DNA of 64,000 nucleotides from an uncultured Gammaproteobacteria bacterium. GTDB lineage: Bacteria > Patescibacteriota > Microgenomatia > UBA10105 > UBA927. This document shows positions 1-64,000 of this stretch, piece after piece. Where the stretch lies: the NCBI GenBank assembly GCA_964596355.1, contig CAZQTD010000002.1, positions 24,929 to 88,928 on the forward strand, written 5' to 3'. Position numbers and translations under genes: made by a program. Every line of letters starts with the position of its first letter. Position 1 is the stretch's first letter. Under the pieces are notes generated by a model that was given only the letters and a program-made list of their open reading frames with translations, did no database searches and had not been told where the DNA came from.

Positions 1-707
1 GATAGTATTGAACGACAAGCAATGAGGAGTTTAGGGAGATCATTCTCAATTTTCCATACTTCTCCTTTAAGGCCCCTGCCAAATCGCGGCGGATCCATGA
101 TAACGCCGTCATAGACGTTTCCTCGCTTAGCTTCGCGGAGAACAAATTTATACGCGTCATCTTGTATCCACCGGATAAGCCCCCTTGTCTGCGGATTATC
201 TATCGCGGACGCGCGCGCGTTGTTATGTGCCCATGTGATGGCGCTTTTTACGCTGTCTACGTGCGTTACTCTGGCGCCGGCTTTGACGGCGGCGAGGGTT
301 GCGCCGCCGGTATAGGCAAAAAGATTGAGAATGGAAAGCGGCCTGCCGTTTATGGTGTTTTTAAGCCACAGCCAGTTTACCGCCTGCTCAGGAAACACGC
401 CGACGTGTTTAAATTCAGTGGAGCGCAAAGTAAACACGAGGTCATGATACGAAACAGACCAGTTGTCTGGCGGATTTCTTTTACTCTTCCATTGTCCGTT
501 TGTATCATTATCTCGTTCATATAGTGCTTCTGCTTTGTTCCATTCGGACTGCGGGAGAGATTTTCTCCACAGCGCCCTTGGATCCGGACGCGCAATAATA
601 AATCCGTTAGCCGGCGGACCGAATCGTTCGAGCTTGCCGCCTTCGCCAGAGTCGATGAGTTGGTAATCTGTCCAATCGGCAGGGAATTCGAGAAATGGAG
701 TAGGCAT
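1..707 (-). CDS. class I SAM-dependent rRNA methyltransferase (RlmI/YwbD-like), partial; C-terminus lies beyond the window edge
   Basis: Manual reverse-strand translation from ATG (complement of 705-707) gives MPTPFLEFPADWTDYQLIDSGEGGKLERFGPPANGFIIARPDP..., which is RlmI/YwbD-like. The frame stays open to position 1. The ORF track omits it because it is edge-truncated. Confidence 0.6.
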   Translation of the reverse strand, partial: MPTPFLEFPADWTDYQLIDSGEGGKLERFGPPANGFIIARPDPRALWRKSLPQSEWNKAEALYERDNDTNGQWKSKRNPPDNWSVSYHDLVFTLRSTEFKHVGVFPEQAVNWLWLKNTINGRPLSILNLFAYTGGATLAAVKAGARVTHVDSVKSAITWAHNNARASAIDNPQTRGLIRWIQDDAYKFVLREAKRGNVYDGVIMDPPRFGRGLKGEVWKIENDLPKLLIACRSIL

Positions 708-724
708 GGTATGATTGTAACATA

Positions 725-1513
725 ATGAAACGCATCCTTTTGGTTCTGGCTCATCCGGACGATGAATCCTTTGCCTGTGGAGGCACTGTGGCGAAATACG
801 TTGACGCAGGTTTTCGGGCAGACCTCATCTGCACCACACGAGGAGAGGCAGGCGGCGGCGGACCGTTCGGAGACATATCCGGCACTGCTTTGGGTGATAT
901 CCGTCAAAAAGAACTGGAGCTTGCCGCTAGCATACTTGGTATATCCACAATCACATTTTTGGGGTATAAAGACGGAACGCTTCACGATGAGCCCCCCGGA
1001 GAAATAGAAGATGCGGTATTTCGTAAGATGATTGAGATGGTTCCTGACTACGTCATCACGTTTGATACGACAGGGATAAGCAATCACCCTGATCATATTA
1101 AAATATGTTTTTCCGCCACGTATGCATTTCAAAAATACGCGTCATGGGTTATAGACATCATGAAAAGACGGGGCAACGCGGATGAAGGACTATTGCCTAA
1201 ATTGTATTATGTTTCCATGCCTGAAAGCGTGGCAACATTTCTTAAGAAAAAGAAGAATATCCCGGAGGAGTCGTTCGGAAGGCCATGGCAGGGTATTGAG
1301 GACAAACGGATAACCACAGTCATCAACATTGAACGGTACCGGTCAATAAAGAAAAAAGCGCTTCGCGCGCACGCGTCACAAACCAGTGATGTCGAGAGAT
1401 TTTTGTCTCTCGCACGGCACCCCCTTCTTACTTACGAATACTTTATTCTGCGCATGCACGGATTACAGGAAGTATTTATGGGCAAAAACGACCGCTTTGC
1501 CAATCGTTTGTAA
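725..1513 (+). CDS. PIG-L/LmbE family N-acetylglucosaminyl deacetylase
   Basis: N-terminal LVLAHPDDESFACGG motif and the HPDH motif are typical of LmbE/PIG-L (BshB/MshB-like) deacetylases. Confidence 0.8.
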   Translation: MKRILLVLAHPDDESFACGGTVAKYVDAGFRADLICTTRGEAGGGGPFGDISGTALGDIRQKELELAASILGISTITFLGYKDGTLHDEPPGEIEDAVFRKMIEMVPDYVITFDTTGISNHPDHIKICFSATYAFQKYASWVIDIMKRRGNADEGLLPKLYYVSMPESVATFLKKKKNIPEESFGRPWQGIEDKRITTVINIERYRSIKKKALRAHASQTSDVERFLSLARHPLLTYEYFILRMHGLQEVFMGKNDRFANRL

Positions 1514-1554
1514 CCTATATCACACTTCTTGCTGTATAATAAGGGACGCCAACT

Positions 1555-2355
1555 ATGAGTATTCTCCTTCGGGTTTGCAACCTGTCCGTATCTATCGGGG
1601 AAAAGCCTGTCCTTTATGCCGTATCCTTTGCTCTTAGAAAAGGGGAAATACTTGCGGTGATGGGGCCCAATGGAAGCGGAAAATCCACGCTCGTTTACGC
1701 GCTTATGGGACACCCGAACTACACTATCAACGATCAAACGTCAAACATTACATTGAACGCAAGAGACATTACGCGTTTATCCACCGAAGAGCGGGCGAAG
1801 GCAGGGCTTTTCATGTCTCTTCAATCGCCTGTTGCGATTCCCGGGGTAACGGTTATGAATATACTTCGGACAGCATATCAGGAGAAACAAGCCAAGGCGC
1901 GGAGGGGGAATAGCCCCCTCCATAACCCCGGACTTGCACAGCGCTGGAACGCAAAAGATCTGACGCTTGCGCAATTTACATCGTTGGTAAAAAATCACGC
2001 AAATCGTCTTCACATTGACGAATCGCTTTTGTCCCGCGGTATTCATGACGGATTTTCAGGTGGAGAAAAGAAAAAAATAGAAATGTTGACCGCACTGGTA
2101 CTTAAACCCAGCGTTGCGATGTTTGATGAAATCGATACGGGATTAGATGTGGATGCGCTTAAAGTCGTTGCCTATGGAATAGAGACGCTCGCCAAAAGCG
2201 GCACGGGAGTTATAATCATCACTCATTATCAGAGAATCCTTAAGTATGTGCGGCCCAGCCGCGTTCATGTGCTTGCCAATGGAAGAATAGTAAAGACCGG
2301 TCGCGCGCAGCTAGCCAGAGAAATAGAAGAACAAGGATATACAACATTCCTGTAA
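1555..2355 (+). CDS. sufC: Fe-S cluster assembly ATPase SufC
   Basis: Walker A GPNGSGKSTL, the MGHPNY motif characteristic of SufC, and the ABC signature SGGEKKK. It is followed directly by sufB. Confidence 0.85.
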   Translation: MSILLRVCNLSVSIGEKPVLYAVSFALRKGEILAVMGPNGSGKSTLVYALMGHPNYTINDQTSNITLNARDITRLSTEERAKAGLFMSLQSPVAIPGVTVMNILRTAYQEKQAKARRGNSPLHNPGLAQRWNAKDLTLAQFTSLVKNHANRLHIDESLLSRGIHDGFSGGEKKKIEMLTALVLKPSVAMFDEIDTGLDVDALKVVAYGIETLAKSGTGVIIITHYQRILKYVRPSRVHVLANGRIVKTGRAQLAREIEEQGYTTFL

Positions 2356-2358
2356 CCG

Positions 2359-3741
2359 ATGCAGATACCGTCCTACAAATACGGATTCCGGAAGCCTGAA
2401 CACTATGTGTTTAAGTCAAAAAAGGGGTTTACCGAAGACGTTGTTAAACAAATTAGCGGTCACAAAAATGAACCGGCGTGGATGCGAAATTTGCGCCTTA
2501 AGAGCTTGAACATCTTTCGAAAAAAGCCTCTTCCCTTGTGGGGAGGGGATCTAGCTGGCATCCGATTTGACGACATCTATTACTACATCCGTCCGATTGA
2601 TCGAAAAGTGTCATCGTGGGAAGAACTGCCGGCAGAAATTAAAGATACGTATGACAAAATTGGAATTCCAGAAGCGGAGAAAAAGTTTCTTGCTGGGGTC
2701 TCGGCTCAATATGAAAGCGAGGTTGTGTATAAAAGTATTCACGCGATGCTTGAAAAAAAAGGCGTTATTTTCCTTGATATGGATTCGGGATTGGCTCAAT
2801 ATCCTGATTTGGTCAAGCAATATTTTGGGACGATTGTGCCTCCGACGGATAACAAATTTGCGGCCCTTAATACGAGCGTCTGGAGCGGAGGATCATTTGT
2901 TTATGTGCCAAAAGGCGTGCGGATAGAGTTGCCGCTTCAGGCATACTTCCGCATTAACGCCGCGAACATGGGGCAGTTTGAGCGAACTCTCATCATCGCC
3001 GAAGAGGGAAGCTACGTCCATTACGTTGAAGGGTGCACGGCTCCGATATATTCGACTGATTCGCTCCACAGCGCGGTTGTGGAAATTATTGTGAAAAAAG
3101 GCGCGCGCGTGCGCTATACGACCATTCAAAACTGGAGTACCAACGTTTACAATCTCGTCACCAAGCGCTCGCGGGTGGAAGAAGAAGGCATTATGGAGTG
3201 GGTAGACGGCAATTTAGGTTCGAAACTGACCATGAAGTATCCGAGCGTTTTCCTTTGTGGCAGAAAAGCCCGTGGGGAAGTATTGTCCATTGCCTATGCA
3301 GGGAAAAACCAGCATCAGGATGCAGGAGGGAAAATGATTCACGCAGCCAGTGAAACATCGTCGCAGATTATTTCCAAATCAATTAGTGGCGGCGGCGGAA
3401 GGACGTCCTACCGCGGATTGGTGTCGGTTAACCCGGACGCCCAACACGTCAAAAGTAAAGTTGTGTGCGACGCGCTTATTTTGGATCCGCAGTCGCGATC
3501 CGATACGTATCCAACGATGCAGATTAAGGCGCCAGATACGCAGATGGAGCATGAGGCAACAGTGTCGAAAATCGGAGATGAACAGCTGTTTTACCTGCAG
3601 TCGCGCGGCATAGACAAAGCCCAAGCACAGTCCATGATCGTCAACGGATTTATTGAGCCGATTGTCAAAGAACTTCCGCTTGAATACGCCGTTGAAATGA
3701 ATCGCTTAATTCAGTTGCAAATGGAAGGGTCGGTAGGATAA
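2359..3741 (+). CDS. sufB: Fe-S cluster assembly protein SufB
   Basis: 460 aa with conserved SufB core and C-terminal region (FYLQSRGI...). Lies between sufC and sufD. Confidence 0.9.
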
Positions 3742-3743
3742 CT

Positions 3744-4376
3744 ATGAACACAATCGCGCTTGCCGATGGTCAAACGGTTGTGATCGCTCCAAGACGAAAG
3801 CGGTCCGTCTATGCGTACAGTCTTGGAGAGTTAGTTGCGTCAACGATCGTTCTTGTCTCGGTCAATCAGGGAGAGCGGGAGATAACGCTGAGGGTGCACT
3901 TGCGCGGAAGCGGCGCAAAAGCCGTAATCATTGGTATCGTGGTGGGCCGAAGCGGGTCGCGTCTGCTTTTGCATACTCACCAATACCACGAGGCGCCTCG
4001 TGCAACAAGCGATCTTCTCATCAAATCGGTGTTACATGATAAGTCAACATTTGAATACGACGGCGGCATACGTGTAGATGAAAACGCACAACAAACGGAC
4101 GCGTATCAGCGGAATGAAAATTTGCTAATTGGGGTGGATGCGTATGCCAGAAGCGATCCTGCGCTGGAAATCCTGGCAAACGATGTGCGCTGCACGCACG
4201 GGGCCACGACCAGTCCTCTCGCGGACGATCAGGTATGGTATTTGGCAAGCCGAGGAATTTCCGCCTCGCGCGCGCAGCGGCTTCTGATCCGTGGCTTTTT
4301 AACAAGCGCGCTTGAAAACATTTCGGACGAAACAGTGCGAAGCAGTGTATGGCAAAAAATAGAAGCTGCGCTATAA
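3744..4376 (+). CDS. sufD: SufD-like protein, truncated (C-terminal SufBD domain only)
   Basis: 210 aa. The C-terminal region (VWYLASRGISASRAQRLLIRGFL) is paralogous to the SufB C-terminus. Its position after sufB supports the call. Confidence 0.6.
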   Translation: MNTIALADGQTVVIAPRRKRSVYAYSLGELVASTIVLVSVNQGEREITLRVHLRGSGAKAVIIGIVVGRSGSRLLLHTHQYHEAPRATSDLLIKSVLHDKSTFEYDGGIRVDENAQQTDAYQRNENLLIGVDAYARSDPALEILANDVRCTHGATTSPLADDQVWYLASRGISASRAQRLLIRGFLTSALENISDETVRSSVWQKIEAAL

Positions 4377-4387
4377 TAAGAGAAACT

Positions 4388-4699
4388 ATGCCAGGCTTTC
4401 GAAATGTATTAAAAACATCAGATCTCTCGGATGGAGCCAAAAAGACCGTGACAGTCAGCGGTAAAAGAATAGCCGTGTTTAATGTGGGCGGAGAATTTTT
4501 TGCCGTGGATGACATGTGCACCCACCAACAGTGTTCACTGGGAACCAATGGATTTTCCGATGGACGGGAAGTCATCTGCGGCTGCCACGGCGCCAGGTTT
4601 GATGTCACGACCGGAAAAGCCCTTTCGCTTCCTGCGACTATAGACCTTGTTACCTACAAAACTAAAGTTGAGGGGGACAACATCCTCATATATGTTTGA
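4388..4699 (+). CDS. Rieske (2Fe-2S) domain ferredoxin
   Basis: CTHQQC...CGCHGARF matches the two Rieske CxH...CxxH boxes. Start refined to the internal ATG at 4388 to avoid overlap with sufD. Confidence 0.75.
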   Translation: MPGFRNVLKTSDLSDGAKKTVTVSGKRIAVFNVGGEFFAVDDMCTHQQCSLGTNGFSDGREVICGCHGARFDVTTGKALSLPATIDLVTYKTKVEGDNILIYV

Positions 4700-5921
4700 C
4701 GCGCAGTTGTACAGGAAAGATTTTCCCCTTTTCAAACGGCGCATCGGCGGAAAGCACATCGTCTATTTGGACAGTACCGCAACATCGCTAAAACCGCAGC
4801 CGGTCATTGACGCAATACGCTCGTATTACACGATGTTTACCGCCAACGTTTTCCGCGGCATTTACACGACGAGCGAAGAGGCAACAGCAGCGTATGAGGG
4901 AGCGCGGGAAAAAGTCGCGGCATTCATTGGCGCTTTAAAAAGCGAGATTGTGTTTACCAGAAATACCGATGAGTCGATAAGCCTTATTGTCTATTCATGG
5001 TTGCCGTATCATGTAAAAAGAGCTGACGAGATTGTTACAACAATTTTGGAGCATCATGCCAATTTCGTACCGTGGCAGCAATACACAGTGAAGAATAAAA
5101 GCGTACTAAAAATATGGAGAATTGATTCATCTGGTCAACTTAAAATAGCTGATTTGGATAAACTTATTACTCGAAAAACAAAAGTACTCGCTTTTACGGC
5201 AACATCCAACGTGCTCGGCACAATTACACCGGTACAAAAGATTGTTGAAAAAGTCAAATCCATCAATCCTCATTGCCTTATTATCGTGGACGCGGCGCAG
5301 GCGGTTCCCCATATGCCGGTTGATGTTAGGGCATGGGGTGCAGATGTTGTGGCGTTTTCCGGCCATAAAATGCTTGGACCATCGGGAATTGGCGTACTAT
5401 GGGCAAAGAAAAAATTGCTTGAGTCTATGCCGCCTTTCATATATGGCGGCGACATGATCCGCGAGGTGCATGAGAAAGAAACAGTATTTAACGATGTGCC
5501 GCACAAATTTGAAGCAGGAACGCCGTACATAGAAGGCGCCATCGGACTGGGAGCTGCGGTTGATTACCTCTCGCGCCTTGGAATGGACAACATCAGAGCA
5601 CATGAAGAGAAGCTTGTTGACTACGCGCTTCATACCCTGCCAAACGTCAAAGGAATCAGGCTGTTTGGGCCGACGGACCATAAAGTTAAAGGTGGTATCG
5701 TAGCTTTTCAGATTCCTGGCATTCATCCGCATGACATCGCACAGGTATTAAACGAAGACAACATCTGTATCAGAGTCGGGTTTCACTGCGCTCAGCCGCT
5801 TCATGAATATCTTGGAATCGGGCCGACTGCCCGCGCTTCGTTTTACGTTTACACAACAACCGATGATATCGACGCGCTGGCAGAAGGATTGCTTAAGGTG
5901 AAGAAAACATTTCTGAATTAA
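4692..5921 (+). CDS. sufS: cysteine desulfurase SufS (class V aminotransferase)
   Basis: Start at MFDAQLYRKDFPLF..., typical of SufS. Contains the PLP-lysine region SGHKMLGPSGIGVL and the active-site cysteine region RVGFHCAQP. Overlaps the Rieske stop by 8 nt. Confidence 0.85.
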   Translation: MFDAQLYRKDFPLFKRRIGGKHIVYLDSTATSLKPQPVIDAIRSYYTMFTANVFRGIYTTSEEATAAYEGAREKVAAFIGALKSEIVFTRNTDESISLIVYSWLPYHVKRADEIVTTILEHHANFVPWQQYTVKNKSVLKIWRIDSSGQLKIADLDKLITRKTKVLAFTATSNVLGTITPVQKIVEKVKSINPHCLIIVDAAQAVPHMPVDVRAWGADVVAFSGHKMLGPSGIGVLWAKKKLLESMPPFIYGGDMIREVHEKETVFNDVPHKFEAGTPYIEGAIGLGAAVDYLSRLGMDNIRAHEEKLVDYALHTLPNVKGIRLFGPTDHKVKGGIVAFQIPGIHPHDIAQVLNEDNICIRVGFHCAQPLHEYLGIGPTARASFYVYTTTDDIDALAEGLLKVKKTFLN

Positions 5922-6307
5922 TGGATATCTATCGTGAAACGATCTTAGACCACTACAAGAATCCGCGTAACGCTGGCACGTTGCGTAGTCCTTCGGTGAC
6001 AGCGACGCTGGCCAATTCTGTCTGCGGAGACTCTATTACGATGGACGTACGTTTCGGAGAAAAAAACAGTATTCGTGAGATTCGGTTTTCCGGCGCGGGG
6101 TGCGCCATTAGCATTGCCAGCGCATCAATGCTGACGGAGCTGGTGTTGGGTAAAAAAGCAGAAGATGTTATGAACATGGGGCTGCAAGATATTCTTGATT
6201 TGCTGGGCACATCACTTACCCCCTCACGGACGAAATGCGCTCTATTGCCTTTAGAAACATTGCAAAAAGCAATTCATAGCTGTATAAACAAATCGTATGG
6301 CAGATGA
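5921..6307 (+). CDS. sufU: SufU/NifU-like Fe-S scaffold (zinc-dependent sulfurtransferase type)
   Basis: MDIYRETILDHYKNPRN start, and cysteines in CGD...GAGCAIS...C spacing typical of SufU/IscU-like proteins. Confidence 0.8.
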   Translation: MDIYRETILDHYKNPRNAGTLRSPSVTATLANSVCGDSITMDVRFGEKNSIREIRFSGAGCAISIASASMLTELVLGKKAEDVMNMGLQDILDLLGTSLTPSRTKCALLPLETLQKAIHSCINKSYGR

Positions 6308-6548
6308 CGCACACGTTGCGCGCAAGATTCGTTCGTACACGATGCGCATTGATCAGAATTTATGCATCGGTGCCGCCACCTGTGTTGCTATTGCTCCAAA
6401 AGCATGGGCGCTTGACGACAATGCTAAGGCCATCATTCTTGACTCTGCTGATCAGGAATCCGACGAAACGCTTCTTGAGGCTGCTAAGAGTTGTCCGGTG
6501 ATGGCGATTATCATAACTGATGAAAACGGGAAACAGGTATTTCCGTAG
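6297..6548 (+). CDS. small ferredoxin (Fer-type, single [3Fe-4S]/[4Fe-4S] cluster)
   Basis: 83 aa with CIGAATC...CPVMAI cysteine pattern like COG1141 ferredoxins. Lies directly upstream of the OFOR genes. Confidence 0.6.
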   Translation: MADDAHVARKIRSYTMRIDQNLCIGAATCVAIAPKAWALDDNAKAIILDSADQESDETLLEAAKSCPVMAIIITDENGKQVFP

Positions 6549-6630
6549 CGAATGATTGTTCTTCGTTCCCTCGACATAGTATGTTGCTACTAGTCAGTTC
6601 GTTTCGTTTTGTGATACGCTGAAGATAGCA

Positions 6631-8361
6631 ATGAGAGATTCAGTTATCTGGAAAATAGGCGGTGAGGCGGGGTTCGGGATTATGTCTGCAGGAACGATGA
6701 TCTGCAGGGCATTTTCGCGCAGAGGTTACCACGTGTTTGCGACCAACGAATATCCGTCGCTTATCCGTGGGGGACATAATCTCATAACGGTGAGAATTTC
6801 TTCCAGGTATTTTGAATCGATGAATAGAGAGCTTCATGTTTTGGTTGCACTGAATAAACAAACAGTTGAGCTTCACATGGAAGAGCTTAATGAGGGCGCA
6901 TATGTTGTTTACGACCCGAAAGACTACGAGTGGAAACCACGTGAATTCCCCAAGCCCGTTACGCTTATTCCCGTTCCGTTGTCAGAATTGGTCGCGCAGT
7001 TTAACGGTCCGCCGGTGATGAGAAATACTGTCGCGCTGGGCGTTTCGGTCGCGCTTTTCGGTGCGCCGCTTGAGTCGCTTTCATCGGTTATCCGCGATCA
7101 GTTTAAGAATAAAAAGCAGGCGGTTATCGACGGCAACATCGCGATAGCCAAAGCGGGGTATGACTTCGTTAAGGAGCATTTTGCCAAAGAAACGTCAATG
7201 TACCTTTCTTTCGCAGAAAAAAAGGAACCCCAGCTTGTTCTCAATGCCAGTGAAGCCGTGGGTCTTGGAGCGGTGCGTGCAGGCTTAAAGTTTGCCGCGA
7301 TTTACCCTATGACGCCGATTAACTCGCTCATTACGTTCCTTGCCGACCATGCTAAAAAACTTCAAATCGTCTATAAACAGCCGGAGGATGAAATTGCGGG
7401 TATCAATATGGCACTTGGAGCATCTGTTGCGGGCGTGCGAAGTATGGTTGCAACAAGCGGCGGCGGCTTTGCGCTCATGGTAGAGGCGTTATCGTTGGCC
7501 GGCATGATGGAGCTACCGATTGTCATAGATGTAGGCATGCGCGTGGGCCCGGCGACTGGCATGCCGACATGGACAGAGCAGGGAGAATTGCAATTTGTGA
7601 TCCATGCGGGTCATGGTGAGTTTCCCAGGATCGTTCTTGCTCCCAGCGATGCCGCGGAAAGTTATGCGATGACAATCGAAGCGTTTAACTTAGCTGATCG
7701 GTATCAAACGCCTGTATTTGTTCTTACTGATAAATACATGAATGAAAGCCAGTGGTGCGTGCCACGATCACAGTTTACGAAAGACGTTGTTATTGATAGG
7801 GGCAAGGTCGCCTCTTCTGATATGCTTGCCGCAGATGGATCGTATAAGCGGTATCGGCTGGATGTTGAGGATGGTGTATCGCCAAGGAGCTTCGTCGGTA
7901 TGAAAAACGGTGTATATTATGCCAATGGGTATGAGCACGATGAGCAGGGATTTGTCACCGAGGCGCCGGATATGCGCGTGAAAATGGCAAGGAAACGCCT
8001 TCGAAAAATCGAAGCGATAGCGAAAGATGCCCGCGGTCCGCAGGTTTACGGTGATGAACGTGCGGATTTGACATTCGTCAGCTGGGGATCGTCGCGGGGT
8101 CCTGTCATAGACGCCATGGAGCTCCTTGCATCAAAAGGCAAAAAAGCAAGACTTATTCATTTTACGTGGATGTACCCATTCCCGACAGAACCCGTAATGA
8201 AACTTTTGGGAGATGCCAAAAGGATTATTGATGTGGAACAAAATGCGACAGGTCAGCTGGCCGCACTTATCATGGAGCACACGGGGATAAAGATTAACGA
8301 CAAAATACTTAAATTTGACGGACGTCCATTGTATCCGGAGGAAATAGTAGAAAACCTATGA
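6631..8361 (+). CDS. 2-oxoacid:ferredoxin oxidoreductase alpha subunit (fused gamma-alpha type)
   Basis: 576 aa. N-terminal GGEAGFG...NEYPSLIRGG is the OFOR gamma-like domain, followed by the alpha domain. Followed by the beta subunit with a 4-nt overlap. Confidence 0.8.
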   Translation: MRDSVIWKIGGEAGFGIMSAGTMICRAFSRRGYHVFATNEYPSLIRGGHNLITVRISSRYFESMNRELHVLVALNKQTVELHMEELNEGAYVVYDPKDYEWKPREFPKPVTLIPVPLSELVAQFNGPPVMRNTVALGVSVALFGAPLESLSSVIRDQFKNKKQAVIDGNIAIAKAGYDFVKEHFAKETSMYLSFAEKKEPQLVLNASEAVGLGAVRAGLKFAAIYPMTPINSLITFLADHAKKLQIVYKQPEDEIAGINMALGASVAGVRSMVATSGGGFALMVEALSLAGMMELPIVIDVGMRVGPATGMPTWTEQGELQFVIHAGHGEFPRIVLAPSDAAESYAMTIEAFNLADRYQTPVFVLTDKYMNESQWCVPRSQFTKDVVIDRGKVASSDMLAADGSYKRYRLDVEDGVSPRSFVGMKNGVYYANGYEHDEQGFVTEAPDMRVKMARKRLRKIEAIAKDARGPQVYGDERADLTFVSWGSSRGPVIDAMELLASKGKKARLIHFTWMYPFPTEPVMKLLGDAKRIIDVEQNATGQLAALIMEHTGIKINDKILKFDGRPLYPEEIVENL

Positions 8362-9218
8362 GTCTTTCATCATCAGTATTTCAAACGCAGTGTCTGCCCA
8401 CATGGTGTCCGGGATGCGGCAATTTCGGCATCTGGATGGCGCTAAAAGAAGCCCTTGCCAAGCTCAACATCGGTCCAAGCGACGGGCTTATTGTCTATGG
8501 CGTGGGATGTCACGGCAACATGTATGATTGGATGAACATGTATGGGTTCGCAGGCCTTCATGGTCGCACGCTGCCGGTAGCTCAAGGAGCGAAGCTTGCC
8601 AATCACACGCTTCCGGTTATTGTAGTATCTGGAGACGGCGACGGGTTGGGCGAGGGAGGCAATCATTTTATCCATGCTGCCAAACGCAATCCAGATATTA
8701 CTGTTATTATTCATGATAATCAGGTGTATGGACTTACCACCGGCCAAGCCTCGCCGACAGCTAAAGCAGGGTTTAAAACAAAATCTACGCCCGAAGGAGT
8801 TGTGGATGCGCCGATTAATCCTTTGATGATGGCGCTTTCTGCAGGAGCGACCTTCGTCGGACGCGGATTTTCCGGCGATACGCCTCACCTTATTCAGCTG
8901 ATTATTGATGCGATCAGTCATAAAGGATTTGCCCTTGTTGACACGCTTCAGCCGTGCGTGACGTTTGACAAGGATCATACCTACGCGTGGTACAGGGAAC
9001 GATTGTATAAATTGGAATCCCAAAACTATACGCCGGACAATAAACTTCAAGCAATGAAAAAGGCGATGGAATGGGGTGATAAAATTCCCTACGGCATCTT
9101 TTACAAGGAAAACAAGCCCACAAGCGAAGATTATGAACCTGCCCTTGTCGGTGGTCCACTTGCCTATCAGCCTCTCGAAAAAATAACCCTCGATGAAGTT
9201 GTAAACGAATTCATATAA
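8358..9218 (+). CDS. 2-oxoacid:ferredoxin oxidoreductase beta subunit (TPP-binding)
   Basis: CPGCGNFG motif near the N-terminus and the TPP-binding GDG motif (SGDGDG). Translationally coupled to the alpha subunit. Confidence 0.85.
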   Translation: MSLSSSVFQTQCLPTWCPGCGNFGIWMALKEALAKLNIGPSDGLIVYGVGCHGNMYDWMNMYGFAGLHGRTLPVAQGAKLANHTLPVIVVSGDGDGLGEGGNHFIHAAKRNPDITVIIHDNQVYGLTTGQASPTAKAGFKTKSTPEGVVDAPINPLMMALSAGATFVGRGFSGDTPHLIQLIIDAISHKGFALVDTLQPCVTFDKDHTYAWYRERLYKLESQNYTPDNKLQAMKKAMEWGDKIPYGIFYKENKPTSEDYEPALVGGPLAYQPLEKITLDEVVNEFI

Positions 9219-9238
9219 ACACTGTTGAGCATCGCTAG

Positions 9239-9267
9239 TTGACTTATGTGTTAGCAGTTGTTATACT
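9239..9267 (+). promoter_or_regulatory. sigma70-like promoter upstream of lon (TTGACT-N17-TATACT)
   Basis: -35 TTGACT at 9239-9244, a 17-nt spacer, and -10 TATACT at 9262-9267. The lon ATG is at 9284. Confidence 0.45.
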
Positions 9268-9283
9268 AGACTGCTAATCAATT

Positions 9284-11671
9284 ATGAACGAACTTACATC
9301 ACCAGCCGAATTTATCCTTCCCGTCGTTCCGATACGAGACGGCATCGTGTTTCCCGGAACAGAGATGATTCTTACGTTTGGCAGACAGCGGTCTGTTTCT
9401 TCCATAGAAGCGGCGCAAAGCTCCGGAAAGCGCGTGGTGTTGGTTATGCAGAGAAATCCCAATATAAACGATCCTACTCCTTCTGACTTATATCAAATGG
9501 CAACTATTGGTGAAATCGTTCAAATGATGAAAAACGAAGGAGAAATCAACGCGCTTGTGAAAGGAATAGCGAAAGTTGAAATCCTTTCGTATGAATCGGT
9601 CGAGCCGTTTTTTGTCGCGCGCGTCATAGAACGGCAGGATATATCGGATACGTCGGACGAAACCAAAGCGCTTTTTAATCATTTGACTAATAAGCTTCGC
9701 ACTGCAGTAAAAATGGGTAAGACGATGGATTTCCTGACGTTTATGAACATCATGTCGGGGATTACCCCGCTTGCGCTTTCCTATCACTTAGCCGGAATAT
9801 TAGACATAAAGCCCAGTGAGCGGCAGGAGTTGTTGGAGCTTTCGTCAGTAAAAGAGCGGTTGGAGCGGGAGGCCACACTTCTTGCGCGAGAAACGAGGAT
9901 ATTGGAGCTGGAGAAAAAAATTGCAAGTAAAACGCAGGAAAAATTTGATAAAAACGTTAAAGAACAGGTGCTTCGTGAACGCATTAAGACCATAGAGAAG
10001 GAACTCGGCGAAGATGAAGATGGCAAAGAAATTAAGGAATTGCGGGAAAAAATTAAAAAAGCCAATATGCCCGATGATGTGCGGCGGAAGGCAGAAAAAG
10101 AACTGTCACGTCTTGCGCAAATGTCACAATACAATCCGGAAACGTCGTACGTGCGTACGTATCTTGATACGCTTGTTGAACTTCCGTGGGCAGTTGCCAG
10201 TCCAAACAACGTAAACATCAAGGATGCGGAAAAGGTGTTGAACGAAGATCACTATGGCCTTAAGAAAATCAAAGAACGCATTTTGGAATACCTTGCAGTT
10301 ATGAAGCTTCGCGCGCACGCTGCTTCAGGAAATGATACATTGCACAAGGGTAAAGCCGCGCCGACGATTTTGTGTTTTGTTGGGCCGCCGGGAGTTGGCA
10401 AGACGTCCATCGGCAAATCGATTGCGCGCGCGCTGGGACGCAAATTTGTGAAAATGTCTTTGGGCGGCATCCGCGACGAGGCGGAAATTCGCGGTCACAG
10501 AAGGACTTACGTGGGTGCTCTCCCCGGCCGCATCATCCAAGGTATTAAGCAGGCAGGGACTAAAAACCCGATTTTCATGCTCGATGAAATAGATAAAGTC
10601 GGCGCCGATTTCCGCGGGGATCCCTCTGCGGCACTTCTGGAGGCTCTCGATCCAGAGCAAAACTCGGCGTTTTCCGATCACTACTTGGAAGTGCCGTTTG
10701 ATTTATCCGATGTGTTTTTCATCACGACCTGCAACATGCTCGATACGATTCCGCCCGCGCTCCGCGACAGGCTGGAAGTTATCCGATTTGCCGGATATAC
10801 GGAAGATGAAAAGTTCCACATTGCTTCGGATTTTCTTTATGAAAAGCAGCGTGAGATTCACGCGGTACCTGCAGGTGTTGTTCAATTGAGCGAAGCGGCA
10901 ATTTATGAAATTATTCGTCGCTACACGCGTGAAGCGGGCGTGCGCAATTTGGAGCGAGAAATTGCGACTATTTTTCGGAAAGTTGCCAAAAAAATTGCCG
11001 ACAGCGAAAAAAAGCAGACTTTTGTCATCACCCCCAAGTCTCTTCATGAATACTTGGGTCCGTACCGTTTTACGTCATATCTTGCGGAGAAAAAAGACGA
11101 GGTGGGCATGTCGACTGGATTAGCGTGGACAGAAGCAGGAGGGGACATCCTTTTTATTGAAGCCGCGCTCATGCCGGGCAAAGGATCGTTGACACTTACA
11201 GGTCACTTGGGTGATGTTATGAAAGAATCTGCGCAAGCAGCGATGTCATATGTGAGAAATCGATGGAAGCTCCTTGGACTTGATGAAAAGTTTTACCACA
11301 AGCTAGATATCCACGTTCATGTGCCGGAAGGTGCAGTGCCCAAGGATGGCCCGTCTGCGGGAGCAGCTATCGCCACGGCGCTAGTTTCAGCGCTTACGAA
11401 AATTCCGGTGAAACGGACGGTAGCAATGACCGGCGAAATTACCCTGAGAGGGAGGGTGCTGGAAATCGGCGGTGTAAAAGAAAAAGTGATTGCCGCGCAC
11501 AGAGCCGGCATTAAAACAGTTCTTCTGCCAAAAAACAATAAAAAAGATATGGAAGACATTCCCAAGAGCGTGCAGAAAGACCTTGTGTTTCACTTTGTAG
11601 AGCACATGGACGAAGTGCTTAGTATTGCCCTGACACGAACGCCTATCGCAAAGGGGAAACTTACCGCATAA
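9284..11671 (+). CDS. lon: ATP-dependent Lon protease
   Basis: 795 aa. Has the LON N-domain, Walker [10 protein letters not shown], and the catalytic-serine region [10 protein letters not shown]. Confidence 0.95.
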
Positions 11672-12548
11672 AATCAAAAATAACTTTTGATATCTCAGCA
11701 ACAAGTGCTGACGCCTGTTCTTCATCAGTAATGTCGTTTGTGAACACGCCAAGGTAATATACGGTTTTACCTGCCGCTACAATGCCAACGTCGTGAACCG
11801 AGCCGGTGCCGGTACCGATTTTATGATAGACTGTTATTCCCGCAGGAAGAAGTGCGGGCAGTCGATCTTCAAAATCGCTGTCTTTCATAATCGACAGCAC
11901 TTCTTGCGTATATGCATCGTTGACGATATCTCGCTGGTACAGACGTCGCATAAGGAGAGCAATATCGCGGTTTGACGTTTTATTGTTTACCATATCTGTT
12001 TGCGTCATGCCCCACGAGTTGACGAGCTTTTGGATGCGCTCAAGCGTAAGGATGTGATTTCCAACAATGTGTGCTGCGGTATTGTCGCTTTTTTTCATCA
12101 TCAGTTGGGCAAGCGTTTTGATAGAATACTGATTTCCCGGCTCTTCATAGCGCAGGACGCCAGTACCGTAATGCTGGATATCTTGTGCTTGAATCGTGAT
12201 GACTGTATCAAGATCAACTGTTCCGGCTTGGGCGTCGTGATACAGCGCTATAAGAATAGGTATTTTGTTTACAGAAGCGGCAGAATAGATGACTGACTCG
12301 TTTATTCCCATAGTAAAGTCAGACGTGAAATCCACGACATAAATTGAATAATTTTTCCAATTGCTAGCAATTTTGTTGACGACCAGTTGTTTGAGTTTCT
12401 GCGGGTCTTTGGTGCGACGCATGAAGCGAGATACGAAGGATCTTGTTGCTTGGTGGTCGTCAGGAAGCGGCGATATTATTTGTGCTTTTGACTTATCCGA
12501 AGCAAGCGCCAGAAGAGATGTGAGCATAATGACCGTGCCATATACCAT
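11661..12548 (-). CDS. class A beta-lactamase-like serine hydrolase (secreted/membrane-anchored)
   Basis: SxxK (SVNK), SDN (KSDNTAA) and KTG-like (KIGTG) motifs in class A order. N-terminal hydrophobic segment. Start chosen at the internal Met preceding the signal-like segment; the upstream ATG at 12611 is also possible. Convergent 11-nt overlap with the lon stop. Confidence 0.6.
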
Positions 12549-12624
12549 CAGTTTCTTCAGACAAGAATAAGGGATTTGTGTGGTGCGTCGCTTGCGGCGA
12601 TCCATGGGCAAATTGTATCACACG

Positions 12625-13182
12625 TTATTTGGAACAGTTATGCCAGGCAGTCAATCCGTCAGTGGAAATAGCAAACGCGGCGGTTCTGATGGATTCCTCT
12701 GCGTTCATTCGCAGATTAACATCTGGGTCCATGCCCATCCGGCTTCGAACGGACCGCCACGTGTCGGGTGAGAATTGATAGAGCCCCACATACGGACCGT
12801 TTACTGCGTTGACTTGCAATCCGGATTCACAGATGGCGATTGTGCGCAACCGTTCGCGGTCTACGCTGTAATGATTAGCGGCGTTGGTAAGCCACTCATC
12901 CAGCTGGGCGTCCATTACCGGAATCGGCGTTGGGATCGGTGTGGCGGTGGATGTAGGTGTAGCTGTCGGTTTTGGTGTCGAACGCGGAGAAGGACGTGGC
13001 TTTGGTTGAGGAGAGAGGGCAGGAGTGGGTGCGCTCGTTGGTGTGGGGGGTAAAGTGGGGGAATACCGCACGATCGCAAGCACCTTGGTCGGCGCTCCGG
13101 CGCGAACCATGGAAACAACGGCTGATGGAGTGGCAAGAGAAACTCCCAGAATAATGCCTATGGTCATTCTATTGATATTCAT
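12625..13182 (-). CDS. Rpf-like transglycosylase-like domain protein with N-terminal anchor and Pro/Thr-rich linker
   Basis: C-terminal CESGLQVNAVNGPYVGLYQFSPDTW matches the transglycosylase-like (Rpf) domain signature. N-terminal TM or signal segment, and a linker PTLPPTPTSAPTPALSPQPKPRPSPRSTPKPTATPTSTATPIPTPIP. Confidence 0.6.
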   Translation of the reverse strand: MNINRMTIGIILGVSLATPSAVVSMVRAGAPTKVLAIVRYSPTLPPTPTSAPTPALSPQPKPRPSPRSTPKPTATPTSTATPIPTPIPVMDAQLDEWLTNAANHYSVDRERLRTIAICESGLQVNAVNGPYVGLYQFSPDTWRSVRSRMGMDPDVNLRMNAEESIRTAAFAISTDGLTAWHNCSK

Positions 13183-13185
13183 TCT

Positions 13186-13668
13186 GTGCTATGGTTATTG
13201 TATATGCTTGGAGCAATTCTTGCTATTGTTATCTGTCAGATTGCGGGAGCCTTGGGAGCGGTGGTTACAGCTCCCGCGATCCCCGCGTGGTATGCCGGTT
13301 TGACAAAGCCGGCGATAAACCCGCCAAATTGGGTATTTGGCCCCGTGTGGACCCTTCTTTATACACTGATGGGAATTGCCGTGTATCTAGTTTGGAAGAA
13401 AGGGATAAAGAAGCCACGCGTTCGGCTCGCAGTGACAGTCTTTGGCATTCATCTTGCGGTTAATACTGCATGGTCTATCGTATTTTTTGGCTTCCACGCT
13501 ATTGCATCAGCGCTTTTCGTCATTTTCATTCTCTGGAGTCTTATAGTTATTCTTATGAAGCTGTTTCATCCGATCGATAAGCGTGCAACCTACTTCCTTG
13601 TTCCCTATTTGGCGTGGGTATCGTTTGCTGCCATCCTCAATTTTTGGCTTCTCATTCTGAATCCGTAG
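13186..13668 (+). CDS. tspO: TspO/MBR family tryptophan-rich sensory protein
   Basis: 160 aa polytopic protein with WYAGLTKPAINPPNWVFGPVWTLLYTLMG, diagnostic of TspO. Confidence 0.8.
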   Translation: MLWLLYMLGAILAIVICQIAGALGAVVTAPAIPAWYAGLTKPAINPPNWVFGPVWTLLYTLMGIAVYLVWKKGIKKPRVRLAVTVFGIHLAVNTAWSIVFFGFHAIASALFVIFILWSLIVILMKLFHPIDKRATYFLVPYLAWVSFAAILNFWLLILNP

Positions 13669-13788
13669 AGGTTATTCAAAATGTTCGAGGGGATCATTTG
13701 ACGGGTCGTTTGGTATTGCGGTTTTTGACACGGTTTTGCGGCACGCAGGGTTTTTTTTGCCGATACCTTCGTAACATTATACCTAAAA

Positions 13789-13865
13789 TGGTACCCCGTG
13801 CCGGATTCGGACCGGCGACCTTCGCCTTGAGAAGGCGACGTCCTAGACCGCTAGACGAACGGGGC
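13789..13865 (-). tRNA. tRNA-Glu (anticodon CUC), CCA encoded
   Basis: The reverse complement folds as a cloverleaf: acceptor GCCCCGU/ACGGGGU (G1-U72 wobble), D-arm, anticodon stem UCGCC/GGCGA with loop UUCUCAA (anticodon CUC), 5-nt variable loop, T-arm GCCGG/CCGGC, and ACCA tail. The T-loop reads UCCGAAU (C at position 55), which is unusual. Confidence 0.75.
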
Positions 13866-13888
13866 ATTTCGACTCAATCCTACGTTCG

Positions 13889-13917
13889 ATTCTATCAGCA
13901 TCCTCTTGACATAGCAA
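13889..13917 (-). promoter_or_regulatory. sigma70-like promoter for tRNA-Glu (minus strand TTGCTA-N17-TAGAAT)
   Basis: On the minus strand, -35 TTGCTA (complement of 13912-13917) and -10 TAGAAT (complement of 13889-13894) with a 17-nt spacer. Lies about 20 nt upstream of the tRNA 5' end. Confidence 0.4.
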
Positions 13918-13934
13918 GGTAAGTTCGCTACTAT
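13906..13934 (+). promoter_or_regulatory. sigma70 consensus promoter for greA (TTGACA-N17-TACTAT)
   Basis: -35 TTGACA at 13906-13911, a 17-nt spacer, and -10 TACTAT at 13929-13934. Back-to-back with the tRNA promoter; the -35 elements are adjacent. Confidence 0.45.
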
Positions 13935-14016
13935 GGACGGTGCTGAATTCATTATTAATTGGGCTCCCTACAGAGAATGACCGTTGCGGGGAGATTTTTT
14001 TTAGGCCGTTTTTCAA

Positions 14017-14493
14017 TTGATGATTATGGACATGACGCACAACAAGGTAGTGTTAACTAAACAAGGACTCGCAGAGCTCAAAGCAGAGCATGAAGAGTTG
14101 GTCAACAAAAAGCGACCGGAAGTCGTAAAGCGTCTTTCTGATGCGCGCGATCTGGGAGATCTGTCAGAAAACAGTGAATATGCCGCAGCAAAACAGGATT
14201 TAGCCTTCATAGACGGCAGAATTTTGGAACTTGAAGAGATAATTCACGGCGCCAAAGTGGTAACTTCGCACAGCAAAGGGCAGGTAGACGTAGGGTGTAA
14301 AGTCACCCTGCACGTGAACGGTAAAAAGGAAGTCTTTACGGTGGTAGGAGAATGGGAGGCAGATCCGGTACAAAAGAAAATCTCCCATGAATCGCCGCTA
14401 GGCAAAGCGCTCATAGGAAAAAAGGTCGGAGAAAAGGTGGAAGTAGAGGCTCCGGCGGGGAAGATACTCTATAAAGTTCTCCATATAGAATAA
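14017..14493 (+). CDS. greA: transcription elongation factor GreA
   Basis: N-terminal coiled-coil with acidic tip (DLGDLSENSEYAAAKQDLAFIDGRILELEE) and a C-terminal FKBP-like domain. The true start may be one of the internal Met codons at 14026-14032. Confidence 0.85.
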   Translation: MMIMDMTHNKVVLTKQGLAELKAEHEELVNKKRPEVVKRLSDARDLGDLSENSEYAAAKQDLAFIDGRILELEEIIHGAKVVTSHSKGQVDVGCKVTLHVNGKKEVFTVVGEWEADPVQKKISHESPLGKALIGKKVGEKVEVEAPAGKILYKVLHIE

Positions 14494-14516
14494 AAAAAAT
14501 AACAGACGACACGCCA

Positions 14517-14538
14517 CCCGCCGAGAAGGCGGGTTTTT
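14517..14538 (+). terminator. Rho-independent terminator after greA
   Basis: CCCGCC-GAGAA-GGCGGG hairpin followed by TTTTT, immediately downstream of the greA stop. Confidence 0.55.
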
Positions 14539-14624
14539 AATAGCGCAGGTATGATATTATTATGGAGAAGATTGCGAAATTATTTGTATCGTCGAATACG
14601 TAATTTCTACAATCTTCTACAGGA

Positions 14625-16712
14625 ATGCCGACAATTGATGAACTCAAAAAAGTGCGGATAGAAAAGCTTGAGCGGCTCAAAAAGCTCAAGATAGACCCGT
14701 ATCCGGCAACCGTCAAACGAGAGCAAACCATAGATCAGGCGCGTCAAATGGATGGCAAGGAAGTAGGCGTTGCCGGGCGCATCATGGGATTACGAAGTCA
14801 CGGAAATATCACATTCGTTGACGTGGCCGATGAGTTCGGAAAAATTCAAGTCGTCTTTAAGTCCAGTGATGTGGACAAACTCGTAAAAGCGATCGTTGAG
14901 CTTTTGGATATCGGCGATTTCATTGCGGTACAAGGGATTGTAGGAAAAACACACGCAGGCGAGATTTCAATATTTGCCAAAGATGCCCAGATGGTTGCCA
15001 AATCCGTGCGTCCTCTGCCTAGCCAATGGCATGGCCTCAAAGATGTCGAAGATCGCTACCGTCAGCGATACGTTGATCTTATCGTTAATCCGTCGGTTCG
15101 TGAGATATTTAAAACGCGCACACGGATTATTACGTTTCTGCGAAGTTTTCTAGACCAGAATGGATTTATGGAAGTCGAAACGCCGGTGCTGCAGCCGATC
15201 TATGGCGGGGCGTCCGCAAAACCCTTTATCACACACCATAACGCGCTTGGGTGTGACTTATTTCTTCGAATTTCCGATGAACTGTATCTGAAACGACTCA
15301 TCGTGGCGGGATTTGAAAAAGTGTATGAGCTTAGCAAAGATTTCAGAAATGAAGGCATTGATCATCAACACAGCCCGGAATTTACGATGCTGGAATTCTA
15401 CTGGGCGTATGCAGATTACGAACGACTCATGACATTTACAGAAGAGATGATGTCCAAGCTCATTGGTTCGATACAAGGATCAATGAAGGTTGTATTTCAA
15501 AAAAAAGAGCTTGACTTTACGCCCCCCTGGCCCAGAAAAACCTATAGAGACGTCGTCTATGAGTATTTAGGTATTGATATTGATGCGGCCGACAGCGAGG
15601 AACGGCTGCTTGGGGCGATAAAGGAAAAGAACATCCAATTGGATCTTACCGGCGTCATCGGCTACGGCGCAATCCTTGATACATTATTCAAAGCGACAGC
15701 CCGCCCGCATTTAACCGGCCCGATGTTTTTGACTGACAGGCCAACGGCGTTTGTAACGCTTGCTAAGCGGCGTCCTGATGATCCAAGAAAAACCGCGTCG
15801 TTTCAGCTTCTTGTTGCGGGTAAAGAGATGATAAACGCGTATAACGAGCTCAATGATCCAATGGATCAAGCGGCTCGGTGGCGCGAATCAGAGAAGCTTG
15901 GAGAAAAGGGCCAGACAGAACATGAAGCATTTGACGCCGATTACATCCGTGCGCTTGAGTACGGTATGCCGCCGGCTGCGGGCTGGGGCATGGGAATTGA
16001 TCGTCTGGTGTCGATTCTAACCGATCAGGAAGGTCTTAAAGATGTCATTTTGTTTCCAGCTTTGCGGCCCGAATATGCCAGCCCTCATTCCAAGACGAAG
16101 CATGATACGATCGAAACTATCGGTGAGACGTTTGAGACGTTGCGAAAGATTACGAGAGAGCAGGCCATTGAACTTCTCCATGCGCATACCAAAAGCGTGA
16201 ACCTGCGGCGGCATTGTTATGCGGTGGGAGCGGTCATGCACGCGCTTGCCAAAAAGCTGGGAGGAGATCCGGCGTTATGGGAAGTGCTAGGTATTCTTCA
16301 CGATGCGGATTGGGAGGAGACAAAAGATAGGCCGGATCATCACACGCTGAAAACATTAGAGTGGTTGAAGGAATTGGGGCTAACTGAAGGCCCGCTTGTT
16401 CATGCATTCATGTCACACAACAGGAAGCACACGCGCTTAGCGGAGCTTGAGGGCGTCATGGAATGGGCGCTTGAAACGTGCGATGAACTCACCGGATTTA
16501 TTGTCGCTGTTGCGCTTGTTCGGCCGGATAAAAAGCTAACATCCGTCACCGTTGAATCGGTTCTCAAAAAGTGGAGGAATAAGGAGTTTGCCAGAGCTGT
16601 TGACCGCGCACAAATTGAAAAGTGCGAAGCAAAACTCGGGATACCTCTCAATGAATTTATTGGGATTGCGCTTGCCGCGATGCAAGACCACCACAAGGAG
16701 CTGGGACTGTAA
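14625..16712 (+). CDS. lysS: lysyl-tRNA synthetase (class II) fused to a C-terminal HD-domain phosphohydrolase
   Basis: Residues 1-490 are canonical LysRS: OB-fold anticodon-binding domain and class II motifs 1-3 (FRNEG, GIDRL). Residues 495-695 carry an HD/HDIG-like domain (H..H...LHDADWEE...HH...H). Confidence 0.85.
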   Translation: MPTIDELKKVRIEKLERLKKLKIDPYPATVKREQTIDQARQMDGKEVGVAGRIMGLRSHGNITFVDVADEFGKIQVVFKSSDVDKLVKAIVELLDIGDFIAVQGIVGKTHAGEISIFAKDAQMVAKSVRPLPSQWHGLKDVEDRYRQRYVDLIVNPSVREIFKTRTRIITFLRSFLDQNGFMEVETPVLQPIYGGASAKPFITHHNALGCDLFLRISDELYLKRLIVAGFEKVYELSKDFRNEGIDHQHSPEFTMLEFYWAYADYERLMTFTEEMMSKLIGSIQGSMKVVFQKKELDFTPPWPRKTYRDVVYEYLGIDIDAADSEERLLGAIKEKNIQLDLTGVIGYGAILDTLFKATARPHLTGPMFLTDRPTAFVTLAKRRPDDPRKTASFQLLVAGKEMINAYNELNDPMDQAARWRESEKLGEKGQTEHEAFDADYIRALEYGMPPAAGWGMGIDRLVSILTDQEGLKDVILFPALRPEYASPHSKTKHDTIETIGETFETLRKITREQAIELLHAHTKSVNLRRHCYAVGAVMHALAKKLGGDPALWEVLGILHDADWEETKDRPDHHTLKTLEWLKELGLTEGPLVHAFMSHNRKHTRLAELEGVMEWALETCDELTGFIVAVALVRPDKKLTSVTVESVLKKWRNKEFARAVDRAQIEKCEAKLGIPLNEFIGIALAAMQDHHKELGL

Positions 16713-16717
16713 CGTTA

Positions 16718-16745
16718 TGTTACTATGTTTTAAAACATAGTAACA
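16718..16745. repeat. perfect 28-bp palindrome (TGTTACTATGTTTT|AAAACATAGTAACA) between lysS and rdgB
   Basis: 14-bp arms with no spacer. No flanking U-tract on either strand. Confidence 0.5.
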
Positions 16746-16751
16746 AAATCC

Positions 16752-17366
16752 ATGAAACTTTTGATAGCGACTGCGAATCCCGGAAAACTTGCAGAAATAC
16801 GCGAGTTTCTTTCGGATTTGCCAATAGAGCTATTGAGCCTTCAAGATATAGAGTGTACGGATGTCATAAAAGAAACCGGGAAAACATTTGAAGAAAACGC
16901 AATTCTTAAGGCGACGTATTATTTCACGCGAAGCGGTCTTCCAACGATTGCCGACGACGGAGGATTTGAAATTGACGCGCTTGGAGGAGCTCCGGGTGTT
17001 AGGTCTCACCGATGGATGAGCGGCGAAGAAGAAAACGACGATGAAGAGCTTATTGCATACACGCTTAAAAAGATGAAGGGATTACCCCCAGTTCGTCGAG
17101 GGGCCCAGCTTCGGTCGGTTATTGCGCTTGTCATTTCAACTGACGCTGTTTATACGGCGGAGGGTGTCATCCGGGGCATCGTGCCGGAACAGGCTTCAAC
17201 GTATAGAATGAAAGGATTTCCATACCGGTCGCTTCTTTATCTACCAGAATGCAACGCGTTCTATAACGAACACGAATTGACGAATGCCGAGAATGAAGCG
17301 TACAATCACAGAAAGAAAGCGATAGAAAAGATCAAACCCATTATTCGGACACATTTATTACGGTAA
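16752..17366 (+). CDS. rdgB: RdgB/HAM1 non-canonical purine NTP pyrophosphatase
   Basis: MKLLIATANPGKLAEIREFL start and conserved ITPase motifs (FEIDALGGAPGV). Confidence 0.85.
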   Translation: MKLLIATANPGKLAEIREFLSDLPIELLSLQDIECTDVIKETGKTFEENAILKATYYFTRSGLPTIADDGGFEIDALGGAPGVRSHRWMSGEEENDDEELIAYTLKKMKGLPPVRRGAQLRSVIALVISTDAVYTAEGVIRGIVPEQASTYRMKGFPYRSLLYLPECNAFYNEHELTNAENEAYNHRKKAIEKIKPIIRTHLLR

Positions 17367-17446
17367 AACTCTCGCGTGTTTTTACGTGGGTGATTAGAGA
17401 GGTATATTGTACAATTATTACATTATTTATTTCTTTTCATAACTCT

Positions 17447-18691
17447 ATGCTTGATATCACATATATACGAAACAATTTAGAGCGTTGCAAAGCCGCGGCA
17501 AAAAATAAAAAACGTGAGGTATTGTGGGATACGCTATTGTCGCTTGATATAAAACGGCGCGAACTTATTGGCCAGTGGGAAAAGTTGCGCGCAGCGCGCA
17601 ATAAAATTTCAGGCAATAATGAAAACGGTCGGGAAGAAGGGAAAAAGCTTAAGGTGGCGCTGAAAACTCTTGAAGAAGAATTGCGAAACGTTGAAGCGGA
17701 ATTTGAGGCGTTGATGCTCACGGTTCCCAATGTCCCAGACCCTTCGGTTCCTATTGGGAAGGGGGCAGATGGAAATAAGGAGGTTAAAAAATGGGGGACA
17801 ATTCCAACGTTTGATTTTACGCCTAAAGACCACGTGGAGCTTGCAACGTCATTGGATTTAATTGATTTTGAGCGAGGAGCAAAAGTTGGCGGGTCGCGTG
17901 CGTATTTTTTGAAAAACGAAGGCGCACAGCTTGAATTTGCTCTCCTTTATTATACGTATTGTAGGCTTATTAATAAAGGCTATACGCCGCTCATTGCGCC
18001 AAGCCTTGTGCGTGAGTTTACGCTGGTGGGCAGCGGGCAGTTTCCGTGGGGAAAAGAAGAGGTATATAAGATCGAAAAAGATGGCGTATTTCTTGCCGGT
18101 ACCGCAGAGGTGCCGGTGACAGCATATTTTGCCGACGAGATCCTCACAGCCGACGATCTGCCACAAAAATTCGTTGCATTTTCTCCGTGCTTTCGCAGAG
18201 AGGCGGGGAGCTATGGGAAGGATACGAGAGGGGTTTATAGATTACACCAATTTAATAAAATTGAACAAGTTATTATCACAACTGCGGAAACGAACAATTC
18301 TCTTGCTCTACACGAAGAATTATTGGCTAACGCAGAAGAAATTTTACAGGTATTGGAACTTCCGTACCGTGTGCTTCTCATGTGTACAGGCGACATGGGC
18401 GAACCGCAAGTAAAAAAATATGATATTGAAGCATGGATGCCCGGCAGAAACGCATATGGCGAAACGATGTCAAATTCATTTATGGGAGATTTTCAAGCTA
18501 GAAGACTCAAAATCCGATACAAAACTAAGGACGGCAAAACAATGTTTTGCCATACACTCAACAATACTGCTATTGCTTCTCCAAGAATTCTGATTGCGAT
18601 TTTGGAACACTACCAACAGAAAGACGGGTCCGTAATCATCCCGAAAGTCCTGCGGCCACTTATGGGAAAAGATGTGATTACACGGTCATAG
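17447..18691 (+). CDS. serS: seryl-tRNA synthetase
   Basis: Start refined to MLDITYIRNN, the canonical SerRS N-terminus. Coiled-coil arm followed by a class II core (GSGQFPWGKEE...). Confidence 0.9.
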   Translation: MLDITYIRNNLERCKAAAKNKKREVLWDTLLSLDIKRRELIGQWEKLRAARNKISGNNENGREEGKKLKVALKTLEEELRNVEAEFEALMLTVPNVPDPSVPIGKGADGNKEVKKWGTIPTFDFTPKDHVELATSLDLIDFERGAKVGGSRAYFLKNEGAQLEFALLYYTYCRLINKGYTPLIAPSLVREFTLVGSGQFPWGKEEVYKIEKDGVFLAGTAEVPVTAYFADEILTADDLPQKFVAFSPCFRREAGSYGKDTRGVYRLHQFNKIEQVIITTAETNNSLALHEELLANAEEILQVLELPYRVLLMCTGDMGEPQVKKYDIEAWMPGRNAYGETMSNSFMGDFQARRLKIRYKTKDGKTMFCHTLNNTAIASPRILIAILEHYQQKDGSVIIPKVLRPLMGKDVITRS

Positions 18692-18736
18692 CGCAATGCC
18701 AACAGCATTCTCACAGCGTCTTATTTCAAGATTGCA

Positions 18737-19402
18737 ATGGGACGCTCCATTGACACCATGGATGTTCTTTCGTTCATAATTCCCCGATCGCTTTTCAGGA
18801 CTTGTTCTCCATATAACAAAGACATTGACGTTATCAATTGGAAAGGCAAGCGCATGCTTTATGCCAACGGCATCCAGCAGTCCGGACATTACACTGTTAA
18901 GCTCTGGAAGCGCGCATGTGGCGAACTCCAGCTTATGCTGCCAGAGGCGCAAACTATCCTCGTATTGGGTGTTGGAGGAGGGACGGTATTTCCATTGCTT
19001 CGTTCACTGTATCCGGCAGCAGCCATAACCGGCGTTGATATTGATAAGGAAATACTCCGCGTTGCCAAACAGTATTTCGCTTCTCATGTAAGCGCCGCTG
19101 GCATTCTTGATGCTTCCGACGCGCGCGATTGGGTGGTGCGGGCGAAAAAAATAAAAAAGCGATTCGATTGCATCATTGTCGATCTCTATATTGGCAATGA
19201 TGTACCGACATTTGTTGCAGAAAAACCTTTTCTTGCGAACCTTGCGCGCATTCTTGCGCCTCGGGGCATTGTGGCAATAAATTACTTTAGCAGCGCAGAG
19301 CATAAGAAACGATCGAAGGTTCTTTTTGATAGACTCGTGCGCACTTATCATTCCGTAACAAGAAGAGATGTCTATTGCAATACATTCTTTTTTTGTTCCT
19401 AG
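18737..19402 (+). CDS. class I SAM-dependent methyltransferase (spermidine-synthase-like fold)
   Basis: VLGVGGGT glycine-rich SAM motif, the acidic DID motif, and the D-loop IIVDLY. Specific function unknown. Confidence 0.5.
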   Translation: MGRSIDTMDVLSFIIPRSLFRTCSPYNKDIDVINWKGKRMLYANGIQQSGHYTVKLWKRACGELQLMLPEAQTILVLGVGGGTVFPLLRSLYPAAAITGVDIDKEILRVAKQYFASHVSAAGILDASDARDWVVRAKKIKKRFDCIIVDLYIGNDVPTFVAEKPFLANLARILAPRGIVAINYFSSAEHKKRSKVLFDRLVRTYHSVTRRDVYCNTFFFCS

Positions 19403-19475
19403 CTGATTGTTAGCGCATCGAATCGTCGGTCCAGTTCTGCGGATGAAGTCAAGGTTTGTGTTACAATAGGGTACC

Positions 19476-22181
19476 ATGTTCAAGTTTTTAGGGAAATTCC
19501 TCGACAGCAACGAAAAAGAAATAGCACGTCTTCGACAGATTGTAGAAAAAATTAACGCGCTCGAAGGCGACATGCGCAAGGTGAAGACACCGGTTAAAAA
19601 AACCGCAGAACTGCGCATGCGCCTTGAAAAGGGGTTGACACTCGATGATATACTCCCCGAAGCATTTGCGCTTGTGCGGGAGGTTTCGCGCCGTACGATT
19701 GGACAACGGCATTACGACGTGCAACTTATGGCGGCGCTTACGCTCCATATGGGAAAAATCGCCGAGCAAAAAACCGGCGAGGGTAAAACACTTTCGGCAA
19801 TTCCTGCGCTCTACCTTAACGCCCTTTCAGGGCATGGGGCGCACCTAGTGACTGTTAACGATTATTTGGCACGCCGCGACGCGGGATGGATGGGGCCGAT
19901 CTTTCATGAGCTGGGACTTACGACCGCTGCGATTATCAGTGAGCAATCGTTTCTGTATGATCCGGGTTTTGAAGATCCCAATGCCGCGGATTGGCGCCTT
20001 AAACACCTTAGGCCAATCACGCGGAAGGAAGCGTATCAGGCGGATATTACGTACGGCATAAATAGCGAATACGGGTTCGATTATCTCCGCGATAACATGG
20101 CGTCAGATTTGTCGCAGACTGTCCAGCGTGAATACCACTATGCGGTAGTGGATGAGGTAGACTCGGTGCTTATTGATGAAGCGAGGACCCCTCACATTAT
20201 TTCCGCGCCGGATACGGAGGCAACGCACGCGTATTACGATTACGCGGCGCTTGTGGGCAAGCTCAATCGCGATACAGATTTTATCATTGACGAAAAACTT
20301 CGCACCGCGCATCTTACTGATCATGGAATAGTAAAAGTAGAAAAGCTTCTAGGCATCGGGAATATCTACGAAAAAGATTTTGAAACCGTTCACCATATAG
20401 AAGCGGCACTGAAAGCTCGAACGCTTTTTATTCGCGAGCGCGATTATATTGTAAAAGACGGCCAAGTCATTATCGTCGACGAGTTTACCGGCAGGCTTCT
20501 TCATGGTCGGCGATTTAGCGAAGGCATCCATCAGGCGATAGAAGCCAAAGAAGGTGTCCCAATTCAGCAGGAGAGTAAAACGCTTGCGACGGTGAGCTTG
20601 CAAAACTATTTCCGCATGTATCAAAAACTGGCCGGCATGACGGGAACAGCGGCGACAGAGGCGGAAGAATTTCATAAAATATACGGTCTTGACGTGACCA
20701 TCATTCCTACGCATCGGCCGATGATTCGTCGTGATTTCGCCGACAGCGTGTATAAAACGCCGCGCGCCAAATACGCCGCGATTGTGGAAGACATTATCGC
20801 ATGTCACAAAAAGGGACAGCCGGTTTTGGTAGGCACCACGTCGATAGATAAAAATGAAATTATCAGCGAATTCTTACGAAGGAAAGGCGTCCCACATCAA
20901 GTGCTGAACGCCAAAAATCATTTGCAGGAAGCTATGATTATTTCCGATGCCGGCAAAAAAGGGAGCGTGACCGTTGCAACCAACATGGCTGGTCGCGGGG
21001 TGGACATCATCTTGGGTGGGTCGCGCAAAGAAAAGTGGGAAGTTGCGAGTCAGCAAGAGTGGGAGCACGAAGAAAAACAGTGGCAGAAGCGCCACGATGA
21101 GGTTATCGCACTGGGCGGCCTTCATGTCATCGGCACGGAGCGGCATGAGTCTCGGCGCATAGATAATCAGTTGCGCGGCAGAAGCGGCCGGCAAGGAGAT
21201 CCGGGGACGAGCAGGTTTTATGTATCCCTTGAAGATGACATCATGCGGCTTTTTGGCGGGGAGCAAGTTGCGCGCTTAATGACGATATTTAAACTTCCGG
21301 AAGATGTGCCGCTTGAGCACGGCATGGTGTCAAAAGCTATCGAGCAGGCGCAGGTGAGAGTTGAGGGATTTCATTTTGATTCACGCAAACACTTGGTTGA
21401 TTATGACGATGTACTTAATAAACAGCGCGAGATTGTATATAAACGCAGACGCAAAATTCTGGAAGGCGAGCGGTTAAAAGACACAATCCTTTCAAGCATT
21501 AGGTCGGAAATTGCCAATGTCGTTACGCTCTATGCCGATGAAAAGAATTCACAGCTTGATCGGGAAAAAATACTTTCTGAATTTGTCTCCATCATCCCTT
21601 TTGATGAAGCGTCGCAAAAGCACCTACGCGCACAGCTTATGCAATGTCACGCGGTTGAGGAAATGATTGATGTTCTGACAAAACTGGCGACTGATATGTA
21701 TAGCATGCGGGAGAATCAGGTGACGCCGGAGGTCATGGGGCAGATCGAGCGGTGGGTAAGCTTAAGTGTCATTGATAATCTTTGGATGGATCATCTGGAT
21801 GCCATAGACGATCTACGGGAAGGCATCGGTCTTCGCGGCTACGGACAGAGGGATCCGCTGGTTGAATACAAAAATGAGGCATTTTCGATGTTTGAGCGGC
21901 TTATGGCGACAATTGACAGTGAAATCGTTCATAGAATTTTTAAAGTGCAGGTGCAGACATCCTCCTCTCAAGCGCAACAGTCCTTAGCATACAAGCCAGC
22001 GGGTAAAGACGAAACGCCAAAAATTGAAACGAAGTTAAGTGCTGCCGCCAAAAGGGCGCGTAGTGCGGAAAGTTCCCACACGCCGATCGTCAGTGCAAAG
22101 AAAAGCCTTGGCCGCAATGACCCCTGCCCTTGCGGCTCAGGGAAAAAGTGGAAGAAATGCCACTATCCCAATGTCCCGTAG
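19476..22181 (+). CDS. secA: preprotein translocase ATPase SecA
   Basis: 901 aa with DEAD-like motor domains and a C-terminal zinc finger CPCGSGKKWKKCH. Confidence 0.95.
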   Translation: MFKFLGKFLDSNEKEIARLRQIVEKINALEGDMRKVKTPVKKTAELRMRLEKGLTLDDILPEAFALVREVSRRTIGQRHYDVQLMAALTLHMGKIAEQKTGEGKTLSAIPALYLNALSGHGAHLVTVNDYLARRDAGWMGPIFHELGLTTAAIISEQSFLYDPGFEDPNAADWRLKHLRPITRKEAYQADITYGINSEYGFDYLRDNMASDLSQTVQREYHYAVVDEVDSVLIDEARTPHIISAPDTEATHAYYDYAALVGKLNRDTDFIIDEKLRTAHLTDHGIVKVEKLLGIGNIYEKDFETVHHIEAALKARTLFIRERDYIVKDGQVIIVDEFTGRLLHGRRFSEGIHQAIEAKEGVPIQQESKTLATVSLQNYFRMYQKLAGMTGTAATEAEEFHKIYGLDVTIIPTHRPMIRRDFADSVYKTPRAKYAAIVEDIIACHKKGQPVLVGTTSIDKNEIISEFLRRKGVPHQVLNAKNHLQEAMIISDAGKKGSVTVATNMAGRGVDIILGGSRKEKWEVASQQEWEHEEKQWQKRHDEVIALGGLHVIGTERHESRRIDNQLRGRSGRQGDPGTSRFYVSLEDDIMRLFGGEQVARLMTIFKLPEDVPLEHGMVSKAIEQAQVRVEGFHFDSRKHLVDYDDVLNKQREIVYKRRRKILEGERLKDTILSSIRSEIANVVTLYADEKNSQLDREKILSEFVSIIPFDEASQKHLRAQLMQCHAVEEMIDVLTKLATDMYSMRENQVTPEVMGQIERWVSLSVIDNLWMDHLDAIDDLREGIGLRGYGQRDPLVEYKNEAFSMFERLMATIDSEIVHRIFKVQVQTSSSQAQQSLAYKPAGKDETPKIETKLSAAAKRARSAESSHTPIVSAKKSLGRNDPCPCGSGKKWKKCHYPNVP

Positions 22182-22220
22182 GTGTCTAGCTAACACACCA
22201 CGGGGGCGTGAAGCGATCTT

Positions 22221-23396
22221 ATGATCAAGCTCATTAAATCGACGTTTTATAAGGAAAAGAAAACAATTAGCGCGCTTACGGCATTTTTACGAACCGCAAA
22301 ACAGTTAAGTTATGGGACCCAGTGTGAGCTTTTTCAGAAGGAATTTGCTCTGTGGCAGGGAAGGAAGCATTGCATATTCGTCAACAGTGGAAGTTCCGCA
22401 AACCTTGCTATTATCCAAGTGCTCCTCAATATCGGGAAGCTTAAAAGGGGCGATCGCGTCGGGTTTTCTGCTGTGACGTGGTCAACCAATGTGATGCCGA
22501 TTATTGAGTTGGGATTGACCGCAGTGCCGATTGACGTTGAACTTTCGACGCTGAATATTTCATCAAGAACCCTTGCAGACGCCCTTTCGCGATATACGCT
22601 TAACGCGCTTTTTTTAACGCACCTGCTGGGGTTTTGTGATGATGTAGAAAACATTATTTCATGGTGCAACGCGCATAATATAATCGTTATTGAAGATACG
22701 TGCGAATCGTTGGGTACGGAGTATAAAAAGATTAAGCTTGGAAATTTCGGGTTAGCGAGCACGTTTTCTTTTTACGTCGGCCATCATATGTCGACGATAG
22801 AAGGCGGGGCGGTATGTACCGATGATGAGGATCTTGCAACGATGCTCTACCTTGTTCGTGCGCACGGATGGGACAGGAATTTAACGTATGCGAAACAGTC
22901 AGAAATACGCAAAAAATTTAACGTCAATTCCGAGTTCTACTCCCGCTATACGTTTTATGATCTGGGGTACAATCTGCGGCCGACGGAAATAGCGGGGTTT
23001 TTAGGAAGAAATCAGCTTCCACATTTGCCGGAAATTATTGCCAAGAGGCAAAAAAATTTTGAGTATTTTGCGGAGCATCTGTATTCGCTTCCCGATACGT
23101 ATTATCCGATACGAACCGATCATCTGGATATCGTGTCGAACTTTGCCGTCCCCCTCATTTGCAAGACGCGTCAAATCCGCGACGACAAGGTGAAACAATG
23201 CGACGGAAAAATAGAGATTCGTCCTATCGTAGGAGGCGACATCGTGGCCCAGCCTTTTTTCAAAAAATACGCCGGCGATACGTCTCTCCCGCCAACTCCC
23301 AATGCGGCGCGAATTCACACGCAGGGATTTTATTTCGCCAATAATCCGGAATTATCGGAAAAGGAAAAACAAACAATCGTTTCAATACTTTCTTAA
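22221..23396 (+). CDS. DegT/DnrJ/EryC1/StrS family PLP-dependent sugar aminotransferase
   Basis: Characteristic IIVIEDTCESLG...GHHMSTIEGG region of DegT-family aminotransferases (ArnB/PglE-like). Confidence 0.8.
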   Translation: MIKLIKSTFYKEKKTISALTAFLRTAKQLSYGTQCELFQKEFALWQGRKHCIFVNSGSSANLAIIQVLLNIGKLKRGDRVGFSAVTWSTNVMPIIELGLTAVPIDVELSTLNISSRTLADALSRYTLNALFLTHLLGFCDDVENIISWCNAHNIIVIEDTCESLGTEYKKIKLGNFGLASTFSFYVGHHMSTIEGGAVCTDDEDLATMLYLVRAHGWDRNLTYAKQSEIRKKFNVNSEFYSRYTFYDLGYNLRPTEIAGFLGRNQLPHLPEIIAKRQKNFEYFAEHLYSLPDTYYPIRTDHLDIVSNFAVPLICKTRQIRDDKVKQCDGKIEIRPIVGGDIVAQPFFKKYAGDTSLPPTPNAARIHTQGFYFANNPELSEKEKQTIVSILS

Positions 23397-23408
23397 CATT
23401 TTACACCC

Positions 23409-24119
23409 ATGTATTCGCGTATTGGCATTGTTATCCCTGCATACAATGAGACGAAGAATTTGGAACAGCTTGTGCCGCAGATTCTTTCCCTCTACAAAGG
23501 CATCCGCGTTGTTATAGTAGACGATTCAGAAGAGTCGGAATCAAAAAGACTTGCTCGCGCAATCAAGCGACTAGGCAGAGGAATCCGCATCATTATGCGC
23601 GGGAAAAAATCCGGCAGAGGAGGCGCGGTGCGCGAAGGGATGATACATTTAATGAGCAATCCTCGTATTGACTTCATTATTGAAATGGATGCGGATTTGG
23701 CGCATAAGCCAGAAGAAATTCTCTTGCTTCTAAACAAAAAAGACAGCGCAGATCTTGTTATCGGCTCGCGGTACCTCAACAAAAGCAGCATTATCAGGTG
23801 GCCTCTGCGGCGGCGCATCCAAAGCAAGCTCATTAATGCATTTTTACGCATATGGTTGGGTTTAAACATTCGTGATTTCACCAACGGGTTTCGACTCTAT
23901 AGTAGGCGCGCGGCAGACACACTTCTTAAAGCAAATCTGCGAGAAACAGGCTATATTGCACTCTCTGAAATGGCGTATGTATTAAAGCATACAGGATGCA
24001 CGATCCGCGAAGTTCCCACTACTTTCACCGACAGAACATACGGCAAATCCAATGCGGATACCAAAGAGCTCATTCGCTCTCTTATTGGTGCTATTCGCAC
24101 GAAATTTGTTCACAAATGA
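23409..24119 (+). CDS. GT2 polyprenol-phosphate glycosyltransferase (Dpm1/ArnC/GtrB-like)
   Basis: IVIPAYNE N-terminal motif, VVIVDDSEE and DADLAH (DxD). 236 aa, the length of soluble Dpm1-like enzymes. Confidence 0.75.
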   Translation: MYSRIGIVIPAYNETKNLEQLVPQILSLYKGIRVVIVDDSEESESKRLARAIKRLGRGIRIIMRGKKSGRGGAVREGMIHLMSNPRIDFIIEMDADLAHKPEEILLLLNKKDSADLVIGSRYLNKSSIIRWPLRRRIQSKLINAFLRIWLGLNIRDFTNGFRLYSRRAADTLLKANLRETGYIALSEMAYVLKHTGCTIREVPTTFTDRTYGKSNADTKELIRSLIGAIRTKFVHK

Positions 24120-24123
24120 TCTC

Positions 24124-24152
24124 TTGAGTAATACGGTGAGGTTTATTACAAT
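24124..24152 (+). promoter_or_regulatory. candidate sigma70 promoter for the DsbA-like gene (TTGAGT-N17-TACAAT)
   Basis: TTGAGT at 24124-24129 and TACAAT at 24147-24152. The downstream Shine-Dalgarno AAGGAGG lies 6 nt before the ATG at 24188. The region has a tandem TTATTACAA duplication. Confidence 0.3.
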
Positions 24153-24187
24153 TATTACAATAATGATATGAGGCGATAAGGAGGAGT

Positions 24188-24961
24188 ATGGAAAAGTCTA
24201 GTAGATTGAAGAAACTGCCGTTTATCAGCGCGATAACTGTTCAGGGAATTTTGGTCGCGGCCCTTATCGTCAGTGCGTTTTTCATGGGATCGCTGTGGAC
24301 AAAGGTGAAAATGTTAGAAAAAGGAGGAGCGGCAGGAATAGCAAGAAAACCGGGAGTTCCCGCCACTGGCTCACCGGTTGCGACGTTTACACCCACGCCG
24401 TCGCCCGTTCCGCCAAAATTAGAGAAAGACGACTACGTACTGGGAAGCGACAATGCGCGGATCATCCTTTTTGAGTATTCAGACCTGGAGTGCCCGTTTT
24501 GTAAACGATTCCATCCAACGGCACAGCAGATTCTTAAAGAATACCAAGGAAAAGTAAAATGGGTGTACCGTCACTACCCGCTTTCGTTTCATGCCAACGC
24601 ACAGAAGGAGTCGGAGGCGGCCGAATGCGCGGGCGAGCTTGGCGGGAATACCGCGTTTTGGAAGTATATCGATGCCATTTATGAACGCACGACATCAAAC
24701 GGCACTGGTTTTGCGCTTGAGAAATTGACGCCGCTAGCCGTTGAGTTGGGGCTTAACCAAAAGCAGTTTCAGACGTGTCTTGATAGCGGCAAACATGCGC
24801 AGAGAATTCAGAATCAGATGGCGCAGGGGATAAAAGAAGGCGTCACCGGTACGCCGGGAAACATTCTGTTGGATAGTAAAACCGGGAAGACGACGAGTAT
24901 TCCTGGCGCGGTTCCATTCGAGCAAATTAAACCAGTGATAGATGAAATGTTGCAATCATAA
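24188..24961 (+). CDS. DsbA-like thiol:disulfide oxidoreductase, membrane-anchored
   Basis: N-terminal TM helix, thioredoxin fold with CPFC active site ([14 protein letters not shown]). A Pro/Thr-rich stretch lies between the anchor and the domain. Confidence 0.7.
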
Positions 24962-25966
24962 CCGGCGTTCAACGCGTTTTCCCAGATGAGCAAGTGCCTG
25001 CGGGGTGGCGATCCTTCCGCGGGGCGTGCGTTTCAAAAATCCAATCTGCATAATATAAGGCTCCAGAACCTCTTCTACCGTGCCAATATCCTCTGAAAGG
25101 GCTTGAGCAAGCGTTTCTACGCCAACAGGCCCGCCCTGAAACGTTTCAATAATTGTCAGAAGCAGTCTTCGGTCAGATGCATCCAAGCCGGCGCTATCGA
25201 CTTCGAGCATTCGGAAAGCGTGGGTTAAAATATCGTCTGTTACTTCGCCATTGCCGCGCACTTGCGCAACGTCTCTCACGCGTTTAAGGAGACGCAGGGC
25301 GATTCTCGGCGTGCCCCGGCTGCGGGATGCAAGTTCGCGCCTCGCTTTTTTATCAATGGCAATTCCGAGCTTGCGGGCAGCCCGTTCTATAATCTGTTCG
25401 AGGTCCTTGGGATCATAAAATGGAAGCCGTGCAATAAGACCAAACCGGTCGCGCATAGGGGATGACAGAAGTCCGATGCGCGTCGTAGCTCCCACAATTG
25501 TAAAATGAGGAAGATCAAGCCGAAGCGTTCGCGCCGACGGACCTTTGCCGATGATAATATCAAGCGCGTAATCTTCCATAGCGGGATAGAGTGTTTCTTC
25601 GACTGCTTTGTTGAGTCTGTGAATTTCGTCAATAAAGAGGATATCGCCTGATTCAAGATTGGTAAGGATTGAAGCCAGATCGCCCGCTCGCTCAAGTGCC
25701 GGGCCGCTGGTCGTACGGACGTTCACGCCCATTTCTTTGCCGATGATGTGGGCAAGCGTTGTTTTACCAAGTCCCGGCGGGCCGTAAAGGAGGATGTGTT
25801 CAAGGGGTTCCTTGCGTTTTTTTGCAGCCGCAATAGCGACGCGCAGATTTTCTTTGACCGCATCCTGCCCTTGAAATTCGTTCCACGAAGACGCGCGAAG
25901 CGAAACAAACAGTCGCTCCTCTTCGGGGGTGGCTTTTTCTTGGATTGCATCGTTTTGCTTGTTCAT
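24956..25966 (-). CDS. ruvB: Holliday junction helicase RuvB
   Basis: Walker [15 protein letters not shown] and RuvB sensor motifs. Start set to MNKQND, just downstream of the ruvA stop. Confidence 0.9.
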
Positions 25967-25970
25967 ACCG

Positions 25971-26561
25971 TTAGCGGGTTTTGCCCAACAGTTTGAGAGC
26001 ATGACGAATTTTCAGCTCAAGCGAGCTGTCTTTTTCATCGAGCTTGCCAACCGTTTCGACAATTTCCTTGTGATCAAACCCCATGGATGCCAGCGCGTCG
26101 ATGAGCTGTCTGGTTTCACCCGTCGTGTCGCGGGATAGGTCCAGATCTTTAAGCCCCCCCAGCTTATTTTTGAGCTCTATAATGATTTTTTGGGCATTTT
26201 TTTTTCCAAGACGCGGAATGGTGGTAAAAAAATCTACGTCACCGGTGCGCACCGCGTGAACAATCGCGTCTGCCCCTCTGTCCATGACAGCAAGCGCGGT
26301 CTTCGGTCCGATACCGGGAACAATCAGGAGAAGTTCAAATAAATCCAATTCCTTCTGATTATTGAATCCATATAGCTCAAGAGCGTCTTCTCGTACGTGC
26401 GTATGAATGAACAGTGTGCACGCGTCTCCTTTGCGGGTTTGAGATATGAGGGTATTTGGGACAGAGACGACGTAGCCAACATCGTGGACATCAACAAGTA
26501 TTGAATGCAGAGAGTGCGATTCTATGGTTCCTGTGAGTTTCCCGATCATACTATTTGGCAA
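25971..26561 (-). CDS. ruvA: Holliday junction DNA-binding protein RuvA
   Basis: [10 protein letters not shown] start and HhH motifs (GIGPKTA). Gene order ruvC-ruvA-ruvB on the minus strand. Confidence 0.85.
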
Positions 26562-27039
26562 ATCGTTTCATCTTATAGCTGTATGCGTGCGTCATGGCTA
26601 TAGCAAGGGCATCTGCGGTATCGTCTAGTTTAGGTATCGATTTAAGAGAAAGGAGCTTGGTAACCATTGTCCCAACTTGCCTTTTATCCGCTTTGCCGTC
26701 GCCGCAGATAGCTCGCTTCACCGCAAGCGGAGAATATGATATCACGGGAATACCCGTCTTTGCAGCGATAAGAAGAATGACGCCGCGGGATTGTCCCACA
26801 CCGATTGCTGTTTTAGCATTGGTTGAAAAATAAAGTTCTTCAACAGCCATGCAGTCCGGTTTATGTTTCCGTAAAAGTTTGGCAATGGTATCGTATATGA
26901 ATGACAAACGGGCAGGAGAATCAAGCGTTTTTTGTGTTTCAACGCAGCCGTAAGAACGGGCTATAAGTGTGCCTGCATGCATCTGTATTACTGCCCATCC
27001 CACGCGTGCGATGCCCGGATCAACCCCCATGATAATCAT
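26551..27039 (-). CDS. ruvC: crossover junction endodeoxyribonuclease RuvC
   Basis: MIIMGVDPGIARVGWAV N-terminus with the catalytic Asp. Start trimmed to an internal Met matching canonical RuvC. Confidence 0.85.
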   Translation of the reverse strand: MIIMGVDPGIARVGWAVIQMHAGTLIARSYGCVETQKTLDSPARLSFIYDTIAKLLRKHKPDCMAVEELYFSTNAKTAIGVGQSRGVILLIAAKTGIPVISYSPLAVKRAICGDGKADKRQVGTMVTKLLSLKSIPKLDDTADALAIAMTHAYSYKMKRFAK

Positions 27040-27084
27040 CCTTGTAGTTATATCATGAATGTATAGCATATACTAGAAAGAGGT

Positions 27085-27465
27085 ATGGGATCGGTCATGC
27101 ATTTCTTTTTAGCGGTTGGTGTAGCCGGAGTAACACTTATCACGTCAAGCTTGGCGTGGCCCAAATTTACCACACAGGTGCGGCCTAAACTCCTTCAAGA
27201 TGTCTACGACGTTGTGGTGCGCACTCCGTGGGGAGCAAGAAGCGCGAACGTCTTGGGCGTTTCCGATGAAGCGCACGTAGAACCCATTAACTTCGGAGAG
27301 ATAGCTGGGACTGCAGTTTTAACTATACGACAAAGCATACATGATAGGATGCAGACGATCGTTGTGGGCAACACCATCAATCACTTGTCGCGGCAATTTG
27401 ACCATTTGCCTGAAGAAAAAAAGGAGCAACTCCGGAGCATTATTTGCGAGCCCCATGAACCATAA
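27085..27465 (+). CDS. hypothetical protein with N-terminal hydrophobic segment
   Basis: 126-aa ORF that fills the ruvC-prfB gap. It has a signal/TM-like N-terminus and no recognisable motif. Confidence 0.35.
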   Translation: MGSVMHFFLAVGVAGVTLITSSLAWPKFTTQVRPKLLQDVYDVVVRTPWGARSANVLGVSDEAHVEPINFGEIAGTAVLTIRQSIHDRMQTIVVGNTINHLSRQFDHLPEEKKEQLRSIICEPHEP

Positions 27466-27486
27466 AATGGTGGTACAATAGTTTGC

Positions 27487-28497
27487 ATGGACGAACAGGT
27501 ATTTGCGCGCGCAAAAGAACTTCTCATGAAACTAGCGTTGGATGAAAAACGCAAAACCATTCGTCTTCTGGAGGCGGAAAGCGGTCATCCGGATTTTTGG
27601 AACGATCCTAAAGCCGCTGCACAAAAAATGAAGCGTCTTGCCGCGCTCCAAAAAGAGCTTGACGAAGGAGAAAGGCTTGAGCGACTTATTTCTGAAAGGA
27701 GAGAAAAAGAACTAGCGGACGAAATTCGCCGGCTAGAATTTGCATTGTATCTTTCGGGTCCTTACGATGAAGGCGATGCCATCATCGCGCTGCACGCGGG
27801 GCAGGGAGGGACTGAAGCGATGGACTGGACTGCGATGCTCTATCGGATGTATAGCCGATATAGTGAACGCAAAGGCTGGGAAGTTGAGGAAATTGACTAT
27901 ACGCCGGGTGATGAGGCGGGGATAAAAAGCGTGACTGTTAATGTATCGGGAAAATTTGCCTACGGATTTTTGAAAGCCGAAGCAGGGGTCCACAGACTCG
28001 TGCGACAGTCGCCGTTTAATGCCGATAATCTGCGTCAAACGTCGTTTGCCATGGTGGAAGTGTGGCCTGTTATAGAGGAAGAATCTGCCGTGACGATCAG
28101 AGAAGAAGATTTGGAGTGGGATTTTTTCCGCTCCGGTGGCAAAGGCGGGCAAAACGTCAATAAAGTATCCACTGCCGTCCGATTGAAGCATAAGCCCACA
28201 GGAATTATCATCACGAGCCAATCGCAGCGCTACCAAGGTCAAAACAGAGAATATGCGTTGAAAGTCCTGAAGGCCAAGCTGTGGGCACTCGAAGAGGATT
28301 CCAAACGCAGGCGGCAGGAAAAAATGAAAGGAGCGTATAAAACGCCCGGATGGGGGAATCAGATACGATCGTATGTCCTTCATCCGTACCACATGGTTAA
28401 AGATTTACGGACTCATTACGAGACAAGCGACACCGGCAGGGTGCTTGATGGCGATATCGAAGATTTTATGACCTCATACTTGAAAAAACTCGCATAA
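27487..28497 (+). CDS. prfB: peptide chain release factor 2
   Basis: SPF tripeptide (RQSPFNA), which is RF2-specific, and GGQ ([10 protein letters not shown]). Encoded in a single frame with no programmed +1 frameshift site. Confidence 0.85.
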
Positions 28498-28534
28498 GGC
28501 ATGATAATGGTTAGATAAACGAGGGAGAATACGT

Positions 28535-29023
28535 ATGGAAAGAAAATCCGCCCCGTCCGCAGTATCGCCTCAAGCGAAGGATGCTCCCGTTATCAAAAAG
28601 ATCGATGATCAATCATTAGAAGAAGGAGATCAGAATATGCAAAAACGGTTAGTGATTGGAGTCTATGCCCTGTTGGTTTTGTTAGGTGTTGGGACTGGGT
28701 ACCTTTTATCAAGAACATTTGGCGGAGGCGCTCTGATGCCGGGAAGCAAGTCGACAGTGATAAAAACAGAAACGGTCGTCGGAAGCACCGACACTCAAAC
28801 ATTTAAGGATTCGGCTGAAGGCATCATTGAAAAAGGCGGTATAGATGGGGAGGGTTCGCACAAACTTATTCGAGATGGCGGGCCGTCCCAGACAGCGTTT
28901 CTTATATCGTCGGTGATTGATCTGGACGAGTACGTTGGCAAAAAAGTGAAAGTGTGGGGGCAGACGTTTGCAGCCAAAAAGGCATCATGGCTCATGGATG
29001 TGGGTAAAATCGAATTGCAATGA
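28535..29023 (+). CDS. hypothetical membrane-anchored protein, co-operonic with ftsEX
   Basis: 162 aa. N-terminal charged region then one TM helix (LVIGVYALLVLLGVGTGYLL). Its ATGA stop/start overlap with ftsE suggests translational coupling. Confidence 0.4.
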   Translation: MERKSAPSAVSPQAKDAPVIKKIDDQSLEEGDQNMQKRLVIGVYALLVLLGVGTGYLLSRTFGGGALMPGSKSTVIKTETVVGSTDTQTFKDSAEGIIEKGGIDGEGSHKLIRDGGPSQTAFLISSVIDLDEYVGKKVKVWGQTFAAKKASWLMDVGKIELQ

Positions 29024-29763
29024 TTCGTTTTCAGGATGTTTCAAAACGCTTTCTCGGGCATATCAACGCCCTGTCCAATATAACCGTCACAATACAGGAC
29101 GGCGAGTTTGTGTTTCTTATCGGTCCTTCAGGCGCGGGTAAAACAACGTTTTTACGACTCCTTATTCGCGACATCCTGCCCACTAGCGGAAGCGTATATG
29201 TGGATGATTGGCAATTAGATACCCTTCCGCCGCAAAAAATTTATCTTCTTAGAAGAAAAGTGGGGACGGTATTTCAGGATTTTAAATTGTTAACCGACCG
29301 CACAGTTTTTGAAAACGTTGCACTGGGGCTGGAAATTCTTGGCAAAAGCGAAATGGACATTGCTTCGCGGGTGGATGATGTTTTGGAGCTTGTAGGATTG
29401 AGTTCTCGACGCAATTTTTTTCCGCGGGAGCTTTCTGCCGGTGAAATGCAGCGGACGAGCATCGCCCGCGCCATAGTGGGTGGTCCAAGCATACTGCTTG
29501 CTGATGAGCCGACGGGCAACTTGGACCCTCAAACGTCGTGGGATATTTTAGACATTCTTCGTGAGGTAAATACCATTGGCACGACAGTGATCATGGCAAC
29601 CCATAACGCGACGATTGTCAATAACATGCGCAAACGTACGATTGCACTTGATAAAGGAGAGATGGTCAGCGATGAAGAAAAAGGTCAGTATAGAGTTTCG
29701 GTAAAATCCAAAAGTTCGCACCAAACGCACCATACCAAAAAAGACCATGAACGTCATGCATAA
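29020..29763 (+). CDS. ftsE: cell division ATP-binding protein FtsE
   Basis: MIRFQDVSKRF start, Walker A GPSGAGKTT, and ABC signature LSAGEMQR. Confidence 0.9.
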   Translation: MIRFQDVSKRFLGHINALSNITVTIQDGEFVFLIGPSGAGKTTFLRLLIRDILPTSGSVYVDDWQLDTLPPQKIYLLRRKVGTVFQDFKLLTDRTVFENVALGLEILGKSEMDIASRVDDVLELVGLSSRRNFFPRELSAGEMQRTSIARAIVGGPSILLADEPTGNLDPQTSWDILDILREVNTIGTTVIMATHNATIVNNMRKRTIALDKGEMVSDEEKGQYRVSVKSKSSHQTHHTKKDHERHA

Positions 29764-30643
29764 TACATGGACGCACATGCGCCGCAGTCCGTATCAGTCG
29801 CTTGCGGCAATCATTACGATGTTTCTCACAATGCTGTTAACCGGCGTATTTCTTGTAACGACGACGGCATCGGCGTTGACTCTTCGATATTTTGAAGGCA
29901 AACCGCAAATAACTGTCTTTTTTCTGGACAATGCTGAAACCAACGATGTTGACGCTCTTAAGCAGACGCTGGAACATACAGGAAAAGTCGCGTCAATTAC
30001 ATATGTTTCCAAAGAAGACGCGCTTGCAATTTATAAAGAGCAGAATAAAAACGATCCGCTTCTTCTGGAAATGGTGACTGCAGACATTCTTCCCGCGTCG
30101 CTTGAGATATCAGCGCTTGACCCGAGCTATTTATCTGTATTGGAACCGATTATTAAAGAAGCCAAGGGAGTGGAAGAAGTCGTCTATCAAAAAGATGTGG
30201 TAGAGAATCTCCTTATTTGGACGCGAGCAATTCGTATCGCCGGCGGCATTTTGGTCGGGCTCTTTGCATTTAACGCAATTCTCATTGTCATGACGGTGAT
30301 AAGCATGAAAATAGCGCTTAAAAAAGACGAAATAGAAATACTCAAGCTTGTCGGCGCTTCTCCGTGGTATATTCGAGGGCCGTTTGTCATCGAAGGGGGA
30401 CTGTATGGAGCAATCGGCGCTGCGGCATCATGGTTCGTTTTGACACTTACGGTGGTTATCATAAGACCAATGCTGGTAGAATTTTTAGGCGTGATTCCAA
30501 CGATTCATCTGATATTGAGCGACCCGCTGTCTTTATCGTTTATTCTTGCGCTCGCGGGCTTTTTGGGTTTGCTTTTAGGAAGCGGATTTCTTCTTGGAAG
30601 CATTGGAAGTATGATTGCATTGAGTCGGTATCTTACGTTTTAG
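29747..30643 (+). CDS. ftsX: cell division permease FtsX
   Basis: 298 aa. One N-terminal TM, a large periplasmic loop, and three C-terminal TMs. Follows ftsE. Confidence 0.8.
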   Translation: MNVMHNTWTHMRRSPYQSLAAIITMFLTMLLTGVFLVTTTASALTLRYFEGKPQITVFFLDNAETNDVDALKQTLEHTGKVASITYVSKEDALAIYKEQNKNDPLLLEMVTADILPASLEISALDPSYLSVLEPIIKEAKGVEEVVYQKDVVENLLIWTRAIRIAGGILVGLFAFNAILIVMTVISMKIALKKDEIEILKLVGASPWYIRGPFVIEGGLYGAIGAAASWFVLTLTVVIIRPMLVEFLGVIPTIHLILSDPLSLSFILALAGFLGLLLGSGFLLGSIGSMIALSRYLTF

Positions 30644-30653
30644 CTCTACATGC

Positions 30654-31790
30654 ATGAAGGTATTTCGATTACTGATCGTGCTTTTGGTGTCTCTTGAGGT
30701 TTGCAGCGGCATATTTTCAGTTGTTGCCCAAAGTGAAATAGAATCAAGAATCAGCGAACTTCAAAAAAAAATTTCGGAGCTTCAAGGTCAGGAAAGAACG
30801 CTGTCAGACAAAATCACGTACTATAATACCCAGATTTCGCTTACCCAGCTGCGGATAGACAGCATTAAGGCTAACATATCAAAGCTTTCAACGGAAATTG
30901 ACGAGCTCAATACGGAAATAGAGCGGCTTGAGGCGTTAAAAACCAGACGGCTGGAACTCGTGCTTCATAGGATTCCGCAAGCGTATAAACGGACCGTTGC
31001 TTCACAGTTTGGCATGGTATTGTTTAGCAAAAATTTTTCTGATTTTCTTTTTCGCGTAAAGTACCTTCTATCCGTTCAAGCGCAAGATTCGTTTTTGTAC
31101 ACACAGCTTCAAAATACACAGGATCACTACAATGAACGAAAGATCCAGCGTGAAAAGAAAAAAGAACAGCACGAAACGCTGAAAAGAGAGCTTGAATTGG
31201 AAACTGCGCAGCTTACCCAGCAGAAAAAAGAAAAGCAGATTCTGCTAGAACAAACCAAAAACAGCGAAGCGATCTATCAACAGCTGTTAGCGCAGGCGCT
31301 CGCTGAGAAACAGGCGCTTGAGCGCGCACTGGTGGATGCCGTTAAAGTGGGGCCGATTAAACAGGGTGATCCGATTGCACTTGTTGGTAATACCGGATAT
31401 CCGGGATGCTCAACTGGTGCGCACCTGCATTTTGAAATTCGAAGAAATAACGGCTGGACTGACCCGGCTGAATTTTTGTCATCCAAAACCGTGATTGATG
31501 AACAGAACGGAGGAAATACGACGCTGGGGCGCGGAAGTTGGCCGTGGCCGCTGGATGATCCCATCAGGCTAACGCAGCATTACGGCAAAACGCCATATTC
31601 TTGGCGGTACGCATATTCAGGCGGCATTCATACGGGGTTTGATATGGTTTCATCAAGCAGCGTCATTCGAGCGCCAAAAGACGGGACGTTATATTCGTCC
31701 AGCCAGACCTGCGGAGGCAGCAGTGTTATAAAAATCAAATATATCGATCATGGTGATGGATTGATAAGCTTTTATCTGCATGTTCAATAA
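30654..31790 (+). CDS. EnvC-like coiled-coil M23 peptidase (murein hydrolase activator/LytM family)
   Basis: Signal peptide, a long coiled-coil (heptad-rich 30-230), and a C-terminal LytM/M23 domain (GNTGYPGCSTGAHLHFEIR). Confidence 0.75.
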   Translation: MKVFRLLIVLLVSLEVCSGIFSVVAQSEIESRISELQKKISELQGQERTLSDKITYYNTQISLTQLRIDSIKANISKLSTEIDELNTEIERLEALKTRRLELVLHRIPQAYKRTVASQFGMVLFSKNFSDFLFRVKYLLSVQAQDSFLYTQLQNTQDHYNERKIQREKKKEQHETLKRELELETAQLTQQKKEKQILLEQTKNSEAIYQQLLAQALAEKQALERALVDAVKVGPIKQGDPIALVGNTGYPGCSTGAHLHFEIRRNNGWTDPAEFLSSKTVIDEQNGGNTTLGRGSWPWPLDDPIRLTQHYGKTPYSWRYAYSGGIHTGFDMVSSSSVIRAPKDGTLYSSSQTCGGSSVIKIKYIDHGDGLISFYLHVQ

Positions 31791-32634
31791 TTTGCATCAT
31801 GTTGCGGTAGGGGTATGCGCAATTGGTATTGCGCTGTCGTTTCCTCTTTCGTTGGTACAAGCAGACGTCGTCATTAATGAGTTTAGTTCTGGCAGTACTT
31901 CGGATTGGATTGAAGTATATAATTCCGGCGACACAGCAGACCTTTCTTTTTATAAGCTGCGAGATTCGGGAACAAATGTCAAAGATTTAGACGGAGAAAT
32001 TGGACCGGGTGCGTTCGTTTCGTTTTCGTTTAGCAACTGGCTTAACAATACCGGAGACACCGTTCGGTTGATGCGCGTATCCGACGGAGGCGAGGAGGAA
32101 GTTGACCATATTACGTATGGAGAAGGCGGCATATGCGCGCCATCGGCAAGTCAGACTATAGGAAGACAGCCGGACGGTAGTGCAGCAATCGTTCGCTTTT
32201 CTTCAGGAAGTCAAAACGCTTCTAATAATTCAAGTACACAGGAGCCTTGTCCGACTCCAAGTCCCACGCCGACGCTTACTCCGATGCCTACATTAACACC
32301 CACCAACACGCCGTCGTCTACGCCGACTCACACTCCGACCAAAACTCCCACGCCCAGTAAAACTCCCACGACCACAAAAACTCCTACTCCGTCGCTCAAA
32401 AAAAGTCCGACCCCAACAGGGGAACAATCCGAGCCGCCAACGCCGGAAGAAGAATCCGGAGAAGTTGAAAGCGCTTTTATCGCATCAGAATCGTCGCCGC
32501 TTGAATCTGAATCAAGAAAAAAAGTTCTTCCGCTTGTTATCTCGCTTCTTTTTGTTTCTGTGGGATCTGCGCTTTTGGCGCTGGTATTTATTTGGAAAAA
32601 GCGGCACGCGATGGTTTCACCAAAAACAGAATGA
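31780..32634 (+). CDS. lamin-tail-domain (LTD) protein with Pro/Thr-rich linker and C-terminal TM anchor
   Basis: VVINEF...DWIEVYN...LRD is the LTD signature. Then PCPTPSPTPTLTPMPTLTPTNTPSSTPTHTPTKTPTPSKTPTTTKTPTPS, an acidic stretch, and a C-terminal hydrophobic helix plus KKRH. Confidence 0.6.
   Translation: MFNNLHHVAVGVCAIGIALSFPLSLVQADVVINEFSSGSTSDWIEVYNSGDTADLSFYKLRDSGTNVKDLDGEIGPGAFVSFSFSNWLNNTGDTVRLMRVSDGGEEEVDHITYGEGGICAPSASQTIGRQPDGSAAIVRFSSGSQNASNNSSTQEPCPTPSPTPTLTPMPTLTPTNTPSSTPTHTPTKTPTPSKTPTTTKTPTPSLKKSPTPTGEQSEPPTPEEESGEVESAFIASESSPLESESRKKVLPLVISLLFVSVGSALLALVFIWKKRHAMVSPKTE
32230..32425 (+). repeat. low-complexity ACNCCNAC(N) codon repeats encoding the PT linker of the LTD protein
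   Basis: Degenerate tandem ACG/ACT/CCC/CCG units seen directly in the sequence. Confidence 0.5.
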
Positions 32635-32645
32635 TGCTGCATGCT

Positions 32646-33074
32646 ATGGCAATGAAAGCAGTGGAGTTTTTTCGACTATGGGCTCCGGTAATCGTCTGGA
32701 TGGCGATTATATTTCTTTTATCCAGCCGCCAGCGCATTGAGATTTCCTCTGAACATGTTGTTAACTTCGTATTTTTCAAAGCGCTTCACATGATTGAGTA
32801 CGCTGTTCTTTTTCTCTTGAGCTATCGCGCAGTTAACAATACGTTAAAGAGAAAAAACGCAGTCAACCCATTCATTCTAGCAATAGTCTTGACTATGGCG
32901 TATGCAATTTCCGATGAATTGCACCAGTCATTTGTTCCAACGCGCGAAGGAAAGGCACGCGATGTTATAATTGACGCGCTGGGAGCAATTCTGGCATGGG
33001 TGGCACTCAAACGATTACTACCAAGAGTCCCGAAGAAACTCAACAGGTGGGTCAAAGCCTTGCAACTTTTTTAA
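32646..33074 (+). CDS. VanZ-like family membrane protein
   Basis: Polytopic small protein (WAPVIVWMAIIFLLSS...HMIEYAVLFLL) matching VanZ-like topology. Start set to an internal Met to avoid overlapping the LTD gene. Confidence 0.6.
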   Translation: MAMKAVEFFRLWAPVIVWMAIIFLLSSRQRIEISSEHVVNFVFFKALHMIEYAVLFLLSYRAVNNTLKRKNAVNPFILAIVLTMAYAISDELHQSFVPTREGKARDVIIDALGAILAWVALKRLLPRVPKKLNRWVKALQLF

Positions 33075-33460
33075 AAAAAGAGAGGAGTGTTCAAGGATTG
33101 GCGCGTATTGTGTGTCTGTATGGAGAATTGGGAAGCGGGAAGACCACGTTTGCGCAAGGGTTTGCCAAGGGTCTTGGGATTTTCCGGCGACTTCCCTCCC
33201 CGACGTTTATTATTGTACGACGTTATGATATTTCCCGAACACGAAATGTGTTCTATCATCTGGACTTATATCGTGTGAATTCTGTACAAGAGGTGGATGA
33301 ATTAGGCGTGAATGAAATATTCCGTGATTCCAATGCTTACGTCATCATTGAATGGGCGGAAAAACTGGGAGGGTTATTGCCGGATCGTCGTACCGATATA
33401 CACTTTACGATGGTAAGCGATGGCAGGCACAGGTTGAGCTTCATTAGCCTACATAAATAA
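32996..33460 (+). CDS. tsaE: t6A biosynthesis ATPase TsaE (YjeE)
   Basis: LYGELGSGKTTFAQGF P-loop and PSPTFIIVRRYD...HLDLYRV motifs. Overlaps the vanZ-like 3' end by 79 nt. Confidence 0.75.
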   Translation: MGGTQTITTKSPEETQQVGQSLATFLKKERSVQGLARIVCLYGELGSGKTTFAQGFAKGLGIFRRLPSPTFIIVRRYDISRTRNVFYHLDLYRVNSVQEVDELGVNEIFRDSNAYVIIEWAEKLGGLLPDRRTDIHFTMVSDGRHRLSFISLHK

Positions 33461-33532
33461 CCACGAAGAAGAAATTGAAATTTGGTTCATTAAGACGTAT
33501 TGGAAATTAGGTCAATTAGAAATTAGAAATGT

Positions 33533-34111
33533 ATGAACAATATACAAAAAGCAATCACTGCGCTAGCCGCAGGAGGCATTATTATTTATCCTACCGACAC
33601 CGCCTTCGGTATAGGGTGCAGGATCGATAACCATGAAGCGGTTAATAAACTGTTCCGCATCCGCAGACGGCCGATTTCACAGGCTATGCCTGTATTGGTT
33701 TCTTCAAAAGCCATGGCTCTCACCTATTTTGACAACCCTTCAGATATTGTACGACGTTTGATGGATATGTATTGGCCGGGTGCGCTGACGATCGTTGCGC
33801 CGTGCAAGACATCGTTACTATACTCTCCTATCCGCGCCGGCGGTGATACGGTTGGCATTCGTCAGCCTCGTCACGACATTCCATGTGCGATAATAGAGGC
33901 CATCGGCGTGCCGATTCTTGGGCCATCTGCCAATTTTCATGGAGAACCAACGCCCTACTCCATGGATGATCTTAGTCCGGAGCTAATGACGCTCGTAGAT
34001 TATGTTGTCCCCGGGCAATGTCCGGTGGGTGTAGCATCAACCGTTGTAGACTGTACATCATCGCCGTATCGCATTATTCGTCAGGGGTCAATAGTTCTTC
34101 CGTGTGAATGA
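33533..34111 (+). CDS. tsaC: L-threonylcarbamoyladenylate synthase TsaC/YrdC
   Basis: GGIIIYPTDTAFGIGC and KLFRIRRRP motifs of the YrdC/Sua5 family. 192 aa, so YrdC-only with no Sua5 domain. Confidence 0.8.
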   Translation: MNNIQKAITALAAGGIIIYPTDTAFGIGCRIDNHEAVNKLFRIRRRPISQAMPVLVSSKAMALTYFDNPSDIVRRLMDMYWPGALTIVAPCKTSLLYSPIRAGGDTVGIRQPRHDIPCAIIEAIGVPILGPSANFHGEPTPYSMDDLSPELMTLVDYVVPGQCPVGVASTVVDCTSSPYRIIRQGSIVLPCE

Positions 34112-34152
34112 TTTACACACGATATCGATATATGAGAAATCGAACAATTATC

Positions 34153-34494
34153 ATGCGTTTAGATACATCCACGCCGCATGAAGCTCGTGTCCGCTTGATT
34201 GTTGACGGCAGGGCAGTAGAAAAAGTCGCGGTTTCAGAGAAACTCAAAGCGCAAACGGTTTTGCCACTTATTGAAGAAATCATTCGTGAACACGGCATCG
34301 CGCTTGCCGATATCACACATATAGAAGTAACGACCGGCCCAGGTTCATTTACCGGAATTCGCGTCGGACTATCCGTAGTTAATACTCTTGCGACGCTTCT
34401 TCATGTCCCGGTTAACGGAAAACAGGGTCTTGCCGAGCCGGTCTATTCGGCTTACAATGGGCAAAAGGATAATAGAACTAAGGAAAGGAGTTGA
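34153..34494 (+). CDS. tsaB: TsaB (YeaZ)-like protein, truncated to the N-terminal ASKHA half
   Basis: MRLDTSTP...IEVTTGPGSFTGIRVGLSVVNTLA matches the TsaB N-terminal domain. Only about 113 aa; the C-terminal half is absent. Confidence 0.6.
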   Translation: MRLDTSTPHEARVRLIVDGRAVEKVAVSEKLKAQTVLPLIEEIIREHGIALADITHIEVTTGPGSFTGIRVGLSVVNTLATLLHVPVNGKQGLAEPVYSAYNGQKDNRTKERS

Positions 34495-34495
34495 T

Positions 34496-35110
34496 ATGGC
34501 AGGAGAAAAATCTGAAAACGTTGAGGAGAAAGGGTCGGCAAAAAAGAGTTCAAACACGCTCTTGATCGTTGGACTTGGGTGTTTGGGAGTGGTTGTTCTT
34601 TTGGCTATTGTCGGAGCTGTTGTCGGTCGGGTGCTCGTAAAAAATGCCGGCCGTGTCGGCACGTCGCTTCTTCAAGAGACGATTGAGAAGCAAACTGGCA
34701 TTAAAACCGATCTAAGCGACGTTGAAGAAGGAAAAATGACGTTCACGGACACGAAAACCGGATCAACGGTTGACATCGGTTCAGGAAAACTGCCTGATAA
34801 TTTTCCCAAAGATTTTCCTGTCTATCCCGGATCAAAGGTCGCAAGCGCGGCTTCCGGAAGTGAAAAAGGAGAACAAGAAGGATTTTGGGTTACGTTGACC
34901 ACCTCTGATTCGACTGACAAGGTCAATATGTACTATAAAACCAATCTAGCTGCTAACGGATGGGAAACATCCGCTACGTACCAGGCGGAAGACGCATCGA
35001 CGCAGACCATACGTAAAGGAACGATGAGCGGCAGTCTGACCGTTACCAGAGATGGGGACGACATAACGACAAATATCGTTATTGTGCTAGGCCAAGAAGC
35101 CGGCGAGTAA
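34496..35110 (+). CDS. hypothetical membrane-anchored extracytoplasmic protein
   Basis: 204 aa. Charged N-terminus and one TM (LLIVGLGCLGVVVLLAIVGAVVG). No recognisable domain. Confidence 0.4.
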   Translation: MAGEKSENVEEKGSAKKSSNTLLIVGLGCLGVVVLLAIVGAVVGRVLVKNAGRVGTSLLQETIEKQTGIKTDLSDVEEGKMTFTDTKTGSTVDIGSGKLPDNFPKDFPVYPGSKVASAASGSEKGEQEGFWVTLTTSDSTDKVNMYYKTNLAANGWETSATYQAEDASTQTIRKGTMSGSLTVTRDGDDITTNIVIVLGQEAGE

Positions 35111-35160
35111 CTGTGTTGCGGACTAGTCTTTTTTGCCGGTTCTTATTATGATGAATAGGT

Positions 35161-36147
35161 ATGACAATTATAGGGGTTGTGGTTCACCTCTTTGTTCCGC
35201 ACCACTCAAATAACCATCGGTCAAAAGTTCTTCATGTAGAATCGCTTCTCGTCTACGTGTTAGTATTCGCCATCTTAAATCTTGGGGTTCGGATCCTTCA
35301 TAGGACGATGCCTGACGTATTGGGATATGCTACAGATATCCACGTTGAGCAGCTTTTGAGTGAAACCAATGGACTGCGTCAAGGAGCGGGACTTGCTCCA
35401 TTAGCTCTCAATCAGCAACTATCGGCTGCCGCCGCACAAAAGGCCCAGGACATGTTTGCCAAAGGGTATTGGGCGCACAATAGTCCTAGCGGGGCGACTC
35501 CTTGGGACTTCATTTCCCAAGCGGGATACAAATACACCGTAGCAGGAGAAAACCTCGCCAAGAATTTTTCAACGAGCAAAGGCGTGATTGACGCGTGGAT
35601 GGCATCTCCTACGCACAGAGACAATATTTTGAAGCCTGCTTACAGAGAAGTGGGATTCGCCGTGGTCAACGGGATTCTCAATGGAGAAGAAACAACGCTC
35701 GTGGTTCAGATGTTTGGCGCATCCTCAACACCGCTTGCAATTGCGCCGCCAAAACCGGCCGTGCCTGTTGCGGTAAGCCAAAAAGCAGCGGTGACAGAAA
35801 AACCGTTACAGCCAACGAAGGCGCCTGCCAGAGAAGGGGCAACCCCTCTTGTGACCCCGACGGCAGCACCTCTAGCGCCGCCTGTTCTGGCTTATGGCAA
35901 ATCCATAGAGCCAATTTCGAGCGCATTCCTTGGAGTGACCAAGCAGCCCGCGATTAATATCCCTTCGCTTACGCGGGACATTGTTTTTGTGTTTGCCGGG
36001 GTTATTTTGGGGGTTTTGGCGCTTGACGCGTGGATTGTATCGCGCCGCCGCGTCGTTCGGGTTGCAGGACATAATATCGCGCACTTTTTATTTCTTAGCG
36101 CGATGGTCATTGCGGCAAGCATGGTGGGGAGAGGGAGTTTGATATGA
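35161..36147 (+). CDS. CAP/SCP/PR-1-like domain protein with Pro-rich linker and C-terminal TM segments
   Basis: GYWAHNSPSG...GENLA...WMASPTHRDNIL matches CAP (YkwD-like) motifs. Has an N-terminal TM, a linker PAVPVAVSQKAAVTEKPLQPTKAPAREGATPLVTPTAAPLAPP, and two C-terminal TM helices. Confidence 0.7.
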   Translation: MTIIGVVVHLFVPHHSNNHRSKVLHVESLLVYVLVFAILNLGVRILHRTMPDVLGYATDIHVEQLLSETNGLRQGAGLAPLALNQQLSAAAAQKAQDMFAKGYWAHNSPSGATPWDFISQAGYKYTVAGENLAKNFSTSKGVIDAWMASPTHRDNILKPAYREVGFAVVNGILNGEETTLVVQMFGASSTPLAIAPPKPAVPVAVSQKAAVTEKPLQPTKAPAREGATPLVTPTAAPLAPPVLAYGKSIEPISSAFLGVTKQPAINIPSLTRDIVFVFAGVILGVLALDAWIVSRRRVVRVAGHNIAHFLFLSAMVIAASMVGRGSLI

Positions 36148-36392
36148 ACATGAATATCATTCAGTACAGTGTACTTGCTTTCATCCTTATTGCCGGAATT
36201 GCGTCGTTTCAGTATGTTAAACCCGATTCAACAGCACAGCTTATGATTGGGATTGCAACATCTGTGGCATATGTGGCGTGGGGCATTATTCATCATTTCA
36301 TTCGGCGAGATTTGCACAAGCGGGTTGTAGTAGAATATATTTTGATTGGAGCGATTGCAATCACTCTTCTTGTTACCGTTATAGACCTATAA
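36144..36392 (+). CDS. small integral membrane protein (2-3 TM), hypothetical
   Basis: 82 aa with hydrophobic helices. Overlaps the previous stop (ATGA). Confidence 0.3.
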   Translation: MNMNIIQYSVLAFILIAGIASFQYVKPDSTAQLMIGIATSVAYVAWGIIHHFIRRDLHKRVVVEYILIGAIAITLLVTVIDL

Positions 36393-36396
36393 TACT

Positions 36397-37134
36397 ATGA
36401 AGGGAGTTATTCTTGCAGGCGGACTTGCGACAAGGCTTCGGCCGCTGACACTTGTTACCAACAAACACCTATTGCCCGTTTACCACAAGCCGATGATTTA
36501 TTACCCGCTTGAGGCGATGCACCGCAGCGGCATCAAAGAGGTGCTTCTTACCACATCGCCTGACCACGCGGGTCATTTTGCCAACTTGCTCAAAGCGGGC
36601 GAGGACTTTGATCTTAAGCTCTATTATGCTGTGCAGCAAAATGCCAAAGGCGGCATCGCCCAAGCAATCGCCCTTGCTCAAGAGTTTGCCAAAAACGAGT
36701 GCGTGGTTGTACTTCTTGGCGACAATATATTTACCGTGAACTTGAAGCAATCAATACAAAAAATCGAATCACAAGGCCGCGGCGCAATGGTTTTTGGCGT
36801 TCGTCGCAGCATGGATTCGAAGCAGTATGGTGTCATCGAGGTTGACGCGAACGGAAAAGTTTTGTCTATAGAAGAAAAGCCTGAACACCCCAAGAGCAAC
36901 ATCGTGCAAACGGGCATTTATGTGTATGACAGCAGGGTATTTGACTTTATCCAAAAACTTACGCCGAGCGCGAGAGGTGAGCTTGAAGTAACGGATTTAA
37001 ATAACCTCTACGTACAAGAGGGGTCATTATACTGTGAAATTATCGATTGGTGGGTTGATGCCGGAACGTCGTACGATGAGCTTCTGCGGGCAAACAACGA
37101 AGTGGCACAGATGGTAAGAGAAGGAAAGTTATGA
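36397..37134 (+). CDS. rmlA: glucose-1-phosphate thymidylyltransferase-like sugar nucleotidyltransferase (short RmlA)
   Basis: MKGVILAGGLATRLRPLT...KHLLPV is the RmlA/G1P nucleotidyltransferase signature. 245 aa, so the C-terminal oligomerisation extension is missing. Confidence 0.75.
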   Translation: MKGVILAGGLATRLRPLTLVTNKHLLPVYHKPMIYYPLEAMHRSGIKEVLLTTSPDHAGHFANLLKAGEDFDLKLYYAVQQNAKGGIAQAIALAQEFAKNECVVVLLGDNIFTVNLKQSIQKIESQGRGAMVFGVRRSMDSKQYGVIEVDANGKVLSIEEKPEHPKSNIVQTGIYVYDSRVFDFIQKLTPSARGELEVTDLNNLYVQEGSLYCEIIDWWVDAGTSYDELLRANNEVAQMVREGKL

Positions 37135-37273
37135 TTAGGAAGTAGTCTTGGAAATGCACGTTTTTTGCCTCGCGTGATGAATGCTACTGGATATCATAAC
37201 GGCAACACAAGTCCGAGGTACCATGAAACGTTAAATGCAATGCAGGGCAAAAAGCAAAACGTCACTATCTCAT

Positions 37274-37750
37274 ATGATTGATGGAGTTGCTATAAAAGAA
37301 TTGATTCGCCATCCGGACGAACGGGGATTTTTTGAAGAAATAATCAGGCGCACTGACCCCTTTTTTGCCGAGGGGTTTGGACAGCTGTCGCGGTCTTCCA
37401 TGCATCAGGGTGTTGTAAAAGCTTGGCACGTTCATAAAACGCAGATTGACTGGTGGTATCTTGTGCGGGGAATTATGAAAGTTGCCCTTTACGATACACG
37501 CAAGGAGTCAAAAACATATAAAGAACTGAATGAATTCGTTTTAGGCGAACAGGGAAAGCCTAACCGTGTATTAAAAATTCCTGCTGGGGTCGCTCACGGA
37601 TTGAAGGTGCTTGTGGGGCCTGCTGACCTTGTGTACGTTACCAGTCGTACGTATGCCAAAGACGAAGAGGGGCGCATCGCGTACGATGATCCCGGTATCG
37701 GCTATGATTGGGTGCAGGGAATACCGATTACTAATATACACGTCACATAG
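37274..37750 (+). CDS. rmlC: dTDP-4-dehydrorhamnose 3,5-epimerase
   Basis: Cupin fold with DERGFFEE...GQLSRSSMHQGVVKAWHVH typical of RmlC. Start set at MIDGV. Confidence 0.8.
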   Translation: MIDGVAIKELIRHPDERGFFEEIIRRTDPFFAEGFGQLSRSSMHQGVVKAWHVHKTQIDWWYLVRGIMKVALYDTRKESKTYKELNEFVLGEQGKPNRVLKIPAGVAHGLKVLVGPADLVYVTSRTYAKDEEGRIAYDDPGIGYDWVQGIPITNIHVT

Positions 37751-37814
37751 ATATGAATCATTTAGAGGTTGGAGGTGTGGGTTGAGAATAGTATAGAAGA
37801 TACATAATTTTTTC

Positions 37815-38804
37815 ATGAAACTTCTGGTAACCGGTGGGGCCGGATTCATCGGCTCGAACTTTATTCTGTATTGGATGGACCGTCATCCCGATGATAGCGT
37901 GGTTAATATAGACGCGTTGACGTATGCTGGCAACCTTGACAATTTGGCACCTGTTAACAATAACCCGCGATATCAATTTATTCACGGAGATATCTGTGAC
38001 GTTAATGTTGTGACCAAGGCGCTTGCGGGCGTTGATACGGTCGTTCATTTTGCGGCAGAGAGCCATGTGGATCGGTCAATTGATAAACCGTTGCCGTTTG
38101 TGATGACGAATATTGTGGGTACACACGTTCTGTTGGAGGCAGCGTTGAAGGCAAAGGTTCAGCGATTTCACCATATTTCTACGGATGAAGTCTATGGATC
38201 TCTTGAATTAGGAACATTGGATAGATTTAGTGAACGAACAAAATATAACCCCAGAAGTCCATATTCGGCGAGCAAAGCTGCTTCAGATCATTTAGTAAAC
38301 GCATACTTTCATACGTACGGTTTACCTATTACAATTACGAATTGTTCCAATAATTATGGTCCATTTCAGTTTCCGGAAAAATTCATTCCCCTTACCATTA
38401 CTAATATTCTGGAAGGCAAAAAAGCGCCTCTTTATGGAGACGGTAAACATGTGCGCGATTGGCTTTATGTATTAGATCATTGTCGCGCAATCGAGCTTGT
38501 GTTGACCAAAGGCAAGGTCGGTGAAACATATTGCGTTGGAGGGCTTACCGAAGACGTTGACAACGAGACGGTGATGAAAAAAATTCTACAGATTATGGGC
38601 AAGGATGAGTCGTTTATCGAGCGGGTGAACGACAGGCCGGGTCATGACCGACGGTACGCGATTGACTGGTCAAAAATTCACCGCGAGTTAGGGTGGCAGC
38701 CAGAGCATGATTTTGACACATGGTTAACCAAAACAGTTAAGTGGTACAAAACGCATGAGTCATGGTGGAAAAAAATCAAATCCCGTGAATATGCAAAGCT
38801 ATGA
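37815..38804 (+). CDS. rmlB: dTDP-glucose 4,6-dehydratase
   Basis: MKLLVTGGAGFIGSNF Rossmann motif and YSASKAASD catalytic YxxxK. Confidence 0.9.
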   Translation: MKLLVTGGAGFIGSNFILYWMDRHPDDSVVNIDALTYAGNLDNLAPVNNNPRYQFIHGDICDVNVVTKALAGVDTVVHFAAESHVDRSIDKPLPFVMTNIVGTHVLLEAALKAKVQRFHHISTDEVYGSLELGTLDRFSERTKYNPRSPYSASKAASDHLVNAYFHTYGLPITITNCSNNYGPFQFPEKFIPLTITNILEGKKAPLYGDGKHVRDWLYVLDHCRAIELVLTKGKVGETYCVGGLTEDVDNETVMKKILQIMGKDESFIERVNDRPGHDRRYAIDWSKIHRELGWQPEHDFDTWLTKTVKWYKTHESWWKKIKSREYAKL

Positions 38805-39685
38805 AGATATTAGGAACAGGATTATCAGGGCTTGTCGGTTCGCGCGTTGTTGAACTTCTTTCACCCCCTTGGAGTTTTGAAAACTTGAGTCTTGAAACTG
38901 GTATTGATATTACTGACAAAACGCTCGTGACGCGCTACATTGAGCAATCAGAAAGCCAGTGGGTTTTCCATTTTGCGGCAATTACTGATGTTGACGGATG
39001 TGAACAAGAAAAAGATAGAGGCCAGCAGAGCAGATCGTGGCAGGTCAACGTTGCAGCCACAGAACACATCGTTCAAGCGTGCAAGGAGACCGGAAAGCGC
39101 ATGGTGTATATTTCCACAGATTTTGTTTTTGACGGCACGAAACCGTCATATACCGAAGAAGATATTCCTAATCCTCTGAGCTGGTACGCGCTGACAAAAT
39201 ATGAAGGCGAGAAACGGGTCACTGCCTTGGGCGATCGCGGGCTTATTGTGCGCATCGCCTACCCCTATCGCGCAACAGCTGCCGGCAAGCCTGATTTTGT
39301 CCATAGAATACTTGAAAGATTACAACAGGGCAGTCCGGTGACTGCTCCAAGCGATTCGTTTATTACGCCGACGTTTATCGATGATATTGCCTATGCCTTG
39401 AAAAAACTTATATCGGCACGTTCAAGCGGCATCTATCATGTGGTTGGAGGCGCCGCGACGACTCCTTTTGAGGCGGCGCAAACGATCGCTCGCGTGTTTG
39501 AACTAGACAGTTCGCACATTACATCGATTATGCATGAAGACTATTACAAGAATCGAGCGAGGCGTCCCTTTTACGGCATACTCAAACATGATAAAATAGC
39601 GAAATTCGGTGTCGCTATGTCTACTTTGGAAGACGGGTTGCGAGCGGTACGTGAACAGGTAGGTAAGGCGCGTAAAGACGTATGA
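38801..39685 (+). CDS. rmlD: dTDP-4-dehydrorhamnose reductase
   Basis: MKILGTGLSGLVGSRV start, RmlD-like SDR with YALTKYEGE (YxxxK). 4-nt overlap with rmlB. Confidence 0.85.
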   Translation: MKILGTGLSGLVGSRVVELLSPPWSFENLSLETGIDITDKTLVTRYIEQSESQWVFHFAAITDVDGCEQEKDRGQQSRSWQVNVAATEHIVQACKETGKRMVYISTDFVFDGTKPSYTEEDIPNPLSWYALTKYEGEKRVTALGDRGLIVRIAYPYRATAAGKPDFVHRILERLQQGSPVTAPSDSFITPTFIDDIAYALKKLISARSSGIYHVVGGAATTPFEAAQTIARVFELDSSHITSIMHEDYYKNRARRPFYGILKHDKIAKFGVAMSTLEDGLRAVREQVGKARKDV

Positions 39686-40980
39686 CGATAGCATTTATCG
39701 GCCATGGGTACGTTGGACTTGTTTCTGCCGCTGTATTTGCGGATTTAGGTAATACCGTGTGGGTGGTCGGACGAACGAAGGAGAAAATAGATAAGCTTAA
39801 ACGCGGCATAGCGACGTTTTATGAGCCGGGTCTTTCGGAGTTGGTCAAACGCAACGTTGACGCAGGCAGATTGCTTTTTACGCTGGACTATAAAGACGCG
39901 GTCGTTCCATCCACAATCATTTTTATTTGTGTGGGCACGCCTGCCAGGCGCAATGGCGAGGCAGACCTAACGAGTGTTTTTTCAGCGGCTGAACACATAG
40001 GAAAAAATCTCACGGGTTATAAAGTAGTGGCAACAAAAAGTACCGTGCCGCCGGGAACAAATCGCAAGGTAGCTGCAATTCTTGCAAAACACGCTTCGCG
40101 GGATGCGTTGTTTGACGTTGCATCGGTGCCGGAATTCTTGCGTGAAGGAAGCGCCATAGACGATACGCTTCATCCGGATCGTGTCGTTATTGGCTGTGAT
40201 GCGAAGCGAGCCTGCAAACTGCTTCTTGAACTCCACAAGCCTATTGACGGCAAGACGGTGCTTTGTGCTATAGAGACTGCGGAACTTATCAAATACGCAT
40301 CCAATTCGCTTTTGTCTACAAAAATATCGTTTGCCAACGCCATATCATTTCTTGCGGAAAGGGTTGGAGCAGATGCAGAGCAGGTTTTGGAAGGTGTTGG
40401 ACTGGACAAAAGGCTGGGCAGAAGTTTTCTCTATCCCGGGGTTGGATATGGCGGCAGTTGCTTCCCCAAAGACGTGAAAGCGCTTATCGCTATCGCCAAG
40501 GAGCACGGGTATGATTTTAGCCTTCTTAAGGCGGTTGACGCTATAAACAAGGAGGCTGCCGAACATTTTATAGAGAAAATCTTGAACCACTTTGACGGTA
40601 AACTCGCAGGAAAAACCATCGCGATATGGGGACTATCATTTAAGCCAAATACCGATGACATGCGAGAAGCGCCGTCAATATCAATAATTTCACGTCTTGT
40701 TCGCGAGGGGGCAACTGTTCGCGCCTACGATCCCGCGGCTGTGGAAAACGCGAAGCTCGTGTTGCCCAAAAGCGTCGAATTTACCAGAAGCGCGCAAGAG
40801 GCAGCAACCGGAGCAGACGCGGTTGCTGTCATCACAGAATGGAATGAATTTCGCCAGATTGATCTGGAGAAGCTAGCTAAAAATCTTAAAAGCAGAGTTC
40901 TTTTTGATGGAAGGAACATTTACGATCCCGAGCGTGTAAAAGAGGCGGGTTTTCTGTATTATAGTGTTGGGAGGGGATAA
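39682..40980 (+). CDS. ugd: UDP-glucose 6-dehydrogenase / nucleotide-sugar dehydrogenase
   Basis: IAFIGHGYVGLVSA Rossmann motif and catalytic Cys region GGSCFPKDV. Confidence 0.85.
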   Translation: MTIAFIGHGYVGLVSAAVFADLGNTVWVVGRTKEKIDKLKRGIATFYEPGLSELVKRNVDAGRLLFTLDYKDAVVPSTIIFICVGTPARRNGEADLTSVFSAAEHIGKNLTGYKVVATKSTVPPGTNRKVAAILAKHASRDALFDVASVPEFLREGSAIDDTLHPDRVVIGCDAKRACKLLLELHKPIDGKTVLCAIETAELIKYASNSLLSTKISFANAISFLAERVGADAEQVLEGVGLDKRLGRSFLYPGVGYGGSCFPKDVKALIAIAKEHGYDFSLLKAVDAINKEAAEHFIEKILNHFDGKLAGKTIAIWGLSFKPNTDDMREAPSISIISRLVREGATVRAYDPAAVENAKLVLPKSVEFTRSAQEAATGADAVAVITEWNEFRQIDLEKLAKNLKSRVLFDGRNIYDPERVKEAGFLYYSVGRG

Positions 40981-40983
40981 ATT

Positions 40984-41943
40984 ATGGTTAAGAAAAAAGT
41001 ATTCATTACCGGTATTGCCGGGTTTGTGGGGAGCCATTTGGCGGAATTGCTTCTGCATAAGGGGTTTGAAGTGTATGGACTTGTACGGCCGCGCAGCAAC
41101 ACCGATCACATTGAATCCATCATGAGCAGACTGCGGCTGGTGGACGCCGATCTAATGGACACCCACAGTCTCTATACAACCATCAATAGGATTAAGCCTG
41201 ATTTTATTTTCCATCTGGCTGCACAATCGTTCGTTCCAACATCATGGGTTTCTCCGTCGGTGACGCTGGAGGTCAATGTTGTGGGATCCGCAAACCTCTT
41301 CGAAGCGGTTAAGATGGCAAAAATAGATCCCGTCATCCAGATTGCGTGTTCTTCAGAAGAATACGGTTTGGTTATGCCCGAAGAACTGCCAATAGTGGAA
41401 ACGAACCCCCTGCGGCCGCTTTCTCCGTATGCGGTATCAAAAGTCGCAATGGATTATTTGGGATACCAGTATTACCAATCGTACAAGGTGCGAATTGTGC
41501 GGACTCGCGGGTTTAACCATACCGGTCCAAGGCGTGGAGAAACGTTTGCCGAGTCGAATTTTGCCAAGCAAATTGCGATGATTGAAAAGGGCAAACAAGA
41601 ACCGGTCGTCAGCGTCGGAAATTTGGATGCAAGCCGTGACTATACCGATGTGCGGGATATGGTGCGCGCGTACCTTTTGGCTGTTGAGAAGTGCGACCCG
41701 GGCGACGTTTACAATATCTGTTCAAATAAAACGGTCAAAATTGGCGATATGCTTAACCTTCTTGTATCATATGCAAAGGTGAAGGTGACGGTAAAGACGG
41801 ACCCCGCACGGATGCGTCCCAGCGACGTGCCGATACTTTTGGGAAGCAGCAAGAAATTTTTTGATAAAACCGGTTGGAAGCCAGAGATCCCGTTTGAAAA
41901 AACCATGGAAGATCTTCTTAATTACTGGCGGGCGAGAGTGTGA
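40984..41943 (+). CDS. NAD-dependent nucleotide-sugar epimerase/dehydratase (Gmd/UXS/ArnA-C-terminal-like extended SDR)
   Basis: VFITGIAGFVGSHLAELLL and YAVSKVAMD (YxxxK). Its position directly after ugd suggests it acts on UDP-glucuronate or a related sugar. Confidence 0.7.
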   Translation: MVKKKVFITGIAGFVGSHLAELLLHKGFEVYGLVRPRSNTDHIESIMSRLRLVDADLMDTHSLYTTINRIKPDFIFHLAAQSFVPTSWVSPSVTLEVNVVGSANLFEAVKMAKIDPVIQIACSSEEYGLVMPEELPIVETNPLRPLSPYAVSKVAMDYLGYQYYQSYKVRIVRTRGFNHTGPRRGETFAESNFAKQIAMIEKGKQEPVVSVGNLDASRDYTDVRDMVRAYLLAVEKCDPGDVYNICSNKTVKIGDMLNLLVSYAKVKVTVKTDPARMRPSDVPILLGSSKKFFDKTGWKPEIPFEKTMEDLLNYWRARV

Positions 41944-41950
41944 CGCTGCT

Positions 41951-43063
41951 ATGAATCTGGTCTTCATTCTTCCCACGTATAACGAACGGGAGAATATTGT
42001 TACGCTGCTTGAAGCGCTTAGAAAAGCGACGTCAAAAGTTAAAGGCTATACGATTACGTATCTTATCGTTGATGATAATTCTCCGGATGGCACAAAAGAT
42101 GAAGTGTTGCGGTACAAAAAAACTCACCCTACCGTTCAGGTGGTATCCGGCAAGAAAGAAGGTTTGGGCAAAGCGCTATTGCGGGGAATGAAGTATGCGG
42201 TTCATACGCTTCGTACCGACATTTTGTTTCAAATGGATGCGGACTTATCGCATGATCCCTCTAAAGTGCCGGAATTTTTAGAGCATCTGGCAAAGGGCGC
42301 GGATTTTGTCATCGGAAGCAGATACATTCCGGGAGGGTCTATACCGGACAACTGGGGAGCGCACCGAAAGCTTTTTAGCAGGGCTGGTAATGCGATCGTG
42401 CGGTTTGGGCTCGGATATCCGCATGTGCATGACTGGACAGGAGGATTTAGAGCGTTTCCCAAAAAGTATTATGAATTATTGCATGAAGAAGTTTCTCCGT
42501 ACAGCGGATACGTATTTCAAATAGCATTTTTGCACCGCGCGATTATGAAAGGCGCGCGTGTTGCCGAAGTGCCGTTTAGATTTACGGATAGACGGTTTGG
42601 CAGGTCAAAAATAGCGCCCGCCGAATATATCCGCAATGTGTTGGTATATGTGGCAAATGCCAGAATGATGCAATGCATACATGGCCCCATCGGCAAGATG
42701 CTTGTTGTGGGCGCCATAGGGTTTGTCATCAATACGATTATTCTTGAGGCCGGCGTTGCGCTGGGTTTGGATCCGACGGTTGGAAGCGCGGCAGGAGCAG
42801 AAACAGCGATTATATCGAATTTTATCCTCAACAACACGTGGACGTTTCGGGAGAGAAAAATTATCGGCATAAGATTAATCAGTAAATTCCTGCAATTTAA
42901 CGCGACGTCGTTTGGCGCGATACTCATTCAGACGGCAACAGTGTTTGCGGGCACGCGATTGTTTGGTCACGGCGTGTATCGGTTGTTTTACATGATGGGC
43001 GTGGGAATCGGTTTGGTATGGAATTTTACAATGTACGCAAAGGTCATCTGGAGAAAAAAATGA
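41951..43063 (+). CDS. GT2 polyprenol-phosphate glycosyltransferase fused to C-terminal GtrA-like domain
   Basis: Start refined to MNLVFILPTYNERENI. GT2 core with DDNSPDGT and DADLSHDP, then four C-terminal TM helices resembling the GtrA family (residues 250-370). Confidence 0.75.
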   Translation: MNLVFILPTYNERENIVTLLEALRKATSKVKGYTITYLIVDDNSPDGTKDEVLRYKKTHPTVQVVSGKKEGLGKALLRGMKYAVHTLRTDILFQMDADLSHDPSKVPEFLEHLAKGADFVIGSRYIPGGSIPDNWGAHRKLFSRAGNAIVRFGLGYPHVHDWTGGFRAFPKKYYELLHEEVSPYSGYVFQIAFLHRAIMKGARVAEVPFRFTDRRFGRSKIAPAEYIRNVLVYVANARMMQCIHGPIGKMLVVGAIGFVINTIILEAGVALGLDPTVGSAAGAETAIISNFILNNTWTFRERKIIGIRLISKFLQFNATSFGAILIQTATVFAGTRLFGHGVYRLFYMMGVGIGLVWNFTMYAKVIWRKK

Positions 43064-43067
43064 ACAT

Positions 43068-44609
43068 ATGATAGTAATATGCGGTGAGCAGAAGAAACCA
43101 TGGATGGTTCCCCTTGTGGTGGGGGTTATTCTCGCGCTTGGAGCGTATCTTCGGCTCCACAATATTGCTGGCTACATGACGTTTTTGGGTGATGAAGGAC
43201 GAGACGTCCTTGTCGTCAAACGCATGATAGTGGACCATAAATTTACGCTTCTTGGCCCCACTGCGTCAGTGGGCGGATTTTTCCTTGGACCGCTCTACTA
43301 CTACCTTATGCTTCCTTTTTTGTGGGCATGGGGGCTTAATCCTGTGGGTCCCGCCGTTATGGTTGCGCTTTTTGGTGTTGCGACGATTTACCTTGTGTAC
43401 CTGACCGGACGCGTACTGTTTGACCGGTGGGTCGGTATAATCGCTGCAAGTCTCTATGCGGTGTCTCCTTTAGTTATCGCGTACTCCCGATCATCATGGA
43501 ATCCAAACGTGGTGCCGTTTTTTGCGACGCTTCTTGTATTGTTATTGTGGAAGCTTAAACAACGCGAAACAGGACGTGTTGCCCTTGGAATCGGCGTTGT
43601 TCTCGGCATGGGACTGCAGCTCCATTATCTCTTCCTCTTTTTATTTGTACTGGTGGGTTTGTGGTATGCGGTGAGCGTTCGGCGTGCCACGCTGTTACGA
43701 CTCGTCGCTCTGACGACAGCGGGGTTCGTCATTGGGTACGCGCCGTTTCTAGCGTTTGAGGTGCGCCACGGTTTTCCTAACACGCAATCCGTGATACGTT
43801 TTGTGTTTGCGGGTAAAGAAACCGGGTATCAGGGGACAGCGTTTTTTACGACGATTTACGACATCGTGTTTAGGCTTTTTGGAAGACTTCTTTTCAGACT
43901 TCCAGATACGACCGTATGGGACAATTTCCCGCGATGGCAAATAGCCGTTTGGATCATGATCACGCGGACGACTGCTATAATAAGCAGCATTGCTTTATTC
44001 TTGCCTGTCTTTAGAAGACGCAAACAATCACAAAACTATCTCCTCCTCCTTCTGTGGTTTACTGTTCCGGTGTTTCTTTTTGGGTTTTACAAAAAGGGTA
44101 TCTATGATTATTATTTTGGCATTTTTTTTGCATTGCCGTTTCTTGCCGTTGGAATCATCGTGTCGCTCCTTATGAAAGGAAAACTTTCCCGGTGGATGGC
44201 ATTGGGACTTTGGCTGGGACTGGTATATTTTAATTGGCAGGGAAGGCCGTTTGTTCATCCTCCGAATAATCAGCTGGCGCAGGCGAGAGAAATCGCTCGT
44301 GTTGCGTATGAAAAGGCAGAGGGGCGGCCGTACAACTTTGCCTTGGTAACCAGCGGGAATTCTGATCACGCGTACCGATACTTTTTTGAACTATGGGGCA
44401 ATAAGCCAGTTACAATTGAGAATGAAAGCATTGACCCGGAAAGGAAAACCGTGACAGATCAACTCATCGTTATATGTGAAGGCGCGTGCGAGCCGCTGGG
44501 ACATCCCTTGTGGGAGATTGCTGGTTTCGGCAGAGCAGAAATCGCAGGAAGCTGGGACGTACCATTTGTCAAAATTTATAAACTCGTCCACTATAAAGGA
44601 GAATCGTGA
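43068..44609 (+). CDS. polytopic GT-C-type glycosyltransferase (ArnT/PMT superfamily-like, DEGRD motif in first loop)
   Basis: 513 aa with more than 10 TM helices and an acidic motif FLGDEGRD after TM1. Paralogous to the minus-strand gene at 62574-63842 (shared GP.YYYL block). Confidence 0.55.
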   Translation: MIVICGEQKKPWMVPLVVGVILALGAYLRLHNIAGYMTFLGDEGRDVLVVKRMIVDHKFTLLGPTASVGGFFLGPLYYYLMLPFLWAWGLNPVGPAVMVALFGVATIYLVYLTGRVLFDRWVGIIAASLYAVSPLVIAYSRSSWNPNVVPFFATLLVLLLWKLKQRETGRVALGIGVVLGMGLQLHYLFLFLFVLVGLWYAVSVRRATLLRLVALTTAGFVIGYAPFLAFEVRHGFPNTQSVIRFVFAGKETGYQGTAFFTTIYDIVFRLFGRLLFRLPDTTVWDNFPRWQIAVWIMITRTTAIISSIALFLPVFRRRKQSQNYLLLLLWFTVPVFLFGFYKKGIYDYYFGIFFALPFLAVGIIVSLLMKGKLSRWMALGLWLGLVYFNWQGRPFVHPPNNQLAQAREIARVAYEKAEGRPYNFALVTSGNSDHAYRYFFELWGNKPVTIENESIDPERKTVTDQLIVICEGACEPLGHPLWEIAGFGRAEIAGSWDVPFVKIYKLVHYKGES

Positions 44610-45358
44610 AACAACCGTTTTTGTCCATCGTCATCCCTGCATACAATGAAGAAACGAATATTCGCTTAGGCGCGCTTGATAAGGTGTCCAGGTATCTGGA
44701 GCACCAAACATACAGAAAGGAAGTTATTGTGGTTGATGACGGCTCGACCGATGCGACAGGGGATCTCCTTGACGATTTTGTCCAAACGAATAAAGACTTT
44801 CGCGTTATCCACAAGGCTCACAGTGGAAAAGCCGGCACGGTGATAGAGGGTGTGTTGGCGGCAAAAGGAGAACTGGTGCTGTTTACCGATCTAGATCAGG
44901 CAACGCCGCTTCATGAACTAGAACGTTTGCTGCCGTATTTTGCCAGCGGATATGACATTGTTATCGGTTCAAGGAATGCAAGGCGTGAAGGAGCGCCCGT
45001 TACACGCGTCATAATGGCGAAAGGATTTATGATGCTTCGCGCGCTCTTTCTGGGACTTCGAGGAATTACTGACACGCAGTGCGGATTTAAAGCGTTCCGG
45101 CGGGAAGTAGCAGTGTCAATTGTTCGAAACCTCAAGCTCTACGGACATGGCGGCCAAGCGACCGGTTCGATGGTAACCGCAGGATTTGATATAGAGGTGC
45201 TTTTTGTTGCGAAAAAAAAGAAATACAAAATTAAAGAAGTTCCTGTCGAGTGGCACTATGTGGAAACGAGGAGAGTTAGCCCGCTAAAAGATTCTTTATT
45301 CGGACTTGTGGATATGATAAAAATCCGCGTGAATGCGTGGCGGGGGCTCTATCGGTAG
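44606..45358 (+). CDS. GT2 polyprenol-phosphate glycosyltransferase (Dpm1-like)
   Basis: SIVIPAYNEE, VVDDGSTD and DLDQATP (DxD). 4-nt overlap with the preceding GT-C gene. Confidence 0.8.
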   Translation: MKQPFLSIVIPAYNEETNIRLGALDKVSRYLEHQTYRKEVIVVDDGSTDATGDLLDDFVQTNKDFRVIHKAHSGKAGTVIEGVLAAKGELVLFTDLDQATPLHELERLLPYFASGYDIVIGSRNARREGAPVTRVIMAKGFMMLRALFLGLRGITDTQCGFKAFRREVAVSIVRNLKLYGHGGQATGSMVTAGFDIEVLFVAKKKKYKIKEVPVEWHYVETRRVSPLKDSLFGLVDMIKIRVNAWRGLYR

Positions 45359-45366
45359 ATTAGCGT

Positions 45367-46506
45367 ATGGTATTGCTTGTATCCTATGTATTTGCGGCGT
45401 TGAGCTTGCTGGTATATTCGTACACTCAAGTTGACTTAAGCCTTACGCTAACCGAAGCGGGCATTTTTCAATCTATACAAAAGGCGTTTCAGCACATTGG
45501 TTATTATCAGCGACCAATGTCTACTGCTTTATTTATCGTGATCGTTCTGATGTTTTCCGGACTTTACCTTGCATCCATTCGCGCGTTTCGGAAGAACGCA
45601 CTGACGAACCGCCAGCTTTGGCATATTATCGGTGCGGTTGCAGCAATTCTTGTATTGTCATACCCGGCTTTTTCTTATGACCTATTTAACTACATGTTTA
45701 CCGCAAAAACCGTACTGGTATATCACAAAAACCCGTACACGGTGACTCCGCTTCAGTTTTCTGGTGTTGAACCATGGCTTTCCTTCATGCATTGGACGCA
45801 TCTACCCAGTGCCTATACCCCATTGTGGATACTCATAACTATCCCCGCGTACCTTTTAGGGTTTGGGTATTTCTTGGGGATCATGTGGAACATGAAACTC
45901 ATTGCTGCGGCATTTTATCTGTTGACTGCATGGTGTATTGGTCAAATTCTGTCGCGCGTCGATGAAAAACGGCGGCAAGTGGGTATGGCGATATTTGCGC
46001 TCAATCCTCTTATCATCATAGAGACGCTTGTCAGCGGCCACAACGATATCGTCATGATGGCGTTCGCAATGTTGGCGCTCTGCTTATGGCTGGCAAGAAA
46101 GCACCGTTTGTCATACGTGTTTTTGGCTCTGTCTGTTGCAAGCAAGCTCATAACGCTTGTTTTGTATCCCGTCGCAGTATCAGGGTGGAATAGACGATGG
46201 GCGCTTGCCGCCATGCTTGGTGGATTTGCCGCTGTTTTAACCCAGCGCGAGGTGCTTGCGTGGTATTGGGTATGGATCGTGCCGTTTGTCGCGCTTCTGC
46301 CGTCCTATGGCGAATTAACGATCGTATCACTGGGCGTATCCATTGGTTTGCTTCTTCGCTACGCGCCGTTTCTCTATTTCGGTCACTGGAACGACCCGGT
46401 TCCGCTTATTAAGGAGTGGGCGACATGGGTGCCTGTTGGCGCTTCAATTGTTTTAGTATGTTCTATACGTCTTTTGCGTAGAAAAAATCGCGCATCTTCG
46501 GTATAA
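45367..46506 (+). CDS. polytopic membrane protein, putative GT-C-like glycosyltransferase or polymerase
   Basis: 379 aa with about 10 TM helices and a conserved-looking SGHNDIVMMAF segment. Family not recognised with confidence; the call rests on context within the glycosylation locus. Confidence 0.4.
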   Translation: MVLLVSYVFAALSLLVYSYTQVDLSLTLTEAGIFQSIQKAFQHIGYYQRPMSTALFIVIVLMFSGLYLASIRAFRKNALTNRQLWHIIGAVAAILVLSYPAFSYDLFNYMFTAKTVLVYHKNPYTVTPLQFSGVEPWLSFMHWTHLPSAYTPLWILITIPAYLLGFGYFLGIMWNMKLIAAAFYLLTAWCIGQILSRVDEKRRQVGMAIFALNPLIIIETLVSGHNDIVMMAFAMLALCLWLARKHRLSYVFLALSVASKLITLVLYPVAVSGWNRRWALAAMLGGFAAVLTQREVLAWYWVWIVPFVALLPSYGELTIVSLGVSIGLLLRYAPFLYFGHWNDPVPLIKEWATWVPVGASIVLVCSIRLLRRKNRASSV

Positions 46507-46525
46507 TCTCCGTATATCCTTCTTT

Positions 46526-48028
46526 ATGGCACAACGCACGAAGATTTGGAGTTTAAGGCTGTTGTTCATAGGTGTTTTATTGCTTCTTTTTTACTTAGTC
46601 ACGAGGCTGACCAACCTTACCCAATTGCCGATATTTACCGATGAAGCAATCTATATCCGCTGGAGTCAGATAGGTTCACGCGATGCCAACTGGAGATTTA
46701 TTTCGCTTGTTGACGGCAAGCAGCCGATGTTTACGTGGATTATGATGGTTTTTTTGAAAGTTATCCGCGATCCGCTGCTGGCGGGTCGGCTGGTATCTGT
46801 TGTGAGCGGATTTGTGACGATGGCAGGGTTGGGGCTTTTGACGTTTGCGTTATTTCGAAGTGCGAAGCTGGGGTTTGTCGTCTGTACGCTGTATATACTT
46901 TCTCCGTTTGCCCTTATGTATGACCGCCTCGCACTGTACGATTCTCTGGTAGCCGCGTTTTCTGTGTGGAGTCTTTACGGCGGCGTCCTATTGGTTCGGT
47001 TATTGCGTTTGGACATCGCGCTTCTTCTGGGGATGGTATTGGGCGCGGGAATGCTCAACAAATCCTCGGGATTTATGAGCCTCTACTTTTTGCCTGTTAC
47101 GCTGGTGCTGTTTGACTGGCGTAAAAAGGAGAGAATAATGAGGTTTCTGCGATGGCTGGGTCTTGTGCTGGTTGCCGCAATCATTTCCCAGCTTCTTTAC
47201 AGCGTACTTAGACTTTCGCCGCTTCTTCATATGGTGAAACAAAAAGACGCGGTATTTGTCTATCCGTTTCACGAGTGGCTCAAACACCCTTTCAATTATT
47301 TCGTCGGCAATATACAAGGACAATTTGATTGGCTCATCCGATACATGACCATTCCGATAGCACTGCTTTCATTTATTCCAGCTGTTACTTTCTGGAAGCA
47401 CACACGCGAGAAACTCCTTCTCTACGCGTGGTGGGCAGCGCCGTTTCTTGTGCTTGCGCTGTTTGCCAGAGTCTTGTACCCCCGGTTCATTTTATTTATG
47501 GTAATGCCGCTTTACGTTTTAGCATCGATTCCTTATCTATGGATTATGGAGCGGCTTGGACATCGTCTTTGGAAAGCGGTTCTGCTGTTTCTTATCATAT
47601 TTCCGAGCGTGTTTGCCGACTTTTACATCATCGCGGATCCCAGATATGCGCCGCTCCCATTTTCCGACAAAGTTCAACTTGTAGACGACTGGCCGTCGGG
47701 ATGGGGCATTCGTGAGGTCAACGCATATCTTATAGAAGAAGCGAAAAAGGGAGAGATCGCCGTTTATACAGACGGGACGTTTGGCCTCCTTCCGTATGCA
47801 ATAGAGATGTATCTTGTTGATAACCCGCACGTAACGATAAAAGGAATCTGGCCGCTTCCCAAAGATCCGCCGGAAGAGATGATTGCGGATGCGGCCCGTA
47901 AACCGACATACATGGTATTTAATCAAACGCAGAATGTGCCGTTGTGGCCCATGGAGAAAATCAGTGAATATGCAAAAGGCAACAGCAAGGATCAAAAACT
48001 TCGCTTATATCGAATCATTGAAAAATAA
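46526..48028 (+). CDS. GT39/GT83-like (ArnT/PMT family) GT-C glycosyltransferase
   Basis: First-loop motif PIFTDEAIYIRW (the DE motif of ArnT/PMT enzymes), more than 10 TM helices, and a C-terminal soluble domain. Confidence 0.65.
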   Translation: MAQRTKIWSLRLLFIGVLLLLFYLVTRLTNLTQLPIFTDEAIYIRWSQIGSRDANWRFISLVDGKQPMFTWIMMVFLKVIRDPLLAGRLVSVVSGFVTMAGLGLLTFALFRSAKLGFVVCTLYILSPFALMYDRLALYDSLVAAFSVWSLYGGVLLVRLLRLDIALLLGMVLGAGMLNKSSGFMSLYFLPVTLVLFDWRKKERIMRFLRWLGLVLVAAIISQLLYSVLRLSPLLHMVKQKDAVFVYPFHEWLKHPFNYFVGNIQGQFDWLIRYMTIPIALLSFIPAVTFWKHTREKLLLYAWWAAPFLVLALFARVLYPRFILFMVMPLYVLASIPYLWIMERLGHRLWKAVLLFLIIFPSVFADFYIIADPRYAPLPFSDKVQLVDDWPSGWGIREVNAYLIEEAKKGEIAVYTDGTFGLLPYAIEMYLVDNPHVTIKGIWPLPKDPPEEMIADAARKPTYMVFNQTQNVPLWPMEKISEYAKGNSKDQKLRLYRIIEK

Positions 48029-48034
48029 CCCGTT

Positions 48035-49570
48035 ATGGCAAAAAAGACCGCGCATGTTCCCCTTTTTTCAATTGCCATCATTATTTTTGCCGTCTTCATT
48101 GTGCTCATTCCCCTCATCCGACGCGGTTTTTTCGTTTCCGATGACGGCGAATGGATGATTATCAGGTTATCCGCCTTCTATCAGGCGTTTCGGGAGGGGC
48201 AGTTTCCGGTCCGATTTCTCGGCAGGCTAAACAACAGTTATGGCTATCCGGTCGCAAATTTTTTGTATCCCGGGTTTTTGTATATTGGTTCCGTTTTGCA
48301 TGCGATAGGCTTCTCGTTTGTCGACAGCGTCAAACTCATTCTCGCGGGTTCGGTCATCGGCGCTACAATATTTTTGTACTTATGGCTTCGGACATTTTTT
48401 ACTCCACGCATAAGTGCCGCAGGCGTTTTAAGTTTTGTGTTTGCCCCGTACCTTCTCCATGATATGTACAAGCGGGGCTCCGTAGGTGAGGTGTTGGCGA
48501 TATGTTGGGCGGCAATGGGTTTATACGCTATCGACTCGAAAAAGTCATGGTTGTTTTCACTCGCTCTGGCACTTCTTATCGTCAGTCATAACTCATTGGC
48601 ACTTCTTTTCAGCGGGTTTTTCCTGTTGTATCTCATGTGGCTGCGGCGGATAAACGATTTTCTCTATCCATATTTGTTAGGAGTTGGGATGACAACCTTT
48701 TTCTGGTTGCCAGCGATTATTGAGCAAACCTATGTGGTTTTCCGATCTGCTACCGTAGCAAATCCATCTGAATATTTACTCAAGGGGCTCGAGATTTCGC
48801 GTGTCGGTTTGGCGTTTGTTGTCTTCGCACTCATCCTCATGATAAAACATGAGGTAAAACAACGGGTGCCTTTTTTTATTTGCGTGCTTTGTGGCATCGT
48901 TATCCTTACCCTCCCTATAAGCGCTCCGGTTTGGAAGCTTACAATTTTAAAGACATATGTGCAGTTTCCTTTTCGATTTCTTTCTCTTGGACTTTTTGTT
49001 GGGCCGTGGATCGTTGCTTTTGCCTTGCAGAGACTACGCGGGGGTTGGCGCGTGGCCGCAACAGTTCTCATCGCGATCCTGTGGCTGCATAGCGTCGGCG
49101 ATGCGTTCCGGTCAATCCGTTTTACGCAGGAGGTCGAAGGGTACTACACAACCAATGAGTCAACAACGACGGTACATGATGAATACATGCCTCGGTGGGT
49201 TGTTATGAAGCCAAAGACACGTCCGCGCGAGCGAATGGAGTTTATTAACGGAAGCGGACGGTTCGATTATAGAACAGTGAGCACTCAACTTATTGATGCG
49301 ACTGTTGACGCTCATACAGATAGTATCATTCAAATTAATACAATCTATTATCCTGGTTGGGGAGCAAGCCTTAATGACAGAAAAGTTGTTATAGATTATA
49401 ACAATGATGCGGGAGTGATGCGCATCGCTGTGCCCAAGGGAACATATCGTCTGATTGTGGCATTTCGCGAAACCGTATCGCGGTTTGCCGCAGACGTCGT
49501 TTCAATTATTGCATTCATCCTGTTTCTTGTGTACGCGAGATCTTCGCAAGTGAGGAAGTATCCGGTATGA
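48035..49570 (+). CDS. PTPS-related/YfhO-like polytopic membrane glycosyltransferase (paralog 1)
   Basis: SDDGEWMIIRLSAFYQAFREGQFPVRF...YGYPVANFLYPGF N-terminal block is paralogous to the next gene. Multi-TM with a C-terminal extracytoplasmic domain. Confidence 0.55.
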   Translation: MAKKTAHVPLFSIAIIIFAVFIVLIPLIRRGFFVSDDGEWMIIRLSAFYQAFREGQFPVRFLGRLNNSYGYPVANFLYPGFLYIGSVLHAIGFSFVDSVKLILAGSVIGATIFLYLWLRTFFTPRISAAGVLSFVFAPYLLHDMYKRGSVGEVLAICWAAMGLYAIDSKKSWLFSLALALLIVSHNSLALLFSGFFLLYLMWLRRINDFLYPYLLGVGMTTFFWLPAIIEQTYVVFRSATVANPSEYLLKGLEISRVGLAFVVFALILMIKHEVKQRVPFFICVLCGIVILTLPISAPVWKLTILKTYVQFPFRFLSLGLFVGPWIVAFALQRLRGGWRVAATVLIAILWLHSVGDAFRSIRFTQEVEGYYTTNESTTTVHDEYMPRWVVMKPKTRPRERMEFINGSGRFDYRTVSTQLIDATVDAHTDSIIQINTIYYPGWGASLNDRKVVIDYNNDAGVMRIAVPKGTYRLIVAFRETVSRFAADVVSIIAFILFLVYARSSQVRKYPV

Positions 49571-51219
49571 AAAAGATCGCAGCGGGAAGCATTCTAGTCA
49601 TTATTCTTTCGGTATGGGCAATCCGTCCAATTGCGATGCCGGGTTTTTTCCCGATGCATGACGACACCCAAGTCGGGCGCGTCATTGCCATGGGCAGAGC
49701 GCTTCGTCTGGGGCAATTCCCGGTTCGCTGGGTGCTGGATTTGGGATATGGGTACGGATATCCTATTTTTAATTTTTACGGTCCGCTCCCATACTATTTT
49801 GGAGGCGCGCTTTATGCGTTGGGTGTTCCGGGGCTTATTGCAACCAAGGCCATGTTTATCGCAGGAGTCGTTGGCGCGGGGATTGCTATGTTTGGCGCGT
49901 CTTCGGCGTTTTTGGGAGTAACCGGCGCTCTTGTTGCTGCTATTTTTTATGTGTATGCACCTTATCACGCGGTTCAAGTTTACGTGCGAGGAGCTGTCGG
50001 AGAATTTTGGTTCCTTATATTTCTACCGATCATTCTATCGGGCATAGCGAAACGCCGCGTTCTGGTTACCGGTTTGGGGCTTGCCGGAGCAATACTTTCC
50101 CATACGGTGTTAGGATATGCGACAACGCTTATGTATGTTCTCGGTGTGATGTTCGCTGCCATTGTCGCGCGCAGGGGGAGCACCGTTGACGCCGGCAGCG
50201 TGTGGCGTCTGTTGACTGCGCTTGCCCTTGCGCTGGGCGGTACTGCGTTCTTTTGGCTTCCTGCGGCAGCCGAGATGCGCTTCACAAGTGTCGTGGGCCA
50301 GGTGGGGAAGACCGCAAACTTTTCTGATCATTTTGTCTGCTTGCCGCAGTTGTGGGATTCTTTGTGGGGGTACGGCGGGTCGGCAATCGGGTGCGTTGAC
50401 GGGCTTTCGTTTAAACTTGGCAAGCTCCACAGTGTGCTGTCGCTGATAGCGGTAGCGTTGTGGTTTATTTTTGGGAGAATGCGGCATACAACGAGTTCGC
50501 GCCTCGTTTATGTATCAATGGTTGTTGCCATGATTGGTATGTTTTTTGTGCTTTCTGTAAGCGAGCCGGTATGGATGCTTATGCCTGGCTTTGCCTACAT
50601 TCAATACCCGTGGAGATTTCTAACCTACGCCATTGCTGCCGCGTCGCTTCTCGTTGGCAGCCTTTGCATCTATATAAAGCACCGCTTGATCAAGTGGGCT
50701 ACGGCAACAGTACTTTGTATATCGGTCATAGCGCTGCAGCAAAAAGTTTTCGTGCCCCAATATATCTACAGCAGAAATTTGAACGCGTTTGAATCCGATA
50801 CGTATCTTCGGTATGAGGTGTCAAAAATATCCGACGAATATTTGCCACGTGACATTATTCGGCCGAAAAGCGAGAAGCAGGTTATCCGTGATACAATACG
50901 CGGACCGGATACATCGCGGGTTAAAATTGAGAGGGATACGGATACATCGCTTCGATTTTCGATAATAACCGACAACCCGCAGGTCGTTGAGGTCATGCGG
51001 ACATATTTTCCCGGGTGGCGATATAGGGTGAATGGCAAATACGTGGAACCTATGCTGTCACACGGATTGCCGCGTCTTGCGGTCCCTGCTGGATATAGCG
51101 TGATTGAAATAGACTTTGTCGATACACCGGTTAGAACAATTGGGAACGCCGTGTCTGTCCTGACAGCGGCAGTTCTTATTACCATTTATGGGAAAAAAGC
51201 AAAAAAACCCATCACTTAA
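49567..51219 (+). CDS. PTPS-related/YfhO-like polytopic membrane glycosyltransferase (paralog 2)
   Basis: HDDTQVGRVIAMGRALRLGQFPVRW...YGYGYPIFNFYGPLPYY aligns residue-for-residue with the N-terminal block of the preceding gene. 4-nt overlap. Confidence 0.55.
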   Translation: MKKIAAGSILVIILSVWAIRPIAMPGFFPMHDDTQVGRVIAMGRALRLGQFPVRWVLDLGYGYGYPIFNFYGPLPYYFGGALYALGVPGLIATKAMFIAGVVGAGIAMFGASSAFLGVTGALVAAIFYVYAPYHAVQVYVRGAVGEFWFLIFLPIILSGIAKRRVLVTGLGLAGAILSHTVLGYATTLMYVLGVMFAAIVARRGSTVDAGSVWRLLTALALALGGTAFFWLPAAAEMRFTSVVGQVGKTANFSDHFVCLPQLWDSLWGYGGSAIGCVDGLSFKLGKLHSVLSLIAVALWFIFGRMRHTTSSRLVYVSMVVAMIGMFFVLSVSEPVWMLMPGFAYIQYPWRFLTYAIAAASLLVGSLCIYIKHRLIKWATATVLCISVIALQQKVFVPQYIYSRNLNAFESDTYLRYEVSKISDEYLPRDIIRPKSEKQVIRDTIRGPDTSRVKIERDTDTSLRFSIITDNPQVVEVMRTYFPGWRYRVNGKYVEPMLSHGLPRLAVPAGYSVIEIDFVDTPVRTIGNAVSVLTAAVLITIYGKKAKKPIT

Positions 51220-51925
51220 TGTTGTCATCCCTGTATACAACGAGGAAGCGGAGCTTGAAAAAAGCGTTAGAACGCTTCACAGATACCTTAGCAATCACTT
51301 GACTGATTTTGACTGGAGGATAATGATCGCTGATAACGCCTCGACGGATTTGACGCTTGCGATCGCCAAGCGCGTAAGCCGCACGCTTTCGCGGACTGGT
51401 GCCATTCATTTGAAAGAAAAGGGCAGAGGTCGTGCGGTGAAGCGCGTCTGGTGCACTGCCGACAGCGATATTTGCGCCTACATGGATGTAGATCTTTCCA
51501 CCGATCTTAAGCACTTTCCGCCGCTTGTCAGAAGCCTTCTTCGGGGGTATGACATTGCAATCGGCACACGAAACGCGCGCGGATCCCGCGTCTATGGTAG
51601 AGGGTTGTTGCGCACGCTGACGTCAAAAATATACATCGCTCTCATCAAATTGTTCTTTTGGGTAAACTTTAGCGACGCGCAGTGTGGATTTAAAGCCGTC
51701 ACCAGAAGAGTCGTGAAAGAAGTAATTCCTAAAATACACGACAACGGATGGTTTTTTGACTCCGAGCTTTTAATCGTGGCAGAAAAAAGCGGGTACAGAA
51801 TATATGAAGAGCCTGTTACCTGGACAGACAATCCCGGATCCACGGTGCGCGTCCTTAAAACCGCACAGGGAGACATAGAAGGGTTATATAGACTCTATAT
51901 TACTCGCCCGTGGAGACGTAAGTAG
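51188..51925 (+). CDS. GT2 polyprenol-phosphate glycosyltransferase (Dpm1-like)
   Basis: LNVVIPVYNEE, IADNASTD and DVDLSTD motifs. 32-nt overlap with the upstream gene. Confidence 0.75.
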   Translation: MGKKQKNPSLNVVIPVYNEEAELEKSVRTLHRYLSNHLTDFDWRIMIADNASTDLTLAIAKRVSRTLSRTGAIHLKEKGRGRAVKRVWCTADSDICAYMDVDLSTDLKHFPPLVRSLLRGYDIAIGTRNARGSRVYGRGLLRTLTSKIYIALIKLFFWVNFSDAQCGFKAVTRRVVKEVIPKIHDNGWFFDSELLIVAEKSGYRIYEEPVTWTDNPGSTVRVLKTAQGDIEGLYRLYITRPWRRK

Positions 51926-51926
51926 C

Positions 51927-53372
51927 ATGCAAGACATTGATATTGCTCTTGTCAAGAAGCGGTCAATTAAAGGAATTATCGCGCTGACGTCTCGGACGTT
52001 TTTTCTTCAGATCATCGCATTTAGCGCGACATTTCTTTTGACGATTTTTTTAAGCCCGCAGGTTTTTGGAATTTTTTACGTCGTAAGCGCAATCATTGCG
52101 TTTTTAGGGTACTTTTCCGATGTGGGTCTGGCCGCTGCTCTCATTCAGAAAAAGGAACAGCTCACAAAAGATGATTTAACTACGACGTTTACGATTCAGC
52201 AGATATTGGTGGGGAGCGTGGTCGTTATTGCCTTTGTTGCTTCCGGTACTGTCGGGAGATTCTATGGGCTCGATACTTCCGGCGTTTGGCTTTTCCGCGC
52301 GCTGGTTGCCGCGTTTTTTCTCTCGTCACTTAAGACCATTCCTTCTGTGCTTTTGGAGCGCGGGCTAGAGTTTAATAAACTTATCATCCCAAATATCCTT
52401 GAGACTATTGGGTTTTATGTCGTTGCGGTTCTTTTGGCATGGAGAGGATTTGGAGTGGCAAGTTTTACGTGGGCAGTTATGACGCGTGCGGTCGTCGGAT
52501 TGATTGCTATGTATGTGGTATCGCCATGGCGTGTGACATTGGGTCTTAAACGAAGCGTTGCAAAAAAATTATTACGATTTGGACTGCCGTTTCAACTTAA
52601 CTCATTTCTCGCGCTTCTTAAGGACGATCTTTTGACAGTATTTTTGGGCAAGATTCTCACGTTCAGTGAAGTAGGATATATTGGCTGGGCTAAAAAATGG
52701 GCGGAAGTGCCGCTGCGGCTGATCATGGACAGCGTCATCCGCGTGACGTTTCCGGCGTTTTCCAGACTGCAGGAGTCCAAAGCTCTGCTTGGCCGCGCCA
52801 TAGAAAAAACACTCTTCGGTGTGTCAGTAGCCATGATGCCGGTTTCCATAGGGTTGTTGTTTTTCATGCGGCCGTTTATCGCGGTAATTCCTCGTTATGG
52901 CAAATGGGAGCCTGCGGTGCTGTCGTTCTATTTTCTTGCCTTCGCCTCGGTTGTCGCGAGCCTTTCCACACCGTTGACTAACGCGCTAAATGCAGTCGGG
53001 AAGATTCGATTGACGCTTCTTCTTATGGCCATGTGGACGGTAATGACATGGATTCTGGTTACTGTTTTCGTTCGATTGTTCGGTTTTACCGGCGTCTCTG
53101 TTGCGCTATTTGCTGTTACGCTGACGATTGGATTGGTGGTGAGTCTGGCAAAGAGAATCGCGGATTTTTCTTTTTTGGCAAGTGTACGAAATCCGGTTTT
53201 CGGCGGTCTCGTCCAAGCGGCCCTTTATGGTGCTTTTATTGAAGCAATTCCACAGAAACTCCCCTGGCTGATACTGCTTGCTGCCAGCGGTGTTATACTG
53301 TATATGGGAATTGTATGGTTAATCGATAAGGACCGTATTAACAGCCTTATCGGAGATTTTTGGCACCGATGA
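51927..53372 (+). CDS. Wzx-like polysaccharide/oligosaccharide flippase (MOP superfamily)
   Basis: 481 aa with 12-14 TM helices. The N-terminal pattern (KGIIALTSRTFFLQIIAFSATFLL...DVGLAAALIQ) is typical of polysaccharide biosynthesis protein flippases. Confidence 0.75.
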   Translation: MQDIDIALVKKRSIKGIIALTSRTFFLQIIAFSATFLLTIFLSPQVFGIFYVVSAIIAFLGYFSDVGLAAALIQKKEQLTKDDLTTTFTIQQILVGSVVVIAFVASGTVGRFYGLDTSGVWLFRALVAAFFLSSLKTIPSVLLERGLEFNKLIIPNILETIGFYVVAVLLAWRGFGVASFTWAVMTRAVVGLIAMYVVSPWRVTLGLKRSVAKKLLRFGLPFQLNSFLALLKDDLLTVFLGKILTFSEVGYIGWAKKWAEVPLRLIMDSVIRVTFPAFSRLQESKALLGRAIEKTLFGVSVAMMPVSIGLLFFMRPFIAVIPRYGKWEPAVLSFYFLAFASVVASLSTPLTNALNAVGKIRLTLLLMAMWTVMTWILVTVFVRLFGFTGVSVALFAVTLTIGLVVSLAKRIADFSFLASVRNPVFGGLVQAALYGAFIEAIPQKLPWLILLAASGVILYMGIVWLIDKDRINSLIGDFWHR

Positions 53373-54277
53373 ATTCCATCAGCGTTGTCATTTCCGCTTA
53401 CAACGAAGAGGCAAAACTGCCCGGCTGCTTACGTTCTGTTTCGTGGGCAGATGAGATTATTGTGGTTGACAACGAATCGACGGACGGGACCGCTGGCGTG
53501 GCAAAACGAGCCGGTGCGGCAGTGTATCGCTGCAAAAACAACCCAATGCTTAATGTAAATAAAAATTATGGATTCAACAAAGCAAGCGGCGACTGGATTT
53601 TGAACCTCGATGCTGACGAAGAAATCCCCAAGGAGCTTGCCCGGGAAATCCGTCATGCCATAGCGGCGCCCAATAACATCATGGGATTCTGGATTCGGAG
53701 AAAAAACATCATATTCGGCAAATGGATTAGTCACGGACTGTGGTGGCCGGACAGGCAAATGAGGCTGTTTCGAAGAGGGCGCGGCGCGTTTCCGTGCAAG
53801 CACGTGCATGAATATATCGAAGTTGAAGGTCGAACAGGGGAACTGGCGCATCCGTTTGTACACTATAACTATGATACGATTTCACAGTTCATCCGCAAAA
53901 TGGACGCAATTTATACAGAAAATGAAGTTCAGCGGCTGATTGATTCAGGGCACCGTCTCTTTTGGTTTGACGCGATACGGTTTCCGCTGTCTGATTTTGC
54001 CAAAATTTATTTCGCGCAGGAAGCGTATAAAGACGGACTGCATGGGCTAATTATCAGCATTCTACAGTCCTTTTATTCATTTGTGGTGTTCGCTAAATTA
54101 TGGGAGCGCAAACGCTTTGAAGAGCGAACCATTACACTTTCGTCCGTTAATAAAGAATTGAACCATGCACAAAAAGAACTGATGTACTGGTCGCTTACCT
54201 CGCAATTGAAAAACACACCGTCGCGTATCCAGCGGCTATGGGTAAGAATTCTTCGTTGGGTTGTTACTCGCTTATGA
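53360..54277 (+). CDS. GT2 glycosyltransferase
   Basis: ISVVISAYNEE, VVDNESTDGT and LDADE (DxD). Confidence 0.75.
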   Translation: MAPMNSISVVISAYNEEAKLPGCLRSVSWADEIIVVDNESTDGTAGVAKRAGAAVYRCKNNPMLNVNKNYGFNKASGDWILNLDADEEIPKELAREIRHAIAAPNNIMGFWIRRKNIIFGKWISHGLWWPDRQMRLFRRGRGAFPCKHVHEYIEVEGRTGELAHPFVHYNYDTISQFIRKMDAIYTENEVQRLIDSGHRLFWFDAIRFPLSDFAKIYFAQEAYKDGLHGLIISILQSFYSFVVFAKLWERKRFEERTITLSSVNKELNHAQKELMYWSLTSQLKNTPSRIQRLWVRILRWVVTRL

Positions 54278-55238
54278 TATGAAAGCCGTAAGTATCGTCA
54301 TCGTCAATTGGAATGGCAAAGAACACATCATTCCTTGTCTTTCATCCGTTGTCAAGATGAAAACATCCAATTGGGCGGTCAATATTATTGTGGTTGATAA
54401 TGCCTCGATCGACGGTTCTGTGGGCGCGATTCGCAAACGATTTCCCTGCGTCACTGTTATTGAGCTTCCGACGAATCAAGGATTTAGCGGGGGAAATAAC
54501 GTAGGCATCCAATTTGCGTGCACACGCACGTGCGACTATATCTGGCTTCTTAATAACGACACCACCGTTCATCCGTCGGCACTGCGCGAGCTAATAAACG
54601 CGTTTAATGATAAACGCGTCGGTATTGCAGGATCTAAAATATATTTTTCCCCTGGGCGGGAATATCATAATTCGCGCTATACATCCGCGCAAAAAGGCAA
54701 GGTGCTCTGGTACGCGGGCGGGCGCATTGACTGGGCGAATGTGTACGCATCCCATAGGGGCGTTGATGAGGTTGATTGCGGACAGTACGATACGCCGCAA
54801 GACACAGATTTCGTGACAGGGTGCTCTATGTGCATTCGTAGAAACGTGATAGACCGGATCGGATTATTTGACGAGAGATATTATTTGTATCTTGAAGATC
54901 TGGATTATTGCATGAGGGCGAAAAACGCCGGCTTTCGTCTTGTGTACGCGCCTGATTCTGTTGTCTGGCATGCCAATGCGGCATCAACTGCCAAGCCCGG
55001 GAATTCCCTCCATCAGTATTACATGACGCGAAACAGATTGCTTTTCGGAATGACGTACGCATCGACTCGCACAAAGGTTGCGCTTTTTTGTGAAGCGGTA
55101 AGGCAGGTGGTGTCTGGATCAGTTATTCAAAAAAGGGCAGTTTTAGATTATGCATTTGGAAAATTTGGGAATAGATTCGTATGGAAGTATGCTAAACAGG
55201 CTGTATCAGTCAGCCGGCGGACAGATAGAAACAGATAA
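54261..55238 (+). CDS. GT2 glycosyltransferase (WbbL/rhamnosyltransferase-like)
   Basis: VSIVIVNWNG, VVDNASIDGS, GFSGGNN and the LEDLDYC motif, typical of GT2 rhamnosyl/galactosyl transferases. Confidence 0.75.
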   Translation: MLLAYDMKAVSIVIVNWNGKEHIIPCLSSVVKMKTSNWAVNIIVVDNASIDGSVGAIRKRFPCVTVIELPTNQGFSGGNNVGIQFACTRTCDYIWLLNNDTTVHPSALRELINAFNDKRVGIAGSKIYFSPGREYHNSRYTSAQKGKVLWYAGGRIDWANVYASHRGVDEVDCGQYDTPQDTDFVTGCSMCIRRNVIDRIGLFDERYYLYLEDLDYCMRAKNAGFRLVYAPDSVVWHANAASTAKPGNSLHQYYMTRNRLLFGMTYASTRTKVALFCEAVRQVVSGSVIQKRAVLDYAFGKFGNRFVWKYAKQAVSVSRRTDRNR

Positions 55239-55245
55239 TCTGATT

Positions 55246-56025
55246 ATGAAGGGAACAACAAAACCGGCGGTCACAGCAGTTGTGATTGCTAAAAACGAGG
55301 AACCCCGCATTACAGAATGCTTGAAGCGGCTCGCATGGACGGATGAACGGATCGTCATCGATAATGGATCGACAGACAGGACAATAACGCTTGCCAAACG
55401 ACAGCGAGCCCGCGTGGTACGGATCAAAGAACGAAATTTCTCACTTCTTCGGAACAGAGGCAAGAGGGAAGCGCACTCGTCATGGATTCTCTACGTGGAT
55501 GCGGACGAATGGGTTACTGACGACCTCCAAGAAGAAATTCTCAAAACCGTTTCCAACTACAAGCCGGGAGCTCCGATTGCATATTACATACAGCGCAAAA
55601 ATTACTATCTGGGCGCGCTTTGGCCAACGAAGGATAAAATGCAGCGATTGTTTCTTAAATCTGCACTTTGTGGTTGGAAAGGAATCGTTCATGAAACAGC
55701 AGAGGTTGTTGGAGAGACAGGAGTGTTGAAAGAACCCTTGGTGCACAGGACCCACAGGACATTAGAAGAAATGGTTGCAAAAACCAATGAATGGTCGCAG
55801 ATGGAAGCAGAGCTTCGGTTCGCTTCCGGCCATCCGCCGGTGGTATGGTGGCGTTTGATACGAGTCATAATGACAGGATTTTATCGGTCTTTTATTGGTG
55901 AAGACGGTTGGAAAGCAGGTACCATTGGCTGGATAGAAAGCATTTATCAGGCGTTCAGCATGTTTATCACGTACGCTAAGCTGTGGGAGTTACAAAAAGC
56001 GAGGGGAAAAACCATTGAAGGATGA
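55246..56025 (+). CDS. GT2 glycosyltransferase
   Basis: Start refined to the ATG at 55246 (MKGTTKPAVTAVVIAKNEE). Has IDNGSTD and VDADE motifs. Confidence 0.7.
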   Translation: MKGTTKPAVTAVVIAKNEEPRITECLKRLAWTDERIVIDNGSTDRTITLAKRQRARVVRIKERNFSLLRNRGKREAHSSWILYVDADEWVTDDLQEEILKTVSNYKPGAPIAYYIQRKNYYLGALWPTKDKMQRLFLKSALCGWKGIVHETAEVVGETGVLKEPLVHRTHRTLEEMVAKTNEWSQMEAELRFASGHPPVVWWRLIRVIMTGFYRSFIGEDGWKAGTIGWIESIYQAFSMFITYAKLWELQKARGKTIEG

Positions 56026-58342
56026 CATGAATAGTGTGCGAAAGAACTTGTGGTCGATTCTTTTGATCGTCGCGGTGTGGCTTATATTTTCTTCACCGTA
56101 CATTTTGAAAGGCCTTGTTCCGTTTCCGTCGACGTATTTGGTTACCTTTTTTCCGCCGTGGAGCGCAACGTACGGAATGCCGGTCAAAAACTCCGCGATG
56201 CCGGACGTCATTACACAAATCTATCCATGGAAGACATTGACCATCGAACGCTGGAAAGCCGGACAAATCCCCCTATGGAACCCGTATAGTTTTTCCGGGA
56301 CTGCTCACGCCGCCAACTACCAAACCGCCGTGTTTTCACCGGTGCAAGCGTTATTTTTTTTACTTCCTTTTATAGATGCGTGGAGCATTATGATTCTCAT
56401 TCAGCCCCTTCTTGCCGGGATATTCATGTATGTATTGTTGCGAAGTTTCAATCGATCGGGCGCAGCGAGTGTTATCGGAAGTCTTGCATTTATGTTTTGC
56501 GGGTTCATGGTTACATGGATGGCATATGGAACGCTTGGCTACGCTGCGCTTTGGCTGCCGCTTATTTTCTACGCAATTCATAGCGGGTGGGAAAGACCCA
56601 CTGTCTGGAAATACGCTATGGTTAGTATCGGTCTTGCATTATCCTTTCTTTCGGGCCACTTTCAGATAAGCCTTTATGTTTCGCTACTATCTTGCGGTTA
56701 CATCGCTTATCGAATACTTCGGACAAAGGAATATGCGACGGGTCTAAGATTTGCCCTGTTTTTTCTGCTTGGCCTCCTCATTGCAGCGCCCCAATTATTA
56801 TTGAGTTTTGATGCATATACCAAGTCGGTCAGGATGACGAATTATGTCAAGGCAGAGATCATTCCTTGGGAGTATCTTATTACGCTTCTTGCGCCTGATT
56901 TTTACGGCAATCCGGTCACCCGCAACGACTGGTTTGGACATTACGCGGAATGGGCAGGGTATATAGGCGTAGCTCCGCTTCTTTTGGCTTTGTTTTCTGT
57001 ATCCAAAAAAAGAAAACAAGATGAATGGTTTTTTATACTCTGCAGTGGTGCCGCCTTGCTGTTGGCGTTGCCGACTCCATTTACCGATTTTCTTTTCATG
57101 ATAAAACTTCCTGTACTGTCAACAAGCGCCGCATCAAGAATTATTATTCTTGTCAGTTTCAGCCTCGCGACGCTATCGGCATATGGCTTTGACCATTTGA
57201 ACGAAAGATGGAAAAAATGCACGCTTCTGCCGGTTTTTCGGTTTATACTTTTTGTATTGATTATCGTTGGGGGCATATGGATATACATGGTCGTCGCCCG
57301 TCCGCTCCCTGCGGATAAGCTAGCGATCGCCAAACGAAATTTTATCCTCCCCACAGCGTTGACCGTCGCGTCGCTTGCCATATTCATCGCGGGTTTTGTG
57401 AAGAAGGCTGGCATGTCGCTTCTTGCGCCGTTTCTTCTGTGTCTGGTTGTTGCGTTTGACGTCAGTAGATTTGCGACAAAATGGATGCCGTTTGACCCAA
57501 AAGAATATATGTACCCAAAGGAAAAATCTCTTCAATTCCTTGAGTCTCATGCAGGATATGACCGAGTGTTTGGAAATATCGGGAATGAAGTGGCATCGAT
57601 GTTTCATCTGTCTGTTGTGGAAGGGTATGACGCGATGTATCAGGGGAGATATGCTGAATTTATCAACGCGGCATCCAAAGGGAAGGTCATTGAAGGTGAT
57701 CGGTCTGTGGTTCAATTTGATAAACATGGACTCTATAAAAAGGAAGCGCTGCAGCTTTTGGGTGTTCGGTATATATACCACAGGGTGAGGGACGGCAGGG
57801 CGCCATGGGTATTTCCATACTGGGAATACGGCGCCATGCGGCAGGTATATAACGATTCTGTTTATTGGATTTACGAATATACCGACGCCTATCCGCGGGC
57901 GTTTTTAGCGTCATCATACACGGTAGCAGTTGATAAGCAGGATATCATTGATGCGCTGTTTGCACCGGAGTTTGACCGCAGGGACACGCTTGTTCTTGAG
58001 GAAACTCCTCATTTGGAGCCTCAACCCGGACCGGGACAAGCCACGATACGGTCATATACCCCCAACGAGGTGATAATAGAGACGGAATCTTCCGTGCCGA
58101 AATTGCTGTTTTTATCTGACGTCTTTGACTCCGGCTGGAAGGCGTATATCGACGGAACGGCGTCACATCTGTATCGAGCGGATTATGATTTTCGTGCGGT
58201 TGCCGTGCCGGCGGGCAGTCACACGGTCCGATTTGTCTACTCCCCAACCTCTTTACGTATTGGAATACTGCTTTTTAGTATCGCGCTTGCAGGTATAATC
58301 GGATTACTTGGTAAAACAATCTATGAACATCGGGTTATATAG
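56015..58342 (+). CDS. YfhO-family GT-C glycosyltransferase (paralog A)
   Basis: 775 aa with more than 12 TM helices. N-terminal block PDVITQIYPWKTLTIERWKAGQIPLWNPYSFSGTAHAANYQTAVFSP and a large C-terminal extracytoplasmic domain. Confidence 0.65.
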   Translation: MKDDMNSVRKNLWSILLIVAVWLIFSSPYILKGLVPFPSTYLVTFFPPWSATYGMPVKNSAMPDVITQIYPWKTLTIERWKAGQIPLWNPYSFSGTAHAANYQTAVFSPVQALFFLLPFIDAWSIMILIQPLLAGIFMYVLLRSFNRSGAASVIGSLAFMFCGFMVTWMAYGTLGYAALWLPLIFYAIHSGWERPTVWKYAMVSIGLALSFLSGHFQISLYVSLLSCGYIAYRILRTKEYATGLRFALFFLLGLLIAAPQLLLSFDAYTKSVRMTNYVKAEIIPWEYLITLLAPDFYGNPVTRNDWFGHYAEWAGYIGVAPLLLALFSVSKKRKQDEWFFILCSGAALLLALPTPFTDFLFMIKLPVLSTSAASRIIILVSFSLATLSAYGFDHLNERWKKCTLLPVFRFILFVLIIVGGIWIYMVVARPLPADKLAIAKRNFILPTALTVASLAIFIAGFVKKAGMSLLAPFLLCLVVAFDVSRFATKWMPFDPKEYMYPKEKSLQFLESHAGYDRVFGNIGNEVASMFHLSVVEGYDAMYQGRYAEFINAASKGKVIEGDRSVVQFDKHGLYKKEALQLLGVRYIYHRVRDGRAPWVFPYWEYGAMRQVYNDSVYWIYEYTDAYPRAFLASSYTVAVDKQDIIDALFAPEFDRRDTLVLEETPHLEPQPGPGQATIRSYTPNEVIIETESSVPKLLFLSDVFDSGWKAYIDGTASHLYRADYDFRAVAVPAGSHTVRFVYSPTSLRIGILLFSIALAGIIGLLGKTIYEHRVI

Positions 58343-59345
58343 TCCGTATTTGGATTCGTTAAGCGGTGGTGAGCGGTATGTATTGACCATCGCGTCTCAC
58401 TGGTCGAAAACTCATACCGTGTCGATTTTTTGGAATGATCCTGCAATCACAACGATTGCAGGCAAGCGCTTTAATGTGGATTTAAGAACTGTTGCCGTCA
58501 AGCCCAATATATTTGTGCGAGGAAACTACTTCGGGAAATTGATTGAATCTCGCCGGTATGACTGCATCGTTTTTTTAAGCGACGGCAGCATTCCAATAAG
58601 TTTTGCGCGGAGAAATATTTTGCATTTTCAAGTTCCGTTTCAGCGCGTATTGTTTCCGCCGTGGAAGCGTGCGCTGTATAAACATATTGTATGCAATTCT
58701 CGCTTTACGAAAGACCATATCGATCCTGCTATTGGATCTCGTGCCCGCGTGATTTATCCACCGGTAGATGTGGAGCCTCAAAAGACGGTAAAAAAAGAAC
58801 CCATCATTTTGTCTGTGGGGAGGTTTTCTGAACTTAAAAATCAACGGGTGCTCATATCGGCTTTCAAGGAAGGGTACACGGCAGGCCGTTTTCCCAGGTG
58901 GAAGCTGGTTATGGCTGGGGGACTGCTGCCCAGTGATAGGAAGTATTACGAATCCTTGCGCCTGCAGGCGAGGCAATTGCCCGTCACATTTTATCCGAAC
59001 ATTGCGTACGAAGATCTTTGGAAGCTTTACGCAACGTCTGCGATTTTTTGGCATGCTGCTGGTTTCGGGCAAACGAAGCCGGAAAATATGGAGCACTTCG
59101 GCATTACGACGGTGGAAGCTATGGCAGCCGGCTGCATCCCGGTCGTTGTAAGTGCCGGAGGATTGAAAGAGATCGTGACGCATGGCAAAGACGGGTATCT
59201 GTGGAAAAATCCCAAGGAGCTCATTGAGTATTCGCTTGCCGCAATGACAGGAGAAAAGGCGGCTTTCCAAAAGAGAGCACAAACAAGAGCGTTAGATTTT
59301 AACGTTATGAAGTTTTGCCAGTCTTTTGACAGACTCCTTGTATGA
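58323..59345 (+). CDS. GT4 (GT-B fold) glycosyltransferase
   Basis: GGERYVLTIASHW N-terminal motif and C-terminal EHFGITTVEAMAAGCIPVV...GG..E, typical of group 1 (GT4) transferases. Start at MNIGLY. Confidence 0.65.
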   Translation: MNIGLYSPYLDSLSGGERYVLTIASHWSKTHTVSIFWNDPAITTIAGKRFNVDLRTVAVKPNIFVRGNYFGKLIESRRYDCIVFLSDGSIPISFARRNILHFQVPFQRVLFPPWKRALYKHIVCNSRFTKDHIDPAIGSRARVIYPPVDVEPQKTVKKEPIILSVGRFSELKNQRVLISAFKEGYTAGRFPRWKLVMAGGLLPSDRKYYESLRLQARQLPVTFYPNIAYEDLWKLYATSAIFWHAAGFGQTKPENMEHFGITTVEAMAAGCIPVVVSAGGLKEIVTHGKDGYLWKNPKELIEYSLAAMTGEKAAFQKRAQTRALDFNVMKFCQSFDRLLV

Positions 59346-61633
59346 AACGCCGGCTTTTTTTCCTTCACATTTGCTTGTTTGGTGTTGCAGCGCTGTTATT
59401 TTTTTATAAAACACTGTTTTTTGGGCTTTTGCCGGTTCCTTCAGACGCGCTCGTCGGTTTGTATCATCCGTGGCGGGACGCTTTTGCGCAGGAATATCCC
59501 CGCGGCATGCCGTTTAAGAACTTTTTGATTACCGATCCGGTCAGGCAGCAAATCCCGTGGCGGAAGCTTGCGGCGGACTCGTGGAAGCGGGGTGAGCCGC
59601 CGGCATGGAACCCAACTGCATTTTCTGGAACGCCGCTTGGCGCCAATGTTCAATCTGCCGCGTTTTACCCGCTCAACGTCTTGTTTTTGTTTTTGCCGTT
59701 TAGTGCGGCGTGGAGCGTCCTTATCCTTATCCAGCCGGTTATTGGCGGGATAGGCATGTTCCTTTATTTGGGTATGCTTGGCCTTGCAGCACCGGCAGCG
59801 ATGGTGGGCGCGATACTTTTTGGGTTTAGCGGTACTGCTGTAGCATGGATGACGTGGGGAACAATTGGACACGTTATGATGTGGACGCCGTTTGTCTTAA
59901 TTGCGGTCGAACGGCTTTTTTCTCCGTGTGACTATTCAAAGCACCGGCCGTTGTGGATTATACTGATAGCCGTTCTTTTTGTCCTTCAAATTACGGCGGG
60001 TCATCTGCAAGTTGCATTGTACTCAATAGGATTGGCGGCAATCTATGCTGTATGGAAATACACGATGAGCCCAAAAGATATGGTTCGCAAGCTACTGGGA
60101 TTTGCGCTGGCTTGCCTTAGTGCGCTTATTATTATCCTTCCGATACTTATTCCGCTTGTGAGGTTTCTAACAAGCACAAGTCGTCTGGCTGGAGCAAACT
60201 ACATGTCCGAAGGATTTTTTTTCCCACCAATCCACCTCATACAACTTATTGCGCCGGATTTTTTCGGGAACCCAGCAACGATGAATTATTGGGGGACGTG
60301 GAACTACGGTGAAATGGTGGCCTACGCGGGAGTTGGGGGCATTCTCTTTGCCCTTCTGGGCCTGACCGCATGGAAATCCAATACACACGTGCGGTTCTGG
60401 GCGTTCGTGGCCGGAGCTTCGGTAGTCCTAACTACCAAAAACCCTCTGACGCTTGCCGTCTATACGGCAAAAATTCCCATCCTTTCCTCTTTGCAGCCCA
60501 CGCGGCTTCTTATCATTTTTGATCCGGCGCTTGCCGTACTTGCCGCGATCGGGTTTGACAGATTTATCCGTGAGAAAACTCCGGCCGTACGGTATATCTG
60601 CGCGGGTATCGGGGGCATCATAGGTATTGCCGGGGTCATTGTTTCATACGCGCTTCTGACAACACGTGACGTTTTATTGCAGACCAATTATATGGTTGCA
60701 CGAAGAAATCTCATTATTCCCGCTGCCCTCCTTCTGGTGTCCGTTATTCTCATTGAGGCATATGAGCGATTGTTTATTATGAAACGGTTGAATTTTCTGA
60801 AAACCGCGATCGTTTACTGCCTCGTCGGCGTGATCATTGCAGACCTATTCCGATTCGGCTGGAAATTCTTGCCGTTTACCGATTCCAAACACTTTTTTCC
60901 GGAAACGCAGATAATCGCATTTTTTAAACGCCAGAAACAACCATTCCGGATTATGACGCTCGATGACCGCGTATTTCCTCCTGATGCGCAGGCGTATTAC
61001 GGCCTGTCTTCAGTGGGAGGATACGATCCGCTTAGATCCGCGCGGTACGAGCGATTCATCGCTGTTGTCGAACAGGATCGAAGCGATGTTGCGCCTCCGT
61101 ATGGATTTGAGAGGATAATCAATCCGAAAAACTACCGCTCACGGTTGTTTGATCTTTTGCGCGTCCGGTATCTTGTGAGTTTGGAAGACATACGCGACCG
61201 GCAATTTTCCCTCGTGTTTCAGGAAGGGCAAACGCGCGTATACGAATATACGCGCGCTTTGCCGCTGGGACATTTCGTAACAACGCTCCTGCCTGCTTCT
61301 CGTAATGATGCGGCGCTAACTGCGATGGTTTCCGATGATTTTGATCCGCGCAAGCACGCAGTGGTCGAGGGCTTGGGAAAAGACGCAGTGCTGTTTTTAT
61401 CCGAATCGGAAGATACGGTGAAGGTTGTTGGATACAGTCAAAATAACACACTATTTTCCACGCATACAAAGGAGCATAAGTTTTTGTCTACTGGACTTAT
61501 ATACGATCCGGGGCTTCGGGCAACGGTAGACGGCAAAGCGGCACGAGTTTACCGGACAAATTACGTATATTCTGGTATTATAGTCCCCAGCGGTGACCAC
61601 ACGGTCGCATTCACCTACAGACTCATTGATTGA
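59342..61633 (+). CDS. YfhO-family GT-C glycosyltransferase (paralog B)
   Basis: 763 aa. N-terminal block TDPVRQQIPWRKLAADSWKRGEPPAWNPTAFSGTPLGANVQSAAFYP aligns with the gene at 56015. Multi-TM. Confidence 0.65.
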   Translation: MKRRLFFLHICLFGVAALLFFYKTLFFGLLPVPSDALVGLYHPWRDAFAQEYPRGMPFKNFLITDPVRQQIPWRKLAADSWKRGEPPAWNPTAFSGTPLGANVQSAAFYPLNVLFLFLPFSAAWSVLILIQPVIGGIGMFLYLGMLGLAAPAAMVGAILFGFSGTAVAWMTWGTIGHVMMWTPFVLIAVERLFSPCDYSKHRPLWIILIAVLFVLQITAGHLQVALYSIGLAAIYAVWKYTMSPKDMVRKLLGFALACLSALIIILPILIPLVRFLTSTSRLAGANYMSEGFFFPPIHLIQLIAPDFFGNPATMNYWGTWNYGEMVAYAGVGGILFALLGLTAWKSNTHVRFWAFVAGASVVLTTKNPLTLAVYTAKIPILSSLQPTRLLIIFDPALAVLAAIGFDRFIREKTPAVRYICAGIGGIIGIAGVIVSYALLTTRDVLLQTNYMVARRNLIIPAALLLVSVILIEAYERLFIMKRLNFLKTAIVYCLVGVIIADLFRFGWKFLPFTDSKHFFPETQIIAFFKRQKQPFRIMTLDDRVFPPDAQAYYGLSSVGGYDPLRSARYERFIAVVEQDRSDVAPPYGFERIINPKNYRSRLFDLLRVRYLVSLEDIRDRQFSLVFQEGQTRVYEYTRALPLGHFVTTLLPASRNDAALTAMVSDDFDPRKHAVVEGLGKDAVLFLSESEDTVKVVGYSQNNTLFSTHTKEHKFLSTGLIYDPGLRATVDGKAARVYRTNYVYSGIIVPSGDHTVAFTYRLID

Positions 61634-62565
61634 TACGCGCTATGAAAAATCGACCGCTTACGATTTCTGTCGTCATTCCCAATTGGAATGGCCGAGTGCT
61701 GCTTGAACGCCATTTGCCCACAATAGTGGCCAGATCTGCGGTGGCGCGTGAGATTATTGTTGTTGATGACGGATCAACTGATGATTCATGCGAATTCGTT
61801 AAAAAAAATTACCCGAACATCGTAATTGTTCAAAAGCAAAAAAATGAGGGATTTGCATCTACTGTGAATATCGGTGTTAAGAAAGCCGCGAGCGAACTGG
61901 TATGTCTTTTAAATACCGACGTTCTGCCGGAAAAGGGGTATCTGGAAGCTGTTATACCGCATTTTGCCAACCCAAAGGTTTTTGCCGTCGGCAGTCTGGA
62001 TAAAAGTCATGAAGGAAACCGCGTCGTTGACCGCGGCCGGGGCCTATCTCGGTGGGAACGCGGGTTTTATATTCACAAGCGCGGAGACGTGAATAAATCA
62101 ACGACTGCATGGGTTGCCGGCGGAAGCGGAACATTCCGACGATCCGTGTGGCTGTCACTGGCAGGCATGGATACACTCTACAATCCGTTTTATTGGGAAG
62201 ATATTGATTTATCATACCGCGCGATTAAAGCAGGATATTCTCTCATATTTGAGCCGAAAAGCATTGTTCACCACATGCACACCGAAGGGGCAATAACGAA
62301 GCATTTTTCGCCTTGGGTAGTCAAACGGATTGCCTATAGAAATCAATTTATTTTCCACTGGAAAAACATATCCGATGGCGGCATCATCGTTTCACATCTG
62401 GCATGGTTACCCGTCCGTTTGATTCAGGCGTGCTTTCGCCTTGACACGGCGATAATCGTCGGATTTTTCGGAGCGCTTCTTCGATTGCCTCGCATTATAC
62501 CCAAACGGCTTGACGCCATCCGTCGCTGGAAACTTCCGGATGACGCGTGCGTGCTTCCAAAATGA
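61630..62565 (+). CDS. GT2 glycosyltransferase
   Basis: ISVVIPNWNG, VVDDGSTDDS and an EDIDLSYR motif. 4-nt overlap with the YfhO gene. Confidence 0.75.
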   Translation: MIRAMKNRPLTISVVIPNWNGRVLLERHLPTIVARSAVAREIIVVDDGSTDDSCEFVKKNYPNIVIVQKQKNEGFASTVNIGVKKAASELVCLLNTDVLPEKGYLEAVIPHFANPKVFAVGSLDKSHEGNRVVDRGRGLSRWERGFYIHKRGDVNKSTTAWVAGGSGTFRRSVWLSLAGMDTLYNPFYWEDIDLSYRAIKAGYSLIFEPKSIVHHMHTEGAITKHFSPWVVKRIAYRNQFIFHWKNISDGGIIVSHLAWLPVRLIQACFRLDTAIIVGFFGALLRLPRIIPKRLDAIRRWKLPDDACVLPK

Positions 62566-62573
62566 TTCTGCCG

Positions 62574-63842
62574 TTACAGTTGATAGGGTGATATTCCACT
62601 TTGGGTATAGAGGTAATAAAAATAGAGGTATGACTGGGGGTTTCCGTCAGAAAATCCTATGGTTTTCCCTTCCTTGATTGCCTGTTTTACCAACCTTCTA
62701 TCTTTCGTGAGGTTTCCCTCGGCCGCTAAGAAAAACTTCTGCGTGTTTGTGACTACGTAATACATCCAAAAGATCACTACTGCCGCCTTGGTCACAATTA
62801 ACTTCCGGGCCCATATCCAATGGCTAATATACGCAAGGATAATAATCGCGATATACAAATGGAGAGAAAAGTAATAATCGCTTATTTCGCCGCTATACGC
62901 AGTGAATAGTATCCACGGGACAATGAACCATAACAGCACAAGATAGCGAAGTTTCTTGGCATTATCGCCGGTATGACGCGTGCGGTGCAGGATAAAAAAC
63001 AGCGGGAGATAGAGAAAGCCGCTTGAGCGCAAGAATCCGTACGGGAATTCCAGTATGGATACGAACTTAATGAACGCATCGTGCGTGAGCTGAAAAAATC
63101 GCATCAGATGAAATCCATGATAGTACTGTCCAATATACGTGTTGATGGAGCCTGCACGCCGTCCGCCGGAATGCGCGTAATACAGCGCTTGAGGAATGAG
63201 GCCTGCGCCCAGGATGCATGCGGCAACTGCCAGATATGCTATTTTCGTTTTGTGAAAAGACACCAGCGGCAGCGATAACAGCGTGATGATAAGAAAAAAT
63301 AGTGACGTAACATGAATATGAAACGATAAGGCTAATACGAATCCCAGATAGAGAATGTGTTTGGGTTTTTCAGTTACTGCGCCGTACAAAAAATAGAGTA
63401 TGAGAAGTGAAAACGACGGGATGAAATTTACCGGCCACTGCGAGCGTTCAAAAAATATGATGTACGAGGAGAACGTGTAGATGCACGATGAGATGAGCGC
63501 AATGTTTTCATCAAACAGGCGCTTGGCTACATAATATAAGACAATGAAGTTGAATAGACCTGTGAAGCCGGCAAGAAGCGGAGAAGCGATGGGGTCAAGC
63601 TGCGTTATGGCGTAGAAAACAGCGACGAGATAGTAATAGAACGGGCCGATATAAATACCGCTGTTTGCTTTGGCCACCATGCCCACGAGGGGATATTTAT
63701 GTGCAACGAGAATTCTCACTGCCGCCCACGCGTTGTCAATTTGATCCCACGTAAACGATGCCCAGCGTTCCAAATGATAAAATCGAAAGAACAGGTGAAA
63801 CAGAAATAACAGAAACAAAAGGAAGAAATGCTTTTTATTCAT
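62574..63842 (-). CDS. polytopic GT-C-type glycosyltransferase (paralog of 43068-44609)
   Basis: 422 aa with more than 10 TM helices. WDQIDNAW after TM1 and a GIYIGPFYYYL block shared with the 43068 gene. Convergent with the + strand locus. Confidence 0.5.
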   Translation of the reverse strand: MNKKHFFLLFLLFLFHLFFRFYHLERWASFTWDQIDNAWAAVRILVAHKYPLVGMVAKANSGIYIGPFYYYLVAVFYAITQLDPIASPLLAGFTGLFNFIVLYYVAKRLFDENIALISSCIYTFSSYIIFFERSQWPVNFIPSFSLLILYFLYGAVTEKPKHILYLGFVLALSFHIHVTSLFFLIITLLSLPLVSFHKTKIAYLAVAACILGAGLIPQALYYAHSGGRRAGSINTYIGQYYHGFHLMRFFQLTHDAFIKFVSILEFPYGFLRSSGFLYLPLFFILHRTRHTGDNAKKLRYLVLLWFIVPWILFTAYSGEISDYYFSLHLYIAIIILAYISHWIWARKLIVTKAAVVIFWMYYVVTNTQKFFLAAEGNLTKDRRLVKQAIKEGKTIGFSDGNPQSYLYFYYLYTQSGISPYQL

Positions 63843-63878
63843 GGTATTATATGTAGTAATAGTACTGCATTTATCAGG

Positions 63879-64000
63879 ATGAAGAAACTGTTTGCGACTG
63901 TTCCGTTTGGTCTTATCATCGTCACGCTCATCGCCGGCGCACTTCGATTGCCTGCGTTAGCCAAATACCCCGTTGGATTTCACATCGATGAAGCGTCGCT
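63879..64000 (+). CDS. ArnT/PMT-like GT-C glycosyltransferase, N-terminal fragment (continues beyond window)
   Basis: MKKLFATVPFGLIIVTLIAGALRLPALAKYPVGFHIDEASL has a TM1 then a HIDEA acidic loop motif, like the gene at 46526. Confidence 0.4.
   Translation, partial: MKKLFATVPFGLIIVTLIAGALRLPALAKYPVGFHIDEAS

What the first reader, a model, noticed from the sequence alone, without database searches (positions are those of the whole stretch)
48035..51219. Tandem PTPS-related membrane-transferase paralogs with residue-level N-terminal alignment
The two adjacent genes share an N-terminal block: SDDGEWMIIRLSAFYQAFREGQFPVRF...YGYPVANFLYPGF versus HDDTQVGRVIAMGRALRLGQFPVRW...YGYGYPIFNFYGPLPYY. They diverge elsewhere. 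This looks like a recent duplication followed by specialisation, perhaps in acceptor or sugar specificity, inside the glycosylation locus. The conserved DD.....R.....R.GQFPVRW...YGYP block is a candidate catalytic loop.
Basis: seen in the sequence. Interest (0 to 1): 0.55.

Follow-up and report, generated by a model that had tools for sequence, protein, structure and literature searches.

The report
Ancient paired membrane glycosyltransferase genes
Two neighbouring genes encode related membrane sugar-transferases, but the duplication is ancient rather than recent: the pair is kept together, in the same order, across a whole class of ultra-small bacteria, as part of a large conserved cell-surface sugar-polymer gene cluster.

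Summary
The two ORFs (A 48035-49570, 511 aa; B 49567-51219, 550 aa) and the quoted motifs are real. The reading "N-terminal similarity only, recent duplication" is wrong.

- **Homology:** A and B align end to end (26% identity, E 5e-35; profile-profile E 7.5e-61). Without the N-terminal block the rest still aligns (E 8e-21).
- **Age:** Synonymous sites are saturated (pS 0.77).
- **Orthologues:** Each gene has its own ~50%-identical orthologue family in Microgenomates (Patescibacteria).
- **Synteny:** A lies directly upstream of B in 80/80 assessable genome loci. B follows A in 70/70 assessable metagenome loci.
- **Tree:** All upstream and all downstream copies form two separate clades.
- **Active site:** An invariant DD follows TM1, where GT-C catalytic motifs lie, among 47 shared invariant positions.
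- **Family:** The architecture resembles a small YfhO/PF10131. The window proteins miss both Pfam thresholds.
- **Context:** The locus has three polyprenyl-phosphate-sugar-synthase-like GT2s, a Wzx flippase, six other GT-C genes and sugar-nucleotide genes.
- **Fusion:** One lineage has an in-frame A-B fusion.

Best reading: two non-redundant extracytoplasmic GT-C enzymes of one envelope-glycan assembly line, possibly a heterodimer.

The parts
48035..49570 (+). Gene A (511 aa): upstream paralog. GT-C-fold membrane glycosyltransferase, compact YfhO/PF10131-like. No Pfam model reaches threshold.
49567..51219 (+). Gene B (550 aa): downstream paralog. GT-C-fold membrane glycosyltransferase. Most of its orthologues hit PF10131.
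49567..49570 (+). ATGA overlap between the stop of A and the start of B.
   Evidence: Sequence TCCGGTATGAAAAAG. The same 4-nt overlap occurs in 56/80 related loci. The PMT_2->A junction shows it in 46/74 loci, so it is not specific to this pair.
48119..48268 (+). A, first extracytoplasmic loop (about residues 29-78) after TM1. Contains invariant D36, D37 (48140-48145), R44, QFPVR 56-60, GYP 70-72 and N75. Candidate catalytic and donor-binding loop.
   Evidence: Invariant in 120 orthologues and shared with B. TM1 is helix 10-28 with the KK N-terminus inside.
49636..49785 (+). B, first extracytoplasmic loop (about residues 24-73). Contains invariant H31, D32, D33 (DD at 49660-49665), R38, QFPVR 50-54, GYP 64-66 and N69.
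   Evidence: A GT2 domain fused in front of a B-type unit in P0385 supports a cytoplasmic N-terminus.
50299..50436 (+). Loop present in B and absent in A (about residues 245-290). Motif HFVC..QLW.S.WG.GGS..GC.DG.SFKLGK with invariant C258 and C276. Candidate specificity determinant.
   Evidence: Invariant only in B. Motif found in 74/82 downstream and 1/80 upstream copies. FFWxPA-to-QxPxR spacing is 117 aa in B against 89 aa in A. This region has lower pLDDT, 72-81.
49235..49552 (+). A, C-terminal beta-sandwich (residues 401-477) followed by a terminal TM anchor (481-506) and a basic tail.
50920..51204 (+). B, C-terminal beta-sandwich (residues 452-517) followed by a terminal TM anchor (521-546) and a KKAKK tail.
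44606..45358 (+). GT2, DPMS/GtrB/ArnC-like. Candidate polyprenyl-phosphate sugar synthase that makes a lipid-linked donor.
   Evidence: PF00535. Best PDB hits are DPMS 5mlz (4e-15), GtrB 5ekp (4.5e-12) and ArnC.
51188..51925 (+). GT2, DPMS/ArnC-like. Overlaps the 3' end of B by 32 nt. Candidate polyprenyl-phosphate sugar synthase.
   Evidence: PF00535. Best PDB hits are DPMS 5mlz (9e-16) and ArnC.
41861..43063 (+). GT2 fused to a GtrA-type TM domain (full-length DPMS-like).
   Evidence: PF00535 plus PF04138. DPMS 5mlz E 1.7e-40.
51927..53372 (+). Wzx/MOP-type flippase.
   Evidence: PF13440 E 3e-49. NCBIfam MOP flippase hit.
46526..48028 (+). PMT_2-type GT-C immediately upstream of A. One of six further GT-C genes in the locus: 43068, 45367, 46526, 56015, 59342 and 62574(-).
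   Evidence: Pfam. Same gene order in L002 and L004.

Best explanation
A and B are two ancient, non-redundant GT-C-fold integral-membrane glycosyltransferases. They belong to a compact YfhO/PF10131-like type: TM1, then a first extracytoplasmic loop carrying an invariant DD, then a multi-helix core, then an extracytoplasmic beta-sandwich, then a terminal TM anchor.

Inferred mechanism:
1. Small cytoplasmic GT2 enzymes of the same operon load sugars onto a polyprenyl phosphate.
2. The lipid-linked sugar is flipped by the GtrA-type domain or the Wzx flippase.
3. On the outer face, A and B each transfer a sugar to a growing envelope glycan. The DD loop acts as the catalytic centre and the beta-sandwich helps hold the acceptor.
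4. The two enzymes differ in linkage, acceptor or donor.

They work side by side as fixed consecutive members of a Microgenomates-wide glycan assembly line of about 27 kb with eight GT-C genes.

Shown: paralogy, age of the duplication, fold, conservation pattern, synteny, the fusion. Inferred: donor type, topology, catalytic role of DD, distinct specificities, nature of the acceptor.
For: - Full-length homology.
- DD invariant in both families, 8 residues after TM1. This is the place of the DXD/DDX/DEX motif that defines GT-C enzymes (PMC5836110; PMC7801869).
- 47 shared invariant positions spread along the whole protein, so both copies are under catalytic-type constraint.
- 19 positions fixed differently in the two families, plus a loop kept in B and lost in A, consistent with specialisation.
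- EL1 motif GQ[FI]P and the C-terminal beta-sandwich plus TM anchor are shared with the window's YfhO proteins. The YfhO architecture is described in PMC5836110.
- Three operon GT2s match DPMS, GtrB and ArnC best among solved structures. A GtrA domain and a Wzx flippase are present. [quoted passage not shown]
- The pair is obligate: 80/80 assessable genome loci and 70/70 assessable metagenome loci.
- Single ancient duplication.
- The whole locus is syntenic in other genomes.
- N-in topology is supported by a GT2-B fusion, P0385, and by the in-frame A-B fusion P0251 with a 3-residue basic linker.
Against: - There are no biochemical or genetic data for any member. PF10131 is listed as 'function unknown'.
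- The window proteins themselves reach no Pfam or NCBIfam threshold.
- They have no sequence-level match to any solved structure.
- Donor, acceptor and sugar are inferred from gene context only.
- The tree is neighbour-joining without bootstrap and has short deep branches.
Confidence: 0.72

Rival explanations
1. A and B form an obligate heterodimeric GT-C enzyme, as EmbA-EmbB or Pmt1-Pmt2 do, rather than two independent enzymes. This refines the best explanation and does not exclude it.
For: - The pair always co-occurs in fixed order.
- A true in-frame A-B fusion exists in the same order in one lineage. P0251 is 1116 aa, a continuous ORF at the orthologous locus position, seen on 2 contigs, and its halves fall in the A and B clades.
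- A second lineage fuses two units. P0259 is nucleotide-identical in three assemblies.
Against: - The 4-nt overlap is equally common at the neighbouring PMT_2->A junction (62% against 70%).
- Rate co-variation was inconclusive. Raw rho for A-B is 0.72 against 0.75 for A-PMT_2. The partial r of 0.68 is exceeded by an unrelated pair at 0.77.
- The A-B fusion was found in only one lineage.
- Other fusions join A to a PMT_2-like unit or B to a GT2, so fusion here may only reflect a shared pathway.
- No complex model could be run.
Confidence: 0.3
2. One reading: a recent tandem duplication, now diverging outside a conserved N-terminal catalytic block.
For: Adjacent genes on the same strand. The N-terminal block is more similar (41%) than the rest (24%).
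Against: - 26% identity overall.
- Synonymous sites are saturated, even in the N-terminal block (pS 0.757).
- The two orthologue families are separate.
- Upstream and downstream copies form separate clades across Gottesman-, Woese-, Shapiro- and Levyibacteria.
- The pair is conserved in 80/80 and 70/70 assessable loci.
Confidence: 0.01
3. The acceptor is a protein rather than a glycopolymer. A and B would then be protein O-glycosyltransferases of the PMT, PglL or streptococcal Pgf type that decorate surface or pilus proteins.
For: - The flanking GT2s score best in NCBIfam against PgfS and AglJ-type enzymes of protein glycosylation pathways. All these scores are far below cutoff.
- The Wzx also matches an 'O-glycosylation flippase' model, again below cutoff.
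Against: - The locus also encodes RmlABCD, UDP-glucose dehydrogenase, a GT4, several cytoplasmic GT2s and eight GT-Cs, which looks like polymer synthesis.
- The top fold match of B is the arabinan-priming AftA.
- Nothing here discriminates firmly between the two acceptor types.
Confidence: 0.2
4. One of the two is a catalytically inactive partner, acting as an acceptor-binding or scaffold subunit as PIG-U/GAB1 does in the GPI transamidase.
For: - The review PMC8035078 speculates that small GT-Cs may need a partner for acceptor binding.
Against: Both families keep the DD and the same 47 invariant positions, including all the charged ones: R44, R60, K100, R147, E152, H185, E230, R314, E383 and R483 in A numbering. 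Mean column identity is equal in the two families, 54% and 55%.
Confidence: 0.06

Closest known systems
YfhO family (PF09586). GT-C enzymes genetically required for GlcNAc decoration of lipoteichoic acid in B. subtilis and S. aureus, and of wall teichoic acid in L. monocytogenes (PMC5836110, PMC8035078).
   Same: - GT-C fold.
- An extracytoplasmic domain lies between the last core TM and a final TM anchor.
- Shared EL1 motif (R/K).GQ[FI]P and shared C-terminal VP.G....F..T..R motif with the window's own YfhO proteins.
- Encoded next to GT2 C55-P-sugar-synthase-like genes.
- Some orthologues hit PF09586.
   Different: - Much smaller: 511 and 550 aa, against 763-775 aa for the window's YfhO proteins and a 389-aa extracellular loop in B. 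subtilis YfhO.
- Window A scores 13.3 bits against a cutoff of 28.5. Window B has no hit.
- The profile comparison with window YfhO is weak: E 5e-4 over 138 columns.
- They occur as an obligate paralog pair.
Pfam PF10131 'PTPS_related' (GT-C clan CL0111, function unknown; PMC7801869).
   Same: 68/89 B orthologues and the fusions P0251, P0259 and P0385 hit it above or near threshold. [quoted passage not shown]
   Different: - Only the first ~300 of the model's 621 positions are matched. The match starts after the DD motif.
- Window A and B do not hit at E <= 0.1.
- The A family is essentially outside the model (3/91).
- The name is a misnomer. The Pfam scans reported no pterin-synthase family for either protein.
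Mycobacterial cell-wall GT-C arabinosyl- and mannosyltransferases: AftA, AftB, AftD, EmbA-EmbB, MptA/B.
   Same: - Many GT-Cs act in series on one polymer using polyprenyl-phosphate monosaccharide donors.
- Tandem paralogs EmbA/EmbB form a heterodimer (7bvf).
- The locus also has a GT87/MptA_B-family gene.
   Different: 7-14% sequence identity only. No sequence-level relationship was detected. The organism, the polymer and the sugars are all different and unknown.
Multi-component transmembrane glycosylation systems: GT-A C55-P-sugar synthase, plus a GtrA or Wzx flippase, plus a GT-C (PMC8035078).
   Same: All component types are encoded in the operon around A and B.
   Different: Known systems usually pair one GT-A with one GT-C to decorate a polymer made elsewhere. 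Here about three synthase-like GT2s sit with eight GT-Cs in one conserved locus, which suggests that the backbone itself is built outside the membrane.

Membership tests
GT-C fold glycosyltransferase superfamily (Pfam clan CL0111) | Multi-spanning membrane fold superimposable on solved GT-C enzymes | tested here: met
   [not shown]
GT-C fold glycosyltransferase superfamily (Pfam clan CL0111) | DXD or modified (DDX/DEX) acidic motif in an extracytoplasmic loop, followed by hydrophobic residues (PMC5836110) | tested here: met
   A D36-D37 are 100% conserved. B D32 is 100% and D33 is 98% conserved. The motif lies 8 residues after TM1 and is followed by an amphipathic helix. The extracytoplasmic side is inferred from the basic N-termini and from the GT2-B fusion P0385.
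GT-C fold glycosyltransferase superfamily (Pfam clan CL0111) | Uses a polyprenyl-phosphate-linked sugar donor | not testable with these tools
   Context only. Three DPMS/GtrB/ArnC-like GT2s, a GtrA domain and a Wzx flippase are in the operon.
Pfam PF10131 (PTPS_related) | Score at or above the gathering threshold of 26.4 bits | tested here: not met
   Window A and B have no PF10131 hit at E <= 0.1. Among orthologues, 68/89 of B and 3/91 of A hit at E < 0.01. The B family is therefore a borderline member and the A family lies outside the model.
Pfam PF09586 (YfhO) | Score at or above the gathering threshold of 28.5 bits | tested here: not met
   Window A scores 13.3 bits, C-terminal region only. 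Window B has no hit. 21/89 B and 13/91 A orthologues hit at E < 0.01. hhalign against window YfhO gives E 5e-4, probability 31%.
Pfam PF09586 (YfhO) | About 13 TM helices with a large extracellular region between the last two TM helices (PMC5836110) | tested here: met
   A beta-sandwich lies between the core and the terminal TM helix in both models: A 401-477 then 481-506; B 452-517 then 521-546. The region is about 125 aa here, against 389 aa in B. subtilis YfhO.
6-pyruvoyl-tetrahydropterin synthase (the enzyme the public name alludes to) | Sequence or fold similarity to soluble PTPS | tested here: not met
   [not shown]
Recent tandem duplicate | Low synonymous divergence; paralogs closer to each other than to orthologues | tested here: not met
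   pS 0.768, so dS is undefined. Orthologues are about 50% identical, against 26% between the paralogs. Upstream and downstream copies are reciprocally monophyletic.
Heterodimeric paralogous GT-C (EmbA-EmbB or Pmt1-Pmt2 type) | The two paralogs form a physical complex | not testable with these tools
   Indirect evidence only: obligate co-occurrence and one in-frame A-B fusion.
Multi-component transmembrane glycosylation system (PMC8035078) | GT-A C55-P-sugar synthase, flippase and GT-C encoded together | tested here: met
   GT2s at 41861, 44606 and 51188 match DPMS, GtrB and ArnC. The GtrA domain is PF04138. The Wzx is PF13440. The GT-Cs are A and B.

The most novel reading that the evidence does not exclude
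A and B are the two halves of an obligate heterodimeric GT-C 'polymerase' analogous to EmbA-EmbB. It would sit at the centre of a Microgenomates-wide extracytoplasmic assembly line of eight GT-Cs fed by about three lipid-linked monosaccharide donors. That line would build a lineage-defining cell-wall glycan outside the membrane, much as mycobacteria build arabinogalactan and LAM. This would be a previously unrecognised envelope polymer pathway in ultra-small CPR bacteria.
Probability: 0.22. Interest if true: 0.62.

Novelty: new member of a known kind. Interest (0 to 1): 0.38.

Why it matters
Patescibacteria (CPR) have genomes of about 1 Mb, and their envelopes are almost unstudied. This locus devotes about 27 kb to sugar-nucleotide genes, polyprenyl-phosphate-sugar synthases, a flippase and eight GT-C transferases. 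Its gene order is conserved across the Microgenomates at about 50% protein identity. That argues for an important, lineage-wide surface glycan.

The A-B pair is a fixed core of the locus. It belongs to a large uncharacterised GT-C group: 4,919 clusters at 50% identity below E 1e-30. Public records label its members 'hypothetical' or use a misleading pterin-synthase name.

This work gives that group a fold, a candidate active site (the DD in EL1 plus a defined set of shared invariant residues) and candidate specificity positions. Those make it directly testable, and they correct the annotation. As it stands this is a solid but unsurprising extension of the GT-C/YfhO theme, not a new kind of system.

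Tried and rejected
Synonymous sites are saturated (pS 0.768), so dS is undefined.
- **Sequence searches against the PDB.** Single sequences and the B-family profile gave no meaningful hit. Only fold comparison links the proteins to known structures.
- **NCBIfam** on A and B gave nothing.
- **AFDB fold search.** The library was not available.
- **The 4-nt stop/start overlap as evidence for a complex.** Rejected, because the neighbouring PMT_2->A junction shows it about as often (46/74 against 56/80).
- **Mirror-tree rate correlation** among five operon genes in 60 genomes. It was inconclusive.
- **Gene conversion** as the cause of the higher N-terminal identity. Rejected, because that block is also saturated at synonymous sites (pS 0.757).
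- **Gene-calling or frameshift artefact** for the fusions. Rejected for P0259, whose ORF is nucleotide-identical in three assemblies. Unlikely for P0251, a clean 3,351-nt ORF with no vestigial stop or start at the junction, seen on 2 contigs.
- **Literature searches** for PF10131 or PTPS-related proteins, and for CPR envelope GT-C genes, found no characterisation of this family or pair.
- **Spatial clustering of invariant residues.** Model coordinates were not exposed, so I could not measure it.
Full report
**Observation.** A is 48035..49570 (511 aa) and B is 49567..51219 (550 aa). They are joined by an ATGA stop/start overlap. The quoted peptides are present verbatim.

The N-terminal block is real: A12-92 against B8-86 gives 40.7% identity, E 1e-14. 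The claim that the genes diverge elsewhere fails. BLASTP aligns the proteins end to end (26% identity over 546 columns, E 5e-35). After removing the N-terminal block, the remaining ~460 residues still align at 24% identity, E 7.7e-21. That is 99.8 bits, against 18.7 +/- 2.4 for shuffled sequences. Each third of the remainder is significant on its own. Profiles of the two orthologue families align over 487 columns with E 7.5e-61.

**Age of the duplication.** Each gene has its own orthologue family at about 46-67% identity in Patescibacteria of the Microgenomates group. Named sources are Gottesmanbacteria, Woesebacteria, Shapirobacteria and Levyibacteria.

I fetched 82 non-redundant loci around B-type genes: 80 from species-representative genomes, plus L002 and L004. 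A paralog lies immediately upstream on the same strand in 80 of them. The other two are cut off by contig ends. In the reciprocal test, 70 of 70 assessable metagenomic A-type loci have a B-type gene downstream. It is adjacent in 68 and within 1.5 kb in 2.

A midpoint-rooted neighbour-joining tree places all 82 downstream copies in one clade. All 80 upstream copies fall in the other, together with two extra Levyibacteria paralogs. Synonymous sites between A and B are saturated, with pS 0.768 overall and 0.757 inside the N-terminal block. dN/dS is therefore undefined, and recent gene conversion of the N-terminus is excluded. The duplication is single and old, and both the pair and its order have been kept ever since.

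**What the proteins are.** Neither window protein reaches a Pfam or NCBIfam threshold. A has a 13-bit YfhO C-terminal hit and B has nothing. Neither the proteins nor the B-family profile match any PDB sequence.

Among orthologues, 68/89 of the B family and 3/91 of the A family hit PF10131. 21/89 and 13/91 hit YfhO, PF09586. PF10131 belongs to the GT-C clan and is listed as of unknown function (PMC7801869). Its name is a misnomer.

**Architecture and candidate active site.** Both models show the following, in order:
- a basic N-terminus and TM1;
- a ~50-residue loop containing the invariant DD (A D36-D37; B D32-D33) followed by an amphipathic helix;
- a multi-helix core;
- a C-terminal beta-sandwich;
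- a final TM helix and a basic tail.

[quoted passage not shown] In GtlB the equivalent aspartates are essential (PMC5836110; PMC7801869).

Conservation is not confined to that loop. 47 positions are invariant in both families with the same residue. In A numbering they include D36, D37, R44, QFPVR56-60, GYP70-72, K100, PY138-139, RGxVGE147-152, H185, FFWxPAxxE222-230, W300, QxPxR310-314, EYxP383-386, PGW440-442 and R483. Both copies therefore look catalytically competent.

Read directly, the EL1 motif (R/K)xGQ[FI]P and the C-terminal motif VPxG....F..T..R plus TM anchor are also present in the window's two YfhO proteins. B. subtilis YfhO likewise has its large extracellular region between the last two TM helices. 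A and B are best described as compact YfhO/PF10131-like GT-Cs. The profile match to the window YfhO is nonetheless weak (E 5e-4), and there is no match to the PMT_2 proteins.

**Specialisation.** 19 positions are invariant in both families but carry different residues. B also carries a ~25-40-residue extracytoplasmic loop, HFVC..W..WG.GGS..GC.DG.SF..GK, with two invariant cysteines that A lacks. The motif is found in 74/82 downstream copies and 1/80 upstream copies. It is retained in early-branching A-clade sequences (L067_up and the N-half of P0251). That suggests loss in A rather than gain in B (inference, weakly supported).

**Context and mechanism.** The surrounding operon encodes, in order:
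- RmlABCD (36397-39685);
- UDP-glucose dehydrogenase, then an SDR-family sugar-nucleotide dehydratase/decarboxylase-like enzyme (40984);
- GT2+GtrA (41861);
- PMT_2 (43068);
- GT2 (44606);
- GT87/MptA_B (45367);
- PMT_2 (46526);
- A and B;
- GT2 (51188);
- Wzx (51927);
- three GT2s;
- YfhO (56015), GT4, YfhO (59342) and a GT2;
- a PMT_2 on the opposite strand (62574).

The same order recurs in other genomes. The GT2s at 41861, 44606 and 51188 match dolichol-phosphate mannose synthase, GtrB and ArnC best among solved structures. All three of those are polyprenyl-phosphate sugar synthases.

**Do A and B act together physically?** A profile search of 1.84 billion representatives found 4,919 clusters below E 1e-30. 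It also turned up multi-unit proteins.

P0251 (1116 aa) is an in-frame fusion. Its N-half falls in the A clade and its C-half beside the B clade. The halves are joined by '...LLLAFF-RKR-IFGWTLAAV...'. The ORF is a clean 3,351 nt with no vestigial stop or start. It sits at the orthologous locus position and is seen on two contigs.

P0259 (1093 aa) fuses two units and is nucleotide-identical in three assemblies. Chisholmbacteria carry an A-type unit fused to a PMT_2-like extension, followed by a separate B-type gene. P0385 fuses a cytoplasmic GT2 domain in front of a B-type unit. These fusions support the N-in/C-in topology and a close functional coupling among the operon's transferases. Paralogous GT-C heterodimers have precedent among the fold hits: Pmt1-Pmt2 in 6p2r and EmbA-EmbB in 7bvf.

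The evidence for a dedicated A-B complex is limited, however. The 4-nt overlap is as frequent at the PMT_2->A junction (62%) as at A->B (70%). Rate co-variation was inconclusive. The A-B fusion is known from one lineage only. I put the heterodimer at about 0.3.

**Comparison and novelty.** The pair works like known extracytoplasmic GT-C transferases: YfhO, GtlB and Csd in Firmicutes, and Aft, Emb and Mpt in mycobacteria. By fold and motif it belongs to the GT-C superfamily. It does not formally pass the PF10131 or YfhO thresholds, and the A family is effectively unmodelled.

I found no publication on this family or pair. Public records call the proteins 'hypothetical' or 'PTPS-related'. I rate it a new member of a known kind. 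What is new is the obligate, order-preserved paralog pair and the conserved eight-GT-C locus in Microgenomates.

**Verdict.** The GT-C and catalytic-loop ideas are supported. The 'recent duplication' and 'diverge elsewhere' claims are refuted.

Noticed in passing
window 36397-63842: A ~27-kb envelope-glycan locus: RmlABCD, UDP-glucose dehydrogenase, an SDR-family sugar-nucleotide dehydratase/decarboxylase-like enzyme, three DPMS/GtrB/ArnC-like GT2s, Wzx, several further GT2s, a GT4 and eight GT-C genes (3 PMT_2, 1 GT87/MptA_B, A, B, 2 YfhO). For the stretch held in the related loci (from the RmlD-like gene to the second YfhO) the gene order is identical in other Microgenomates genomes (L002, L004), at only about 50% protein identity.
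   Followed up: partly
L166 10001-13351 (P0251); L167 10001-13282 (P0259): Natural in-frame fusions of two units of this family. P0251 is an A-clade unit plus a B-clade unit from a 58% GC lineage. P0259 is two B-side units from a 36.5% GC lineage, preceded by a third, separate 564-aa unit.
   Followed up: yes
P0355 (3329 aa, 6 matched stretches) and P0386 (1670 aa, 4 stretches, C-terminal DUF3105): Very long proteins containing several tandem units of this GT-C family. I did not check whether they are real multi-enzyme polypeptides or gene-calling artefacts, because their DNA could not be looked up.
   Followed up: partly
P0385 (826 aa); L170 10001-12712 (P0404, 903 aa): Other fusion types. 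P0385 is a cytoplasmic GT2 domain fused in front of a B-type unit. P0404 is an A-type unit with a ~380-aa PMT_2-like C-terminal extension. The P0404 type recurs in Chisholmbacteria and is seen on 20 contigs.
   Followed up: partly
L080 2710-4387 and L081 2678-4343: Levyibacteria carry a third paralog of the family about 4 kb upstream of the A-B pair. It branches near the root of the tree.
   Followed up: partly
L055 9191-10732: In one Woesebacteria MAG the A-type gene is split into two overlapping ORFs just upstream of an intact B. This could be a frameshift, a pseudogene or an assembly error.
   Followed up: no
L006-L085 record titles: Many contigs that carry this Microgenomates-type locus are titled 'uncultured Gammaproteobacteria bacterium' (TPA_asm binchicken and SRP co-assemblies), and one is titled 'Bacteroidia bacterium' (L085). 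These are probably placeholder or erroneous organism labels.
   Followed up: no
cluster of P0040: The 90%-identity cluster of a 547-aa Woesebacteria B orthologue also lists 55-aa members, one of them annotated as a Cyanophage P-RSM1 hypothetical protein. This looks like a clustering artefact.
   Followed up: no
window 49445-49447 (A Y471) and 50230-50232 (B A222): The window's A has Tyr where 99% of orthologues have His, in the beta-sandwich motif 'G.H.L.A.FRET'. The window's B has Ala where 97% have Gly. All strictly invariant positions are intact.
   Followed up: no
window 35161-36147: A CAP/cysteine-rich secretory protein family domain protein (PF00188, E 2e-21) lies just upstream of the sugar-nucleotide genes.
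   Followed up: no
window 41861 and 55150 ORF starts: The longest-ORF starts (TTG at 41861, ATG at 55150) overlap the preceding genes by 83-89 nt. The true starts are probably further downstream.
   Followed up: no

Follow-up and report, generated by a model that had tools for sequence, protein, structure and literature searches.

Three-component systems of CsbB, GtcA and YfhO glycosylate lipoteichoic acid in Bacillus subtilis and Staphylococcus aureus, and wall teichoic acid in Listeria monocytogenes (Lmo2550/Lmo1079). B. subtilis YfhO has about 12-13 transmembrane (TM) helices, with a big extracytoplasmic region between the last two (PMC5836110). In streptococci, PgtC2 and PgfM1 add sugars to protein regions rich in Ser/Thr, so YfhO enzymes are not specific for teichoic acids. 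Therefore, the absence of teichoic-acid genes around the YfhO genes described here is less puzzling than a first-pass annotation of this DNA had implied. Our literature search returned no paper joining YfhO with CPR, Patescibacteria or Microgenomates, and nothing relevant on the CPR envelope in general.

The DNA analyzed is a stretch of 64 kb (the window). The nearest relatives, at 43-72% identity, come from the Microgenomates group (Gottesman-, Woese- and Levybacteria), which bears out the initial assignment to a probable CPR genome. Eleven genes form an operon in the order unk511, unk550, DPM1-like GT2, Wzx, GT2, GT2, GT2, YfhO1, GT4, YfhO2, GT2. The reading frames annotated beforehand, with a GT4 gene between the two YfhO genes, a GT2 gene after them and three GT2 genes before them, were all present where they had been placed, and the Pfam scores of the GT4 and GT2 proteins were above threshold. 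YfhO1 has 775 aa when read from a TTG codon, and 771 aa from an ATG at 56027 in the NCBI gene model; GT4 starts at 58323 in the Logan-contig gene model. When 45-64 kb was scanned for promoters and terminators, the counts did not exceed those in shuffled sequence, and the scan yielded no operon boundaries. Upstream of the operon, Pfam detected RmlA, an RmlC-like protein, RmlB, RmlD, Ugd and a UXS/epimerase-like enzyme, together with a GT2-GtrA fusion, a PMT_2 protein, a GT2 and a GT87-like protein. This region serves as context only, its conservation being partly assessed, as the related loci reach no further than about 10 kb upstream of YfhO1.

Table 1. Features of the locus, in window coordinates, with the basis of each assignment.
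Feature	Position	Strand	Basis
Neighboring sugar-nucleotide and glycosylation genes	36397..46506	+	Pfam
PMT_c, PMT_2-type GT-C	46526..48028	+	Pfam PMT_2 E 1e-8
unk511, compact YfhO-superfamily protein, paralog of unk550	48035..49570	+	hhalign
unk550, compact YfhO-superfamily / PF10131-like GT-C protein	49567..51219	+	hhalign; not recognised by Pfam
GT2dpm, DPM1/ArnC/GtrB-like polyprenyl-phosphate-sugar synthase candidate, 245 aa, no TM helix	51188..51925	+	PDB and NCBIfam relatives
Wzx/MOP-family flippase	51927..53372	+	Pfam Polysacc_synt_3 E 3e-49
GT2_1, cytoplasmic GT2, GmaR-like	53360..54277	+	Pfam, PDB relatives
GT2_2, cytoplasmic GT2, GlfT2/rhamnosyltransferase-like	54261..55238	+	Pfam, NCBIfam, PDB
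GT2_3, cytoplasmic GT2, GmaR/SunS-like subtype	55150..56025	+	Pfam, PDB relatives
YfhO1, YfhO-family GT-C glycosyltransferase	56015..58342	+	Pfam PF09586
Codon of Asp64 in YfhO1 (775-aa numbering)	56204..56206	+	invariant in alignment
Conserved loop-1 block in YfhO1	56225..56341	+	regex match aa 71-109
GT4 (GT-B fold), cytoplasmic glycosyltransferase between YfhO1 and YfhO2	58308..59345	+	Pfam Glycos_transf_1 E 7e-28
YfhO2, YfhO-family paralog, 763 aa	59342..61633	+	Pfam PF09586
Conserved loop-1 block in YfhO2	59555..59671	+	regex match aa 72-110
GT2_4, cytoplasmic GT2, last gene of conserved block	61630..62565	+	Pfam Glycos_transf_2 E 6e-21
PMT_d, PMT_2-type GT-C, convergent with operon	62574..63842	-	Pfam PMT_2 E 2e-9

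The YfhO assignment, for which a PF09586 check had been proposed, held for both large proteins. The PF09586 profile scored 74.9 bits with YfhO1 (E 6e-21) and 54.5 bits with YfhO2 (E 9e-15), above the curated Pfam gathering threshold of 28.5 bits (whole-protein score). YfhO1 and YfhO2 aligned end to end with 30% identity (E 3e-94), as expected from their earlier description as paralogs. PF09586 was also found in all YfhO1 homologs among the at least 120 matches listed. Judged by these profiles, YfhO1 and YfhO2 are genuine YfhO-family members. Modest Pfam scores (55-75 bits) and the lack of an NCBIfam equivalog indicate that the CPR proteins are distant from the characterized Firmicute enzymes; the only NCBIfam match of YfhO1 was PgfM2, weak and C-terminal. 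Non-CPR matches from a genome scan (Eubacterium, Planctomycetota) fell mostly below the Pfam YfhO profile, and plasmid matches were distant "YfhO family" genes of Bacteroides and Microvirga.

The predicted model of YfhO1 adopts a GT-C fold. It comprises a TM core (1-484), an outside region (485-740) and a last TM (741-770), in other words a membrane core and a big outside domain as described for B. subtilis YfhO. YfhO2 shares this layout in part: its core and outside region are like those of YfhO1, but the C-terminal TM helix is absent and the protein ends straight after the beta domain. AftD was the top structural match of the YfhO1 model. A PDB sequence search with YfhO1 gave chance matches only (LRRC8C, E 0.14 or worse) and no solved relative.

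A sequence block shared by the two proteins had been described beforehand. The block exists, but two spacings had been given wrongly, and neither protein contains the pattern as first written. Corrected to PW.{7}W..G..P.WNP..FSGT.{4}N.Q.A.F.P, the pattern covers aa 71-109 of YfhO1 and aa 72-110 of YfhO2, and was found in 43 of 71 aligned family members. Within this alignment (A1), W84, N85, P86, F89, G91, N97 and Q99 are invariant, and YfhO2 retains every invariant residue. In GT-C enzymes, the DXD-type motif consists of one or more conserved acidic residues in an extracytoplasmic loop, and the Asp residues of YfhO1 were compared with it within this alignment. Asp64 (Asp60 in the 771-aa model), in the motif MPDVITQ, is invariant in the 71 sequences, including YfhO2. 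The predicted model places it at the N-terminal end of helix 59-77, just past TM1, where the first extracytoplasmic loop helix starts. Asp291, in APDFYGNP, is invariant in the same 71 sequences, a set that holds no canonical Firmicute YfhO. Asp64 is a candidate catalytic or donor-binding residue; this role is assigned by analogy with the GT-C paradigm, because experiments have never established which residues of YfhO proteins are catalytic.

The first two genes of the operon encode compact proteins in which the central outside domain is missing. In hhalign comparisons, unk511 matched unk550 (probability 100, E 2e-85) and YfhO1 (probability 98.8, E 5e-17), and its C-terminal domain alone also matched YfhO1 (probability 99.0, E 7e-18). 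A weak match to the Pfam YfhO C-terminal profile (E 0.026) was seen for unk511. The PF10131 (PTPS_related) profile, listed in the GT-C clan CL0111 with its function given as unknown, was matched by 52 of 70 unk550 orthologs, the window copies of unk511 and unk550 being below detection. These alignments tie the PF10131 family to YfhO by its core as well as by its C-terminal domain, and one conserved operon thus encodes four YfhO-superfamily paralogs. The closest structures to the predicted unk550 model were the protein O-mannosyltransferases Pmt4 and Pmt2. AftA matched both predicted models (YfhO1 and unk550), and ALG9, ALG12, STT3 and AglB were also among the structural matches. The PMT_2-family proteins of the window were considered as further YfhO paralogs and rejected, as hhalign detected no relation.

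GT2dpm is encoded in the same operon as the YfhO genes without adjoining them. Its best PDB relatives are the Dol-P-Man synthase of P. furiosus (5mlz, E 9e-16), ArnC and GtrB, and its top NCBIfam matches are all polyprenyl-phosphate glycosyltransferases (PgfS, Dol-P-hexose transferase, AglJ, ArnC and PpgS). It lacks the two C-terminal TM helices found in CsbB/GtrB. A candidate GT-A polyprenyl-phosphate-sugar synthase is in this way encoded together with the GT-C proteins; within the conserved block, the four GT-Cs have a single DPM1-like synthase between them. The first-pass annotation had proposed two distinct extracytoplasmic steps dependent on C55-P-sugars. Extracytoplasmic, polyprenyl-phosphate-sugar-dependent glycosylation is indeed the best reading for YfhO1 and YfhO2, because of the profile scores, the predicted GT-C fold of YfhO1, the invariant loop-1 Asp and the synthase-like GT2 in the operon. 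The number of steps is too low, with four paralogs present, and distinct sugars find no support, with a single DPM1-like synthase in the block.

The other genes of the block encode a flippase and soluble glycosyltransferases. A Wzx flippase, as used in Wzx/Wzy pathways, is encoded at 51927-53372; its NCBIfam matches (MOP flippase, E 1e-31; O-glycosylation flippase, E 2e-26) are both below the equivalog cut-offs. A Kyte-Doolittle scan gave 12 hydrophobic segments, some of them close or overlapping, a figure that is not a TM count. GT2_3 has GmaR (E 1.5e-13) and SunS as best PDB relatives, and GT2_1 shares a C-terminal amphipathic motif with it. Both were considered as second CsbB/GtrB-like synthases; this was rejected, as GmaR and SunS are their nearest relatives and neither has a C-terminal TM helix pair. 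GT2_2 gave a sub-threshold match to a rhamnosyltransferase subfamily of NCBIfam (E 8e-19) and matched a galactofuranosyltransferase in the PDB (E 1e-10).

The order of the 11-gene block is kept across Microgenomates, in three candidate phyla. Carriers of the operon include complete Gottesmanbacteria chromosomes (OY969569.1, OY970230.1 and contigs of 1.0-1.2 Mb). GT4 occupies the same position between the YfhO genes in 46 of 48 related loci, and GT2_4 follows YfhO2 in 38 of the 48, several of these loci being incomplete. The PMT_2-type genes vary more: PMT_c lies upstream of unk511 in Gottesman/Woese-type loci and is absent there in Levybacteria-type loci, and in some relatives PMT_d is found between YfhO2 and GT2_4. 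A variable O-antigen or capsule-like island was rejected, given the strict synteny. Neither the Wzx flippase nor this strict synteny had been noticed in the first-pass annotation; both point to an operon that assembles a defined core glycan rather than an optional decoration.

Several functions were looked for and not found. No TagF/TarL, LtaS, TagGH or TagO-type family was present in the Pfam-scanned window ORFs (most ORFs of at least 150 aa) or in the flanks of related loci; the window therefore shows no backbone or export family among scanned ORFs, in agreement with the original remark that it lacks classic teichoic-acid genes. Wzy_C/EpsG, Wzz, Bac_transf and Glycos_transf_4 had no matches in the scanned window ORFs or in recurrent flanking genes of related loci. 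The conserved block and its flanks contain no initiating phosphoglycosyltransferase, polymerase, ligase or GtrA-type flippase, and these gaps leave both the lipid-linked intermediate and the last transfer without an assigned enzyme. The block has the Wzx/MOP protein instead of a small GtrA-family flippase, and a GtrA domain occurs just once in the window, as a fusion with another GT2 (41861-43063). No STT3/AglB-family gene is present.

Compared with CsbB/GtcA/YfhO, the locus shares PF09586, the protein layout (a core of many TM helices, a large region outside the membrane and one last TM), a GT-A polyprenyl-phosphate-sugar synthase in the same operon, and sugar transfer that is presumed to occur outside the membrane. 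It differs in having four YfhO-superfamily paralogs per synthase instead of a 1:1 pair, a Wzx/MOP flippase in place of the GtrA type, five additional soluble glycosyltransferases, and no teichoic-acid genes among the scanned window ORFs. Its sequences are also distant, and two of the four paralogs are compact, without the central outside domain. The streptococcal pgf operon (PgfS, PgfM1, PgfE, PgfM2) likewise combines two YfhO-domain paralogs with a GT2 synthase. In S. mutans pgf, as in GtrB and PgtC2 of S. pyogenes and S. pneumoniae, the acceptor is not a teichoic acid, and candidate Ser/Thr/Pro-rich acceptors occur in the window. However, the Pgf system has neither Wzx nor the soluble glycosyltransferase set, it encodes its acceptor adhesins within the cluster, unlike the locus described here, and the sequence similarity amounts to a weak C-terminal match.

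Two other pathways resemble the locus in design. Mycobacterial arabinogalactan and lipoarabinomannan assembly (AftA-D, EmbA-C, decaprenyl-phosphate-arabinose) uses several paralogous GT-Cs with one lipid-phosphate donor to extend a flipped glycan started in the cytoplasm, as we propose here. AftD and AftA are structural matches, GT2_2 resembles GlfT2 and rhamnosyltransferases, and rmlABCD lies upstream here; yet the GT-C families are different (no sequence-level relation) and the donor synthase is of another type. The ALG3/9/12 pathway with Dol-P-Man and the Haloferax pathway (AglJ/G/I/E, AglR, AglS, AglB) also combine cytoplasmic glycosyltransferases, a flippase, a DPM1-like synthase and outside GT-C steps, and GT2dpm resembles AglJ and Dol-P-hexose transferases. 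In contrast, the locus has no STT3/AglB gene, and its GT-Cs belong to the YfhO / PF10131 branch, where most unk550 orthologs, unlike the window copies, match the PF10131 profile. We regard the ALG/Agl likeness as an analogy of pathway design, not as evidence of descent.

Profile family membership, the predicted GT-C fold, the four-way paralogy, the gene order and the DPM1-like GT2 are the results on which we build a proposal for donor type, step order, Wzx role, acceptor and product. We consider it fairly likely that the operon is a hybrid assembly line, with YfhO1 and YfhO2 as extracytoplasmic GT-Cs and a surface glycan, not a teichoic-acid decoration, as product. The five soluble GT2/GT4 enzymes would build a lipid-linked oligosaccharide at the cytoplasmic face, and the DPM1-like GT2 would load polyprenyl phosphate with one sugar; alternatively, this GT2 may be the initiating enzyme of a monophosphate-linked oligosaccharide, like haloarchaeal AglJ. 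Wzx would flip the oligosaccharide, or else the monosaccharide donor. YfhO1 and YfhO2 would take their sugar from the polyprenyl-phosphate-linked donor, and outside the membrane the four GT-C paralogs might each attach the same sugar at a different position, or pass the glycan to the final acceptor. This line would make a surface glycoconjugate conserved in these bacteria: a polymer attached to the wall or the membrane, or the glycan of a glycoprotein.

Protein O-glycosylation is a less likely explanation, to which we give a minor but real weight. Modeled on PgtC2 with GtrB (S. pyogenes) and PgfM1/PgfM2 with PgfS (S. mutans), it would have the YfhO paralogs, alone or with unk511 and unk550, put single sugars from a polyprenyl-phosphate-sugar directly onto disordered, Ser/Thr-rich linkers in proteins that are secreted or anchored in the membrane. 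Streptococcal YfhO-family enzymes are experimentally tied to this activity, the two YfhO paralogs of the Pgf operon have distinct effects, and PgfM2, although weak, is the sole NCBIfam match of YfhO1. The window also encodes possible acceptors: ORF 31780-32634, with a signal peptide, a Lamin-tail domain, a Pro/Thr/Ser-rich linker of about 70 aa and a C-terminal anchor, and ORF 35161-36147, a CAP-domain protein with a P/A/T-rich linker. However, these genes lie more than 15 kb away and could equally serve the many nearby PMT/PMT_2 enzymes. GmaR and SunS, nearest to GT2_1 and GT2_3, are protein/peptide glycosyltransferases, and Pmt4 and Pmt2, nearest to the unk550 model, also act on protein, but a monosaccharide system would have no use for Wzx and five soluble glycosyltransferases. 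The C-terminal beta-sandwich looks like the accessory domains found in carbohydrate-active enzymes, and this fits a glycan acceptor at least as well.

It is also conceivable, though improbable, that one or more of the four YfhO-like proteins work on a Wzx-flipped polyprenyl-(di)phosphate oligosaccharide as oligosaccharyltransferase, polymerase or ligase, standing in for the missing Wzy, WaaL or LCP. Classical teichoic-acid glycosylation as in B. subtilis, S. aureus and L. monocytogenes, with backbone genes elsewhere in the genome, was the function of the first characterized YfhO-family members. We judge it very unlikely here: the backbone and export families are missing from scanned ORFs and related-locus flanks, four GT-Cs with Wzx and five soluble enzymes far exceed a decoration module, and the proteins are distant from their Firmicute counterparts. 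Least probable of all are transporters or inactive scaffolds resembling YfhO, a reading left some room by literature assignments that are all genetic, none resting on direct enzymology. Finally, the hybrid assembly line has a bolder version that we advance with considerable doubt. All four GT-Cs would act in series from one polyprenyl-phosphate sugar, one of them performing en bloc transfer or polymerization of the Wzx-flipped oligosaccharide, to make a class-wide glycopolymer in place of teichoic acids, a counterpart of the ALG/arabinogalactan line. No protein of the YfhO / PF10131 branch has so far been shown to carry out such a transfer or polymerization.

CPR bacteria account for a large share of bacterial diversity; almost none have been cultured, and the chemistry of their envelope is essentially obscure. 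The practical payoff is limited for now, since the "YfhO family" annotation pre-exists, the acceptor is not readable from sequence and the organisms are intractable. The compact PF10131-like form widens the YfhO superfamily, and four GT-Cs on one lipid-sugar synthase bear on how GT-C acceptor specificity diversifies. The operon genes are a named set for heterologous expression to find the surface structure. Altogether, the operon probably builds a cell-surface glycan of one group of uncultivated ultra-small bacteria, and its fixed order of 11 genes in three candidate phyla marks out a core structure on the surface of these cells.

The large membrane proteins YfhO1 (775 aa from a TTG start) and YfhO2 (763 aa) had been placed in the YfhO family by the first-pass annotation. 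Comparison with the Pfam profile PF09586 agreed with this assignment: both scored above the curated cut-off (74.9 bits, E 6e-21, and 54.5 bits, E 9e-15, respectively), and they are 30% identical across their whole length (E 3e-94). The motif block proposed for them is present in both, but two of its spacings were wrong; the corrected motif covers residues 71-109 of YfhO1 and 72-110 of YfhO2 and has no other match in the window. In the NCBI model, YfhO1 starts four codons downstream of the TTG, giving 771 aa. Because a GAGGGG box lies 8 nt upstream of the TTG, both starts are possible.

A sequence search of the PDB with YfhO1 found no solved relative. A family alignment of 71 sequences, including YfhO2, was the basis of a structure model and of a list of invariant residues. 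The AlphaFold model of YfhO1 (mean pLDDT 89.1, pTM 0.89) places a membrane core made of helices at 1-484, followed by an alpha/beta and beta-sandwich region outside the membrane (485-740) and a last TM helix, the same layout as that published for Bacillus subtilis YfhO (PMC5836110). Residues invariant in the 71 sequences include Asp60 (771-aa numbering; in 'MPDVITQ', where the first outside-loop helix begins), W84-N85-P86, H211/Q213, P290-D291 ('APDFYGNP'), E308, R371, R481, K485 and D535. YfhO2 is devoid of the final TM helix and keeps every one of them. The YfhO identity had been tied to conserved outside-loop residues; those invariant within this 71-sequence alignment are found in both proteins. 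Accordingly, YfhO1 and YfhO2 can both be regarded as plausibly active GT-C enzymes belonging to the YfhO family. Asp60 is, by analogy, the candidate catalytic Asp, since the catalytic residues of YfhO have not been experimentally mapped in the literature. Profile score, topology and predicted fold all indicate PF09586 membership. This family call is not new, since NCBI already labels YfhO1-type proteins 'YfhO family'. BLAST also retrieved 870-930-aa membrane proteins, 23-31% identical to YfhO1/2, from Eubacterium and Planctomycetota MAGs (loci L052, L055, L056, L059 and L060). They fall below the Pfam YfhO profile and may represent additional superfamily branches not yet recognised.

The ORF listing and Pfam bore out the described gene run: from GT2_1 to GT2_4 the genes are co-directional and correspond to three GT2s, YfhO, GT4, YfhO and GT2, every Pfam match being above the curated cut-off. 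From unk511 to GT2_4, consecutive genes are separated by -50 to +1 nt, an operon-like packing. A consensus scan for promoters and terminators yielded nothing above chance.

Coordinates of the genes in and around the block (window positions unless another sequence is named)
Feature	Position	Strand	Match
PIG-L family GlcNAc de-N-acetylase	725-1513	+	
DegT/ArnB-type aminotransferase, 236-aa GT2	22221-24119	+	
Lamin-tail-domain protein, 284 aa	31780-32634	+	
CAP/SCP-domain protein	35161-36147	+	
Ugd, UXS/ArnA-like enzyme, GT2-GtrA fusion, PMT_2 (ArnT-like) protein	39682-44609	+	
PMT_2 gene	43068		Pfam
GT87-like gene	45367	+	Pfam
PMT_c (PMT_2)	46526-48028	+	Pfam
unk511	48035-49570		
unk550	49567-51219		
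GT2dpm, 245-aa DPM1-like GT2	51188-51925	+	PDB and NCBIfam
Wzx/MOP flippase	51927-53372	+	Polysacc_synt_3, E 3e-49
GT2_1	53360-54277		
GT2_2	54261-55238		
GT2_3	55150-56025		
YfhO1	56015-58342		PF09586
GT4	58308-59345		Glycos_transf_1, E 7e-28
YfhO2	59342-61633		PF09586
GT2_4	61630-62565		
PMT_d (PMT_2)	62574-63842	-	Pfam
PMT gene	L068 (just beyond window end) 1813-3462		PF02366

The membrane proteins unk511 (511 aa) and unk550 (550 aa) had no match among Pfam families. Their family alignments, drawn from related loci, were compared by hhalign. The two are paralogs (probability 100, E 2e-85), and the membrane core of each shows homology with that of YfhO1/YfhO2 (probability 97.7-98.8, E 5e-17 to 2e-12). 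A separate comparison showed homology for both in the C-terminal beta-sandwich and TM helix as well (probability 97.6-99.0). These compact forms are without the central outside domain. Because of this homology, the locus is counted as encoding four YfhO-superfamily GT-Cs, two full-length and two compact; the two YfhO-dependent steps originally proposed are thus too few.

YfhO1 has more than 2000 homologs; among the best 120 (52-72% identity), those with a name belong to Woesebacteria, Gottesmanbacteria or Microgenomates. A scan of GTDB species genomes gave about 48 loci (41-60% identity) in Gottesman-, Woese- and Levybacteria, which belong to the Patescibacteria / Microgenomates group, in line with the suspected CPR origin. 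The title 'uncultured Gammaproteobacteria bacterium' is carried by many loci from MAGs that clearly belong to Microgenomates (L007, L010, L011, L016-L018 and others); it must be either a stand-in or a taxonomic mislabelling. Synteny was assayed by tblastn of window proteins against related loci. Practically all Microgenomates loci show the order unk511, unk550, DPM1-like GT2, Wzx, three GT2s, YfhO1, GT4, YfhO2, GT2. Where a locus has sufficient flanking sequence to either side, the full ordered 11-gene set was found in 25 cases; the other five deviate only by a swapped small GT2 in the synthase slot or a missing last GT2. L002, one of the syntenic loci, is part of a 1.0-Mb contig, and two more, L047 and L049, are in records titled as chromosomes. 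Orthologs are 35-75% identical versus about 30% for paralogs; therefore the duplications are older than the divergence of these candidate phyla. Many related genomes (L007, L008, L019, L021, L024, L029, L031, L033, L050 and others) have further YfhO-like paralogs adjoining the block, with 27-33% identity to YfhO1; in Levybacteria-type loci one of these occupies the position that PMT_c has here.

In relatives, the genes that repeatedly flank the block are chiefly PMT/PMT_2-like GT-Cs (49 ORFs, 30 loci), methyltransferases and DUF2079, with no LCP, initiating transferase, Wzy or teichoic-acid gene among them. At least nine GT-C-type genes (four YfhO-like, three PMT_2, one GT87-like, one PMT) are crowded into about 25 kb here, as similarly observed in related genomes. 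Upstream of the block are rmlABCD, ugd and a UXS-like gene; housekeeping genes (Suf, PFOR, Lon, aminoacyl-tRNA synthetases, SecA, RuvAB, a release factor, FtsEX) are found in the first 36 kb. The PIG-L protein adjoins the Suf genes and may have a part in the metabolism of glycoconjugates or thiols. The genes at 22221-24119 and 39682-44609 look like a split ArnBCT-like route for polyprenyl-phosphate-aminopentose modification.

GT2dpm is the sole member of the conserved block that belongs to the polyprenyl-phosphate-sugar synthase type. Among proteins of solved structure it is closest to Pyrococcus Dol-P-Man synthase (E 9e-16), ArnC and GtrB, and its top NCBIfam matches are without exception polyprenyl-phosphate glycosyltransferases. 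GT2_1 and GT2_3 resemble GmaR and SunS, whereas GT2_2 resembles GlfT2 and rhamnosyltransferases. A hybrid assembly line is the best fit to this gene content, in which a single synthase accompanies four GT-Cs, five soluble glycosyltransferases and Wzx. A glycan would be built up on a lipid carrier at the cytoplasmic side, flipped across the membrane and then subjected to several outside steps, all fed by one lipid-phosphate sugar. The Wzx cargo, the role of the DPM1-like enzyme (donor synthesis versus chain start), the sugars and the acceptor are inferred. The canonical three-component system is an incomplete match: the block has no GtrA-type flippase, a 4:1 ratio of GT-Cs to synthase and additional soluble glycosyltransferases. 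Nor does the Wzx/Wzy pathway match, because Wzy and an initiating transferase are missing among the scanned window ORFs and related flanks.

Two main rivals have to be weighed against the hybrid assembly line. The GT-Cs might O-glycosylate proteins, as suggested by analogy with the streptococcal YfhO-family proteins PgtC2 and PgfM1/PgfM2, whose targets are Ser/Thr-rich regions, and by the Lamin-tail-domain protein encoded in the window, whose PT-rich linker is about 70 aa long. This protein has a signal peptide and a C-terminal membrane anchor, and its Pro/Thr/Ser-rich linker reaches 57% S+T within a 30-aa stretch; it has all the marks of a target for heavy O-glycosylation by some nearby GT-C. 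The CAP/SCP-domain protein, which combines a P/A/T-rich linker with TM segments at its C-terminus, is a possible second substrate. Alternatively, the GT-Cs might transfer the glycan en bloc or polymerise it: the scanned window ORFs and related flanks showed neither a polymerase nor a ligase, and the best structural matches include oligosaccharyltransferases. Decoration of a classical teichoic acid is unlikely; the first-pass annotation had noted the lack of classic wall teichoic-acid genes in the window, where Pfam-scanned ORFs gave no match to teichoic-acid backbone, LtaS, TagGH or LCP families.

In the literature library searched, no paper combined YfhO with CPR terms. Both the conserved 11-gene block with four YfhO-superfamily members and the link between PF10131-like compact proteins and YfhO appear to be undescribed. 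The block is not mechanistically surprising, and it offers a concrete, testable way into CPR envelope chemistry.
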